64,000 bases of DNA from Lingula anatina. Its lineage: Eukaryota > Animalia > Brachiopoda. Numbering within the stretch: position 1 is the stretch's first letter; the number at the start of each line of letters is the position of its first letter. Of the stretch, positions 1 through 64,000 are shown piece by piece. The notes under the pieces were generated by a model. It saw only the letters and a program-made list of their open reading frames with translations, did not search any database and was not told the DNA's origin. The position numbers and the translations under genes were made by a program. Location of the stretch: the NCBI GenBank assembly GCA_051362555.1, contig CM120640.1:68860788-68924787 (forward strand), in the 5' to 3' direction.

Positions 1-2814
1 GTGCAAGTGACTCATATAATCTACTATTGTAGAGCTGCCCGTATTCATAATTCATTATACATCGGCTGCAGTATTTGGTTTCTGTAGAGAAGATTAATAT
101 ATTTTGCCATGCTATTTGTAGAGCGAATGTACTAAGTCTAAAATCACTGAATACTGAAACATTCTTTTACTTAGTATTTATCTCTAAAAACGAACTTTGG
201 ATTGATCGACACTATAGGATTTGAATAACCAATAATATATATTAGCTGTTAAAAATCCAAAAAAAAAGAGATCGCACAGAGTCCTAACTGCAGATGACGG
301 CATTGAATTTTGCTCAGACCAAACAAAAGTGAATCTTTCCAGAAAACGCGTTTGGGTTCATTGTTTTAGATAAAGGAAAGAGATGAATGTAGGAAGGGCA
401 CTTGCTAGCCCGGGATTCAGAAACGACACAAACAATTTCCAAACGTGTGCACACACAGGGAGATATGAAAAAGAAGACGCTGGCACACCTGTAGCTCTGG
501 TTAGGCACTTGACAAAAATATCAGAATCCATTATTTTGCACCAACAATTTGTCCCCTTTACCTTTGAAATTGTCGCTGCTAACATAACTCACTGGAGATC
601 GCCATTACACGGATACTTTCTCTGGATTTGAAATCTGATGTTTTGCCCCCATTACCTTTAACAATTTATGTGAGGATAAGAGTTCGCGTTGATCTTTGTT
701 CCCTGGCCTCACTTTATCACAAGCCAATCCTGAAACTTAATTTGTGGCCGTTAATCTAAAGTTATTTTCTGATAAAGAAGCTTCTTATGGGGTCATTGGC
801 CAGGATTCACTTGTAACTGACTGATGTTAAAGGATTTTACCGTTCGTTTATTTTAAAATAGATCCAGTAACGACTTTAGTGTACTTCCACAACGCGAAGA
901 TATCAATACTAATTCCTGAGTATTATTAATCTTAAGTATAAGAATATATCTTAACTGATTAATTCAATAACATTTCATCCCTGCAGAGATCTTTTTTCTG
1001 CAATTCGGAACTAAACATCTATTATGTAGTGTTTTATGAAAAGAGCGGCAAAGGACTGGTTTCCTGTGTCATGGTATTGATCTTTTAGAGATCTCGCATC
1101 TAATTTATTTATTCAAAGGTTATATATAGAACATTGATGATTCTCGTACAAAATATTTATTTGTATTTTCAAAGGGTAGATCTTGATAAATTTCAAGAAA
1201 TTAAAAAATTAGGCTAACTGCTGCAAGTTTTTCAGTTTCGGCATAGAAACATTCTCTATTCAGTTTTAAGGCGTTCAGTGCGTGTTAGTGTTTTATTTTT
1301 TTTCCTTGAAATTTATGCTTCCAAAAAAATGTAAAAAATACGAGCTATTAATAAACTCTATTAATCAAATATAGGCCTAAAAACCCAGAACCCCCAAAAA
1401 GTTCACGGATGTTTATATTATATATTAGTCATAAATAACAAAAGCATTGGAATTTCCAGGAAATTAATTTTTTTTCCATATATAAAGTTCTAACGCTCAG
1501 AGTCTGCATTTAGTTTTGGAACGGTGAACACTGCACGCCAGTCAGTGAATATAGATTAAAAAGATCAAGTATATGTACCAGGTTGAGCTGCAATTTCGCG
1601 CAGCCAATTTCTTGATATAACCTTTACATAAAATAGGGCGTTATAATGATTTATCAAAACTATGATCCAACTAAAATGGAGAAAGACGCGCTGACCAAAT
1701 AAACGGTATGAGTGTAATAGGTAGGGGTCTACTGTAGGCCTATGATGAGGTGAATATGCATCAAGAAAACGTTTCTTATGTTCGATTTGATTTCATGATT
1801 TTCATTTGAGCACAATCGATTATTTGTTATATTGTCCCACTTAATGATCCTATTACTTATTCCTCGGGAACAATATGTGTGTGGTAATAGTTTAATAACA
1901 TGTTGATGGTGCTTTTTTCCATGGACATAATTATTATGTCCATGTTTTTTCTGAGGCTGCTTGTGTTTTGACGTCTCAGATGCGCTATTAGTCTTCTCTA
2001 CAGCAATGGCGTTATTTCTGACGTGTTCACGTGCAAGTTATCAGCAAAGTGTGCGAACAAATTTTGTCATTATTTATATCTGGAAAACACATCTCAAGTA
2101 CAATTCTCTCTAAAAAGGACGAATGAAATTACCAATGTTCAATACATCGCTAACACATTGGATTAGCCTGTCTTGAATGCAGTGACACCGGATGTAAATA
2201 AAAATCATTTTAGCCAGCAGGTGAAGCAAGGAAGTCGATGAAAATGTTTTCCTTAGTTCTCTCTAAATGTGCATAGGTCTAACAGTATTGAATGAAAGGT
2301 TAGAGTAAATTCATTTTTACACTGAGATGATCCCATATATGATTAAGGTAACGCAACCTGTTTGCATCCGTATTGATATCTCGTTTATTTATTCAGCCTC
2401 TGTTAAATATTCAAGGCTTCAATTTATTCCCCCTAAAGGAACTGAATTTTAATAAATTCTTGATAGCATTCTTAAATAATATACCATCAACAGGCCATGG
2501 AATCTGTTGCATTTAAGACTAACTAGATCTGGAATTAGTTTTGGGCTTCAGTGTTATTACTGAGATGTTTTACTGAAAGTGAAACTTATTCGAGACTGTT
2601 TATATTGGGAGAGTAACTAAAATTGTAGCTAGGCTACATCATACATGTAACTGTTGTACTTAATATGAAAAAAGTATGTCTGTTTATATGCACAGTCTTT
2701 TTCAAATATGTTTAGCTGAAACATATTATTGGCTGTTGGTATATTTCTTTAATTATTCAATAGATTGCTTATGCATTCATATGTTTCAGATTATTTTAGC
2801 CTTTCTGTGAAAAG

Positions 2815-4041
2815 ATGCCTACGCGGATGGTTGTAAATAATTCGTCAGCACAGTACCACAGGTTGACAAAGAGCTCAGATGATGGCTTTATAGACTTGCA
2901 GGTAATCGAAGACTTGCATATCACTCTTCAGTCTTAATGTTATTAAATGGAAACATGGACATACAATATTTTTCTTTGGGAAGAGGGTATTTTACACGAG
3001 TGCTGGACATATCCCCAGTTATTTTAAACCAGCTTTTACTTAAAGATGTTTTATTTACAAATTGAAAACGCAGAATTTTTCTCACTTCTTCAGGGTAGCA
3101 GTTCAGTCAGGAATTTGTCTTATCTCTAATTATTCCCCTGTTAAGAGGAATGTTTAATATTGAAATACTGAGTATTAGACTGAATTAATATGGCCAACAC
3201 CCTATTAGATACACTGAACCAAAGGTTTTTACCCCACCTTTATTTGTGATGTGTTTTTTTACAACTATCAGCAAATTTCTGACTTTTTGGGGCAAAGAAT
3301 ATCATTTGCCAAGGTGATTCACTAAGCTCCATGCCATAATTTCTGACTTTTTCTCTAAATGGCATTCTCATCCCTGTTTAATTGTAGAATTAATACATAA
3401 CATACCATGAATATTCTGACTGCAGAGGTTTGTGAACCATACCTGTGCTTAGTCAAAATTGCTGCAATGATATTTTCTAGCTACTGTTTTATGATGAATT
3501 CTCCAAGTGGCTGCAAGTTAATATTTTAATCTTTTATTCCAGTTTGTGAGACCCCCTCCCAAAGTTCCATGGAAAGCCATTAGTCTTGCTGTTGTGCTCT
3601 TTGTAGTGGGGAGTATTCTTTTAACCATTGGTGCATTACTTCTAAGTGGAACTTTAATTGATCAGAAGGTAAAGGTAACTTTGGCAATTAAAACACCAGA
3701 TGCTATGATAGTCATTTTCAATAGTTTTTGATAGACTAATCAATTGATTGAGGAATTGTTGCCTAGTGACAGGGCAGAATTTGCAAAAATAATCATTTAT
3801 TTGAAAAGCCTTCATGGCCCTTTAATAGTTTATCATATATTTATGTAAGAAAATAGTAAAAATGACACCAAATTATGAAGTTTCTGTCTCATTTTTTCAG
3901 TATGCAGATAGAACATGGCCTGTTCTAATCCTGGGACTGCTCATGTTTATACCTGGATCTTACCATGTCAGGCTAGCGTTTTATGCCTACCAGGGATATC
4001 AGGGATATTCATATAGTGACATTCCTGACTTTGGAGACTGA
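2815..4041 (+). CDS. TMEM230: Transmembrane protein 230, 3 coding exons (2815-2901, 3543-3668, 3901-4041), 117 aa
   Basis: GT-AG splicing gives an open frame: MPTRMVV...DDGFIDLQ|[30 protein letters not shown]...|[46 protein letters not shown]. The DG(Y/F)IDLQF, PPPKxPWKAI and GYSYxDIPDF motifs are characteristic of TMEM230. AATAAA at 4308-4313. Confidence 0.95.
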
Positions 4042-4583
4042 ATTTTTTGTCTTCATGCTTAGTTTAAAAAAGGGCATAATTTTGGTTGTATATATTTTTT
4101 CATTCAATTAAGTTATGTAATGTATTGTTGGCTTGACACGTGATGATGATGATGATGATGAATGTATTGTTGAATTTGTTTACATCAACATTTCACCCTC
4201 TAGGACCAGTTGCAATCATAATATGGTAGCTAGCGTTTTGAGTCTTGTGTTTGAATATATTTAGTGGTTGAAATTATGGAGGATCTGCATGTATGATATT
4301 AAGAAAAAATAAAGAAATTACAAGACACAGCAGCTGTTTTTTCTTTCACACTGTGAATTGAAGCAGTATTATTTTGGTGCTTAAAGAACTGATGATAAGT
4401 GGATTCTGGGACATTATACCACTTGATATATAACATACATGGGTAATTGACAATATAATACACATGTGAACTACCGTAAATTAGGAATGTGCTAGGTGGG
4501 CCGGATGATTGTGTTAGTTGAGATCAGTGAGTGATGGAAACGAGACCAATGTCAGATACAAGTTCCCCAAATGTAATCGATTA

Positions 4584-6574
4584 ATGGATTACGGGATAAG
4601 ATACTCGACAGTACAGCGAAGTGCAATGCAAGGTAGGTGGATACCAATAAGGCCGACATTTTTGAAAAGGTGCTTCCTTTTTCGGCAGTGTTTAAAGTCA
4701 CTCGCCGAGTTCATCGTATACCAAATAATTGGCCTCCATTACCATTGCATTACTACTGTAATGCTAGCAGTATCGCTCAGTCCAAGTTCTGTTTAGCATT
4801 TACCTTTCTAAAATATACTGTACATTTTCTTTGTCTTTAGTGTCAGCACTGCAGTGAGTTAAAAAACGTTAATTAGAGAGTAAAAACTGCGTATCAGTTC
4901 TAAGTACGCTGTTTAGAACTTGTCTTCTTGCATGTACAGTTCACAAATGCCGTCCTGTTCCTGTGAACGACATGCAGACGACTGTTCACTTGACATACAG
5001 ACTATGTCAGTACATGTATCATAATGATTCTGTAATCTATTGCAGTTGATCCTCGCTTCGGTGACGATGTAAATCCAGAGCTGTTACAGAAGTCCAAGAG
5101 AGGTTAGTGTTGTAAAAATTGAGATGGACTATATCAGTGGATTAATTAGACAGATAAATAATGAGTTACCCAAATATTGGTATCCAGTGGTTCTAGTTAG
5201 CATAGACTAGAGAGATTTGGTCTTGGCATAAAAATTTGTAATCTTACATGGGCGTGCTTTGTGAAGTAATTACTTACAAATTAAGTAAACAAGAGCTTTG
5301 TTAAACCATTAGACCTACTACAATGTAGTATACATATGCATCTATGATATTTAACAACAGAGCCAAAAAATACATAAAGAGGTAAAAGGCATGTATACAG
5401 ATCAAGTGACAAACTACATTTTCCCTGGAATGCACCATGCCCTTGGTTATACTGTACTAAGATAAGTGCTGTGCTTATGTCTTTCATTTTTCAGTAACAG
5501 AGAAGTTTTCAGAGAACATCCAGGTCGTGGCCAATGAACCATCATTGGCATTGTTCAGAATACAGGAGCATGTTAGGAAAACATTGCCACAGTTGGTGGA
5601 GAAGAGGGTGAGAAACTGTCTTCAGAAAATAATTGGCCACATATTTTGCACATTTGATGATACTTTGCTATTTCCAGAAAGTAACCACAGATTATTTATG
5701 CTAAAGTTATTTATACTTTATTGTACAATCCAACTATTTTTAGTTGCAAATAAACATTATTGTGATGAAATGTTGCTCAAAATCTTATCTTCTTTTGACT
5801 TATGTCACAGATTGTAGATGTAATAATAAATGTGGCGCAACACTGAAAGAGAAAGTGTTTTTCATCCTAATTTTCAATGGTTTTAGCATGAAGTTCAGGA
5901 TCTACAGGATAAGGTGCAGGGTTCCAGCTTTGATGCTGATTATGACACGCAGTAAGCATCAGCTACACAGCAGCCTTTTTTTCTTTCTTTTTTTTTTATT
6001 ATTTTTCATTTATTTATTTATTTATTTATTTATTTTTTTTTTGGGGGGGGGGTCTTTACAGAAGATATTGTCCTACACTTAATGATATATATGTATGGAA
6101 TGTTTATTTTTATTTCATTCTGTTTTAGTTATCTGTACCTTCTTAGGATTGAATGTTTGAATACATGTCACTTTAATATTTGAAAAGAAACTGAACTCTC
6201 CTTATTGTGACAACATATCTCCCTGTCCACGTACAATATATGATACCCAATATCTTGCAGTGCAGTGAAAGTGATCCATAATAGTGCTACTCACTTCCAA
6301 AATATCCAAGACCTATTGAAAAATTCCATGTTCATGAAGCAGCAGTTGCACTATGAGCACCAAAGAAAGTAAGTATGGTTGTTTTGAATATTATTACTAT
6401 GGGCCTGTTCAGAACCAGTTGATCCCAGAACTAACTATTCCATGGATCAAATGAGATATAATTGCTCTGCCCCTGCAGGAATGGTGTGTGGGAGGCAGGA
6501 ATCCATTTTAAAATTTGCACCATATTTGATCTGTGGATTACTTAGTCTATGGATCAACTGGTTCTGAACATGCC

Positions 6575-6617
<43 letters not shown>

Positions 6618-7268
6618 TCAATATTAGAAATTCATTCAAGGTGATACACTGAACTTTCTTCAATATAAACTTGACCATTTACATATCCATTATGATATTG
6701 TTTACAAAATCAGTACAAGGGTGGCAGATATCATACAAAATTTTTCAAAAAGCCACTCTGTAACTTTTGGCCAGATGGTAGCAATTAAATCTACACATGC
6801 ACAGATGGCATTGTACCCACTCTGTAGGGAGCTACTACAGGAGATTCCTCAGTTTACTGTATTCCATTATTATTTATACCATTACTTTTTTTATTATCAG
6901 GGAAGCTATTAATCGGAACCCTGGTATGTACAACAAGCTGCAGAGAACTAATACACTTGACATTCCTGTGTCAATCAATACAACAGATGGAGACATAGAG
7001 GTGGCAAGTGTGCAACAGTGAGTTGTATTTAATTTTCTTCAAGTGGAACTTCTGTCATTTCAAAACTTCCCAATTTTTTAAAAATGGCTGCTTTTGTGTC
7101 TCACAAACTTATAAAGAGAATAGTATATATTGCGTCAGTTACCTGAAATGACTGTACATCACTCCCTTCTATTAAAAATATAATATTTATTTTTTTAGGG
7201 CTGAGAGACCCCGATCATCATCAGTTAATGTCAAGACAACAAAAGAAAGAGGTGGTTCTGGAAAGTGA
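4584..7268 (+). CDS. BORCS8: BLOC-1-related complex subunit 8 (MEF2BNB family); exons 4584-4632, 5046-5102, 5495-5607, 5887-5951, 6261-6368, 6901-7017, 7199-7268
   Basis: Phase-compatible exons give ...KSKRVTEKFSENIQVVANEPSLALFRIQEHVRKTLPQLVEKR|HEVQDLQDKVQGSSFDADYDT..AVKVIHNSATHFQNIQDLLKNSMF. This matches the BORCS8 signature KxTxKFxExxxxxANEPSxALxRxQEHVRxxLPxL. The first and last exons are less certain, and an in-frame TGA at 7019-7021 is an alternative end. Confidence 0.9.
6401..6575. mobile_element. Palindromic MITE (PIF/Harbinger Tourist-like) in a BORCS8 intron
   Basis: GGGCCTGTTCAGAACCAGTTGATCC at the left end is the reverse complement of GGATCAACTGGTTCTGAACATGCCC at the right end, apart from one mismatch. 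Confidence 0.75.
6577..6612. repeat. (GA)n microsatellite
   Basis: Read directly from the sequence. Confidence 0.95.
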
Positions 7269-8924
7269 TGGGAGACGCAGATTAGTGGTGCTTAGATACT
7301 TCAAAGCATAGGGTTAATACTGTAACAGTACAGTGTATGTTGACTGGGGTGATATCACACAAAAAAGTGAGCATTTGAGTCACATCGGTGACACACATTT
7401 TGTGTAATATTTGAAGAATTTTGCCTTGTGGCAGGTGCCCCATTATTCTTGTTTTATACTGCAGTGCACTCTAATATGGAAGGAATCAGTAGTATTTAAA
7501 GTGAAATAGTCTTAAGTTCTCTTTCTCTGTAAAGAAAAGATGTGTGTTATTGATGTGACTAGAATGTGCACTTTTTTTGTGGAATGACCCACATCAGACA
7601 CTACTGATGTTGTCAGTGCAATTATTTTCCAAACAATTTTTTTTGTTAGTTTCATGAAATATATTGGTGGAATAGATATGGAAAAGAAAATGGGATTACT
7701 TGTTTCCATATATTTCCTGATGACATGTGTTTGTCTTTGTCAGCACTGGAGATTATTTCATTAATTTATAATCTGCTATCCTCTGCAGGTCAGAGGTTCT
7801 ACGCACTGTGGGTTGTAGAAAAATCTGATTTCTATCGTTTCAAACAAGTAACTTGTTTAGTTACAAGTATGTTGGCCAACTGTGATGCATAACTTTTAAA
7901 AAGTACTAGAAAAAAGTCTTGTATGATAACTGGCCATTTTAAAATACTTGAAACATCTTCCAGTCAAAATGGACTCGAGTGCTGAATGCTCTAAAGTTCA
8001 AGTTCATTCTCAATAAATAGCAGATTTTGATCTTTTCATTTATCTCAATAAAATGCTGCTCAACATATGCTTTGTTTGCATATATCACTATGATGAGAAC
8101 TCTTGTGAAATGTTAATTTGACGTTAATTTTTTCTTTTCTACATTTGTCATACAATTTAAAAAATAAACAAGTGTCAAGCACCTGAATCTTTTTTTTTTT
8201 TTTTTGCTTATATAAATGTATAACTGTATTAATTGCATTCTTTGAGTAAAAGAATTACAGGGACTTGCATCAGCATAGGGTGATGTACTCTACAATAAAT
8301 AAAGTGTGACATGCACCTGATGTCAAATGTCAGTGTCACTATAACTGGAGCCCAAGCACGGATCAGATGGGATTTTTTTTAATAGCACACTTCTTTTCAT
8401 ACAAGCCTGTTACTTCTTTCACAAGAAGATAATGAGGCAATAACTCAGAAGACGGTAAAAATGTTCCAAGATAAAGCACATGTATAAATATAAAATATAT
8501 TTACACTGGTAATATTACATACATAGATGTGAGAAGAAGATATTGAGATTTCACCGGCCAATGAGAAGAACAAACACCTGCTTTTCATCATCAGTTAAAA
8601 TGAAAAAATTGCACCATAAAAACTGCTTTTGCCATTCACCATTAGCTTAAAATACTTAACAATCTCTTAACACACTGATAATTATTCAAAACAAGCTAAG
8701 AATTTAAGAGCACAGACACCGTCTTTAATATCCCACTTGTGAAGCAGAGTTCTAGCTTTTTGAACAGTGTACAGAACATGTTTCAATCAAGCTTTAGTAA
8801 ACAGTTACCTCCCATTTATAATCCACCATGGAATCCAATAAATAACTAATAAATTAAATTTACCCCCACCCTCCCCCAAAATTTCTGTGCCCGAAGAAAG
8901 CTTTGAAGAAAATGTTTCTTTTCA

Positions 8925-9338
8925 TCAGACACCAGAAGCTATCTGTTTGTTCACTTTTTCCATAAGTAATCGATCTAATCTTTTCCGTCGTATATGCACT
9001 ACACCATATGAAACAAGTCCCACTGTGAGGGAGACCCCCTCAAACACCCAGTAATCCCTCTCTTCCATCCAGTGGATTTTTGGACAACTGCAATAAGAGA
9101 ACCAATAAGATATTGTTATTGTCAAGCAACAAAATCTTAATGTCAAACACTGCTAATAAAAGAAACTAGAATTTTTGTAAAATGTTGTCTTAGACCTCAA
9201 CTAATCAGGGAAAAAATGTGTTCTCAATATCATTAAAATTCTCTTCTACTGAACCATCAGTATTTACATAAAATTCCTGCATGTCCATAAACTACATTTT
9301 ATAGGTTCTACCTAGACGTATATTTTTATAACCTCTTC

Positions 9339-9372
<34 letters not shown>

Positions 9373-11165
9373 ACCTGTGGTATTTTTCTTTTCCACCACA
9401 TTTGACTTTTTCATAATATCCTGTCTGTTGACACTCGACTTTGTGCTTCTGAATCAATAATGATTAATTATATCATAAAATATACATTAAAGATAAGAGT
9501 ACAGGTGGCATAACATCTTGATTAAAATCAAGCTAATTTAATGTGTTAGCAGCACCATATGAATATCCAACGAAAAAGTTTTGCATAACATAAAATATAT
9601 ATTTCACAATAATTAAACTGCATTAAATACACTAAGATAACTACCCACCATTTCAAAAGGTGTACAATGTCTGCATTCATCTACAATAACATATTTTTTC
9701 CCTGTCATTTGGCACACGTTGGCTTCACTTTGGTTTTCTGAAATGCATATATATCAATAAATGTTAAAGAGGATTAAGATACTTTCTCTATGTTACACAC
9801 TGCTACATTTATTGCAGCTATAATATGATTTGGAATTACGTTAAACATTTATTCCCAACATTGCTTCTCTCTAAATAAATCCAGTGCAGTCTTATCCAGA
9901 TTGTAGTGTGTTACTTAAACAGAATAGCATTTTCAGATTCTCTAAGGCTATTTTCTGAGCAGTCTGTTATAAATACCAAACACTGAAATTATAGCAGAGC
10001 CTCAATTCTCAGTGATACATCTTAGACCCCATTCCCAGAGATTAGATCGATCCAACTAGATCGACCTTACTCCCTGGGGGTTCATGCTAAATAGCTGTCA
10101 GCCGAGCGGGCACGAAAGCTAATTACCCCCCTACAGCTTGTAGTAGGCAGGACGGATATTTAAGCCGGATTATCTGACAGTAATCTAGTGAGACTCCCCA
10201 CGGGGATAGATCGATCTAAAATCTATGGGAACGCGCCCTTAATGTGATCCAATTATCAACTGCATACAGACCTGAGAGGTGTGTCACATTCTTGAGATCA
10301 ATGTGTCCACTAAAATGGTTCTCCAGAAATAAAACTAACACTGATACTCTAAAATAAAGAGAATTAACATTAGAATCCAATGTCAGTCAAAATAATAATA
10401 TTTGTATGTACAGCAAAAATGCACAGCCACTGCTGATGTAATAAAAAAGATAAATTGCTTATGAAAAATTTTTGATATATTGTGAACAATCATGCCATGC
10501 ACAGTCTTCAGTTCTAATCTCTTCTAGAAGGACGTTTTAAGAATTGCCCACTGTACACATTTACACATACAGTAGTCTATCTTGTTAATTACATATGTTC
10601 TGTGTATTATAGATCTTGAGGACTGTTCTCATAGCCCTATCGTACTGGCTGGATCAATCTCAGGGATTCTTGCTAAATTGCATTCAGTTTCAGTGGCTTA
10701 AATGTCTGGCACGCCCCCTCATAACTTTAAGTACTTAAAGTCAGGAAAACTTTATGGTCCACGGATTGTTCACGCTGTTTTGCGAGGGGGGCGTGCCCGA
10801 CAATAAAGCTGATAACATTGACTCTGCCTGAGCGAGAATCTCTGCTGAGATAGACTGATCCTACTGGTACAATAAGGTTATGGGAACCAGTTATACTCTA
10901 CTTAGTTACACATATTCTATGTATCATCTGGGGCAGACTCCCACTGTTACCTCCACCCAGATTATGTTTTCACCTCCTTTAGTCTGCTTTTTTCTTCACC
11001 AGTATAAATCAACATGCTATGGATGGATTTTGAGTACTGTCATGTTGGCAACTGGGAAGATTTCAAAATTCTTTTTGCCTTAACTACTGGTAATGAATAT
11101 TCTACTTACACAATGAGCACAAAAATGGCTACAGTCATCCGTTTTGGAGTGCAGAACTCAATCAT
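8925..11165 (-). CDS. JTB: Jumping translocation breakpoint protein; exons 11165-11110, 10348-10272, 9737-9649, 9448-9375, 9087-8925; 152 aa
   Basis: Spliced product MIEFCTPKRMTVAIFVLIVVSVLVLFLE...VCQMTGKKYVIVDECRHCTPFEM|KHKVECQQTGYYEKVKCGGKEKYHS|CPKIHWMEERDYWVFEG...IRRKRLDRLLMEKVNKQIASGV*. It has the JTB cysteine pattern (ECxxC, CxxTGYxExxxC, SC), the (F/Y)WxFEG motif and the RxxxLDR...EKVxKQI tail. All intron phases are consistent. Confidence 0.92.
10025..10238. mobile_element. Tourist-like MITE family A (TTA target duplication), in a JTB intron
   Basis: Imperfect TIRs (CCCATTCCCAGAGATTAGATCGATC...GATCGATCTAAAATCTATGGGAAC) with TTA on both sides. An inverted copy lies at 50030-50249. Confidence 0.75.
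10620..10870. mobile_element. Degenerate MITE related to the copies at 44210 and 57468
   Basis: Shares the GGGATTCT(C/T)GCTAAATTGCA, GGCTTAA.TGTCTG.CACGCC and AGCGAGAATC motifs with those copies. Confidence 0.55.
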
Positions 11166-11336
11166 GTTGTCAGCTGTAACAGCACCCTCCAAGTTAAATT
11201 TAACATATTACCTGAAAGGAAATGCTGGACTAATATCACATATTGGTAAAGTGAATACAACCAAAGAATAGTGTTAATGGCATACTTTTTAAAATTATTT
11301 TTGTGCCTTTTCAGTGTCCCTGAATTCCACAATATA

Positions 11337-11897
11337 GTGCAATACAGCACAACACAGTGCAATACACTTGAAAAAACGAATGCTATTGCAATTAAACAAA
11401 GCAAACAGTCATTCTCAACAAAATAGGGTGATATAAAAGCAAAATGTATTACAACGTTATAAATATCATTGACATCACTTAACAAATCAACATGACTTGT
11501 AGTTTGTTGGGTCAGTAGCCATGTTGGCAAGTAGATCTTCTCAGCAATATTACTGGCCAAGAAGAGCTACTAGCTAGCTAACACAGCGGCTGCAACAACG
11601 ACGAACAAATTGTGCCAATCTGTTAAATTGTATCAACTGTAGCAATTTGGGGGGAGAAAACACCAAGGCTCCACTGTGACTCGAATCCGGGACTCTCGCA
11701 AACTGTACGACTGCTCTTACCGACTCAGCTACCAAGCCCTGGCCAATCCCAGCCAACCAGTACACAACGATATTAATTTTATAGTAATATACTTCACTTT
11801 TATATCACCCTATTTTGTTGGGAATTACAGTTTCCCATTTTTACTTGCGACTGGACTTGTTTTTCAAGTGTATTACGCTGAATTCCCTGTATTGCAC
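11337..11897. mobile_element. Foldback/TIR element with long imperfect arms and a tRNA-derived core
   Basis: CAACAAAATAGGGTGATATAAAAG (11416-11439) is the exact reverse complement of 11797-11820. GTGCAATACAG/CTGTATTGCAC and AATACACTTGAAAAA/TTTTTCAAGTGTATT also pair. Confidence 0.7.
11667..11738 (-). pseudogene. tRNA-derived sequence (SINE head or tRNA pseudogene)
   Basis: 72 nt: GGCTTGGTAGCTGAGTCGGTAAGAGC...GGATTCGAGTC...GGAGCC. Pol III A-box and B-box-like motifs are present, but the acceptor stem, anticodon arm and T stem pair poorly. Confidence 0.6.
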
Positions 11898-11914
11898 AAT
11901 ACAGTGAGACCCAT

Positions 11915-11950
<36 letters not shown>

Positions 11951-12299
11951 GGAAAACCATACAAAATTTGTTTAGATTTAAAATGAATGAGTTTTATAAA
12001 AGATCATAATATGATCAAAAACATAAACTAGTCTCGAAATGATGTGCTGGATGCCAGGTCTTCTTTACATGCTATGAATATTGCCTCAGTGGATTGACCA
12101 GAAAAAGGGGTAAGTGGTGGGGGGGGGGGGGGGGCATTTCTATTATGAATGATGTCATGCAGATATTACTAATGTAGCATAGATCTATTATTTTTTACAT
12201 TAAAATAATATTAAAACTAAATAATTCATGATACAGTGATGATGCTGATAAAATTGGTGTGTACTACAGCCGCACAAATGTGAGAAAGTGAGAGAAATA

Positions 12300-12424
12300 C
12301 ATGTACTTACTACAAAAACGTCAGCCTCCACATCGTCTCCGGAACTTACTGTGCGCCTGCGCAAAAACGAATTCTGGGATCGTCCTCCATAAGCTTCTCT
12401 TTGGAAAAAATGGCCCTCAACATC
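12300..12424. promoter_or_regulatory. Putative bidirectional promoter of JTB and COX5A
   Basis: CpG-containing patch between head-to-head genes, with CCGGAA (ETS/GABP-like, 12339), TGCGCCTGCGCA (NRF-1-like, 12352-12363) and AAAATGGC (YY1-like, ~12407). Minus-strand GTAAGT donors near 12309 and 12349 could close a JTB 5'UTR exon that splices to the acceptor at 11211. Confidence 0.6.
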
Positions 12425-13056
12425 ATGTTTCGTGCCGTATTACACCGCTGCAGGTCTCTACCTATAGCAGCAGTACAGAGGAAGCATTATTCAATATTAC
12501 CAGGTACATATTTAATACTTTCTTCGTCAGTGTCGTGCCAGTTAGTATTTTCTTCAACCTAACCGAAGAAAGTGTCTTCTGCACGTAGTCCCGTTACGAC
12601 TATATAACGACTGCCCAGTCTGCATAACCATGTTTCAGCACTCCTAATCTTCCTACATTGGTTCACGTGCACCATGGGAAGTAAAGGTTAGATTCCAGTG
12701 AAAGTAATTGTCTTTTTCACTTCCTTGTCCAGACCTCCGAAAGTATTTTTTAATTTGTATTGGTATTTTGAGAATAGGTATATTAGAAAAAATGATATGG
12801 TCTGAAGGTTTGAATTTTAATTTTACAGCTAACATGCAGCCAGGTGGTCTTTCACGAGAAGAGGAAGAAAATGCTACATCCAAATTATTTACAGATGCTC
12901 TTAACAGTCCAGAGATCGATGGCTGGGACCTCAGGGGTATTGGAAATGACTTTGCGGTAATAATTAATGTATTTAATGTTGGTATTGCAATCACCAGCAA
13001 CTTTGCAGATTTTTTCCAGTCAGACTGATTTAAGATGAAAATGAGTTTTTACCTGT

Positions 13057-13091
<35 letters not shown>

Positions 13092-13819
13092 CATTTCAAA
13101 TATTTTGTAATTGGTAAATCTTTAATGATCTAATAATTCTCAAGTAGTTTTTTCTCATCTGTGAGAAAGTTGTTCACTGTTGCTAACATATTATAAGTCT
13201 GTACCGTCTACTTTCTGGTTGAGCTTAGGCAATGCTTGTTGATTTTTTACCAAACTAGGCAGTTTTAGTCATTAAATCCTTGTCAGAACAGTGATGTTTG
13301 TGTCTGATATTTGTATGTTTCAGGGTGGTGAACTCATCCCTGATGCAGACATCTGTATAGCCTACATCAATGCCTGTAGGCGGGTGAACGATTATGCTCT
13401 TGGTGTTCGGTTCCTTGAATTTACCAGGGTAATAGAATATATAGACTGATGTAGGAGATGTTATTCAAACGTTTAAAAATTTTTTTTCTTGGTGTCTTTG
13501 TACAAAATTGAAGAGAGTATTTATGAATGAAATGAATGAGAATATATATATTAGTTATAAATTCATCTGCAGCAATATGTGTGGATATTTTATTGTCCAC
13601 CAAATACTTAGCATGTTTAGCCCATCTAATGCAGATTTTTGTTTTCTTTCTTAGCACCGGCACAGTATAATAGACAAAAAAATGAATTCTTGGAAAGCAC
13701 TTGTTGAAGAGATAAAACCTGCACTGGAAGAGGTTGGCATGGATATTCCAGAAGAACTGGGCTATGACAAACCAGAATTAGCATTGAAAGATGTAGAATC
13801 AAATGATTATTATGCATAA
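12425..13819 (+). CDS. COX5A: Cytochrome c oxidase subunit 5A (divergent); exons 12425-12503, 12829-12956, 13324-13428, 13655-13819; 158 aa
   Basis: Arg-rich targeting peptide MFRAVLHRCRSLP, followed by the COX5A motifs NSPEIDGWDLR, LIPDxxIxxAxxxACRRVNDYALGVRFLE and EIKPALEEVGMDIPEELGYDKPELAL. The frame is intact across three GT-AG introns. Confidence 0.9.
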
Positions 13820-13984
13820 TTAGTAAGTTGGTAGAACCCTTACTTGAATTTGCTACAGGTTTTGATGAAGGAAAGGCAAATTTTCTTTAATTTTAACAAC
13901 GTGTTGCTATGAATCCTTGAGCCTTGAAGCGGAAAAGATCAGATACATTTAATGTCTTCACTTTGTTTTATCAAGCACCTGTAA

Positions 13985-14297
13985 GAGCCCATTCAGTATG
14001 AGAAGAGCTGAATGCTAGTTAGGCCACAACCTAAATATGGCGGACCTTCATGAAAGGAAGACCGCTTAATCCTGTAATGGTCTCTCCACCTCTCACACAG
14101 CTCCCCACACGTTGTACCTTGAATGATTGAATTGAGCTGAGATTTAATTACTGTGCCCCTGCTGGGATGACACGTGGGGAGGCATGTGAGAGGTGGAGAG
14201 ACCATTACAGGATTAAGCGGTCTTCCTTTCATGTAGGTCTGCCATATTTAAGTCGTGGCCTAGCTAGCACTTGGCTCTTCTCATTCTGAATGGCCTC
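13985..14297. mobile_element. Near-perfect palindromic MITE (~313 bp) just 3' of COX5A
   Basis: Arms of ~145 bp pair almost throughout, for example CATGAAAGGAAGACCGCTTAATCCTGTAATGGTCTCTCCACCTCTCACA with its reverse complement. Flanked by TAA and TTA. Confidence 0.85.
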
Positions 14298-15283
14298 TTA
14301 TTATGTTTATCCTTATTTGGTTTGTTTCATATTGTTGATTAAATATTTATATTTTATTCTTGTTCTTTTCAGATAGTTGGTTGCAGTGTTCTACAGTAAT
14401 TTACAAGTAAAGGGACCCGTTTTGACATCACATTACATCACACATTTGTCAAAAATGAAATTAACTTTAAAAGAGAAAGGACTTCAGAGTTCTTAAACAA
14501 GACCCTAAAGAAAACTGTTTGTGTGTAAGGCTGATTCACGAAGAAATGATTTAAATTATTTATCTAGAGGACTTTCATCTTTCATTGTTTTAAAACCCGT
14601 TTTGTGGTGAAAATAAAATATTACCAAATGTCTGAGGTATGTTTTTGTCACGTAATTCCCCCTTCTGCTATTTAAATCGTATATTTCAAGAGAGGGATTG
14701 TAGAGAAAGTGTATGATTGATGAACTGTGTAGAATGAACCAACCTAAAACAAGTTTGAGAACAGGGTGCGTGTGTATTATGTTGTGTCCCCAATGCAATC
14801 GGGCTTTCTGCTATTGTTAAAAATCAAGAGGACCTAGGACTCGTGAAGAGAAGTCGTCTTCACTTTTTTCCCCAACATTTTCTCGTCTAAGTAGCAAAGT
14901 AGTTGGTATTAATTTACAAGCAAAAATGAACGACTGATAATAACTATCTATTTCTAGTTGAACTTTTAAGGGGTCTTGGATATTAAAAATACGTCTAAAA
15001 TTCGATTTTTAGTTTTTTATACGTTAGAAATAATCAGTTTTGTATCTAATACTCAATTAAGTTATATTTGTGAAACACGGACTAAAAATATACATTTGGA
15101 CGAGTTTTTCTACCTGTCCTGACTGGTACGGGTGGCAGGCTTTAGGCTCCGCCTCCGTTGTCAAGCACCGTTACTATGGGGGGCGGGGCAAGAATGGTTG
15201 TCTAACTTCTTAAGCTGTTACGCGTGCCCTGGCAGCTCATAAGTCTTACGTCAGCTAAGCAGAACACAGTTATATACACAGTC

Positions 15284-17859
15284 ATGGGAAGAAAGAAAGT
15301 CGTGAGAAAACGGATGAGCGAGGAAAGCAAGAGAATTTTGAAAGAGAGTGCTTCTGGTGGATGGAGAAACCCCACATGTCATGAAGGGGAGTCTTCGCGT
15401 ATGCAGGGAGCCAGCGCTCGGAAAATCTTGAAGGACGATTTATCGTCGAGCTCCGACAGCGAGGGAGAAGAAATGGTGCCGGCGGGTTACCGTTTATGGA
15501 ATTGCGGGCAGCTCCAGGACAGTGTAGCCAAGACCTGTGCATGTCGCGCGTGTGGTGGAGACGTGGTGCTTGTGGAAGACAAGGGGAAGAGACGGGGATG
15601 GGCCAGTGTAATGAGATGGGCATGCACGGCATGCGGTGGAGTGCCCGAAGAAGGCTGGACTTCTACGTCGCGAAAGACGGGGAAGTTTTTCGAAATCAAC
15701 AGGGCGAGCGTACTGGGCATGCGAGCAATTGGAAGGGGCAACACTGCTGCTGAAAAGCTCTCAGCGTACCTCTCTATGCCGGCTCCAGTAGCACACAACA
15801 GTTGGCGTCTCCACAGCCAGGCCTTAGGCGACCACGCCAGAGAGACAGCTCAGGAGAGCATGAATAGCGCTGCGCTTCGCGTGAAGCAGGTACTCCGAGG
15901 GAGTGATGTTGATCCAGGGGAAATTGTGGACTGCGGGGTTACGATAGACGGTTCCTGGCAAACTAGAAACTTATCTAAACACGGTTTTGTTGCCGCAATT
16001 TCAGTTGATACAGGAGAAATTCTGGACGTTCATTACATGTGCACCATATGTCGGACATGTGACAATTTCCAAAAGCTGCCCCACACGACGGCGGAAGAGG
16101 TTGAATTTCAGCTAAAACACTTCGAGGAGTGCCCCCGCAACCACGAAGGCTCAGCCCAGGCCATGGAAGCTGAGGGTGCCTCTGTTTTGTACAGTCGTTC
16201 AATGGAACTGTATGGATTACGCTACAACCCATTTGTAGGGGATGGGGACAGCTCAGCCTTCCGGAGAGTCCAGCAAGAGCAGCCCTATGGTCCTGACATT
16301 GAGATAAGAAAAGAAGAATGCATAGGCCATATTCAGAAGCGAATGGGCACTAGACTTCGGCGCTTAGTTGCAAGAAATAAAGGTAATAATAGTGAAAATA
16401 AATAGAAGTAAAAAAGTGAATTTGTACAGGATTGACTTATCTTCAACACTATTTTTGCATGCTTTGGTTATTGCTTAGACTTATACGTAACTTTAAAACA
16501 GATCCATGGCCCCATGATATGTTTTTTTTACCTCTCTGTGATAAGTAAAATTTGAACACGATCAGTATATATGAATCGATTTTAGTACTTGTTTTCATTA
16601 TATAAAAAGCTTTCAAATCTTAAATAAAAACAATAGGTAGTGAGCTTGTGAAGGCTGTATAAAAATTACCAAAATTTTATTGATAATTCAGGGGTGAAGC
16701 TGAGCGATGGAAAGGGACTTCAGGGAGCAGGACGCCTCACCATGACCAGAATAGATTCCATGCAAACATTTTATGGACTGGCAATAAGACGCAACATCGG
16801 TAATTTAGATGGGATGGTCAGGGAGACCCAAGCCATAACCCGCCACTACAGCGAGCTTGCTGAACACAGTTATTGTCCTGAAGGTAAGCTGGTGATGAAA
16901 TTGGGCATAGTTGCCCCCTCTGTTTATCTAAAAATGTATATAAACACCTCATCAAAACCTAAGCCACCTATAACTACTGTATATTTGATTTGATCATATT
17001 TATTGCCCTAGTGTCACAGTTATCTATAACTGGTACAAAAACTATTGGAAAAATTGAAATGTGTACAGTGACCTAATATGCAAAACTAATGATATATTTT
17101 ACTTCAATATTTATCAATAAAAAATGTTCTATAGTTTCAACATTGTATATTAGTACTCTTTTCCTATACAACAAATCGAACATAAACAGTGATATGTATT
17201 TTTGGTGAAAGTGTAATTACAGAACTTTTTCTTGATTTGATGCTTATTTTTATTTTTTCATTTCTTTCATAGGTGAAAGCAGCTGGTGCAAGTTTCAACA
17301 AGACAAAGCTTGTGGCACCACGACACACAGAGAGGTTGAGAAGCCCCTTCCCCCGGCTGTTATAGAGGTTGTGCAACCCATCATCAATGAGCTGGCGGAC
17401 CCAGTTTTACTAGCAGGCTGCTTGCGAGGATTGACACAAAATCAGAATGAAAGCTTTCATTCCACGGTGTGGACCATGGTTCCAAAAGATTCTTATCAGA
17501 GCAGCAATGCTGTAACTCTTGGTTTATATATGGCTGTAATGTATTTTAATGATGGACTGTGCTCATCAAATGAAAAACTTTTTCATAGTGCAGGGATTGA
17601 ATTCAATAAATTGACCAAAAATTGCTTTGTAAAACTTGACAGAATTCGGATCAGTACTTGTTCAAAACGAGAGGATACTGCTGATAAAGAGAACAGACGA
17701 GGGCGAAAAAGACAGAAGTTACAGCAACTGGATGCTTTCAGGAAAGTGGAAGGGGACACATACAAGTCTGGTGAATTCTCCCAATCCTCGCGTAATGCAC
17801 CCAAGTGTACAACTTGTAAGAAACCAAGAAAGGGGCACAAGAAAGGATTGTGTACATAG
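15284..17859 (+). CDS. Kolobok-type ('Mutator-like' domain) DDE transposase; exons 15284-16382, 16692-16883, 17273-17859; 625 aa, no stops
   Basis: Motifs: CxCxxC..CxxC; VTIDGSW (D1); CPRNHEGSAQAME; FVGDGDS (D2); KEECIGHIQKRMGTRLR; GRLT; HSYCPEGESSWCKF; TQNQNES (E); C-terminal CxxC-x6-H-x4-C. Both phase-1 GT-AG introns splice in frame. Confidence 0.92.
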
Positions 17860-18070
17860 TAAAATCAACTGTTATTGTGCATGAAATTAAGTATTATAGG
17901 ACATTGATTTTTTTAATATAATTGTAATGAGCTCGCGTCTATTGAAGTCCCATACAGGCATGTTTTCTATTTTTCTTGTACTCACTTTTTGGTGATATGA
18001 TATATACAAATCCTCAGACAGAGCAAAAAATAAAATATAATTATAGATTAGACTGGTCTCTTTACTTTTT

Positions 18071-19172
18071 TGTATGGCAGATTCATTCCTACACTAAATC
18101 TTTAGCAACCTTTTCGTTGTCTCCAAAAAGAAAGAAGTAAATATAAAATCTTTTACTTCAGATCTCTTATCTTGTTAGGTGACAGTCCGCCCAGATTTCC
18201 TACCTAGATAGAAAACCGTTTATGTCATTCATTCATGTTTGGTGTCACTAGTATCTTGGAGCTTCAATTGACCAAGTTATTGTCATTGTGGAGTAACCGT
18301 GGCTGATTTTTATCTAAGAAAGGTGTAAATCCAGTACAGGCCAATTTTCTATTTTGTATGGCTGAGTTATTCCTACACTAAATCTGTAGCAACCTTTTCG
18401 TTGTCTCCAAAAAGAAAGAAGTAAATATAAAATCTTTTACTTCAGATCTCTTATCTTGTTAGGTGACAGTCCGCCCAGATTTCCTACCTAGATAGAAAAC
18501 CGTTTATGTCATTCATTCATGTTTGGTGTCACTAGTATCTTGGAGCTTCAATTGACCAAGTTATTGTCATTGTGGAGTAACCGTGGCTGATTTTTATCTA
18601 AGAAAGGTGTAAATCCAGTACAGGCCAATTTTCTATTTTGTATGGCTGAGTTATTCCTACACTAAATCTGTAGCAACCTTTTCATTGTCTCCAAAAAGAA
18701 AGAAGTAAATATAAAATCTTTTACTTCAGATCTCTTATCTTGTTAGGTGACAGTCCGCCCAGATTTCCTACCTAGATAGAAAACCGTTTATGTCATTCAT
18801 TCAAGCTTGGTGTCACTAGTATCTTGGAGCTTCAATTGACCAAGTTATTGTCATTGTGGAGTAACCGTGGCTGATTTTTATCTTAGAAAGGTGTCAATCC
18901 AGTACAGGCCAATTTTCTATTTTGTATGGCTGAGTCATTCCTACACTAAATCTGTAGCAACCTTTTCATTGTCTCCAAAAAGAAAGAAGTAAATATAAAA
19001 TCTTTTACTTCAGATCTCTTATCTTGTTAGGTGACAGTCTGCCCAGATTTCATACCTAGATAGAAAACCGTTTATGTTATTCATTCAAGCTTGGTGTCAC
19101 TAGTATCTTGGAGCTTCAATTGACCAAGTTATTGTCATTGTGGAGTGACTGATTTTTATCTTGGAAAGGTGT
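18071..19172. repeat. Tandem array of ~3.9 copies of a 284-bp unit inside the transposon
   Basis: TGTATGGC recurs at 18071, 18355, 18639 and 18923, a period of exactly 284. Copies differ by a few substitutions, and the last has a deletion. Confidence 0.95.
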
Positions 19173-20305
19173 ATATCAAGGCAGGAATTGAATGCACCAG
19201 TAAAAATACCTAAATCAAAGAATTTTCTTTTCTGTATTCTAAATTTTTATACTTTACAAATGAAAGGAAACCATTCTCATGCATTCATTTTTTTTTATTG
19301 GAAAATAATGATGACCCCTCACCCGAACACAACTTTGCTTTAAGAAATTGACAAGATGAAAAAAAATGCCAGAAAAATGATCAATTTCATCTTGGTAAGT
19401 GAAATTTTACAGGATGGGGCAACAAATTCATTTATAGTCTGGTAGTGGTTTCTATGAAGCTGCCCTTTTCAGAAAAAGCAAGAATAGGTTCATATTTTAA
19501 AAGTGTATTCCTTCCTTTATATACAATTACTAGTACTAGTGGTGAAATGATTTACCGCCATACAAAGATCAATTGACTGTGAAATACTGAGATTTCTCTG
19601 ACTGCTTTCATAACCAATAAATTTTAATCCTGCCAATCTGATTTTTTACCTAGCAAAAAAAGGGTTTGTAAAGTAGCTTTATTATGGTCAAGGAAATGAA
19701 TGTATCGAATCTCGAAGAACAAAACATATTTTTTCATTTACCCTTTATTTATATATTTTGCAATATACAATAAAAATTACAAAAAAAAGCGAAAACATGA
19801 AATTTGGCACATGTCGGTATCTTCATTCCGATTAGAGTACAGCCCTGCAAAATTGCTGCATGGTGACAAGATAGCCAGTCTGAAACGATAATAAATTAAG
19901 AATGATTTACTATGAAATAAGACCTGATTAATTTATTTTAGAATAAAAAAAGACCACAAGTGATCACTACATATTAATCCCTGGATATAATAAAATTGTG
20001 CTCATGGTAAATTACTTAATTTTGCGTAAAAGGTATCACTCCTCTGACCATTTAACAAAATCTACAAATTTGCGAGTATTGACCAGATGAAAATCTACTG
20101 GCGTGACTTTGATTATTCCTAAATTTCACTGGCATTGGCCATGGGGAATGTATTTGGCACAAATTACTGATAAATTCTTTAATTAAGAGAGGATAACATA
20201 CTAAAAATACATGTACTTGCTGGTAAGTATTTTTAAAGCTAAATTGAGGTTATACTGCTGTTTTTTTTTTTTTTTAATATTTTACATGCCTATGTAATAT
20301 TTGAC

Positions 20306-21161
20306 TCAGAAACATGACACACAAGGTGATGTTAGACTGACCTCCCTAAACTCTCCTTTCACTTGATTCGGCACAAGCGCTCGGATGTAGCCCAAGACCT
20401 CCTTTGGATATGAGTAGTGGCACCCCTCGGGCCCAACACCTTTTAACTAGAAAAAAAAGGTAATATAGGTTGGCATCTTTATTTTATGAGGTGGATGTGA
20501 AGCGAACATTTGAAAACACAAAACTGCAGGCCCTACGTGATAATATAAATATGGAGCCCTTTTTAATTGACAGAATAATAAAATATTATTTGTGATTGCA
20601 TAAAACATCGTCTTCACGTTTGTGTCACTTGATATAGAACTAGCACAGGTCTACTATTTACCTTTAACTCCTTCCACCAGCTACAATAATGCTGGTACCG
20701 TATCTTCCTGTGGTTCTTCCCCTTGATACGTAGCGCCGTCACGGTCATGTCCACACTATGGGCAAATGTTTTCCCATCATACCTATAAAACAGATATTAT
20801 ATTGTTTTCATTACATTGTTAACGATATATTAAATTTTATCCTATAGCGTCTAAATCACGTCTAGGTAAAGACTCGAGATCACACTTGAACTGCTGAGTA
20901 TTCGTACAACGTCTGGGGTTGTCAGAAAAAAATCGTTAGGCAATCATTTTATGCACAATAAAGATTGTAATAGCAAGCAAGTTTTTAAGTAATATTGCCA
21001 CCCAAAACATTTTCAAATTCGCATATTACGGTCTTGGCACTCTGTGGCATCATGACATATACGTACCCACATTCGGCCATTTCTCGGAGTAAATCTTGCT
21101 TTGCTTTCTCAATTTTCGCGTCTTGGTGTGTAGAGCGGCGTCCACGCACGACGGGTGGCAT
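20306..21161 (-). CDS. Transposon accessory protein, KolX-like; exons 21161-21067, 20782-20662, 20446-20306; ~118 aa
   Basis: Phase-compatible GT-AG exons give MPPVVRGRRSTHQDAKIEKAKQDLLREMAECG|YDGKTFAHSVDMTVTALRIKGKNHRKIRYQHYCSWWKELK|LKGVGPEGCHYSYPKEVLGYIRALVPNQVKGEFREVSLTSPCVSCF*. The gene lies inside the TIRs. The N..(I/L)RY..Y..W...P..V...IR...P spacing resembles KolX. The C-terminal end is uncertain. Confidence 0.7.
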
Positions 21162-22385
21162 TGTCCTCTGCTGGCACACCCAGTAATCCTCTTTTTGTTT
21201 GTAAGCGCTTCCTTAGACACTTCCTAGACAGTGCACAGACTCCTACTGCGTAAGGCACAATTATGATTAATTACGTCAGTGAAACGAGAGTAGGTAGACC
21301 TACTCAGCTGTCAATCATTTCTCAGGGAAGAGCGGCTTTCGTGGTACGAATAAGTTTGCGTACAAAAGTAAGATTTTCTGGCATCTAGATAGAAACAAAC
21401 AACCCAATTTTAACACGTAATGGTGTATAGACCTTCCCGATCAACAAGATGATAACAGGTAAGGTGGAGGTGCAATTATTTTGCTTAAATAGCCCAATTA
21501 CCTGAGCAAATAAGTTTAGGAGCGATTTCTCAGCTTTGAAGATTGATAACATAGTCTAAACTTCAATTCCCATATCTCATTCTGTAATTGTCAGATTGAC
21601 ATGAAATTTGATGTGTCTCTGTTTCAGTATAATATCTAGTCGACTGAGTCTTGGTTTTTGGATTGACAATTTATTTTTGAAGTTATTAATACTGAAATTG
21701 GAAGGTCCATATATATTTCGTAAAATTCACGTTTTATCAAAATAAAATCAAAAGTAAAAATAAAAAGAGAAAATCCTGACAGAGTCTTATGGAGTTTGTG
21801 CTAACCTTTAGATAGCTATTTCAATCGTATTAATAGGGCTTTTTGTTTAAGAGAAATATTTGATTAAAAAAAAGACAATTTTAGCCTCAAAACGCTGATA
21901 TTACGTCACTCGTGTTACACTGTGACTACAAACTTTGAAAAATTGTTTGGCTTGCTAGACCTTATCTTTAAGTTAATAGGAAATTTCATTAGCTGCATTA
22001 GTTTTGGACTTTTTCGTTAATATCCAAGATCCCTTAAAACCTGATTAAGGGGACTTGGAATTTTTTTTATTCGCCACAAATATCGTGAACGTGGAGGAAA
22101 ACGTGAAACCTCGTATATGCACGAATCTTAACCCTCAGTTCACGAGTTCATGAAAGTTGACATATTAAATTTGAGAACTTCCACTAAGCTTTTTTTGAAA
22201 GGGGAAGGTGCACTGTTCTTGGGTGAAATACTGAAAAATTCCTACACACCAAAACATTTTTCTATCATTTAAAACCACCAAGACCAGTATTTCATGCGAA
22301 TTTTTATTAATTAAATGAAACAAAAATGCGAGGAAGCGTTATTTCTAATGACAATTACTAGCCTGGCCATTATCTTGTAGATAAA

Positions 22386-22548
22386 GCCAGGTGTAACAGG
22401 AATGAATGCAACTCCGCTAGGAACCGTAGTCCGCTTCCCATTACTTTGTACAGGTGACATTCGTCCCATATACTAACCCCAATACTCCAACTAACCCTTA
22501 CCTGTACTCATCATATGGGAGTCCGGACTTGCATTCCTGTTACACCGG
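22386..22548. mobile_element. Small inverted-repeat element
   Basis: GGTGTAACAGGAATG on the left pairs with CATTCCTGTTACACC on the right. Confidence 0.5.
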
Positions 22549-23785
22549 CAAAATTTGCACTTAGTAGGTTTGCGCGAGATCGACCTTTGTTTTGACTAAA
22601 ATTTTTTCGCTTAATTTTTTAATGCATTATCGCTGGTTCGTAAAAGTGGGAAAATTTTTCAAGGAAAACCTAAGATGTGTTACTTTTATACCCTTAAAAG
22701 GTGAAAGTTGACCCCCCCCCCCCAAAAAAAAAAAAAAAAAAAAAATCGTTATTAAAAAGACTGGGGTCGGTAAGAGAACTTGCGCATGCAGATACCGAAT
22801 GTGTAAATTATGGAACAATATGTGTAAATTTATCACTCATAAAAATCTCTCCTTAATATCATTCAACTTCAAAATCACTTCTATAAGCCGAGTTAAACAC
22901 TCACATACACTATAATGTCTTTTATGAAGCATATAATGCATATTTTCTTAATTTTCTAACCTCTCAAGGTTACAATTTAACAATTATTATTATAAGAATC
23001 AAATTGGCGCTGGGAATCGCTTCGATTGTGTTGTTATAATAAATATGTATAATAATAACATTTATAACATTAATTTGCAAACGTGAGTTATGTACTGAGA
23101 AACTGAAATTTAAATAATGTTTCAAGTATCAAACATAAATAGAATCAGATAATAAGAAATATTCAATATCTTCGTAATGACGTGTTGGAGATGTGTGCAG
23201 CACAGCCCCTCTTCTGATTGGTTGACCATACATAAGCACGTGGCAAGTGCGATCTTTTGATCAACTATAGTTTTATCTTCCAGATTTAGTATTTTTACAA
23301 AAACTTACAATTCAATGATCAAGAAATAAAATCTCGATACAGGACGGAGGCAATGCATATGTAAACAGTTCATTCCCTATTAATTGGCTGGCAAATGTTT
23401 TACAGTGGTATCAAACCAATACTTAATATTGATAAAATCTCGTGTTATATTTTTTTTACTGTAACTCCAGAGGAAGATAGGGTTGACCTTTTTTTCTTTA
23501 ATTGTTCCCTCTGATGTATATTTTGTGTGACATGGAGCAGCATTTACGGTATCATGATGCTACAGGTTTGACGGTAAGGACAGAAAATATTGAGCACTGT
23601 AGACGTCAAACTTGGAATTACAAACTATGAACTTGGCAGGTTTCCAGTCTCCTTCAAAATCCAAAAGCAACTTGTAAAATTTAGGTAGAAATACCAATTA
23701 TGATGCTAAGAGTGAGTTCAGGGCATATTTGTACTGTGTTAAATTATTTCTTAAATTATCAAGTCCCTGAAATTATTGGGAAGCA

Positions 23786-23786
<1 letters not shown>

Positions 23787-23830
<44 letters not shown>
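23787..23830. repeat. (TAA)n microsatellite
   Basis: Read directly from the sequence. Confidence 0.95.
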
Positions 23831-24774
23831 CTTTATTAGTTCTCATACAATTTTAAGAAGGCTATGACCAAACAAATACATAAGTAACGTAATGAAATAG
23901 TTAAATATATAGTGTATATACTTATATACACTATATACACTATATAGTGTATATACTTATATATAAGTTATCACATGCAGCCATGCAGTAAAACATGATA
24001 GGTTTTACAGACAGAGACGGAAGTTATGCTGTCTGACATATTCTTAACTTTTATTAGCTGTCATATTTACACTTAATCTATCTTTCATATTTTTCTCATT
24101 TAGTAGGTGGTGGCTGGTAGAGAATAAGCCAACAGACAGACCTTTATCAGGGAACGGTGAGGGGAAATACTGAAAAAAGGATGTAAATAGCATTAATTGT
24201 TATTACAACGAAGCTGCCCGTGCCTACTGATCGTATCATGATAAATTGGAGGAGAAATTTCTTAAACATATTTATTGGTTCATGAAAATTATATAATAAT
24301 ATATACATATAAAGATGGCAAATCGCTTTAAGAATTGTGTACTCATCTTAACAGAATCTACAAATATAACCAATTAACTAATACATATCTAATGATGATG
24401 AAAAGAAAAATGTTTTATAATGATAAATACTGGAACAGGAGGAGACATGTTTAGTATTTTAAACTATTGAATCTAAAAACCAATTCCATAACGCCGCCTG
24501 CATGCCTAAGGCTGCTATAATGAAATAAGTAAATAGACAGCCGAATAGATATTATCTCGAGTGCACAAAATAATGCTACCGCGTTTACATACAAGGCCAG
24601 TCTTTGTGACAAATACAATTCCAGGTAATTGAGGTAAGTGTTTTAAATGCTTTATAAATTACAGCATAATAATCCCATAAATACATGTACCCCAAATCTT
24701 AATCCACGAATATCGCCTCTCCTTTGAACTCAAAATATACAGTTTCGATTACTTGAATCGTAGGGCCCCTTCTC

Positions 24775-27700
24775 CTAAGTGAATCGTACTTTCTCCAGTC
24801 TGGGGGTCAAGACGTTCTCTTCTGACGCCGGTTGAACTTTCACCTGTCTGGAGGGAGGGCGTTTCTGCTGTTTTTTAAAGCAGAAACTCCCCACGCGGAA
24901 GAGTAGGAGACGGAAGACGTCCAGGATAAGTTCGACAACTTCAAAGAGAGCCATGATGGACAGTCCCACCCAGAACCCAATTTGACCTCCAATGTCAGCA
25001 AGGAGAGCAAAAACCTACAAATAATAAACAAGTTACATGAATTGTTCTTTGGTCCTAATAGCAGAGAAAAATAAAGACACGTAAATGAGTTTCAAATCTA
25101 GTTTGGCAAAAAAAAGATTTGAAAACAAGATGTCCGTTAAAAACTGAATACTGTCTCCAGCAAAATACTTACGTCATACGCAACATTTTCGCTTATTTTT
25201 TGGAAATTTAGCTCTTGAAAATACACCTCAAGTTTCAGTAGATTGTCACTGCAAAAGTAAAGTTACTGATTAAATTTTATTGGAAGAATTTGCCCTTCAT
25301 TCTTTTACTTTACAATTCAAAATACCTTTTTTTATTCAAGTGAAAAATCAAAGGGGAAATATCCGGCCATTTAGCCTAAAGGCATACAATATGCGTTAGA
25401 CCTTTGTACAATAGATTTATTGAAATTTCAGCAAATGTTCATTTTATCACTAAGGTATGCTCTATTCAAAACCGCTGAGCAAATCACGATTTATAAACTC
25501 ATAAACGAGTTCTAAATGTTTATTTGTAGCGTCAAATGTGAAATTCACCCGTCTCATTCTCCACTGGAAGAGAGACTCAAAAACTAAACAAAGATTTGTG
25601 GACCATACTCTTGTGAAATATTATGGATATGGTGTATAACTTGGTGATTAAGGGAAATTAAAATATTGAAAACTTATATAAAGGTTTAAACCCCATTGTG
25701 TGGTTTTAACGTCTGAGTAATTATGCATTTGTCGAGATGTGTAAACCGCTTGTTATGGCTTACCCAGGTTCGGCGGCCATGCCGTTTTTTCCATTGATAA
25801 TGTTATCCAGGTGCGCTCCAGCAGAGGCCAAGGTCGCATGGAGTGTAGACTGAAAGGAAAGTTGACTACGCCTAAAACGTTTGATTCAATACGAAGACAA
25901 CATTGGCCTCCCTTTGCTATTCCTTTTCAAAATGAAATTTACATTTCCAAAGAAAAAAATGCAACCACGTATCACGTGAAAAAAATGCGGGACGACCGGT
26001 TAATACACCATTAAAAAAAATTATAACAATTAAGTATAAAATAACACAACCATTTAAGGCATTTTCAGATCTTTTGATTCGTAGAAATAACCACTTGTCT
26101 GTTCGCCATGGTTTGTTTTCAAATTTCTGGGCAAACAACTAGTTTTACACTGGAGATACACTTACCATGTATTGTTTGGACGGCCACTTTGCCAAGGACG
26201 GAACTCCGGAGTATTCAACATCTCTGAAACATACATAGAGATAACATGTACATCACTTCCTATGTAATCACCTTGTTATTCAGGGATACTTGAGGGAAGG
26301 GGAGGGGGGGCAAGGCAAGAAAACAACCGAAATGTATCAGTTTTGCGCCAAATTTGGTATTTAGAAAAACGAAGAAAAAGTAAGCGATGGTAGTTGTACA
26401 GTACTTACACACATGTTAAAGGACAGTCGCAAGACAAATCATCATCAGCAAACCTTCTTTTGATACCAGCAACACACTCATCTGGAAATGAGCAGACTTC
26501 ATTAAGTGTCATTACGGACAATTCCAGGTGCAGACCTTAGTTTCTTAGCAGACGGACTCAAATTTAGTCTTCCGAAAATCAACTCCTTTCATTTTTTTGT
26601 CTATAATTTTCCTACTCATGAATAATTGCTAGATCGGTGCCTGCACTTAGATTCTGTTTCTCATCATTTCTAATTGAAAATAACAAAGCCGTGAACGAAT
26701 AATTGTTCATTCACAACGCTGAACGTCATTCTGACATTTTAGAGGAAAAGTCGACACCAGATACCTTAATTTGAGAAGCTTTTACCGTCTTTAAGGTCTG
26801 AGTTGGGAAACGTAAGCAGTTTGCATGATATTAAAACCATATTTTGTGTTAAAATTTCTCGTCCCAGAAAAAATGTGCTAATTTACATTTTGTATTTAGT
26901 AAGATCCGGAAAATGTGTTAGTGCTGATTACAATGATTCCCTCACCATCTGCGTCACTAACACAAGGGTCAACAGATTCCGCGGTCGTTCCATTAATGTT
27001 ATTCTTCAAGTCCGAGAACGCTTCCAAGTCCAAGCTGAAGGGATAGGCAGGGTCCCCGCATGCGCATTCCGAAATCACATAGCGCTGATAGCAAGTCTTC
27101 ATACAGCCCTTAAAATAACAATAAACAACGGTAAACATTTCAAGTGCACAATGCATAATAAAATATGTATATTTGGAAACGATTACATTTCTCACTTTCG
27201 CTCTGTATGAACCACTTGGAGCTAGACTTACCGACACAGAATAGTCCACGTTGTGCACGGACGTGAACACACTTTTTTGCTTGCTTTCTTCGGTCGTGAA
27301 ATTGCGACATTTACTGGGATAGGGATGTGGCCTTCGCGTAATCTCCACCTACAATTTGAAATTTTGAAGATGACACCATATAAGGAAATATGCTGGTATT
27401 TATATATTTATTTTTTATTGCGGGGAAAACTGGCTAATGGGCCTATAACATTTATCCGTCATCAGGTTAGCTAAAATTAAAAAAATTAATAAACAGAATA
27501 TACTACGTTAAAACTATCAAAATAACAATAAAGAATATAAGCAAATTGATAACAAGAGCAAAAATAATCTTTTTTTATTTCGTCATACCGTGACAACATT
27601 TTGACATTTCATTGGATATGAGCTTAGCTGAAGAAATGGTTAAAATAAAAAAGCCTGCTACTGCAAACCATTGAATTTAAAGTTAAAACTACTCTTTGTT

Positions 27701-30700
27701 CATCAATATCACTACACCATGACATACCCGCGTCATTGCCATTGACGTGAGGTAACCTGGCGCAATGTTAAAGCCTTCATCCTCGGGGAATGCCATGGAC
27801 CTCTGACTGTGAATCTGAACACGCACCCCAGCGGACTCGGATAGGTCCCCTATGTATTCTGACTGCTCGATGTACATTTCAAGGCTCAGGCCTGAGAATA
27901 ATAAAAATAGTTTCGTTGTCATGAAAACCTACTTAGTGTATGCTGATATCCTTATAGCAGGCGAGACAGGTCGCCTGGGAGTCAGGTCTGAGCTACATGT
28001 ACCCTAGGTTCTTGATTTCAGTATATTGCCAGCTCGATCTTGATTTCATATGTAACCCATTTCAGCAATGCTAAAAAGCTACTATAGTGTGCAAGCTAGC
28101 TTTTATGGTGCCCCGACACTCAGGTCAGTCTGAACTAGACCCAGTCCCTAACGGCTAAGATATGCCCGCTTATGCCCCTATTTCATACAGACCACGAATC
28201 TCACGAATCGCCATGAATTGACAAATTTCAGGATTCGTGAGGATTCGTGAGATTTTGCCAATTTTCTGGTCTAATTCGACACGCCCTACGATTCATTTAC
28301 GATACAGGTGCGATGGTGTTACGAATATTCGTGGGATTCGGCTGGAATCGCACGAATATTGCCCAGAAATTCACTACGGTTTTTTGGAATCGGGAGTTTG
28401 TGGCCAAAATTTTGAACAGCTCAAAATTTTTGCCACGAATTCCCGATTGATCAAGAATTGCAAGAACTGACCACGATTATATACGAAACTGTTAAGAACT
28501 TAACGAACTGATTACGATTCAACCACGAATCCTGAAATTTGTCAATTCCTGGCGATTCGTGGGATTCGTGGTCTATGTGAAAAAGGGGCGGTACAAAAAG
28601 GGTACCGCTCCAGTTTGCAGGTAATTAAGTTAAGGTTGTTTTATCCCCTTTCATATGTTCGCTTCAAAGTGTTCCGTTGCCCCGGGTGTAGCAGTCAAAA
28701 TCAAACCGGTCGATGCAAAAAGACCCAAGTGTTAACTCAGCCTGCTCATAGGAAATATACAACTTGTAATTGATATGTAACTGCACTAGGGACTAAAATA
28801 AAGTTCTAATTGTCAGCGCTCTACAGAGATTTGATTAAAAAAAACATCAAATATTGTGGTTTAACGAGTCGACTCACCATACAAAGGGCCGGCGTTACTG
28901 CTAGTTTCTACGGGAATGCTTGAATCCCATCCGGAATTAAAAGTGTAGCAGTTCCCGAACTGATGATTGTTGAATCGAGTGAAATTTCTAAAACGTTTAA
29001 AATATGCTTGATATTACCTTGTAAGCAAACTTGTATGGCATAAAAAATGATGTCGCCAAATCAATATCTGCATTTGAAATTTAAATGTTGCAAATAATTA
29101 TTAAGATTAGGAGGTAAAGTCTGTGTCCTAGCTTATGATTAATCGTGATTAATAAAAAAACTTACGCAGAGCTGCATGTCACTCCGTTAAAAGTACAGGA
29201 AATAATCATAGTATCCAATTCATGACCAACAGTCTCGCGGGTTGTGTAGTTTAGTTTGGCCCAAATGTTTCCAAATCTTTTCCGCATCTCGAAACGCTCG
29301 TTCATTTGACCCTAGATGTTAAAATACCGTTATAATTTTATGGTAACCAGAATTGTGTTTTGCAAAATACTGTAAGAAATGAAAAACAAAGAAAAAGGAA
29401 GCAACATTTCTCTTTCTTTTGAAGAAACAAAATTTAACCGAATGTGAATGTCAACCCTTTTTCCGTTATCTTGCTCATGCAAAACCTCGTAAACCCAAAG
29501 ACTCACTGGTTTCCGTCTCGAAGTACTAGTGCTGTTTGTCCCGGTACTTCTGCGTTTTCGGCCACTTGGCGGTGCTGGCGGTCCTGCCGGAGCTTGAGTT
29601 GTCCCACCGCCGCCACCAGCAGGCGCACCTGCTGTGGTCTGGCTAGAAGCCTGGCCTTTAGTTGTCCCACCGCCGCCACCAGCGGGCGCACCTGCTGTGG
29701 TCTGGCTAGAAGCTGAACCTTTAGTTGTCCCACCGCCGCCGCCAGCAGGCGCACCTACCGTGGTCTGACTGGCAGACGGTGCTTGAGTTGTCCCACCACT
29801 GCCACTTCCTTTTGGGCCAGGTGCAGCAGGTGCCTGTGTTGTTATGCTGGAGGAGGCGGGGCCTGGAGGACCCGCAGCTGCCTGGGTGGTCTGACTCTGA
29901 CTTGCAAAGGACCCTGCAGGACCTGCTGGTGCTTGCGCACCGCCAGGACTGCTTCCCATTTGTGATTTTGGCGGCCCTAGGAGAGCGTAAACATCATCAC
30001 CAGCGCTTGAAAGCATAGATCTCCTGGAAGAATAAATGGGTGTGTCGAATTAAATCAAATATTTACAATCAAATAGTACAGGCAAAGAAGAGCGAAGAAA
30101 ATGGCAAAATTCACTTTGACTTCCTAATAGATTCCTTTGTTGGTACTGAAGTAAGTTGAAGTAACCGTAGAAAAAAATATATGAAAATGCAATATGTTGA
30201 CACCTAGAACTCTAGACATGTAAATATTAATTCTCTAATCCATACGTTTATTTCCTTTCAACGGGTACCTTTTCTGATTTATCCAATTAAGCCTTACCAA
30301 TTAGATTATAATCAGCTCTGTGCTTAAGAAGTATTGAACCGAACAAGGCTTTTAATGAACAAAGTGTTTGGTAATCCAGAGTCGATTGGAATTATTAATG
30401 ACGGGAAGTAATCCAGATATTTGACCTATTTATGAAATGCAGCAGAATGAATGATCAATTAGTGTATGAAATGTCAACAATACAATGTTACCCAAAATTC
30501 GACAGCCACGTTTGTGGAAAACTTGTTCATTTTTTAGATTATCTTTATTACATATAGCAGACGTCTTTTTTGTTTTATAGCCTTTCAAAAACATTAAAAG
30601 TAAAGAAATGCATATTCAAAAAGTGGAGAACTTAAAAGGCAGGAGATTTTGGAACAGTACCTATATACAGATAGCACATTCAGAGATGCATTTTGAGACC

Positions 30701-33236
30701 TACCTTAGTGGGTTTACATTACAGACAGTGACGGCGGGAAAGTACACTTCTTTGGAATGGGTGTATGTCAGCGTCGTATCAACAGGAAACCTGTAGAACT
30801 TAGCGACCAGTTCCCAAGTCTGATAGCCCATAACACCTAAAAAAAGAAGTAAAATCAACGACTTCAATTTTATCTCACATGTAAAACCTACTTCAAATGT
30901 TCTAGGCATTTTTCAACAAAAAATGCAATTTTGTATTATTTTATATCATACTTTGGCCTGTTTCATCATTATTATTATTATTATTATTATTAAGTCTGTG
31001 TCAAATTTCCCTTGCTGCTGAAATGTCGGTTTTTCTCAAATGGAGTATATTTGTCGGATCGGATTTACATCATTCCTCCAAGAAAAGAATCTCACATGAC
31101 CTGCCTGCTGCAAATTACCTGTTTAATTCTCTGGTACATAAAAGCAATATTTAGCTGAACAAGATGCATGATACCTATGTGAACGCCACCCACATCTTAC
31201 CAAAGCACGCGAGGAAGAGGATAATCCATACTGTCCGTCTGAAGATATTAATGTCAGAGCGCACTATATTCGGCAATCCGTTCACTGGACTGTTCGACGC
31301 CCAGCTATAGGACAGCGCAATCAATGATTCTTGCTGCTTTTTATCGCCTTTCCCCATTTTTTCGAGTCAAAACAGACTGAATAGTTGAAGCTCAGCGCAA
31401 TAATAACATTCAAAAATGCTCACACCCCCGACTGACTATGTTGACCAAAATTACCGCAACTGATATTGTCAGTATTGAGCACGGTGTGTTTTCCTACCCT
31501 AGAGGCACATGAAAAAGAGGGGGGGGGCACCTTCGTTTAATGTAGTCTATCGTGTCATACATCTTTCCTTATTTTTCTTCAAAATGTTTCGAAAATGCAC
31601 GATGAAAGAAAAAGAAACCGAAGGAAAGAAAAAACAAGTACACACAAAGCTCCAGGAATATTTCAACAATTCCTGGGCAATAACATATCCCCTTGGCTAC
31701 CCCTCCTTCCACCCCTGGGGCAATCAATATGAATACTCTTGAACAAAGGTATCTGTTATGACTGGACAAACGACTCTGCAATGACAGGACTTCATGGACC
31801 GTTGCGTTAAGAAAGAAAAATAGACAGAAATAGTTCAGAAATAGTTTAGTGCTTAAGTTGGTTTTGTAGAAGTTTCAAACACAACGCCAAATTTAACAAA
31901 TACTAATGGGGCAAAATACTGAGTGAAAATCAATTTATTGTACTTGCGTTGTTGACTTGACAAACACGTAAAATGTGTTGCTCTCCAGTTTTCTTTTTGA
32001 TCGGGTGTTTAAGTAAATTATTTATAATTATATATTCAATTCAAGTTATTTTCTTGTGAATGCGTACATTTGGGTTGCGTTTGGGTTGGTAAGAAATGCA
32101 ACTAAGAAAGAAAGTTTACAGCAACCTATATGTAGCGCTTGCATTCATCAAAATTGATTAATCGCTACCTAGCTTAGGGTTCATTCTCAAATGAAACTAC
32201 CGTTCTACCTAGATCGATCCAACTCCAATACAATCAGATTAACAGTCTAAGACGCAACCTCGGTTCCAGAGTGCTCTTATAATCATTAGCTTCCCTGTAA
32301 TCTACTCCTAGCCAGGAGGAGGCGTGTTAATCTGTTAATCTGATTGCATTCAGCAGGAGTCCCCGCGGAGCTGGACAGATCTACGTAAAACGATAGTTTC
32401 ACGGGGAATGACCCCTTAGTGTCCGTCAATCTGCAATCAATAAGTGCGAGTTAGTTTTGTCTACAAGCACGGCTATCGTGCCAGTTCTTTTACAGAGATA
32501 TGATGGATGCATAGCAATTTCATTGACCAAACTGCTTTGATAGCTTAATCGCCAGTTTGCCAAGTGCCCGTCAGTCTATAATCAATTAATCCAAGCCAGT
32601 TTTGTGTTAGGATTTCGGGGCGTTAATAGAACCCTGAAGCAAAAAATGTCCCCAATTGTCACGCCTCATTAATGAGATGGTTACATACCCTATGTATATA
32701 CCAGTATCCATGTACTCTTTTAATCGATTTAATGATGTACTTAATATATAAGTATTTGGATTAAACATCAATTACTTTACTGATAACAATATATGCCCAA
32801 TTAGCCTAAAACACTATTGAATCAGACGGTTAAAAACATAATAATAAGTCCTTTTAATTGGTGTTTATCACATTTAGACTGTTTGCCATTGACGTACATT
32901 AAAACCTGATCAATTCTAAATAGAAACCGATGTAAACTGTAGTAAACGAAGTTTTATAGTTGATTATTTAGTGAGAGAACGGGTTCATTGTTTCACAAAT
33001 GATAAAAAGAAATAACTTTAAAAAAGTAGCACGCGCCTCTGTTAGACCCAGAGCAGCGAGAGAAGATAGGAATTCATCTTCAACAAATAGGAAACGTTTT
33101 TAATTTTTACTGTAACTCGGCTGTTTTACACGTAGAAAAATAAGGCAACATACTCTTGCCGCAACTGGTACAGTTGAGATAATCTAAGACCACATGTTTT
33201 GCAAAATAGAACAAATTGTCTTTTTAATAAAATTCA

Positions 33237-33275
<39 letters not shown>

Positions 33276-34780
33276 TTGAACTATAGAAAAAAAACTACAT
33301 GTACAAACAGTTGTCAGATCATACTAACTGCACCAATTAGTGATCCGGAGAAATGGGCGCTTATAATCAGAGGAGATCATTTCACATTGAAGTACATTTA
33401 TTTGAATTACACATGCAATTTAAAAAAGTCAGCGTGGAATAGATACCAGTTATCTAGCGTTAACACTCGACGTAGCTCTATTTGATTGACGCGTGGTATA
33501 GAATTTAAGTGTGGACGCTCAGGACACCTTTACCTATAAAAGATGAACTTCTGAACTGGTTTGTTTATACGATAGATGTTACATCAATCACTGCCCATGA
33601 ATAAGTTAAAGGCAGTGATATGCAATCACTTTGCAACGGCTGAGTTGACGAACCGAAGTTGACTTTTCCATTAGCATCGATCACAAAAATACCCGGGATT
33701 GAACAGCTTATTTGATCATTTGTCGTCAGTCATGCCGTAAACAGTAGGTGATAAAATGAATTTATTTTCACTTATTTCTTGCTATGGGATCTCAAGCTAA
33801 TTGTTCTGTCTGTCCACCTGTTCTTTTGTCTTGTAAGTAATTGTAAATGTGGCTGAAGCTTAAAAGTATTTTAGTATTTATTGTATGATCCCATGCTAAG
33901 GGTTTAGAATAAGAGCGCATTTAACAAACGCAATCTGGGCCATGACATCAGTTTTCGTTTCTTCTTGGCGAATCCGTAATTGCAGGATGAACTTTATAAT
34001 GGATTTCATTATAACTGACATAAACAAATTGCACGTAAACATAGAGATGGAAGTTTAGCCTTCTTTTTAATATATTTGTATTGTGAAAAAAATGTAAGCA
34101 ACCTCAGTAATTTAGTACACAAGTGCTCTTTTGACTGGATTACTTTTGTAAAGTTATGCACAAGAATGACAAACAATCATTCAATTTCTTTGTCATGATC
34201 TTGTCAATTTGTGGTAGCCAACTTAGGCGGAAACCTTCCTTATAAGTATATAAAAAAGAATATGATTGATGCTTTTGTGAAATGCGTGGAAAGGCATTAT
34301 TCATTCCAACAAATGGATTAAAAATACTTCACATTAGTTATTTTTGCCCACTTCTCACCACCAAAAGTAATCTGTACCTTCTAACATCGATGCACTATTT
34401 CTCATTTTATCTTTATGACCGATTCATGTAAAGTTATTACCTGTTTTTGCATGCGATACTGCAAAAATCAGTTTACCTCTCATAGTTTTAAAACACTAGA
34501 AGAATTCAATTACATATGTAATCGTGAAAACGTTGATATATTAACTGCCTTCTGCATCTTTTAAATAAAACCCAGAAATTACTTAATTTACCAATTATTC
34601 TCAAGCTGATAGATAAGCATCATTCTATCTGAATCTTTTTATCTCAACACGCATCACAATAAATGTATCATACCCTACTATTAAAGTCTGTTGCTGCCCA
34701 CCAAACTTCGTTTCCAAATTTGCTCTGCATGATTACGATCAAAGTAATTGGAATGTCAATCCCTTGGAGCCGATGGTTTC

Positions 34781-34816
<36 letters not shown>

Positions 34817-37800
34817 GAATCAATCAATCAATCAATCAATTCATTAATTAATCAATTAATCAATTAACGTTTTGCTCTTACCAAAACACCCTAGAAGCGC
34901 CACCAGCCAGAAGAAGCGCTTGATCAAATTTTGCGACCTCACGACGTTCGGTATTCCATTCACGGGACTGTTGGACGCCCAGTCGTACGCCAAGGCAATT
35001 AGACTCTCTTCACGAGCGCTTTTCTCTGGGTCTTGGGAATTATGATCTACTACCAAGCTGTTTTTGAAAAAGTCAAACTGATTTTTTTCGGATGGATACA
35101 TAGTTTGCGCCCCCGTACTCATCTTGCGCCAACTTGAATAATCGGTTACTATACGAGGCTGATATATGATGGACTTTTAGGCTACCTAGTCAAGTCGTCG
35201 GACCAACGTCAATTAGCTAAATGCTGATGTCTGTAGCCCATTTATAAAGAATCGGAAGTGGGTAATCCATAATTGACGATTACGCCGCGGTGTAAATTCA
35301 AGTATCCAATCTCAAACCCGTAGTCAATAGCAGTTTTCAAACACAACCTTTGTGTTGAACTGTTGTGAATGGTAATAACAACAGCTGAAATTGTGCCGTG
35401 CCAGTTTCTCACCTGGATTAGAAAGATTCCAGAAGAAAATTCAATATAAAAAACTTCAGAGGATAATCGGCGCCATTTATTGTTTTTTTATAAATCAATG
35501 ATGTGTGAACCGTCAATATTCGATTGTAATTATTGAAATATAACTGTTAAGAGATAAGAGAAGACAAGAGATAAAGAATAATTTAGTCAATTAAATATAC
35601 AAAAATTGTTTACCAATGAAATGTAAATTTTCATTTTGCAAAGCACTCAAATTATCAAAAATATAGTACTAAAAAATGTAAAACATTATTTTGCTAGAGA
35701 AGACTCTTTCTGAAGAGACATTATGCTTACATTGATGATATTTACTGTAGTAAAGAAAAGACCGCCGAGTCTTTTGGCATAAAACTGGTCTATCAATGGC
35801 AACAAACATTAAAGAAAATATTCATACTAGTAAAGGTTTAAAATGTACAGGATGTATATTTTTGATAAATATTCTGATTACTGCCACTGCCATATTGTAT
35901 TTTTTCATCAGAAACAAAAATAGGACAAAAATCAGAACAAAAGAACGAAATATATGCAATTACAGAAGACTGGGATTAACTGGAATTCAAATTAATGATT
36001 AATGGCAAAGAGTCGAACTATTTTAGATCATGTTTTGTCACCCATAACCGTAAGGTAAATGAAATGTGTCATGTATGAATAAGTTAGCTGAAAAAAGGTT
36101 GAGAGTTTTGATCACAACAGCGGGATGTGGTATTCAATTTTGTTCTTTAAGTGCATCACCTGAAATCTTCGGATGATCTGGAAAACGCGTTTTGATACAG
36201 CATGAAGGTGAAGTTGACATTGATCCATACGGAAAAAGTGTAGAAAAAAACTCGATCAAAATCCATTCCATAAGCTTCCCCCCACCACCCCCACCACCCC
36301 CAACCCCTCTTTACCAACTCAAATAAACCAGCACAGTATGCACGTGAGACCCACATGATGGTAACATCGACCCTTGTTAAGTGCATGTGTTCGATCTGTA
36401 TCACGTTGACAGGGAAGCATTATGCTAGCACTACAATTCATGATCATTTTCGATGCTTCCTGTTTAGTTTACTTCCAACCAAGTAAAGCGTTAATCCTCT
36501 GTGCCTGGAATTTTAGCCAATACGTTGAAATGACCATTAATGATATTGGTCGATATTAATCGATTTGTGAAAACCTGTAAGGACATTGTGATGAATATCC
36601 ACCTCTACCTTCTCTTTATGATTTTCAATTATTCCTTTATTTGTAATTGTAGTGCCATATGCTTTTCTACCAGTGTGTTTGTAGAAAACTATACCTTAGT
36701 TATACTTATTAGTTAACTATACAATGTTATTGCTAAGAAGCCCATGCGACGTAACAGAATAGACTAGGTTGCATTGGGTCTTTAAACCGAGAAACTGCGT
36801 TGGGTTCGGGTATTATTTGAAAATTATTTGACACAATTACTTCAAAGGCCAAGTTAAGTAAGCGCATTTCGCTTTGAATGGGCCTGTGTTTGCCTATCTC
36901 TTATAACCGTGATTTGCCTTGTACGTTGTAACAGTTACTCCTGTTGATAGGAAGTGCAAACGAAGTCTAAATGCCCAATCAACCTTTCTTCATTCTGGCC
37001 AATTAGATTCTTGGAAATAGAACCCGGATGTCGCAATGATTAACAGACGTCACACTAGCTTTACTTTGATAGCAAGCGTGTTATAGGTTTACGTTAAAGT
37101 TGCCATAATAGAAAAAAGTTTTTAAAGCAATGTTATTGGTAACGGAGAAGGTAAATTGAATACTATCCTGGCTAACAGTGTGCTATACTACTTAAGATAC
37201 CGTGCTTACGTAGTGCCTAAGGTAAAACCCCAGAAACACTGATAACAAGAGACTGCGTTAGGACACATTATTGTCTAACAGTGCAGTTACATATCTCTGT
37301 TTTTTCATCTGTATAACTGTCTTGAAGAGAGGTTCCCGGTAACAGTGGAGTGTATTAGTCAAAGTGAATGTAATGAATTAAGTAGTTGTCAGGACAGGGG
37401 GGAATGAAGAGATACCGATATCCATTGTTTTTATTTGGGTTTATGAACAACAATAAGGAAAAGACAAGAAAAAATTCAGTTTCAAAAGTCCATTATCGAT
37501 TCAGTTCACATAAATGTTTTCAATGGGTAATTAGGCTTATGTTTATAAAAAGTTTCTTTATCACATTGCTTCAACAAGAATTGAGGAGTGAAAGTGATGT
37601 TAGGCTCGGTAATAGAGCTTAAGCTTGTAATCTGGTGTAAATTTTTTATAAGACCAAATGTTGCACACACACACACACACACACACAGATAGATTGTGAG
37701 CTGTGGTGATGATCAAAATAAAATTGTAAAAATTTTCATAACAAAGTCATCACTTGAATATCAAAAGTCCCTCTGTGCTTTAAGAAGGCAGTGATAAGAC

Positions 37801-40270
37801 CACTGATAAAGAAGGCAGACCTTAATTCTAATGTCCTAAAAAACTATCGACCAATCTCGAATCTGTCATTTCTTTCCAAACTCCTGGAACGTATTGTTGC
37901 AAGCCAATTAAATGACTATTTGAGCAGTTTTTCCTTATATGCAAAATGCCAGTCTGCATATAGACCAAACCACAGTACAGAAACAGCCCTTCTTAAGGTG
38001 CAGAATGACACTTCCAAGCCCTGAATGATCAGAAACATGTGATATTGATTCTTCTTGATCTATCAGCAGCTTTCGATACTCTCGATCACGACATATTGCT
38101 CCAACGACTTGCACACCGTTTTGGGATAACTGGGACAGCTCTCTCCTGGTTTTGGTCTTATCTAACTGGACGCGAGCAACATGTACGCATAGGCTCTTCT
38201 ATTTCAAAATTAAGCAAATTACTTTATGGTGTGCCACAAGGCTCCGTGCTTGGTCCTATACTGTTTACACTCTACACCTCACCAATTGAGGATATAGTTG
38301 CTCAGTTTGGTTTCAATTTGATGTTGTATGCAGATGATTCCCAGATATATGTTATATGTGAAAATCCTTGTGATGAAAAAGCAACTATTGAGGCTTGTGT
38401 GAATGAACTTAGATCTTGGCTCAAGTCCAACTACTTAGTTTTTAATGATGAAAAAACTGAATTAGTCCATTTCAACTCTAAGTTTTCTAAAGACAATACT
38501 GCACTTGATAGTATTAGAGTTGGGGATTCTTTTATAAAACCAACAACAGAAGTAAGGAACTTGGGTGTTATTTTTAATAACAAATGTGAAATGACATCAC
38601 ACATTAACAAAGTATGTAAAACAGCATATTTTAGTCTCCAACGGATATCCAAGATCTTTCACCTTATTAACACCAAGCAAACTGAATTACTCATCCATGC
38701 ATTTGTAACCTCTAGACTGGATTATTGCAATAGCCTATTGTTTGGAATACCTAACTATCAAATGGAAAAGCTACAATCAATTCAGAACTCTGCTGCTCGT
38801 CTCCTCTGTAAAGCTCAGAAGTCCGACCACATCACACCAATTCTGCGAAACCTCCACTGGCTACCCGTGTCTCAACGAATAGTTTTTAAAATATTACTTT
38901 TGACTTTTAAGATTTTAAAGGGCGACTGTCCATTTTACTTAAACTCTACCACAGAACTTTTAACTCCTATCAGGTCACTTCGATCTAGTGGACAACTTCA
39001 ATTTAAGCGAAAAGACACTAAAAAGACTCTTAAGACATATGGACACAGAAGTTTCAAGATTTGTGCACCGATTTTATGGTCTAATTTTATCACAAGATCT
39101 AATGTGTCTCTGGATGACTCATATTACTGTTTTAAGAAGAATTTAAAAACTTTTTTATTTAAAGAATACTTTAATTTATAGCATCTTTTTAGTTTTTAAA
39201 ATTTTTAAGTATCCTGTTTTTTAGTCTATAGTGGCTTTAATTTATCTGTGGAGTTTATATTTTTATGTAAACAGCGCTGAGACGCATGTGTAGCGCGGTT
39301 TTAAAGAAGTGTTTTATTATTATTATTATTATTAAAGGTATTCTACACGAGATTAACCATCCAGGATGATTTTGTAGGAGAAATGTTTCTTCTGCCACGA
39401 ATTATTTCTCGACTTGCTCGACCTATCCCTGCCTTGCATCCGACGTTTTGTCCCTTTTTTATTTGAATGTTTGAATGATTAAGTTTTACATATTGCTAAA
39501 GTCGCTAAGTAAGTCAAAAACTAACGTCCTATTTCGATCCCATGCTTAAATTAAGCGTACTAAAATTGAATAAGTTTAGGACATTCAATCCATATGTATG
39601 AAAAGGTTCATGACACATCGATTTGTTTTTGATGTGGGGAAAAATCCTGTGGGGTAACACGATATACTTAACGTGGCAATCCTTGGAATAGGTTTAAATA
39701 ACACGTGAAGACAAATGTTTGATATCAGTTCCAACAGATGTTTTAAGACTCCCGTATTTTCATCCGTTTTCAAGTTTCAACTTAATTAATTTCATAAAAT
39801 ACATCTTTATCCAGAAAACAAAGTTAGCATACCACCTAAGAAATTGTTATAACTAAAAACTTAAGATAAGAAAAGCAGATACATTTAGGAAAAGTAAACG
39901 ATGTAAAATATATCTATTCGACAAACTTACCAAAGCACATTAAAAGCAGTAAAGTCCAGGTCACTTTACCCACACTGGATGTCGAGCGTGCGATATTAGG
40001 AACGCCGTTTATGGGACTGTTGTCTCCCCAGTTTTTACAGAGCAGCAGCATGCTTGTTTCATCCTGCTGTTCGGCTGCGCTAGGGAGTTGATCTTGTGCC
40101 TGACGGACAAATAAACCGCCGCCTTCAAAGTTTGCAGTTTTTGAGCATGATGAATATTTACCGTTCTCTGACTGTTCTGAATCAAAACCAGTACCTCCAT
40201 TTTTCTGGCTGTTTAATAAGCTTCTTTGTGATGTTGCTCTTTGTTCCTGCTCATATTTGTCTTGCTGCAT
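24775..40270 (-). CDS. DEG/ENaC (amiloride-sensitive channel family) subunit. Common exons: 30836-30704, 30023-29507, 29311-29166, 28987-28878, 27891-27728, 27348-27232, 27108-26946, 26481-26409, 26223-26166, 25849-25764, 25248-25173, 25014-24775. One of three first exons is added, giving 679, 707 or 740 aa
   Basis: Family motifs: [60 protein letters not shown], the cysteine-rich thumb (CMKTCYQ..ECAC; CDCPLTC), [14 protein letters not shown], and TM2 [15 protein letters not shown] with a GxS filter. All 12 introns are GT-AG with matching phases. Confidence 0.95.
28174..28589. mobile_element. MITE with ~65-bp TIRs in a channel intron
   Basis: GCCCCTATTTCATACAGACCACGAATC...GAATTGACAAATTTCAGGATTCGTG pairs with CACGAATCCTGAAATTTGTCAATTC...GTGGTCTATGTGAAAAAGGGGC. 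The interior is rich in CACGAAT/ATTCGTG. Confidence 0.85.
29580..29810 (-). repeat. Coding 63-bp (21-aa) tandem repeat in the channel ectodomain
   Basis: GTTGTCCCAC recurs at 29598, 29661, 29724 and 29787. It encodes SQTT(A/V)[11 protein letters not shown](K/Q)-type units. Confidence 0.9.
31201..31357 (-). CDS. DEG/ENaC alternative first exon A (proximal)
   Basis: [53 protein letters not shown]|gtaag, with a phase-1 donor. Confidence 0.9.
32177..32415. mobile_element. Tourist-like MITE (TTA target duplication)
   Basis: GGGTTCATTCTC..TGAAACTACCGTTCTAC.TAGATC pairs with GATCTACGTAAAACGATAGTTTCA..GGGAATGACCCC, with TTA on both sides. A partial relative lies at ~49619-49750. Confidence 0.75.
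33240..33274. repeat. (CA)n microsatellite
   Basis: Read directly from the sequence. Confidence 0.95.
34882..35122 (-). CDS. DEG/ENaC alternative first exon B (middle)
   Basis: MSTGAQTMY...[45 protein letters not shown]|gtaag, with a phase-1 donor. A minus-strand TATAAA lies ~120 bp upstream. Confidence 0.88.
37768..39335 (+). mobile_element. 5'-truncated non-LTR retrotransposon (L2/CR1 group), RT domain with one frameshift near 38010
   Basis: Motifs [64 protein letters not shown] and HITPIL..LHWLPV. The 3'UTR ends in a (TTA)n tail at ~39314-39335. It is antisense to the channel, between first exons B and C. Confidence 0.93.
39931..40270 (-). CDS. DEG/ENaC alternative first exon C (distal)
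   Basis: [10 protein letters not shown]...[46 protein letters not shown]|gtaag, with a phase-1 donor. Confidence 0.88.
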
Positions 40271-42329
40271 TTTGCTTTTTTTGTCGAACTTCCTGATATC
40301 TCTAAAACTTTAAAAACTCCACAAAAATTTCAAAATGAGTAATTTCCTTACTAAACCTTGAAATCTCAACACACAACATCATAGGGCTGTGTTGACTGTT
40401 ACATAGTTGAAGCCGCGGGGATATGAAACCGACGCACAGGGTTTTCTATACTATATAGATGGTCGATTGATTTACGCTTCATTAGCAATTTTTTTGTCTT
40501 TAAGAAGTTACAAGGTGCACGTCGATAATATGTCTATTTTCGTAAGCATATTCCTAGCTGTCTGTCAAAGGGTGGAATTTGATTATTTCACGCTTCGTTT
40601 AAAACCATACCGTTCTAAAACATGTTATATAATATTTATTTACATTTATATGTACACTAAGGCTGCTTTTCAGGTCTTGAGGGGTCTGAAATTATGTCAA
40701 AACGTCCTGACACGATCAAGATAATACTTTATTAACATTATTCTTTGTGCAATATTTGCATGTAATTCATTTGTAAGCCCTCTTTATAAGTAACACCAAC
40801 AGATCAAAGGCCTTAATATCGGAGGACAAGGGGCAAGAATTCGACCCTTGAGAAATAGTGCAGTATTAAGATTGGTACTAATTCTTTGTGCCTCATTTTT
40901 GGTTAAATTAAGGTCGATGATTAATAAAAGGCTACAACCAACATGTAGAGTAGAAAATGACACTTTTCAATGTTGGTTAACGTAGTTTATCCAGATTAAT
41001 ACGTGACATGGGTTAACGTCTTGGTAAAAATTTCGGAGAAATGATTTGCACAGTGCCACATGAGGGACACATGTTCCACATACCCTGGCCTGGCTGCAGC
41101 TTTTATAAGTACAAGCGCATGTACTTTTTCGAGATGTATAGGCCTATTGTTTTTCCATACTGTACAAAATGTTCTGTATATTTTTTGGTCGGTTTGAAGA
41201 AAAAGACAACTTCGGCGGCAATTTTTTTCTTTTTTCTTAATTTTTTCCTTCAGAATAATGCAGAAATGAAACTTTTTTCAACCGGTTCTATAATGTATAT
41301 TTCTCAACTTTTATTGAAACATATCACTCTTATACGGACAGAGGAAGCTCCACCCAGCCCCATTTATTCTGAAACTATCTCTTGGCGTCTTATCAGAAGG
41401 AAGGAGAGATTGATCTTATCGTTTGAGGCACACCGGAGCACCGCAAAATATCCAAAACTGTATCGAAATGTTTAATGTCTTCGCAGCTGGGCTTGGAGTA
41501 TCAAAGCATCATAGTCGCATTTCAATTTAAACCCCTAGTGTGTAACTAGAACTTACATGTTAAAACAGACCAAGAACTCATACACATCAGCAGGATGCAC
41601 ACAAATATTTATTTGTAACATGAAAAAAATAAGTAAAACACAAAAAATCTAAAATACCAAAGTCACATTTTTGGAGAAATATAGGTATGAACAACGCTAA
41701 AACTATTCGCCTGCCAATGTAACATCTGTAACTAAGAAAAGATTTTACGTGATCTGTTCGTTCTTTTCAAGCTCCCACCAAACAACTTTAGTTGGTCCTA
41801 GTCCTGCTTATGTACACTTTTTCTAAAATTTTGCACAAAAGATAGCAGGATTAAGAACCAATAAGTGTATATTGTTTCTGACATAATTTCTTTAAAAAAA
41901 CGTTTGACTAATTAAATTCCTTTTATGGATAACTGTTTTTGTAATGGGAGCCAGAAAAGATACAAAATTTTTAATGGTCAAAACTGTTCAAAAGTAAGCA
42001 TCGGAGGCAATAGGCCGACAATTTTTGAAATTAAGCTTTAAATGTTGAGGGTATTTCACCAGAAGTACAAGATCACTAAGATTTTTCTGCCTTGTCTGAA
42101 ATGTTATTACATGTACCTATAAGTAACATGGACCCTATCGAAACTTGGACAGTAAAATTATTATGTCATAAGAATCACAGTATTCATATTTTCAAATATT
42201 AATTGAATTCCTAGTATAATTTCTGAAAATATTGATACTCAGTTTAATATTGCCAATAAAATGTGCGGGTCAAACAGGCCAGGCCTGTCCTCAGCCTGCT
42301 GAGAATTCAAGTACGTACGCTGGCTATGT

Positions 42330-42495
42330 CTATTCAGAATAGGGGACTAACTAGTCCGAGGGTCAAATATGGTGACCCACTACAAAGCTTGCCGTCTAAT
42401 CCGCTAATAGGCACTGAACAGATTCCCCGTGGAGCAGATTAAGGTGGGTCGGCCATATTGGACCCTTACACTACTTAGTCCCCTATTATGAATGG
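42330..42495. mobile_element. Small palindromic MITE
   Basis: ATTCAGAATAGGGGACTAA...GGGTCAAATATGG pairs with CCATATTGGACCC...TTAGTCCCCTATTATGAAT. Confidence 0.65.
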
Positions 42496-42903
42496 CGCTT
42501 TTAATACTGAAAAGTTCAGTGATGCCTAAGCAATTTGATCACAAAATACTCGCCAAAAATATTAATGATGACCAAAATATGAACCAGTAAGGCAATACCC
42601 TTGCTACAAATTTCGCATGATACTCTGGAAAGAAGAGTAAACAAAATTGAGGTTTTATTCTCAGCAAAAAGTTACCGCAAGATATGAAACACCTTCGGAT
42701 GCCCAGTGAAAGAAAGGAGCGATAAGTTATTTCTTCTGTATCCTGTTAGGCTACATGACAGCAAAGGCGGCCCAGGTTTCCAAGACCTAGTCAAACTAGC
42801 GTCAGTCATGACAACTTTTCAGTTTTTTCTTTTCTGTTTGATTGGCGAAGATAAAAAACAATGGCATTTTCATGGCATTTTAGCTGATAAAACTGGTCAC
42901 TGT

Positions 42904-44906
42904 TTATCGTCGTCCGCGGTTCGTCCAAGGTGCTTGAGGGCACATCTTCCATATGCACATAGGAAAACCTGAAAAAGGTAAATAACTACACATATATTGA
43001 AAAAATACACTTTAAACTTATGATATAAGTCTTTTATAAATATTTCAGTCAAATAAAAAGATTAAATGTTATGTGGATGTATGTGACAAATTTTACCACT
43101 ACCTAGGAGGTTTCTCATACATTTCCTTGCTACTACACGTACCAGCTTCTCCTTAAAGGGATAATAACTCTTCGTATGAGATCTATATTTCACAATAAAA
43201 ACATTGTGAATAACTCACAGAAATATAATATATTCTGTTTTACCACAAAAACGGCAGTTATAGCTATTATTCTGATATCTGAGCTTGTCTTTAGACCACG
43301 TGACCTCCACTGATGGCTATACTCTGTTAAAATCTCTTAAGAGATTTTAACAAAAAACCAAACTTTTTAGAATAAAAAAACAGGGACTAACTTTGATTGT
43401 AAAAATGGATTCATTAATCATTGGTAAGTATGGGAAAATTGTTGTTTACTCCAGGAAAATTCATTTTTTGGCCGAAACGAAGAGTTATTATCCCTTTAAC
43501 GTTTTAGGATGGATATATAGTAACTTCCCAGCACACACAGAACGTTTTTTAACATTACCATCACGTTACCGTAACGATTTTTGGTTATATTAACGTTATG
43601 ATAACGTTCTGTGTTTGCAGCTGGGTTGTCACTGCATCTACACTACATATATCCCATATCATTAAAATTCAACCCCCTAAAATAGGTGTGAATGCTCTTT
43701 TATTATCACATGCCAAGAAACCGACAATATACAATAGCATTAACGAACTTACCTCCATCCTGCCGCTTCCTAGGTACGTCAGGGCCGTTTGGTACTTTAG
43801 ATTTCATTTCTGGAATCTGTTTAATGGCTCCATCGTAGTCCAATTTGTTTTCCATATTTTTGAGACCAGATAATAAGTTGGCAGTGTCGCCTTGGGTGAA
43901 CCGACCAAAAGCAGCATTCTGAAATAAATAGTGAAGTGTGGGTTAGGAAAGGCATGCTTTGGAATTAGACCATTTGGAGCGCCGTGGAAGAAAACTGGCT
44001 TTTCAGGGGATTAAAGATATCAAAATAAAGAGCCTATTAAAAAATTGGCAGCAAAATATTTGATAAGTTTCCAAATAAACATCTGAGAAAAGTATGCTTG
44101 GAAAGTAATCAAACATGATCAGCGATTACTGTTTTCGCTCATGTTACATTGCATGCCCACAGGACGGCCATGATCGATGATAATCTGCACTGAGATAGGC
44201 CTACCATTAGGGACCATTCCCAGACCCTATCATACCAACTTTGGATTTGTCTATCTCCTAGGGGATTCTCGCTAAATTGCAATTAACTTAAGCGGCTTCG
44301 ATGTCTGTCACGCCTACTGAAGCTGATAGGGGGTAATTAACTATCGTTTAGCAGCTTTGGTAGGCGCGCCAGACACCTAATCCGCTTAAGCTGAAAGCAA
44401 TTTAGCGAGAAACCCCGTGGAGATGGTACGATCCCGTTAGATCGATCTAGGTATGGAAACCCAGTTTTAGACACTGGTCCACAATACCTCAACAATCGAG
44501 CATAAGCACGTCATTTGGCGGGCTCTTATGAATTGGAGGGAAGGATAAATAGGTCTAGATTACAACCAGCAATATGAAAAAGGTGCAGTTTTTTTTATTT
44601 GCTGACCGAGTGATTTATTTGCTCATTCTTTGGCAACTCAACATCATTTGAGTTGTATTAGAAACAACTAGAAGTGGTTTATATGTGTTAATTTTACGCC
44701 GTTAATTGAGACTCCGTGGGAGGTGGGTCTAACAGGTTAGACCCAGGATGAAAGGATGAAACCTGAAAGAAAAGACAGGATTTATGCAACAACCAGGCGA
44801 CATAACAAGCTTGGCTTCGTATTTCAACGAGCATTGCCCTTTTGCGGTTGCAGGAACGCTATGGCGTAACGCTGATTAATTTAGTGCTAAGCTGTTAAAC
44901 CCATTT

Positions 44907-44970
<64 letters not shown>

Positions 44971-47900
44971 AAAAAACAGTAATATTAGAAAATAATAATA
45001 TTTAAAAAAATTATACATATATGATGTTATACAATATACATTCTAAGTGAAATAGATTAAATCCTAAGTGTATTTCTAATTAATTGCGTTTTTTCATAAT
45101 TATACTTATATAACTCCCTACTGCAGCTGCACCCTGCACAGAAGGTGGATTTAAAATGATGTCCAGCCGTCTTACCTTGTCTGTTAGACCCAGTTTACCA
45201 CTGGTATGCATTCAAATAGTAGTTTTCTTTCAATTTCGTGATCAGCGCATTCGAGGAAAAAATGAATTTCATCTTCCACCTTGTCACAATGAGGGCATTT
45301 TCGGTCCGATAGTTGTGTTTTTGGGTTTTCATGTCGCCCTCTTTCAATTTCTAGATCGTGGTCACTTATTCGCATTTTTGCCAAAAGTTTTTTTGTGGGT
45401 ACGTGAAATATTCATTTTTAAGTATGGTTCGGGCTCGTATTGATTTTTAATTTTTCTGTATGTCCTTGGCTTATTATTTTTGTGATTATGGATTTTATTG
45501 TCAGTTGTGGTGGAATTTGAGTGATTTATTCCCCAACATGAAGCCAAGTTTGACGTTGCCAAAAACCAGTTATTTTTCCTTTTTGTTTGTTCTCTGTTGT
45601 GCGCTTGCTTGACAATTCTTTGCTCTGGGAGGTTATTCAGCCTTTCACTGTATCTTAATACTAGTTTAAAAATGTCCAAGTATAATGGGAGACGCCCAAG
45701 TTCTGCACGACAGGCATTTTTGCTGGCTGATCTTCTCAAACCAAATGTCACATCTTTATGTGTATTTGTTCAAAGGGCATTTTGTTTGTTTTATTTAATG
45801 ATATTCTTTTCTCTGTGAAGATTTCTTGAGCCCAGATTTACACAGAAAGTGCGCCTCCTTTGTCGGTCGTTAGTGTGACCATGAGACTGGCAAAGTCTGT
45901 TTAGAGGGTGAAGGAAGCAGAGTGGTCGCTCACATCGTACAAAGGTGGTATACGGGGTGTTCACACCAGTTCACACCACGTGGACGCCATGCAAAAATAG
46001 GTCGCGAAGGCTGGTCGCTGAAGGTAGCTCAACACAGGCAAAAAAAAAAAAAAAATGGCAAAAGCACCTCGGGGTTGCAGAAGGGTGCTCAGTGGTCGGT
46101 GTGTTAAAGATACAATTTTACTGTCAGTCTGGTCGGTGATAGAGTAATTTTTACTAGTGGCAAAGAATTTTTAAAGGCTTTACATATAGGCTGTCCATGC
46201 CACACCCAAAGAACGTCACTTATGACATTTTCAAGATCAACACAACATTTTACTATATTTCGCCTGTCTACCAAACATACATTTTGATATTCGACAGTAG
46301 GCCAGTTCACCAGGCAACTTTTGCGTGCATCTAATTGGAAGATTGTTTACTGTTGATGAACGAATTCAAAAGGACAGAAATGTTACGGGTGTAGATGGGA
46401 GAGTTCCTGTATGCAAATGTAGACTAAATTATATTAAAGATAAGGCCTACAAAATGTTTATTACCCAAACAAATGACAAGTCTTTTTGGAAAAAAATGCA
46501 TTTTATCCATGAACAAAGCAAACAGAAATATCAGGACCTACTATAAAAATAAAGTTCAATTATGTTTATAATATGTATATAGTAAAGACGGTTTGAAGCC
46601 AAATAAATATTACATGTACAAGTACGAGTAGTGTTTTATTTGATCTTTCCATAAATTCATTTATTCAACTCTATGTGTATTCAATCAATTCATAGCTAAA
46701 ATGTACACGAAAGTTGCTTTCATCACCGAATCTTTTTGGTAAAGGCACTTTTAAAAATCACTGTTGGCAAGTTCTTATACTTAAAATCTCCGTATCAGAG
46801 TAGAGTGATCAAAGTAGAGTGAAGCCACCACGCATTAAAGGTCAATTAAGGCTTGGACGAACACTTAATTGCGACCACTCAGCTTCGATCTTTACCTCAG
46901 CGAGCTAGGGTTAGGCTCTTTTGTTAGCATAAAGTAAGTCACGATAATTACCCGACGGGGCAGGGCATGGTACTATTGTTAACAGAAACTAAACAGCGCA
47001 TGGGTGATAATGTTATTTTTATGGTTACCGCGCCAGGCCGTATGAACAACCCGCAGGGGCCCGCGGAGTAAGAAAGGGGACTTTCCGCCGGGACTGTATC
47101 CTCAACAAAATTAAAGAAATAAATAAATAAAATAAAAAATAAAAAAAAACACGAAAAGTCATCACTTCAAAGAGCAAACTACAACAAAAAAATCAATTTG
47201 CATAGCTGATAGAAAAATAATAAGTCAGTATTTTGACTTTCTCATTGGCGGTCAGTATAATATATCTGAATCGACCAGCAAAACGAGCGCAAAAGAATCA
47301 AAGGAACAAAACGTGTGAAATAATTCCTTCAATGAACTTTCATCGCATTATCGATAATTTTCTCTCGAATTACAACATTATATGATTCATTGTACAGTGT
47401 ATTTAAATACATCTTCTACGTCAGTTTTCGATTTAAATTTGGGACAAAAGAAATTTATTTTCTTATTTGGCCAAAATGGGCCTTCGTGTTGTTTTTTAGG
47501 CAAAAGAATGTTATATGAAGCAATAAAAATCATCCTATGCCTTTGAACGGAGAAATATAGCAATCACACAAAAATCTTCTTTCTTGTTCATGTTGTGATA
47601 AACGGATAACGTTAAAATACGCAACTGACAGGGAGAATATTAAGACGCTTAGTAAGTGATCGGTTTTTATATATAGACGCTGCACGCGTCTGAATACCTT
47701 CTGATCACTGTGTCTGTCCGTGTAGGCGCCGTTGCTGTCGCAGTCTAAAGCATCAGTGCAAGTAACTGCCAAATCTTCTTCTTATTTTTTTCTGTAAATT
47801 AACTGAGTTGTATTGTTTGCTTTAAAAAGTGTTCCTTTCAAAAAGCCGCGTGGGGGGATTATCATTGTTGTATTTTTCTTTTTACAAAAGGTTATTTTTA

Positions 47901-48520
47901 TCTTTTTTGCATATATTTTGCCAAAATTCGTCTCATCGTCTCATAAGTGTCAAACCATACTTTTGTTTAAATTTGCCAACCTTTTTAGGCAAAGCAAGAT
48001 GTGTAATGGCGCTTATGGTTCCCAATTTTTCCATTTTTGCACAACATAAGTTTATAAACTTATTTTGTGTTTATCCTTAACTCCATTCCCATGGTTCAGT
48101 TTGATTTTAAAAAATTGGTAACACTACCGAATATACAGAGTACTGAGCAAAGTCTTTTTAGAATAATTTGAAAAAAAAAATCTACTTTTTTTTTCTTTTT
48201 TACAAAGTCTTTTTTTTTACTGAAATTACCCTAGCAAAAATCTTTAAATGAGTTTCACTGTGACATTCATACGGTTTATTTGTAGATTGCGAAGATCTGG
48301 AAAAAACGTGTTTCTGCCCTCAGACCTGCAGGCAAATGAAGGTTTTGGGCACGATTCTTACCTTCAAATCCTCGTATGCCAACACCCCTTCTCCTCTTTC
48401 CTCTGTAGGGTATGCAACTAAATTCGTTGTCCCCACCGCCAGGGCTAGGATCAGCACCATCATCCTTTTGGTCGGGCACGCAAAAGCATAAAACCTGCCC
48501 CCTGCTGAAATCTCTGCCAT
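42904..48520 (-). CDS. Neuropeptide precursor, molluscan urotensin II-like (CxWKxC) type; exons 48520-48362, 43918-43753, 42968-42904; 129 aa
   Basis: Hydrophobic signal segment MMVLILALAVGTTNLVAYP, then a spacer, then PRKR|QDGGFPMCIWKMCPQAPWTNR-GRR*. This shows a basic cleavage site, an N-terminal Gln, a six-residue disulfide ring and a G-RR amidation signal. CxWKxCPxAPW resembles the Aplysia urotensin II-like peptide. Splice sites are canonical and the phases (0, 1) match. Confidence 0.85.
43157..43495. mobile_element. Non-autonomous TTAA element (Kolobok-like), 339 bp, in the last neuropeptide intron
   Basis: TTAA|AGGGATAATAACTCTTCGT ... ACGAAGAGTTATTATCCCT|TTAA, a perfect 19-bp TIR. Partial copies lie at ~50971-51145 and ~56891-57095. 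Confidence 0.85.
44210..44466. mobile_element. Tourist-like MITE family B
   Basis: Internal inverted repeats (CTCGCTAAATTGC/GCAATTTAGCGAG; TTAAGCGG/CCGCTTAA) with TTA flanks. An internally deleted copy lies at 57468-57686. Confidence 0.7.
44912..44968. repeat. (TA)n microsatellite
   Basis: Read directly from the sequence. Confidence 0.95.
45130..45835 (-). mobile_element. Decayed 3' end of a non-LTR retrotransposon ORF2 (RTEX-like C-terminus)
   Basis: Frameshifted fragments ACRAELGRLPL and RISDHDLEIERGRH...RKCPHCDKVEDEIHFFLEC (a C-terminal CCHC zinc knuckle) are typical of LINE ORF2 tails. The clade assignment is tentative. Confidence 0.7.
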
Positions 48521-50029
48521 TGTCCACAGAACTTAATGATGTTCTTCAAGTATGCGGATTATTTATAGACGAGTTTCTATGCTTCAAGACTCTTGTTAAC
48601 AACGAAGGAACAAAGGTGATAAATAACTCTTTCCGTCTACTTTGACTGAAATTGCACACCAAGGTTCGTTGTATTTTCGAGGCCTATAGCGCAAAGAGTG
48701 TCAGCTTACGGTAGATGGACATGGAATGGCTTATTAGCAAAATTACGAATAATTACTTAAATACACTGCCCCTTAGACATAGCCATTAAAAGTCATTGGG
48801 GAACCGGGATAAAAGTCAATCCTCACGGCCAGCGCCCGTCCTACAGATAAAGCGGCAAAGGTGTGATATGTTACTGACAATGGACTCACTACTAGGGGAA
48901 CAGACAGAAGGTTCGGGTAACGATGTGCTTTAGTGCCCGTGGCTTAAACTTTGCGCCTTGATCGGTTAATTCCGAGCCAATTTTTGGTTATTTAGCCCAT
49001 GCATATTGCTGGATTAGGAATGGATTATACGAATGTCTACTGTTCAAGAGTAACAGACGTGGTGCATGCGCATTGCCTTTTATTTTTGTTAAAATTATTC
49101 TTGTCCCATGGCAAATAAACGCCATCTTATTATGATTATATTTTTGGGAGGTGGAGGGTGGTGGTGGGTGGTGGGTGGGTGACCCTGTCGAAACGTTCAC
49201 CAAAGTTATTATTTTTTTTTTCAACAAGGGAGGGGTGACAGCTGGAGTGAAAGGTTTAGCGTGTATCAACAGCTACAGTAATAATAATAGTAATAATAAT
49301 AATTATGTTTTTTTTTTATTTTAAGTGTAAAAACCATTTTAAATGTTCGGTAGACTTTACAGAGTCATGATTTATGAAACGCAAACACAATATTTAAAAG
49401 AGTAAAATAAATAAAAGAAACATTCAGATAGTAAATAATAATATAAGATCGATTTCAATATCCAGTCAATTGGGAGGTGGGGAATCCATTACAGGATTTT
49501 TATGGGATTCTGCTGCTTGCTTTCAAGTGTGAACCATATTTAATCCGCGGACTAGTTGTGAATACTCTCTGAGCCTCCTATTCCTTGCCACTGTTGAAAA
49601 GCACGGCACTAGTAGCTTAGGGCTCATTCCCAATCAAACTATCGTTCTACGTAGATCAATGTGACTTGGGGGGTGAGGTGGGAGGAGGCTCTCGCTGAAT
49701 GCAATCAGATTAACAGATTAACACGCCTCCTCCTGGTGTTGAGTAGAATACATACAAGGTGGTGAAATATATACTTTGCAACTTATCAGAAACTCTAAAC
49801 TGACAAGCAGTTAAAGTGTTGAATAATAATTGACAATAGGAAAACAGGGGAGGTAAGAAGGGGACAGCAATTACCACAGGCTGGCGGCTACCTTAGTTCA
49901 CTTCCCTGATTCCTGGAAAAAATTCTGAAATATTACTGCCATATAAATGATTGGTTCAGTCGAACAAAGGCTTAATTTACCCCTATTTGATAGTTTGAAC
50001 TTCCATATACTAATTCCTTTTGAAAATAA

Positions 50030-50249
50030 GACCCCATTTCCATAGATTTAGATCGATCTATCCCTGTGGGGAGTCTCACTAGATTACTGTCAGCTTAGCC
50101 GGCTAAAAGCGTCTGTCCCGCCTACTAAAAGCTGTAAAGGTAAACTATGGTGCGCGCACGGCTGACTGCAATTTAGCGTGAACCCCCAGGAAGTTAGGTC
50201 GATCTAAATCTTAATCTCTGGATTGATCTAAATCTCTGGGAATGCACCC
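50030..50249. mobile_element. Tourist-like MITE family A, inverted copy (TAA target duplication)
   Basis: Reverse-complement homologue of 10025-10238 (GGGGAGTCTCACTAGATTACTGTCAG), with TAA on both sides. Confidence 0.75.
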
Positions 50250-52241
50250 TAAAAGGCGTAAAATGATGATGATTTAATTCAACCTACTAACATTTTACAT
50301 TTTAATGAGAGTCGGGTGTAAGGCGTGGAGATTTTCTCTTTGAGAATTGAAATCTCCCACAATGCAGTTCCCAGTGAAGTTGGTTCGATGCCAAGTAATA
50401 TAGATATTATCTTCTCACCTGGTTTGAGTAATGTAGTTCCCAACATGACAGCAAAATCTGTTACCCAAAATCAGTGCACTTTATTAACCTGTATAACAAA
50501 TAAAACAAACATAATCATCATCCAGGCGTGAAAGCCCCGTTGCTTACCAGTACGACATTTCCCCTGTGTTTCATCTTTTAAAAAATTATAAATAGCCTAA
50601 ATAAAAATAAATACCTAATGGGACACTTCTTCTTTTATCTGCTGGAAATGTAGCTGACATTAATTTTTATAATGTTATTAAAATAATTTTGCCTTTTAAA
50701 GCTTTGCCCTCGCTTATTCGAATTCATAAAAATGATGGCGAATTATATTGCAGGCGATCCGCCTAGGGAAATCTTGCGTTGCCTTCGTCCCTGTGGTGGT
50801 TGGACCTTACTCCAAACCCACTGGGCCCGGTTTTATAAAGGACGTTTAGGACTATCCAGTAAATAAGCGTAACCAGTGGATAAATTATCTAAACACTGGT
50901 TAACTAAACGGCGGGTAAAACTGTGTTTTATAAACAGCATTTAAACAGCCGGTTAGTTAATGTACATTTAAAGTCATAATAACTCTTCGTTTTAGCCAAA
51001 AATTGGATTTTCCTGGAGTAAACGGCAATTTTCCCGTACTTACCAATGGTCAACGACCCCATTCCTGCATTCAAAGTTAGTCCAGGGTTTTTTCCCCTTA
51101 AACGTTTTGTTTTTTGTTAAAATATCTTAAGAGATTTTAACTGACGGAGCCCTCTCTGACATTGCCGTTTTAGTGGTAAAATGCAATAGAATATATTTCC
51201 ATGCATTGTGTACAATGTATTTCTTGCGGAATTTTGAATCCCAAAGGAAGAGTTGTTATTGCTTTACCCCAATTCCCCTAAACGCTGCCAACACGCCATC
51301 ATACGGTAGCTCAACGTTAGCAGCACGTTCAGTAAGTTCTGGGGTTGTTCGGAACTCGTCAAATACGTCTAAAATTGTCAATGTGCGCTAGAGGTAAGTT
51401 CGATATAAGTTACACGTAGGTTCAAAGCGCGTTAATCATAGGTTGAACAACGCTTGGGTACGCTTGATATTATCTTGACGTATTCTACGACTTGTGAGTA
51501 ACTGACACGTGTGTGTGAACGGGCGTCAACGATCGCATAACTTTTTGCCCGCGTATGCGGGACGTATGAATCATACGTTGACATAGGCCTACGTCTAAAA
51601 GTTTTGTGCATGCACAAAATTTTTGGACTACCTGGACGTACTACGACGTATGCCGGCGCGCTTCAGCGTGCTCTTAACTTAAACAAAACTAACCCATAAC
51701 TTATTCGACGTACGCCAGCCTATTGGCCAAATTTTTCATACGTTGGCGTTCGCTGGCTGAATCGTCAAGGTGTGACAGGGCCATAAGTGGGTTAAAATTA
51801 CTAACCCGATTTTAATCGTTCTTTTCCCATTTTTCAAATGTAGTTGACTATTATATAAATTCATTTTTATCTCAGTCTGCATTATACATCACAATGCCAT
51901 TATAAATGTATTTAGATTTGTCTTGGACCCATCAACCCATTATCATACAGTACAGTGGGTGGGCTATACGTCCAATTTAGCCCAAAGACTGCAAGGAAAC
52001 ACAAATAGGTGCCAGTGGGTGCCATTGTGTCATTGCGATAGATGCGAAATAACTCTTGACCGATCATTAACCTATTTTTCAATAGGTGGCAGCACTAAAA
52101 CCCGCTAATGATAGATACAGTTTAAGTTATCACGTACATGAGTAGTTTATCGCAGAGGAACCAGTACTGGCGTGTTTGTGGGGTGAACATCTTGTCACCG
52201 AGTTGAAGCTGGGGGCTGTAACAGTTGTAACATTCAGCAGC

Positions 52242-55200
52242 ATGAACTGTGAGGATGATTTTGAAGACGATGACGAACAGGAGGACTGGCGTTCTTGTGA
52301 TTGGGCTCAACCGGGGAATCAGGCCCCAAGTCGTCAAAATTCCAAAAGGGACTCCGAGATGGAGAAAATACAGCGTCAAAAACAAGACGGAAGCTCATTC
52401 AGTGATCTTAGTAGGTGTTCCCAAATCTTATATATCTATTTCAGTCTTCGTTTCTGATAAATGTGCTGCCCCGGTGTAACGAACGGAGAGTTCTACCCTT
52501 ACAATGTCCGGCGGCCGCGGATGCTACGTTTTAAAACTGACAGTGCAAGACTCTAACTTTTGAATCCTAGGGTCTCCTGACTTCTTGTTCTAAAATGGAG
52601 GAACCGCTTGGAAATTCCGAATCCTTAGTGGTCTGCGTTGCTCCTCCATTTTTTTACAGCTATGTGTGGGCTATTGTGAATCGGATCCACATTCTCAGTT
52701 TCTTGTACATCTACATTGACAAAGTCATCAAGGGGATCTTCATTGAGTTTGTTGCAAAATTTCTTTTCCTTGGTCGCTGATTATAACCGATGAAAATCCT
52801 AATCTTCCGATAAAGGACATATGCTGCAAATACTTCAATTTAACTTTCTTGCAGCTAGTAATTGTTTTTAAATAAAATGTTGTTACAAGCATGCCGAACA
52901 AACAAATGTTCATTAAGGTTTAACATTTTTTAAATGTTTTAAATAAAGAAGCTTTGTGTATTTTGGTAAACTCATATCATCATCAGCTGTGCAACATACA
53001 CAGCAACTGAAGAAGCACTTTAGTTCTTCAGTGCTATGGCAGATGCATGCTTAGTTAAATAACAGTTAACTGTGCATATATATCTGTTCCCCCTGTGTGA
53101 TTCCGCATAGTTATTTACTTCTTTAGTATTTACTTGACACTCGTGGCATGTAGCTATGTAATGTCATATGCCACTGGTCATGCTTGGTCAGTAGTAATGT
53201 CTTTTTGTGACTCCAAGGTGTCCACTTGAATGTATCAGTACCCTTTTTATGTACAGACACAGATGTGTCTGTACATATAGCCATCATCTGCGTCTGTCGT
53301 CGCCGTCGTCGCCGTCGTCGCCGTCCTTGCCGTCGTGCACTTTTACCGATAACACGATAAGTGGAAAACTGTTTTTTATTTCAGCTTGAAACTTACAGAA
53401 TTGATGAATATTCATAATACACAGGTCAAGTTCGAAAATCAGCATGATTGGGTGACTTGTAGGGAAGTTATGCCATTTTTTCACTTTTTTCAGCATATAT
53501 GCAGCACCGATAACACGATAAGTGGAAAACCATTTTACTTTTTGGCCTGAAACTTACAAAACTGATGAATATTCATAATCCGCAGGTCAAGTTCGAAAAT
53601 CAGCATGATCGGGCCATTTTTAGGGGAGTTATGCTATTTTTTCACTTTTTTCAACATATATGCAGCACTGATAACACAATATAAGAAAAACAGATAGGCC
53701 AATTGTCATTATACTTACAGGAGTGGTCAATCTTACTAAAATGCAGGTTGAGTTCCAAAATCAGCATAATCAGGCCATTATTTTAGAAGTTATGCTGTTT
53801 TTTCGCATTTCCTCAGATTCAATTGTTAGGCATGTTAACAGTGTCATTATTGAACTAATAAGATATGTAAAAGTGTTTGTTTGACATTTCCTGCATCTTT
53901 ATGACATTGTTAGTTGATTATGTAAAAATGATGGTAAACTTGATATCGTGTATTGTGTAATAAAGTGTCAAAAATGGAAATAAACTCATATCATTGCAGT
54001 TTTTCAGATTCATTCATCTACTATCTTCAGAATCTCAGAATGGAGGAAATTGGACATTTAACACTGTTCTATTGATATTTTTCCCATCTCATCAATTTTC
54101 TTAGTTGGTCATATACAAATGGTAGTAAACTGTTTATTTTGTTTTATGTTAAAAAGGGTTTTAAAAATGGAAGAAAACCCATTGCAGAACAGTGCTGTCA
54201 TGTTTCAGCATATATGCAGCACCGATAACACGATAAGTGGAAAACCATTTTACCTTTTGCCTTGAAACTTACAGAACTGCTGAATATTCATAATAGGCAG
54301 GTCTAGTTCGAAAATCAGCATGATGGGGTCATTTTTAGGGAAGTTATGCTGTTTTTCACTTTTTTCAGCATATATGCAACACTGATAACATTAGTGAAAA
54401 ATCATTTTACCTTTTGGCTTGAAACTTGCAGAACTAATGAATATTCATATTACGCAGGTCAAGTTCGAAAAGCAGCATGATCAGGTCATTTTCAGGGTAG
54501 TTATGCTGTTTTTTCACTTTTTTCAGCATATATGCAGCACCGATAACACGATAAGTGGAAAACCATTTTACCTTTTAGTTTCAAACTTACTAAGTACAGA
54601 ACTGATGAATATTCATAATACGCAGGTCAAGTTTGAAAATCAGCATGATCGGGTCATTTTTAGGGAAGTTATGCTGTTTTTCACTTTTTTCAGCATATAT
54701 GCAACACTGATAACATGATAAGTGGAAAACCATTTTACCTTTTGGCTTGAAACTTGCAGAACAAATGTGTATTTATAATACGCAGGTCAAGTTTGAAAAT
54801 CAGCATGTTCGGGTCATTTTTAGGGAAGTAATGCTGTTTTTTCACTTTTTTCAGCATGTATGCAACACCTATAACACATTTGTGCTATATGATGGTACTG
54901 TAGGAATGGGTGATCACTAATTAAATTAAGGTCTATAAAGTCACTTGCCTACTCATTAATTTTCAATTGGCCATTAAATGAGATTACATAAAACACTCCT
55001 TGAGATTTCCCTGTAAAGTCCCATAGGTTTAGCTCTCTTAACTGTGTCACAAAATTAGGATTTGGTGATAATTGTGCAGATAAATGGTGTTTAACATTGC
55101 AAATAAATTTACAACAAAAAAAAAAGTGATATGCCAACATGCTATAGATGAATAACAGTGCTTTATTTTTCTCAAACTTGGTGGGGTTATTAATATCAAG

Positions 55201-57299
55201 TTAATACAGCTAGATTGAAAGTTTGAATAGCAGCTTTATTGGAAATTTTACGTTTTATTTAAATTTTTTTTAAAATAATTTTTCAAACACTAGCATCCTC
55301 TAGATGTGATTTTTAACTCCCATCCACCAGAGGTGCCGTGCATTTTCTGTATTTTTGTATATAATTGTTATTTCTTCAGATTTAATTCTTGGGCATGTCA
55401 ACAGTCTCATTATGTAACTAATAAGATATGTAAAAGTGTTGTTTTGACATTTTCTGCTTCTTAACAATATTGTTAGTTGATTATATAAAAATGACGGTAA
55501 ACCTGTTATTGTGCTTTGTGTAATAAAGTTTCATAAATGGAAAGGAACTCATTATTGCAGTTTGTCAGATTTAATCATTCACTATGTTCAGCATCTGCAA
55601 ATGGAGCAAATTGGACATTGAAAATTGTTCTATTGATATTTTTCTTATGTCAACAATTTTCCTAGTTGAACATTTAAAAATGACAGTTTATTGATTATTT
55701 TGTTTTAAAAAAGGTGTTGAAAATGGAAAGAAAATCATTTCAGTACAGTTATCTCTTGTTTACATTTTGGCATTTTGAAAGTGTGACTCTGAACTTCCGT
55801 GGCCTTGAAGACCTTCCCAAATCACATTTTCTGAATATTCATGATACTTTTATTTTTTTATAAAAAAATTGATGGTCAATATGCTGTTAAGTATTATGTT
55901 TTATTGCATGAAAGTTGAAGAAAACCCTATTTTGGACACTGCTGCCAGGATAGCGATTAAGGGAAAACCATGTTACTTATGATAATCAACCTTACTGAGA
56001 AGACTGAAGTGCAGCTTGTGTTGGAAAACCATTGTAATTGTTTTCTGTTTTGAAAGCAATGCAGTAGAGTGCTATTTGGTGCAATAAATGTATATGGATA
56101 GTAGGCAATTATTTCAGGGTTATAAAGTAATTTGCTTAATTAATTTTCAAGTTATTTCAGGGTTATAAAATAATTTGCTTAATTAATTTTCAAGTGGCCA
56201 TTAAATGAGATTACATAAACACACATTGAGATTTCATTGTAAAGTCCCATAGGTTTATCTCTCTTAACTGTGTCACATAATTAGGAGTCGATGATTATTA
56301 TGCAGGTAAATGTTATTTAATATTGAAAATAAGTTTACAAAAAAAATTTTGTGTAACGCTTACATTAATGCTAAAGATGAATAACAGTGCCTTATTATTC
56401 TCAAACTCAATAGGGTTATTCATATCATGTTAGTAATTGTACAGCTAGATTAAAAGTTTGAATAGCAGCTTTATTGGTATTTTTTGTTATGTTTTATTTT
56501 ACATTTTCTTTTAATTTTTTTTTTCAAACACTAGCATCTTCAAGATGACACTTTCAACTGTCATCCACCAGAAGCGCTGTGTATTTTGTTTTTCCACATT
56601 AGCAGTTGTGCTGGTTTTTATGTCTTTAAACATTGTGTAATATTATTTTATGCACTGTCATCATTTTTCACATATAGGGATTTTCATTATGTGAATTTGA
56701 ACTCTCACATATGGTCCTGAAACTGTAATCTTGTTGACCATGTTATTCTGTTGTATATATTTTTGAAATTTTTATCTTTTACCTACTGGCATTTTCAGTG
56801 TGGGACTTATAACTCCAAAGGGTATGTAACAGTTCACTTTTATTGATACTACCTGTTGTGCAATATTTGCAACTTGACTTTACAGTTAAAGGGATAATAA
56901 CTGTTCTTTTTTGGCAAATAATTTTTTTTCTAAAAAGTTTTTTTTGTTAAAATCTCTTAAGAAATTATTACAAAGTATAGCCACCTATGGAGGTCACATG
57001 GTCTGATGACAAGTTCAGATATCAGAATAATAGCTATGACTGCCCTTTTTGTGGTAAAACAAAATATATTATATTTCTGTGACTTGTTTACACTGTTTAA
57101 ACTGAAGTTGGATGATTCATATCATGGTTATGCAGCTAGACTGAATGGCAGCTTTAGTGGAATATTTTTTGTAATTTTTTCTTTAATTTTAAATTTTTCA
57201 AACTGGCATTTTCAAGATGTGACTTATCACTCCCATCCACCAGGAGCCCTGTACTGTAACTTTGTAACACTTTCTGTATTTTTTTAACTTACAAGTATG

Positions 57300-57377
<78 letters not shown>

Positions 57378-60300
57378 AAATTGAGTTTAAGCAATGAGTT
57401 TAAGAAATTTTCACTTTATCCCATTCTGGCATTTCCAAAGTTTAACTCTTATCAGCCTCAAGCCTTAGGGACTATTTCCAGACCCTATCACGCTAACTGT
57501 GGATCGATGTATCTCCAAGGGAATTCTCGCTAAATTGCAATCAATGTAAGTGGCTTAGCTGTCTGTCACGCCTACTGAAACTGGCATGCCAGAATCCTAA
57601 GCCGCTTAAACTGAAAGCAATTTAGTGAGAAACCCCTTGGAGTTGGATTGATCCTGTTAGATTGATCTAGGTATGGGAACTCAGTCTAATGCTTGTTACA
57701 CATTTTACTTTCATCCTAATTCAATGTTATGCACAATTAGAATTTGATGTTGGCTATGCAGTTACAGTAAGCATAATACATTAATGCATCAAAATTGACA
57801 GTATCCTATTTCCTGCGCTTTTTTTTCTGTTTTTTGTCTGTACATTTGACAGCTTTGCTGCCTTGTTTATAGAAAAAAGATCATCTCACTCATTGCTAAA
57901 GGAAATATGCATTTTCAAGTGAAGGGTATTTAGAGTTGAGTACAATTTTCACTCAGACATCATAAAAAAAAACTGAAAGATTAATGTACATTTTCATTGT
58001 GCAGCTGTTTCATTATTGTGGTCTTTTCCTCCTCATTTTCAGCACCCTTCCTCCACTCTCCCAACACAGTAATTGTGTTGCTCTCTTCTGCACTTGTTAT
58101 CTTGTGTTCCTCATGTCCAATGGACCATGCAAGGCTTCATTTCACTTGCAGTGCCGAGTCCCTTTTATTTTAACAAATTAAGTATACATTTTTTGTGCCA
58201 ATGTCAGCTACAAGTGGTACAGTCAAGTAAGTAGAATGGCAAGGATAGAAACGCAAATTGAGGATGTGAGCATGCAGGTCTGCCTTTTTCTGGTATCTCT
58301 TTGTGAAGTCTCTCTCACATGTGCATGTGCTAAGTACAGACACCTACATGTATGTTGTGCTTTTCCCTAGCTGGCTCATTTCCACTACAGCTTGTGAAAC
58401 ATTCTGAACTTTTATAATTTCCAGGAAATATTCTTAGAGGAATAAAATTTACACTATTTTTCTGCATTTGACCCATTGAGGCTCTTCTCTAGTGAAATGA
58501 TGGGAATTTTTCCACAATTTTCACTTACAGATGCTGAGTATGGGACTGCCTCACAGCTGCACGATTTACACCAACATAGTGAATTGTAACACACTGAAGT
58601 AGTAGCTGGACAAAAATATCTGAAAAAATTTAGTACTAAAAAAACATTAAGAACATTAATCTATTAATATTATCTATTAACAGATTTCATTTGTGTAGTC
58701 ATGGGTGAATAAATCCAAAATTACCCAGGTTATAACTCGCTTTGTGGAAATTAAGTAAGAATAATTACATTATGTTAAATATATCAACTATTATTCTGAT
58801 GACATGATCCAGGTGCAACCGAAGCTAATGAAGATGGTAAAGACCTCGTATCCCGTATGGCTCTCAACGACAACAAGGCTGGCATGGAGGGCCTGGACAA
58901 GGAGAAGATCAACAAAATCATATATGAGGCATCAAAGGGTAGGTTGTACCACCTTAGCATTGTGATGTGATAGTAAATACTATCAGTAGGCAGTAGGTCA
59001 TCCTTAATGACCTGACCCCTTAAGTGCCCTGGCCCCAGTTTAAAAAAAAAACAAAAAAACTGAAATTTCCAAGGTTATGTGGTCACATGCACACATCTTA
59101 TCCTATCAGGAACACTGTTACAGCACTCTCATGGAAATCCTAGTCAACCAAGCCAGGGAACCAGACCCAACTTTAGACTTGGAACATATGTCAATTTGAC
59201 AGATGTAGTTAATATGAGCTAAGTAATCATTGGACTTTGTGGAAGTAGAATTAAAATGTGTTACAAGTAGCTCTGAGTTTTAAAATTGTCCTTATGCATT
59301 TTTTACACAGGCTCAAGATTTTATGAAAATGAACTGAAGAAAGAAGAACAAGTAAACATCAGGATAGCTGAGCAGAAAAGGAAGTTTTTGAAGTTGACCA
59401 AGAAGAACATACAGCAAGGCACAATAGAGGTATGGAGTAGTCCTGCAGTGAAAGCTATGTATGTGTAGTGACTGAACATTTTATTACTCTGAAATCATAA
59501 TTTGACAAGTGATGAAGTGTTTCCACAGTATTCAAGATTACTCTTTTGACAATGTACATTGTATCACAATACTCAATATGTAATTGTAAGGGATCTGGTG
59601 TATCATGGAAAGGATCTGATATATATCATTGTACCACTGTAGTAGTTTAGAGAGCCTGTAAATGTATTTTTCTATGATCAGTGAAATAATCAATGAAATA
59701 TTATTATTACTATTATTATTATTATCATATCATCATGTCAGGTAGACAAGTTACTTCACCAGTTGGAAGAATCCCGAGATCTTGGACATACAATAGTTCA
59801 TGTGGACATGGATGCTTTCTATGCTGCTGTAGAAATGCGGGATGCGCCAAGTCTGAGAAATAAACCCATGGCCGTGGGAGGAATGGACATGTTGGTGAGA
59901 CATCTTTCCTGTAACATTTTTGAGTTTTTTTTTTTTTTTTTTTTTTTTTTACCATTTTTATTTATAACCAGATTAGGCTTTCTGTGATGGAAGATTTCAG
60001 CACAAGTAAGTATTCAGTGTGTATTGAATTGTGTGCAGGTATGTTTTTATTTTGACGGTTACTAAAGAATTGAAATATTTTGATTTAGATTTAATGTTTT
60101 TTTTTTTAATTTGTTGAATGCCTTGATTTTGTTTGTTGATATTAAAACATATTTTTGTTTGCATGTAAACCACAACTCAAAAATCCTGAAATTACAATAT
60201 ATTGTCCAAGACCAAGCCCTTTCAAGAAAAAACATTGACCCAATTGATTTTTTTTTTCAGTCAACCTCCAACTATTTGGCCAGAAGATTTGGTGTTCGAG

Positions 60301-63300
60301 CAGCAATGCCTGGTTTCATTGCAAAGAAACTGTGTCCAGATCTTGTAATCGTGCCAACAAACTTTGACAAGTATCGAGCTGTGAGTAAAGAGGTGCGAGA
60401 CATTATGTCAGAGTATGATTCCAACTTTTGTCCAATGAGTTTAGATGAGGCGTACCTGGACTTCACAGACCACTTGGAAAAAAGACGAAACTTGTCCGAA
60501 GCTGAAAGAACACATACATTAACCACTGACAGGTGCACTTGTTTGGAACATTCTGGTGTTGAGAGTCATGAAAATGGTAAACCCTCAAGAAGCAAGAGGG
60601 AAGTTTCCACTGAAGAAAATGCTAATGGTGAACATTTGGTAATTGGCAACAGTGAAGTTACGCAGAGTAAGCTAGAAAAAGATAATTTTGACAGTGGTGA
60701 TGATAATGGTGACCATGGTAATGATAATGGTAACAGTGGTCATGATAACGGTGACCGTGGTGATGGTAACTGTGTCCATGGTGATGATAATGATGACAGT
60801 GGTGCTCATATTTCAACTATTGGTGCTGCAACAGCAGAACATGGATGCCCCCAGTGTGGGAAAGGAGTGGTAATCAAAGAAATCAGGACATTTGGACTTA
60901 GTGCCGAGGAAGCAGTGCATGAAATGAGGTTCAGAATACAACAGAAAACAAATCTCACTGCAAGTGCAGGTATGGCCAACATAGATAATTTATTGATTGT
61001 TAATTTCTACATCTTACATTTTTGTAAATTTTAGATTAAGATGCCAAGGCATACTATCATTTGTATTTTAAAATGACAAATTGTAAATGGCAAATGAATA
61101 TTCTCAAAATTTTCATTGCAATGATACACTTAAGCCATTAAATGATCAGTAATAACTAAAACCCTGCTCTCCATCCCTAAGGCATAGCCCCCAACACAAT
61201 GCTGGCCAAAGTGTGCTCTGACAAGAACAAGCCCAATGGGCAGTATATGATACCAGCCACCAGAGAGGCAGTCATGGATTTTGTGAAAGATATGCCCATT
61301 AGAAAGGTAAGTGAAGGGAACACGTATATTGTCCATCTTGTACTATTCTATGGGAAAAGAGGTTATATGTTGTTTTACTACTTGTGATGTTCTTAGCATA
61401 AGGAAGGTGTGTTGGTTACTTTATTTTGGCATGTAGGCAGTGTATATTTAGGCTCAATATTTCCCTCTGAAAACATTTCCTTTTTTTTTTTTTTGGAATT
61501 AAAATTGAAATGAAGAGACTGTTTACATGATTTTGTGCCAAAATACTAAAATTTTCCTGTCATCCTCATATAATTTATATTGCTCATAAACTGTCACTTT
61601 ATTCAGTTTCAAACTCTTTTAAATTCCCATTATCCATTTAATTGTAAGCAAAGTGAACAGATATCCTCCATTTTATTTTATGCAAAAATGAACTTTGGAA
61701 GCAGAGGAATGATTCAATAGGTGTGCAACAAGCCTTTGAGAAAAGCAAAAGCTACCTTAAAACTAAGAGAGGTTTTTGACCCCCAAATCCCCTAAGTCCT
61801 GCTCTGTAAGTAAAGCATAATACTGGTACTCTTGTCAGGTGTGTGGGATTGGCAAAGTATCTGAGAAGATGCTGAGTGCTCTTGGTGTGACCACCTGTGC
61901 TGATGTGTATGAGAAGAGGGGGATATTGTATCACCTGTATTCCCAGATGTCATTCAAGTACTTCATGCAGATTTGCCTTGGTATTGGCTCTACAAGAATT
62001 GGCAGGTAATGTTTATAGACATCAGGGGTTTCCCCAGGATTTGGGGGTACAGGGAGTGTAAAAGAATAACTTGAGGGGGAGGGGGGTGCTAGGTCACCCA
62101 CAGACTGTCCTGATGAACCAACCCATCATCCCCCATAACACAGCTGTGTTGGTAAATCTTAGCTGTATTTTGAGGCCAGTGGCTGACCAAATGATGGCTT
62201 GATAGCTCTCTGGGGAACTCTTGATAGATACACAAGTACAGTGTAACTGGAGTGCCCTAGATGTACATGTAATTTGCAACCTGGCATATAATTTCTAACT
62301 ACAGTTATGGTTGATCTTCATTTCAGAGATTCTGAGAGAAAAAGCATGAGTGTTGAAAGGTAAGTACCTCCCCATTTGTGTGCAGTAGGTTGTTTATTGT
62401 ATTGAAAAGAATAACAGTCAGTTGCTGCACACTGTGATGATAGCTTTAAGATATGATTTCATATATAGAGAAAACTTTTCATTTTGAGTTTTTTTAATGC
62501 CTATGTTTTAAATGATGGTTTTTCTTTCCACATTGGCAGGACATTGATAGCTTTAACTTAAGATTTCATATATAGAGAAAACTTAACATTTTGAGTGTTT
62601 TTAATGGCTATGGTTTAAATGATGGTATTTCTTTCCACATTGGCAGGACATTTCAAGAAATGAGCAAAACGACTGACCTCTATCAGAAGTGCAGTGAACT
62701 GTGTGAAGAACTTGCCAGTGATCTTATGCAGGAGAACTTGAGTGTTTGTACATTTATTTCACTTTACTTGAATATTTAAAATTGGCATTGCAATAGCACT
62801 GGATAGCAATGTGTTTTATATGTGGTCTGTTAATGTATGTCGTAGATGATGTAAAAAGTTCTCTCGACAAAATGACCTGTTTTAACAATGTACATATATG
62901 CATAAAAGCTTTTAATTTTTTAATTGTATTAGAAACCATATCTCATTATGTTGTTTTATTGAATGATTTAATGATAACCGAATAAATAACACCATCTTTT
63001 ATCTTGAATTGATAGGGGAAAACTGTGACTCTCAAGCTGAAAACTGTCAAGTTTGAAGTCAAAACCCGCGCCCAGTCCTTAGTTGAGTATACCTGTGACA
63101 GTGACTGCATTTATAAAGCTGCACAAGATTTACTAAGAGCAGAAATTCTGGCGTGTTCTCCAAATCCTTTAAGGTTGAGGCTCATGGGTAAGTGATGCAC
63201 AATAATATATACTGTTGTACCTCTAAATATTTATAGATTTTGGTTTATTGCTAACAGTGTCATCTCAAATGAGCCCCCTTTAAAATATCCAGGTTGGATT

Positions 63301-64000
63301 TTATGAAGTGAGGTCATCTGTGCTATTGAGTTGTTACCAATGTACTGGTTCAATGGTACAAATTGATCTTTTATTGTACATTTGTACAGCTTATTTTGTG
63401 AATTAACAAAGCACTTTATTGAAGTAAGGGGGCATGAGTCCACCGAAGAATTGTGCAAAAATTCAGTGTTAGTTAATGAACTAACACCTCTCCTTTGTAC
63501 CTTGCCCATATAAAAATTTTGTTAGAATGATGATAAATTTGAAAAAAAAAATTGTCCAAATTAAATTAAATCTTCAACAATTGATGAAAAATTTCAAATG
63601 TTGGCTTGAACCAAGCTTAGATGTGCCTATATGATATTTTAAAATTTGGTGTTTTTTTCATTATTTTCAGGGGTCAGAATGTCTAACTTCCAGTCTCAAA
63701 ACGCAAAGAAAGATCAAAAGCAGACAACACTTGTGAGTTTTCTCAACAAGACTAAAGTGGCAACAGAGGCCAGTGTGAGCAGTGAAGGCTGCCTGGTGAA
63801 GGACAAACCCCTGGAAAACCTTTCTGGTTTTAATTTAAGCTCATTCATGAAAGGTGACACTTCATGTGACATGGATTCTGAGGTTGCTGTCAATTCCTCA
63901 AAACCCCTTTCAGAAGAAAAAGCTACTGGGCATGAAGAACTGGAAAACTCTGCTAGTTTTGTTGGAACTTTGTATCCCCCAGCTACTGCCAGCAGTAATA
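52242..64000 (+). CDS. POLK: DNA polymerase kappa (Y family), partial. Exons: 52242-52410 (tentative), 58813-58938, 59311-59429, 59742-59894, 60261-60969, 61182-61306, 61839-62005, 62327-62359, 62647-62743, 63016-63187, 63671->64000
   Basis: N-clasp [36 protein letters not shown]; catalytic motifs [12 protein letters not shown] and MSLDEAYLD; [21 protein letters not shown]; [25 protein letters not shown]; [11 protein letters not shown]; LRLRLMGVRMS. Confidence 0.96.
53243..56600 (+). mobile_element. Helentron/HINE-like non-autonomous element with ~161-bp satellite arrays and duplicated internal blocks, in POLK intron 1
   Basis: The 5' end has a T-run, the palindrome TATGTACAGACACAGATGTGTCTGTACATA and a (GTCGTCGCC)n microsatellite. 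Units starting AC(C/T)GATAACA occur at 53345, 53506, 53667 and at 54221, 54381, 54539, 54706. Blocks ~53815-54200 and ~54945-55350 recur at ~55375-55750 and ~56175-56590. The right boundary is uncertain. Confidence 0.7.
57302..57362. repeat. (TA)n microsatellite followed by a T-run
   Basis: Read directly from the sequence. Confidence 0.95.
57468..57686. mobile_element. Tourist-like MITE family B, internally deleted copy
   Basis: Collinear with 44210-44466 but lacking the central segment. Confidence 0.7.
62438..62651 (+). repeat. 107-bp tandem duplication that includes a POLK 3' splice site
   Basis: TTTCTTTCCACATTGGCAG|GACATT occurs twice, with the AG at 62538-62539 and at 62645-62646. Confidence 0.85.

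What the first reader, a model, noticed from the sequence alone, without database searches (positions are those of the whole stretch)
31201..40270. One DEG/ENaC channel body with three paralogous, interchangeable N-terminal/TM1 exons
Seen: three separate ATG-initiated exons (31357-31201, 35122-34882, 40270-39931) each encode a different-length N-tail, a conserved W-x-x-N-S-P-(V/I)-N-G-x-P-N-(I/V)-x-R-S block and the inner half of TM1. Each ends in CF-G|GTAAG in phase 1, matching the single acceptor at 30836. I found no second channel body between them. All three are stop-free despite clear divergence, which suggests each is maintained by selection. Established: the pre-TM1 re-entrant loop and inner TM1 shape gating and ion selectivity in ASIC/ENaC. 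ASIC1a/1b also differ by alternative first exons, but those swap a larger region that includes ectodomain. Inference: this is a variable-first-exon/constant-body cassette that changes only the intracellular pore module under separate promoters. In a trimeric channel that allows up to 10 subunit compositions sharing one ectodomain.
Basis: partly seen in the sequence, partly recalled or inferred. Interest (0 to 1): 0.8.

Follow-up and report, generated by a model that had tools for sequence, protein, structure and literature searches.

The report
Sodium channel, three swappable front ends
A sodium-channel gene of the lamp shell Lingula carries three old, intact copies of its first coding exon in front of one shared body; database gene models join two of them to that body, so the gene likely makes up to three subunits that differ only at the inner mouth of the pore and in the cytoplasmic tail, a three-way and more compact version of the exon swap known from our own acid-sensing channels.

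Summary
Three ATG-started, stop-free exons (A 31357-31201, B 35122-34882, C 40270-39931) end in phase-1 GT donors that fit the single acceptor at 30836. One 12-exon body follows, and the 64-kb window holds no second body. The organism is Lingula anatina and the channel is closest to ENaC. Between the exons synonymous sites are saturated (pS 0.70-0.78) while pN is 0.27-0.48, and the flanks share nothing: an old duplication under purifying selection. NCBI models join B to the body here, and both B and C on a near-identical second scaffold; no model uses A. Eight of 9 RNA runs gave no junction reads, but the body was also essentially uncovered, so that test is blank. Separate promoters, heterotrimers and changed selectivity are untested. 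A and B have nearly the same re-entrant loop and differ mainly in the tail. All three carry Asn-Gly where the family has His-Gly. Human ASIC1 and ASIC2 are catalogued N-terminal tandem-exon swaps, so this is a new variant of a known kind.

The parts
39931..40270 (-). First coding exon C (distal): 113 aa, long tail, re-entrant-loop block with Asn-Gly, inner TM1, phase-1 donor
   Evidence: joined to the body in NCBI model P0006 on a second scaffold, 1 difference in 113 aa
40301..40321 (-). Candidate splice acceptor 31 nt before the ATG of C (possible non-coding leader exon upstream)
   Evidence: score 10.2 with a matrix built from only 12 acceptors; one of 2 of 538 AG sites in 31360-41000 scoring 10 or more; unverified
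37763..39260 (+). LINE-type reverse-transcriptase fragment between C and B, not part of the channel
   Evidence: RVT_1 E 3.8e-23 on ORF 38009-39178; reads from other copies cover it
34882..35122 (-). First coding exon B (middle): 80 aa, phase-1 donor
   Evidence: joined to the body in NCBI models P0004 and P0005
31201..31357 (-). First coding exon A (proximal): 52 aa, short lysine-rich tail, phase-1 donor; Inr-like TCAGTC 23 and 78 nt upstream
   Evidence: no A+body protein among the 3 cluster members
30704..30836 (-). Shared exon 2: outer TM1, beta1 and the FPAVTVCN motif; the only acceptor of its kind in the window
   Evidence: Pfam ASC E 1.5e-9; single tblastn hit
29507..30023 (-). Shared exon 3: Gly/Ala/Pro/Thr/Ser-rich insert with 21-aa repeats and an RKRR furin-like site
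   Evidence: the second-scaffold copy has one repeat fewer
24775..29311 (-). Shared exons 4-13: 29311-29166, 28987-28878, 27891-27728, 27348-27232, 27108-26946, 26481-26409, 26223-26166, 25849-25764, 25248-25173, 25014-24775 (ectodomain, TM2 with GLS filter, stop)
   Evidence: identical to NCBI P0004; last exon Pfam ASC E 1.4e-5

Best explanation
This is one ENaC-like DEG/ENaC gene of Lingula whose first coding exon is present in three old, intact tandem copies, each likely transcribed from its own start site and likely spliced singly onto the shared 12-exon body, so the gene would make three subunits with the same ectodomain and TM2 but different tails, re-entrant loops and inner TM1. Shown: the anatomy, frame compatibility, saturated synonymous divergence with conserved protein, and database models for B and C. 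Inferred: real use of A; separate promoters; and the effect, most likely cell-type-specific expression plus differences in trafficking, regulation and open probability (A versus B mainly through the tail, C also through the loop and TM1) rather than large changes in ion selectivity.
For: Three open exons with matching phase-1 donors and one body. Over 42 aligned codons pS is 0.78, 0.75, 0.70 and pN is 0.27, 0.42, 0.48 for A-B, A-C, B-C; 15 of 25, 9 of 16 and 9 of 15 identical residues use different codons; blastn finds no similarity in the flanks. In 20,000 neutral simulations at 1 substitution per site, ATG, frame and GT survive in 0.08% (B) and 0.01% (C) (A not simulated). NCBI has B+body on this scaffold and B+body and C+body as isoforms X2 and X1 on a second scaffold; that Gnomon isoforms usually rest on transcript alignments is recalled, not checked. 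An unnamed relative from another sequencing run (P0007, 216 of 350 body residues identical) matches the A, B and C cores at 24, 25 and 15 of 42, against 27 of 42 for A-B, so the A/B split is about as deep as that divergence. No pyrimidine-rich acceptor lies in or within 120 nt before A or B that would let first exons stack. Homologous N-terminal swaps come from alternative promoters in the human catalogue (PMC8373072 passages).
Against: No read spans any of the three junctions; depth over exon 2 was 0 in 8 of 8 runs laid, so the test is blank rather than negative. No A+body protein is in the cluster, although a C form at 90% identity is, and the window's own scaffold has only B models in the cluster. 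No promoter was demonstrated; TATA- and Inr-like words are sparse and inconsistent. C has a strong candidate acceptor just upstream. Saturation between paralogues shows past selection, not current use. No second species was found with more than one first exon: 3 word-based searches and 1 profile search gave one close relative. The 42-column tree is unresolved.
Confidence: 0.6

Rival explanations
1. The three coding exons are used, but they are chosen by splicing from one shared non-coding leader exon (one promoter), not by three promoters.
For: Strong candidate acceptor 31 nt before the ATG of C, a moderate one 19 nt before A (score 5.5), and strong ones about 520-550 nt before B. Two NCBI accessions encode the identical B protein, which suggests variation in non-coding parts (inference).
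Against: The matrix is built from only 12 sites and favours AT-rich DNA. No docking or selector-like complementary element was seen among the 25 longest of 99 inverted repeats or the 20 largest of 56 direct families. Only about 2.6 kb separate C from the stop codon of the upstream peptide gene.
Confidence: 0.17
2. Only B and C are live; the proximal exon A is a recently silenced copy or too rarely used to matter.
For: No A+body model among 3 cluster members; no read on A in 8 of 8 runs (uninformative).
Against: A has an intact ATG, frame and GTAAGA donor, the shortest branch of the three in the tree (0.076), Inr-like words at -23 and -78, and lies only 364 nt from the acceptor. A gene this weakly expressed can easily lack a model.
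Confidence: 0.15
3. B and C (or A) are leftovers of deleted tandem paralogues, or the assembly collapsed three complete genes onto one body.
For: Related DEG/ENaCs occur as fused tandem gene models (P0012, P0017, P0040, P0140). A near-identical second copy of the gene exists in the same assembly. No whole genome was available to check.
Against: First exons this diverged (36-64% in the core when P0007 is included, 40-64% among A, B, C) would not have near-identical bodies to collapse. Relics would not stay intact at saturated synonymous divergence. B and C are annotated with a body on two separately assembled scaffolds.
Confidence: 0.08

Closest known systems
Human ASIC1a/1b and ASIC2a/2b (PMC8373072 Supplementary Table S1 rows; PMC11339754 passage)
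   Same: Same superfamily; homologous, tandem-duplicated alternative first coding exons on a shared body; the swap includes the tail, the His-Gly loop and TM1.
   Different: Two versions, not three. The listed exons are 121 aa (ASIC1a) and 236 aa (ASIC2b) and reach into the ectodomain ('first third of the protein'); here the swap stops inside TM1 and no extracellular residue changes. The Lingula channel is ENaC-like, not an ASIC, so the arrangement likely arose independently (inference).
KCNAB1 and GCNT2 (three tandem-duplicated 5' exons), and the protocadherin and UGT clusters (PMC8373072 passage)
   Same: Three or more homologous variable first exons on constant exons.
   Different: Different protein families; the variable part is not a pore-lining element.
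Vertebrate ENaC beta, gamma and alpha subunits (solved structures), clade B of DEG/ENaC (PMC10507113 passages)
   Same: Best structure-database matches (beta-ENaC 167 bits, gamma 159, ASIC1 152); cysteine-rich ectodomain, G-x-S filter, furin-like site in the finger region.
   Different: Low overall identity, Asn-Gly for His-Gly, a long low-complexity insert; clade placement rests on scores and on names of near relatives, not on a tree with named reference channels.

Membership tests
DEG/ENaC superfamily (Pfam ASC) | Two TM helices around a cysteine-rich ectodomain with the FPAVTxCN motif | tested here: met
   Pfam ASC on exon 2 (E 1.5e-9) and last exon; 32 solved sequences matched, best E 7e-48; hydropathy
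DEG/ENaC superfamily (Pfam ASC) | G-x-S selectivity belt in TM2 | tested here: met
   GLS aligned with GGS of beta-ENaC
DEG/ENaC superfamily (Pfam ASC) | His-Gly motif in the pre-TM1 loop (highly conserved, not universal) | tested here: not met
   Asn-Gly in A, B, C and P0007; among 150 profile hits 102 have HG and 6 have NG, so the change does not exclude membership
DEG/ENaC superfamily (Pfam ASC) | Trimeric, amiloride-sensitive cation current | not testable with these tools
   needs heterologous expression
Tandem exon duplication-derived N-terminal substitution (PMC8373072) | Alternative exons homologous, in tandem, frame-compatible with one downstream exon | tested here: met
Tandem exon duplication-derived N-terminal substitution (PMC8373072) | Each exon found spliced to the shared body in transcripts | tested here: inconclusive
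   NCBI models for B and C, none for A; no covering reads in 8 of 8 runs laid
Tandem exon duplication-derived N-terminal substitution (PMC8373072) | Alternative promoter use | tested here: inconclusive
   motif scan only; no start-site data
ASIC (proton-gated) | Placement in the ASIC clade and the wrist His73 / palm Lys211 determinants | tested here: inconclusive
   ENaC beta and gamma outscore ASIC1 and named near relatives are mostly ENaC-like; Lingula ASIC is described as a singleton; the two residues were not mapped and no reference tree was built

The most novel reading that the evidence does not exclude
All three exons are co-expressed and Lingula builds a family of up to 10 trimer compositions (11 arrangements) that share one sensor ectodomain and differ only in the lower pore and tail: a natural domain-swap experiment on the re-entrant loop, in a lineage that has also replaced the conserved gate histidine with asparagine, a change reported to largely diminish current in alpha-ENaC.
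Probability: 0.15. Interest if true: 0.7.

Novelty: new variant of a known kind. Interest (0 to 1): 0.42.

Why it matters
In ASIC1a/1b the swapped exon changes both the lower pore and part of the ectodomain, so the two effects are entangled. Here nature swaps only the tail, the re-entrant loop and inner TM1, so three natural isoforms would isolate what that module does in an ENaC-like channel, where its role is less clear than in ASICs. It would also be a likely independent origin of the same splicing solution in the other main DEG/ENaC clade, and a natural test of a channel that works with Asn in place of the gate His. The surprise is tempered by the ASIC precedent and by earlier, unchecked scan notes of many duplicated-exon cassettes in this genome.

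Tried and rejected
RNA: no RNA holder was listed by the index. Depth over exon 2 was 0 in all eight; one run (X8) had a trace in the bin holding exon B (0.88x) and in the last-exon bin (0.33x), too little to assign; 46 weaker joints were not displayed, but none can reach an uncovered exon 2. This is a blank, not evidence. No whole genome was held, so other paralogues and the second scaffold could not be read as DNA. Search with exon C against longer proteins: 0 of 179 candidates passed. Looked for alternative first exons in relatives' clusters: Gigantopelta X1/X2 differ by a 6-aa insert, the Macrostomum set shares the pre-TM1 block, Lineus X1-X5 differ internally; 19 clusters of relatives were looked up and the members of 3 aligned. 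Tree of 42 columns: A, B, C and P0007 group at 88/85, the order inside is unresolved, and one clade of A, B, C is not rejected (p-AU 0.34). Docking or selector RNA pairing: none evident. A structure prediction was submitted and had not finished, so the re-entrant loop is assigned by alignment only. No complex prediction was sent: the trimer exceeds the size limit. Literature: searches (titles and abstract starts only) showed no description of this gene or of three first exons in an invertebrate DEG/ENaC; the library lacks most subscription papers, and supplements of the DEG/ENaC phylogeny papers were not opened and may list this protein. The upstream peptide gene was considered as a source of a shared leader or as a ligand and set aside: it is a complete gene of its own and adjacency is no evidence.
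Full report
Observation. On the minus strand A (31357-31201), B (35122-34882) and C (40270-39931) translate without stops to 52, 80 and 113 aa and end in Cys-Phe plus one base followed by GTAAG. Downstream lie 12 GT-AG exons from 30836 to the stop at 24775; each first exon joined to them gives one open frame, of 679, 707 or 740 aa. tblastn over the whole window finds exactly three first exons and one exon 2. Between C and B sits a LINE fragment. The next gene upstream on the same strand is a three-exon peptide precursor whose stop is near 42907, which bounds the 5' end of the channel gene.

Identity. The last exon retrieves P0004, named by NCBI as an amiloride-sensitive sodium channel subunit of Lingula anatina; it equals the B form letter for letter. 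Against solved structures beta- and gamma-ENaC score best (167 and 159 bits), ASIC1 next (152). Named near relatives are mostly ENaC-like proteins of nemerteans, hemichordates, molluscs and an annelid. This fits the uncharacterised ENaC-side clade B described in PMC10507113 (passages), but I built no tree with reference channels.

What the exons encode. By alignment to beta-ENaC the conserved block is the pre-TM1 segment, with Asn55-Gly56 of the B form on His36-Gly37. In chicken ASIC1 this segment forms a re-entrant loop lining the lower pore, and His to Ala, Asn or Cys in alpha-ENaC largely diminishes current (PMC7308080 passages). All three exons and the one close relative P0007 have Asn-Gly; among 150 profile hits 102 have His-Gly and 6 Asn-Gly, so the change likely predates the duplication. 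The intron falls inside TM1. A and B differ at 2 of 16 residues in the loop block and mostly in their tails; C differs more throughout. The fold prediction did not return, so the loop is assigned by homology.

Selection and age. Over 42 aligned codons synonymous sites are saturated (pS 0.70-0.78) while pN is 0.27-0.48; blastn finds similarity only in a 36-nt exon core, none in the flanks. Neutral simulation at 1 substitution per site leaves ATG, frame and donor intact in 0.08% of 20,000 trials for B and 0.01% for C. P0007, 62% identical in the body, is 57-60% identical to the A and B cores and 36% to C, against 64% for A-B. The duplications are therefore old, roughly as old as that divergence, though the short tree cannot order them. 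This shows long purifying selection, not present-day use.

Are they spliced? The cluster of P0004 has 3 members: B+body on a 417-kb scaffold (two accessions), and B+body (X2) and C+body (X1) on a 136-kb scaffold. The second copy differs by one 21-aa repeat and about four residues, most simply the other haplotype. So the annotation treats B and C as alternative first exons of one gene; that such isoforms normally rest on RNA alignments is my recollection of the pipeline. No A form is present although it would fall in the same cluster (one search shows the C form does at 90%). My own read test was blank: 8 of 9 same-species runs, 6-30% of each, gave zero depth on exon 2 and at most traces elsewhere on the gene. 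The gene is rare or restricted to tissues not sampled.

How the choice is made. In the human catalogue homologous N-terminal swaps arise from alternative promoters (PMC8373072 passages), which is the default here. No good acceptor lies in or just before A or B to stack first exons, and no docking element was seen. Against the default, C has a high-scoring acceptor 31 nt before its ATG and B has some about 520-550 nt upstream (weak matrix), so non-coding leaders, private or shared, remain possible.

Likely function. The ectodomain, with its low-complexity insert and RKRR site (furin-like sites in 16 of 37 full-length relatives), and TM2 are shared, so the stimulus and main filter would be the same. 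The variable part would set where the channel is made and how it is trafficked, regulated and gated. Mutations in pre-M1 and M1 change selectivity in ASIC1a but contribute less in human ENaC while affecting conductance (10.1101/2021.02.16.431267, abstract), so large selectivity differences are the less likely outcome. Ten trimer compositions is correct arithmetic but needs co-expression and self-assembly, both untested.

Comparison and novelty. [quoted passage not shown] Three 5' sets are known for KCNAB1 and GCNT2. What is new here is three versions, in an ENaC-like invertebrate channel, cut off inside TM1 so that no extracellular residue changes. Searches showed no paper on it; passages of PMC11750451, PMC9949801 and PMC10148893 mention Lingula or brachiopod channels but no such isoforms. 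Two of the three isoforms are nevertheless already in NCBI as unremarked models. Earlier scan notes report many duplicated-exon cassettes in this genome (unchecked), which lowers the surprise.

Verdict. Real feature; new variant of a known kind; interest 0.42. My odds: B and C both used 0.85, all three used 0.7, all three from separate starts 0.6.

Noticed in passing
window 48520-48361, 43918-43750, 42969-42907 (minus strand): Three-exon secreted peptide precursor: signal peptide, phase-0 then phase-1 introns, basic cleavage site, and a four-residue cysteine ring with Ile-Trp-Lys. It matches the protostome somatostatin/urotensin-II-like (SSRP-like) gene structure of PMC9048919 (passages and section 11), whose text already reports the family in brachiopods although its figure legend says lost.
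   Followed up: partly
P0173, P0171, P0139, P0170 (Lineus longissimus NCBI isoforms X1-X4; region equal to window exon 28987-28878): A close nemertean relative has four alternative homologous internal segments in its ectodomain, a second duplicated-exon cassette in this channel group. Its DNA was not seen.
   Followed up: partly
window 30023-29507: Exon 3 encodes a long Gly/Ala/Pro/Thr/Ser-rich insert with 21-aa repeats ending at RKRR; the repeat number differs between the two Lingula copies and a similar insert is in P0007. It could be a glycosylated, cleavable inhibitory segment (inference).
   Followed up: partly
P0117 (Acropora cervicornis model) and P0061 (unnamed): P0117 holds two pre-TM1/TM1 modules in a row, possibly two duplicated first exons fused by the gene predictor; P0061 seems to read through an intron at the same place in TM1 as here.
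   Followed up: no
window about 5461-5814 (+), 15206-16990 (+), 58800-64000 (+): BORCS8 exon, Mutator-like transposase and a DNA polymerase kappa-type (IMS family) gene.
   Followed up: no
window about 18080-19160 and 53380-54830: Tandem arrays of units of roughly 190 nt and 150 nt seen by eye in the sequence.
   Followed up: no
window 28170-28600, 32220-32380, 42330-42490, 43150-43500: Short inverted-repeat elements that collect many RNA reads from copies elsewhere in the genome.
   Followed up: no
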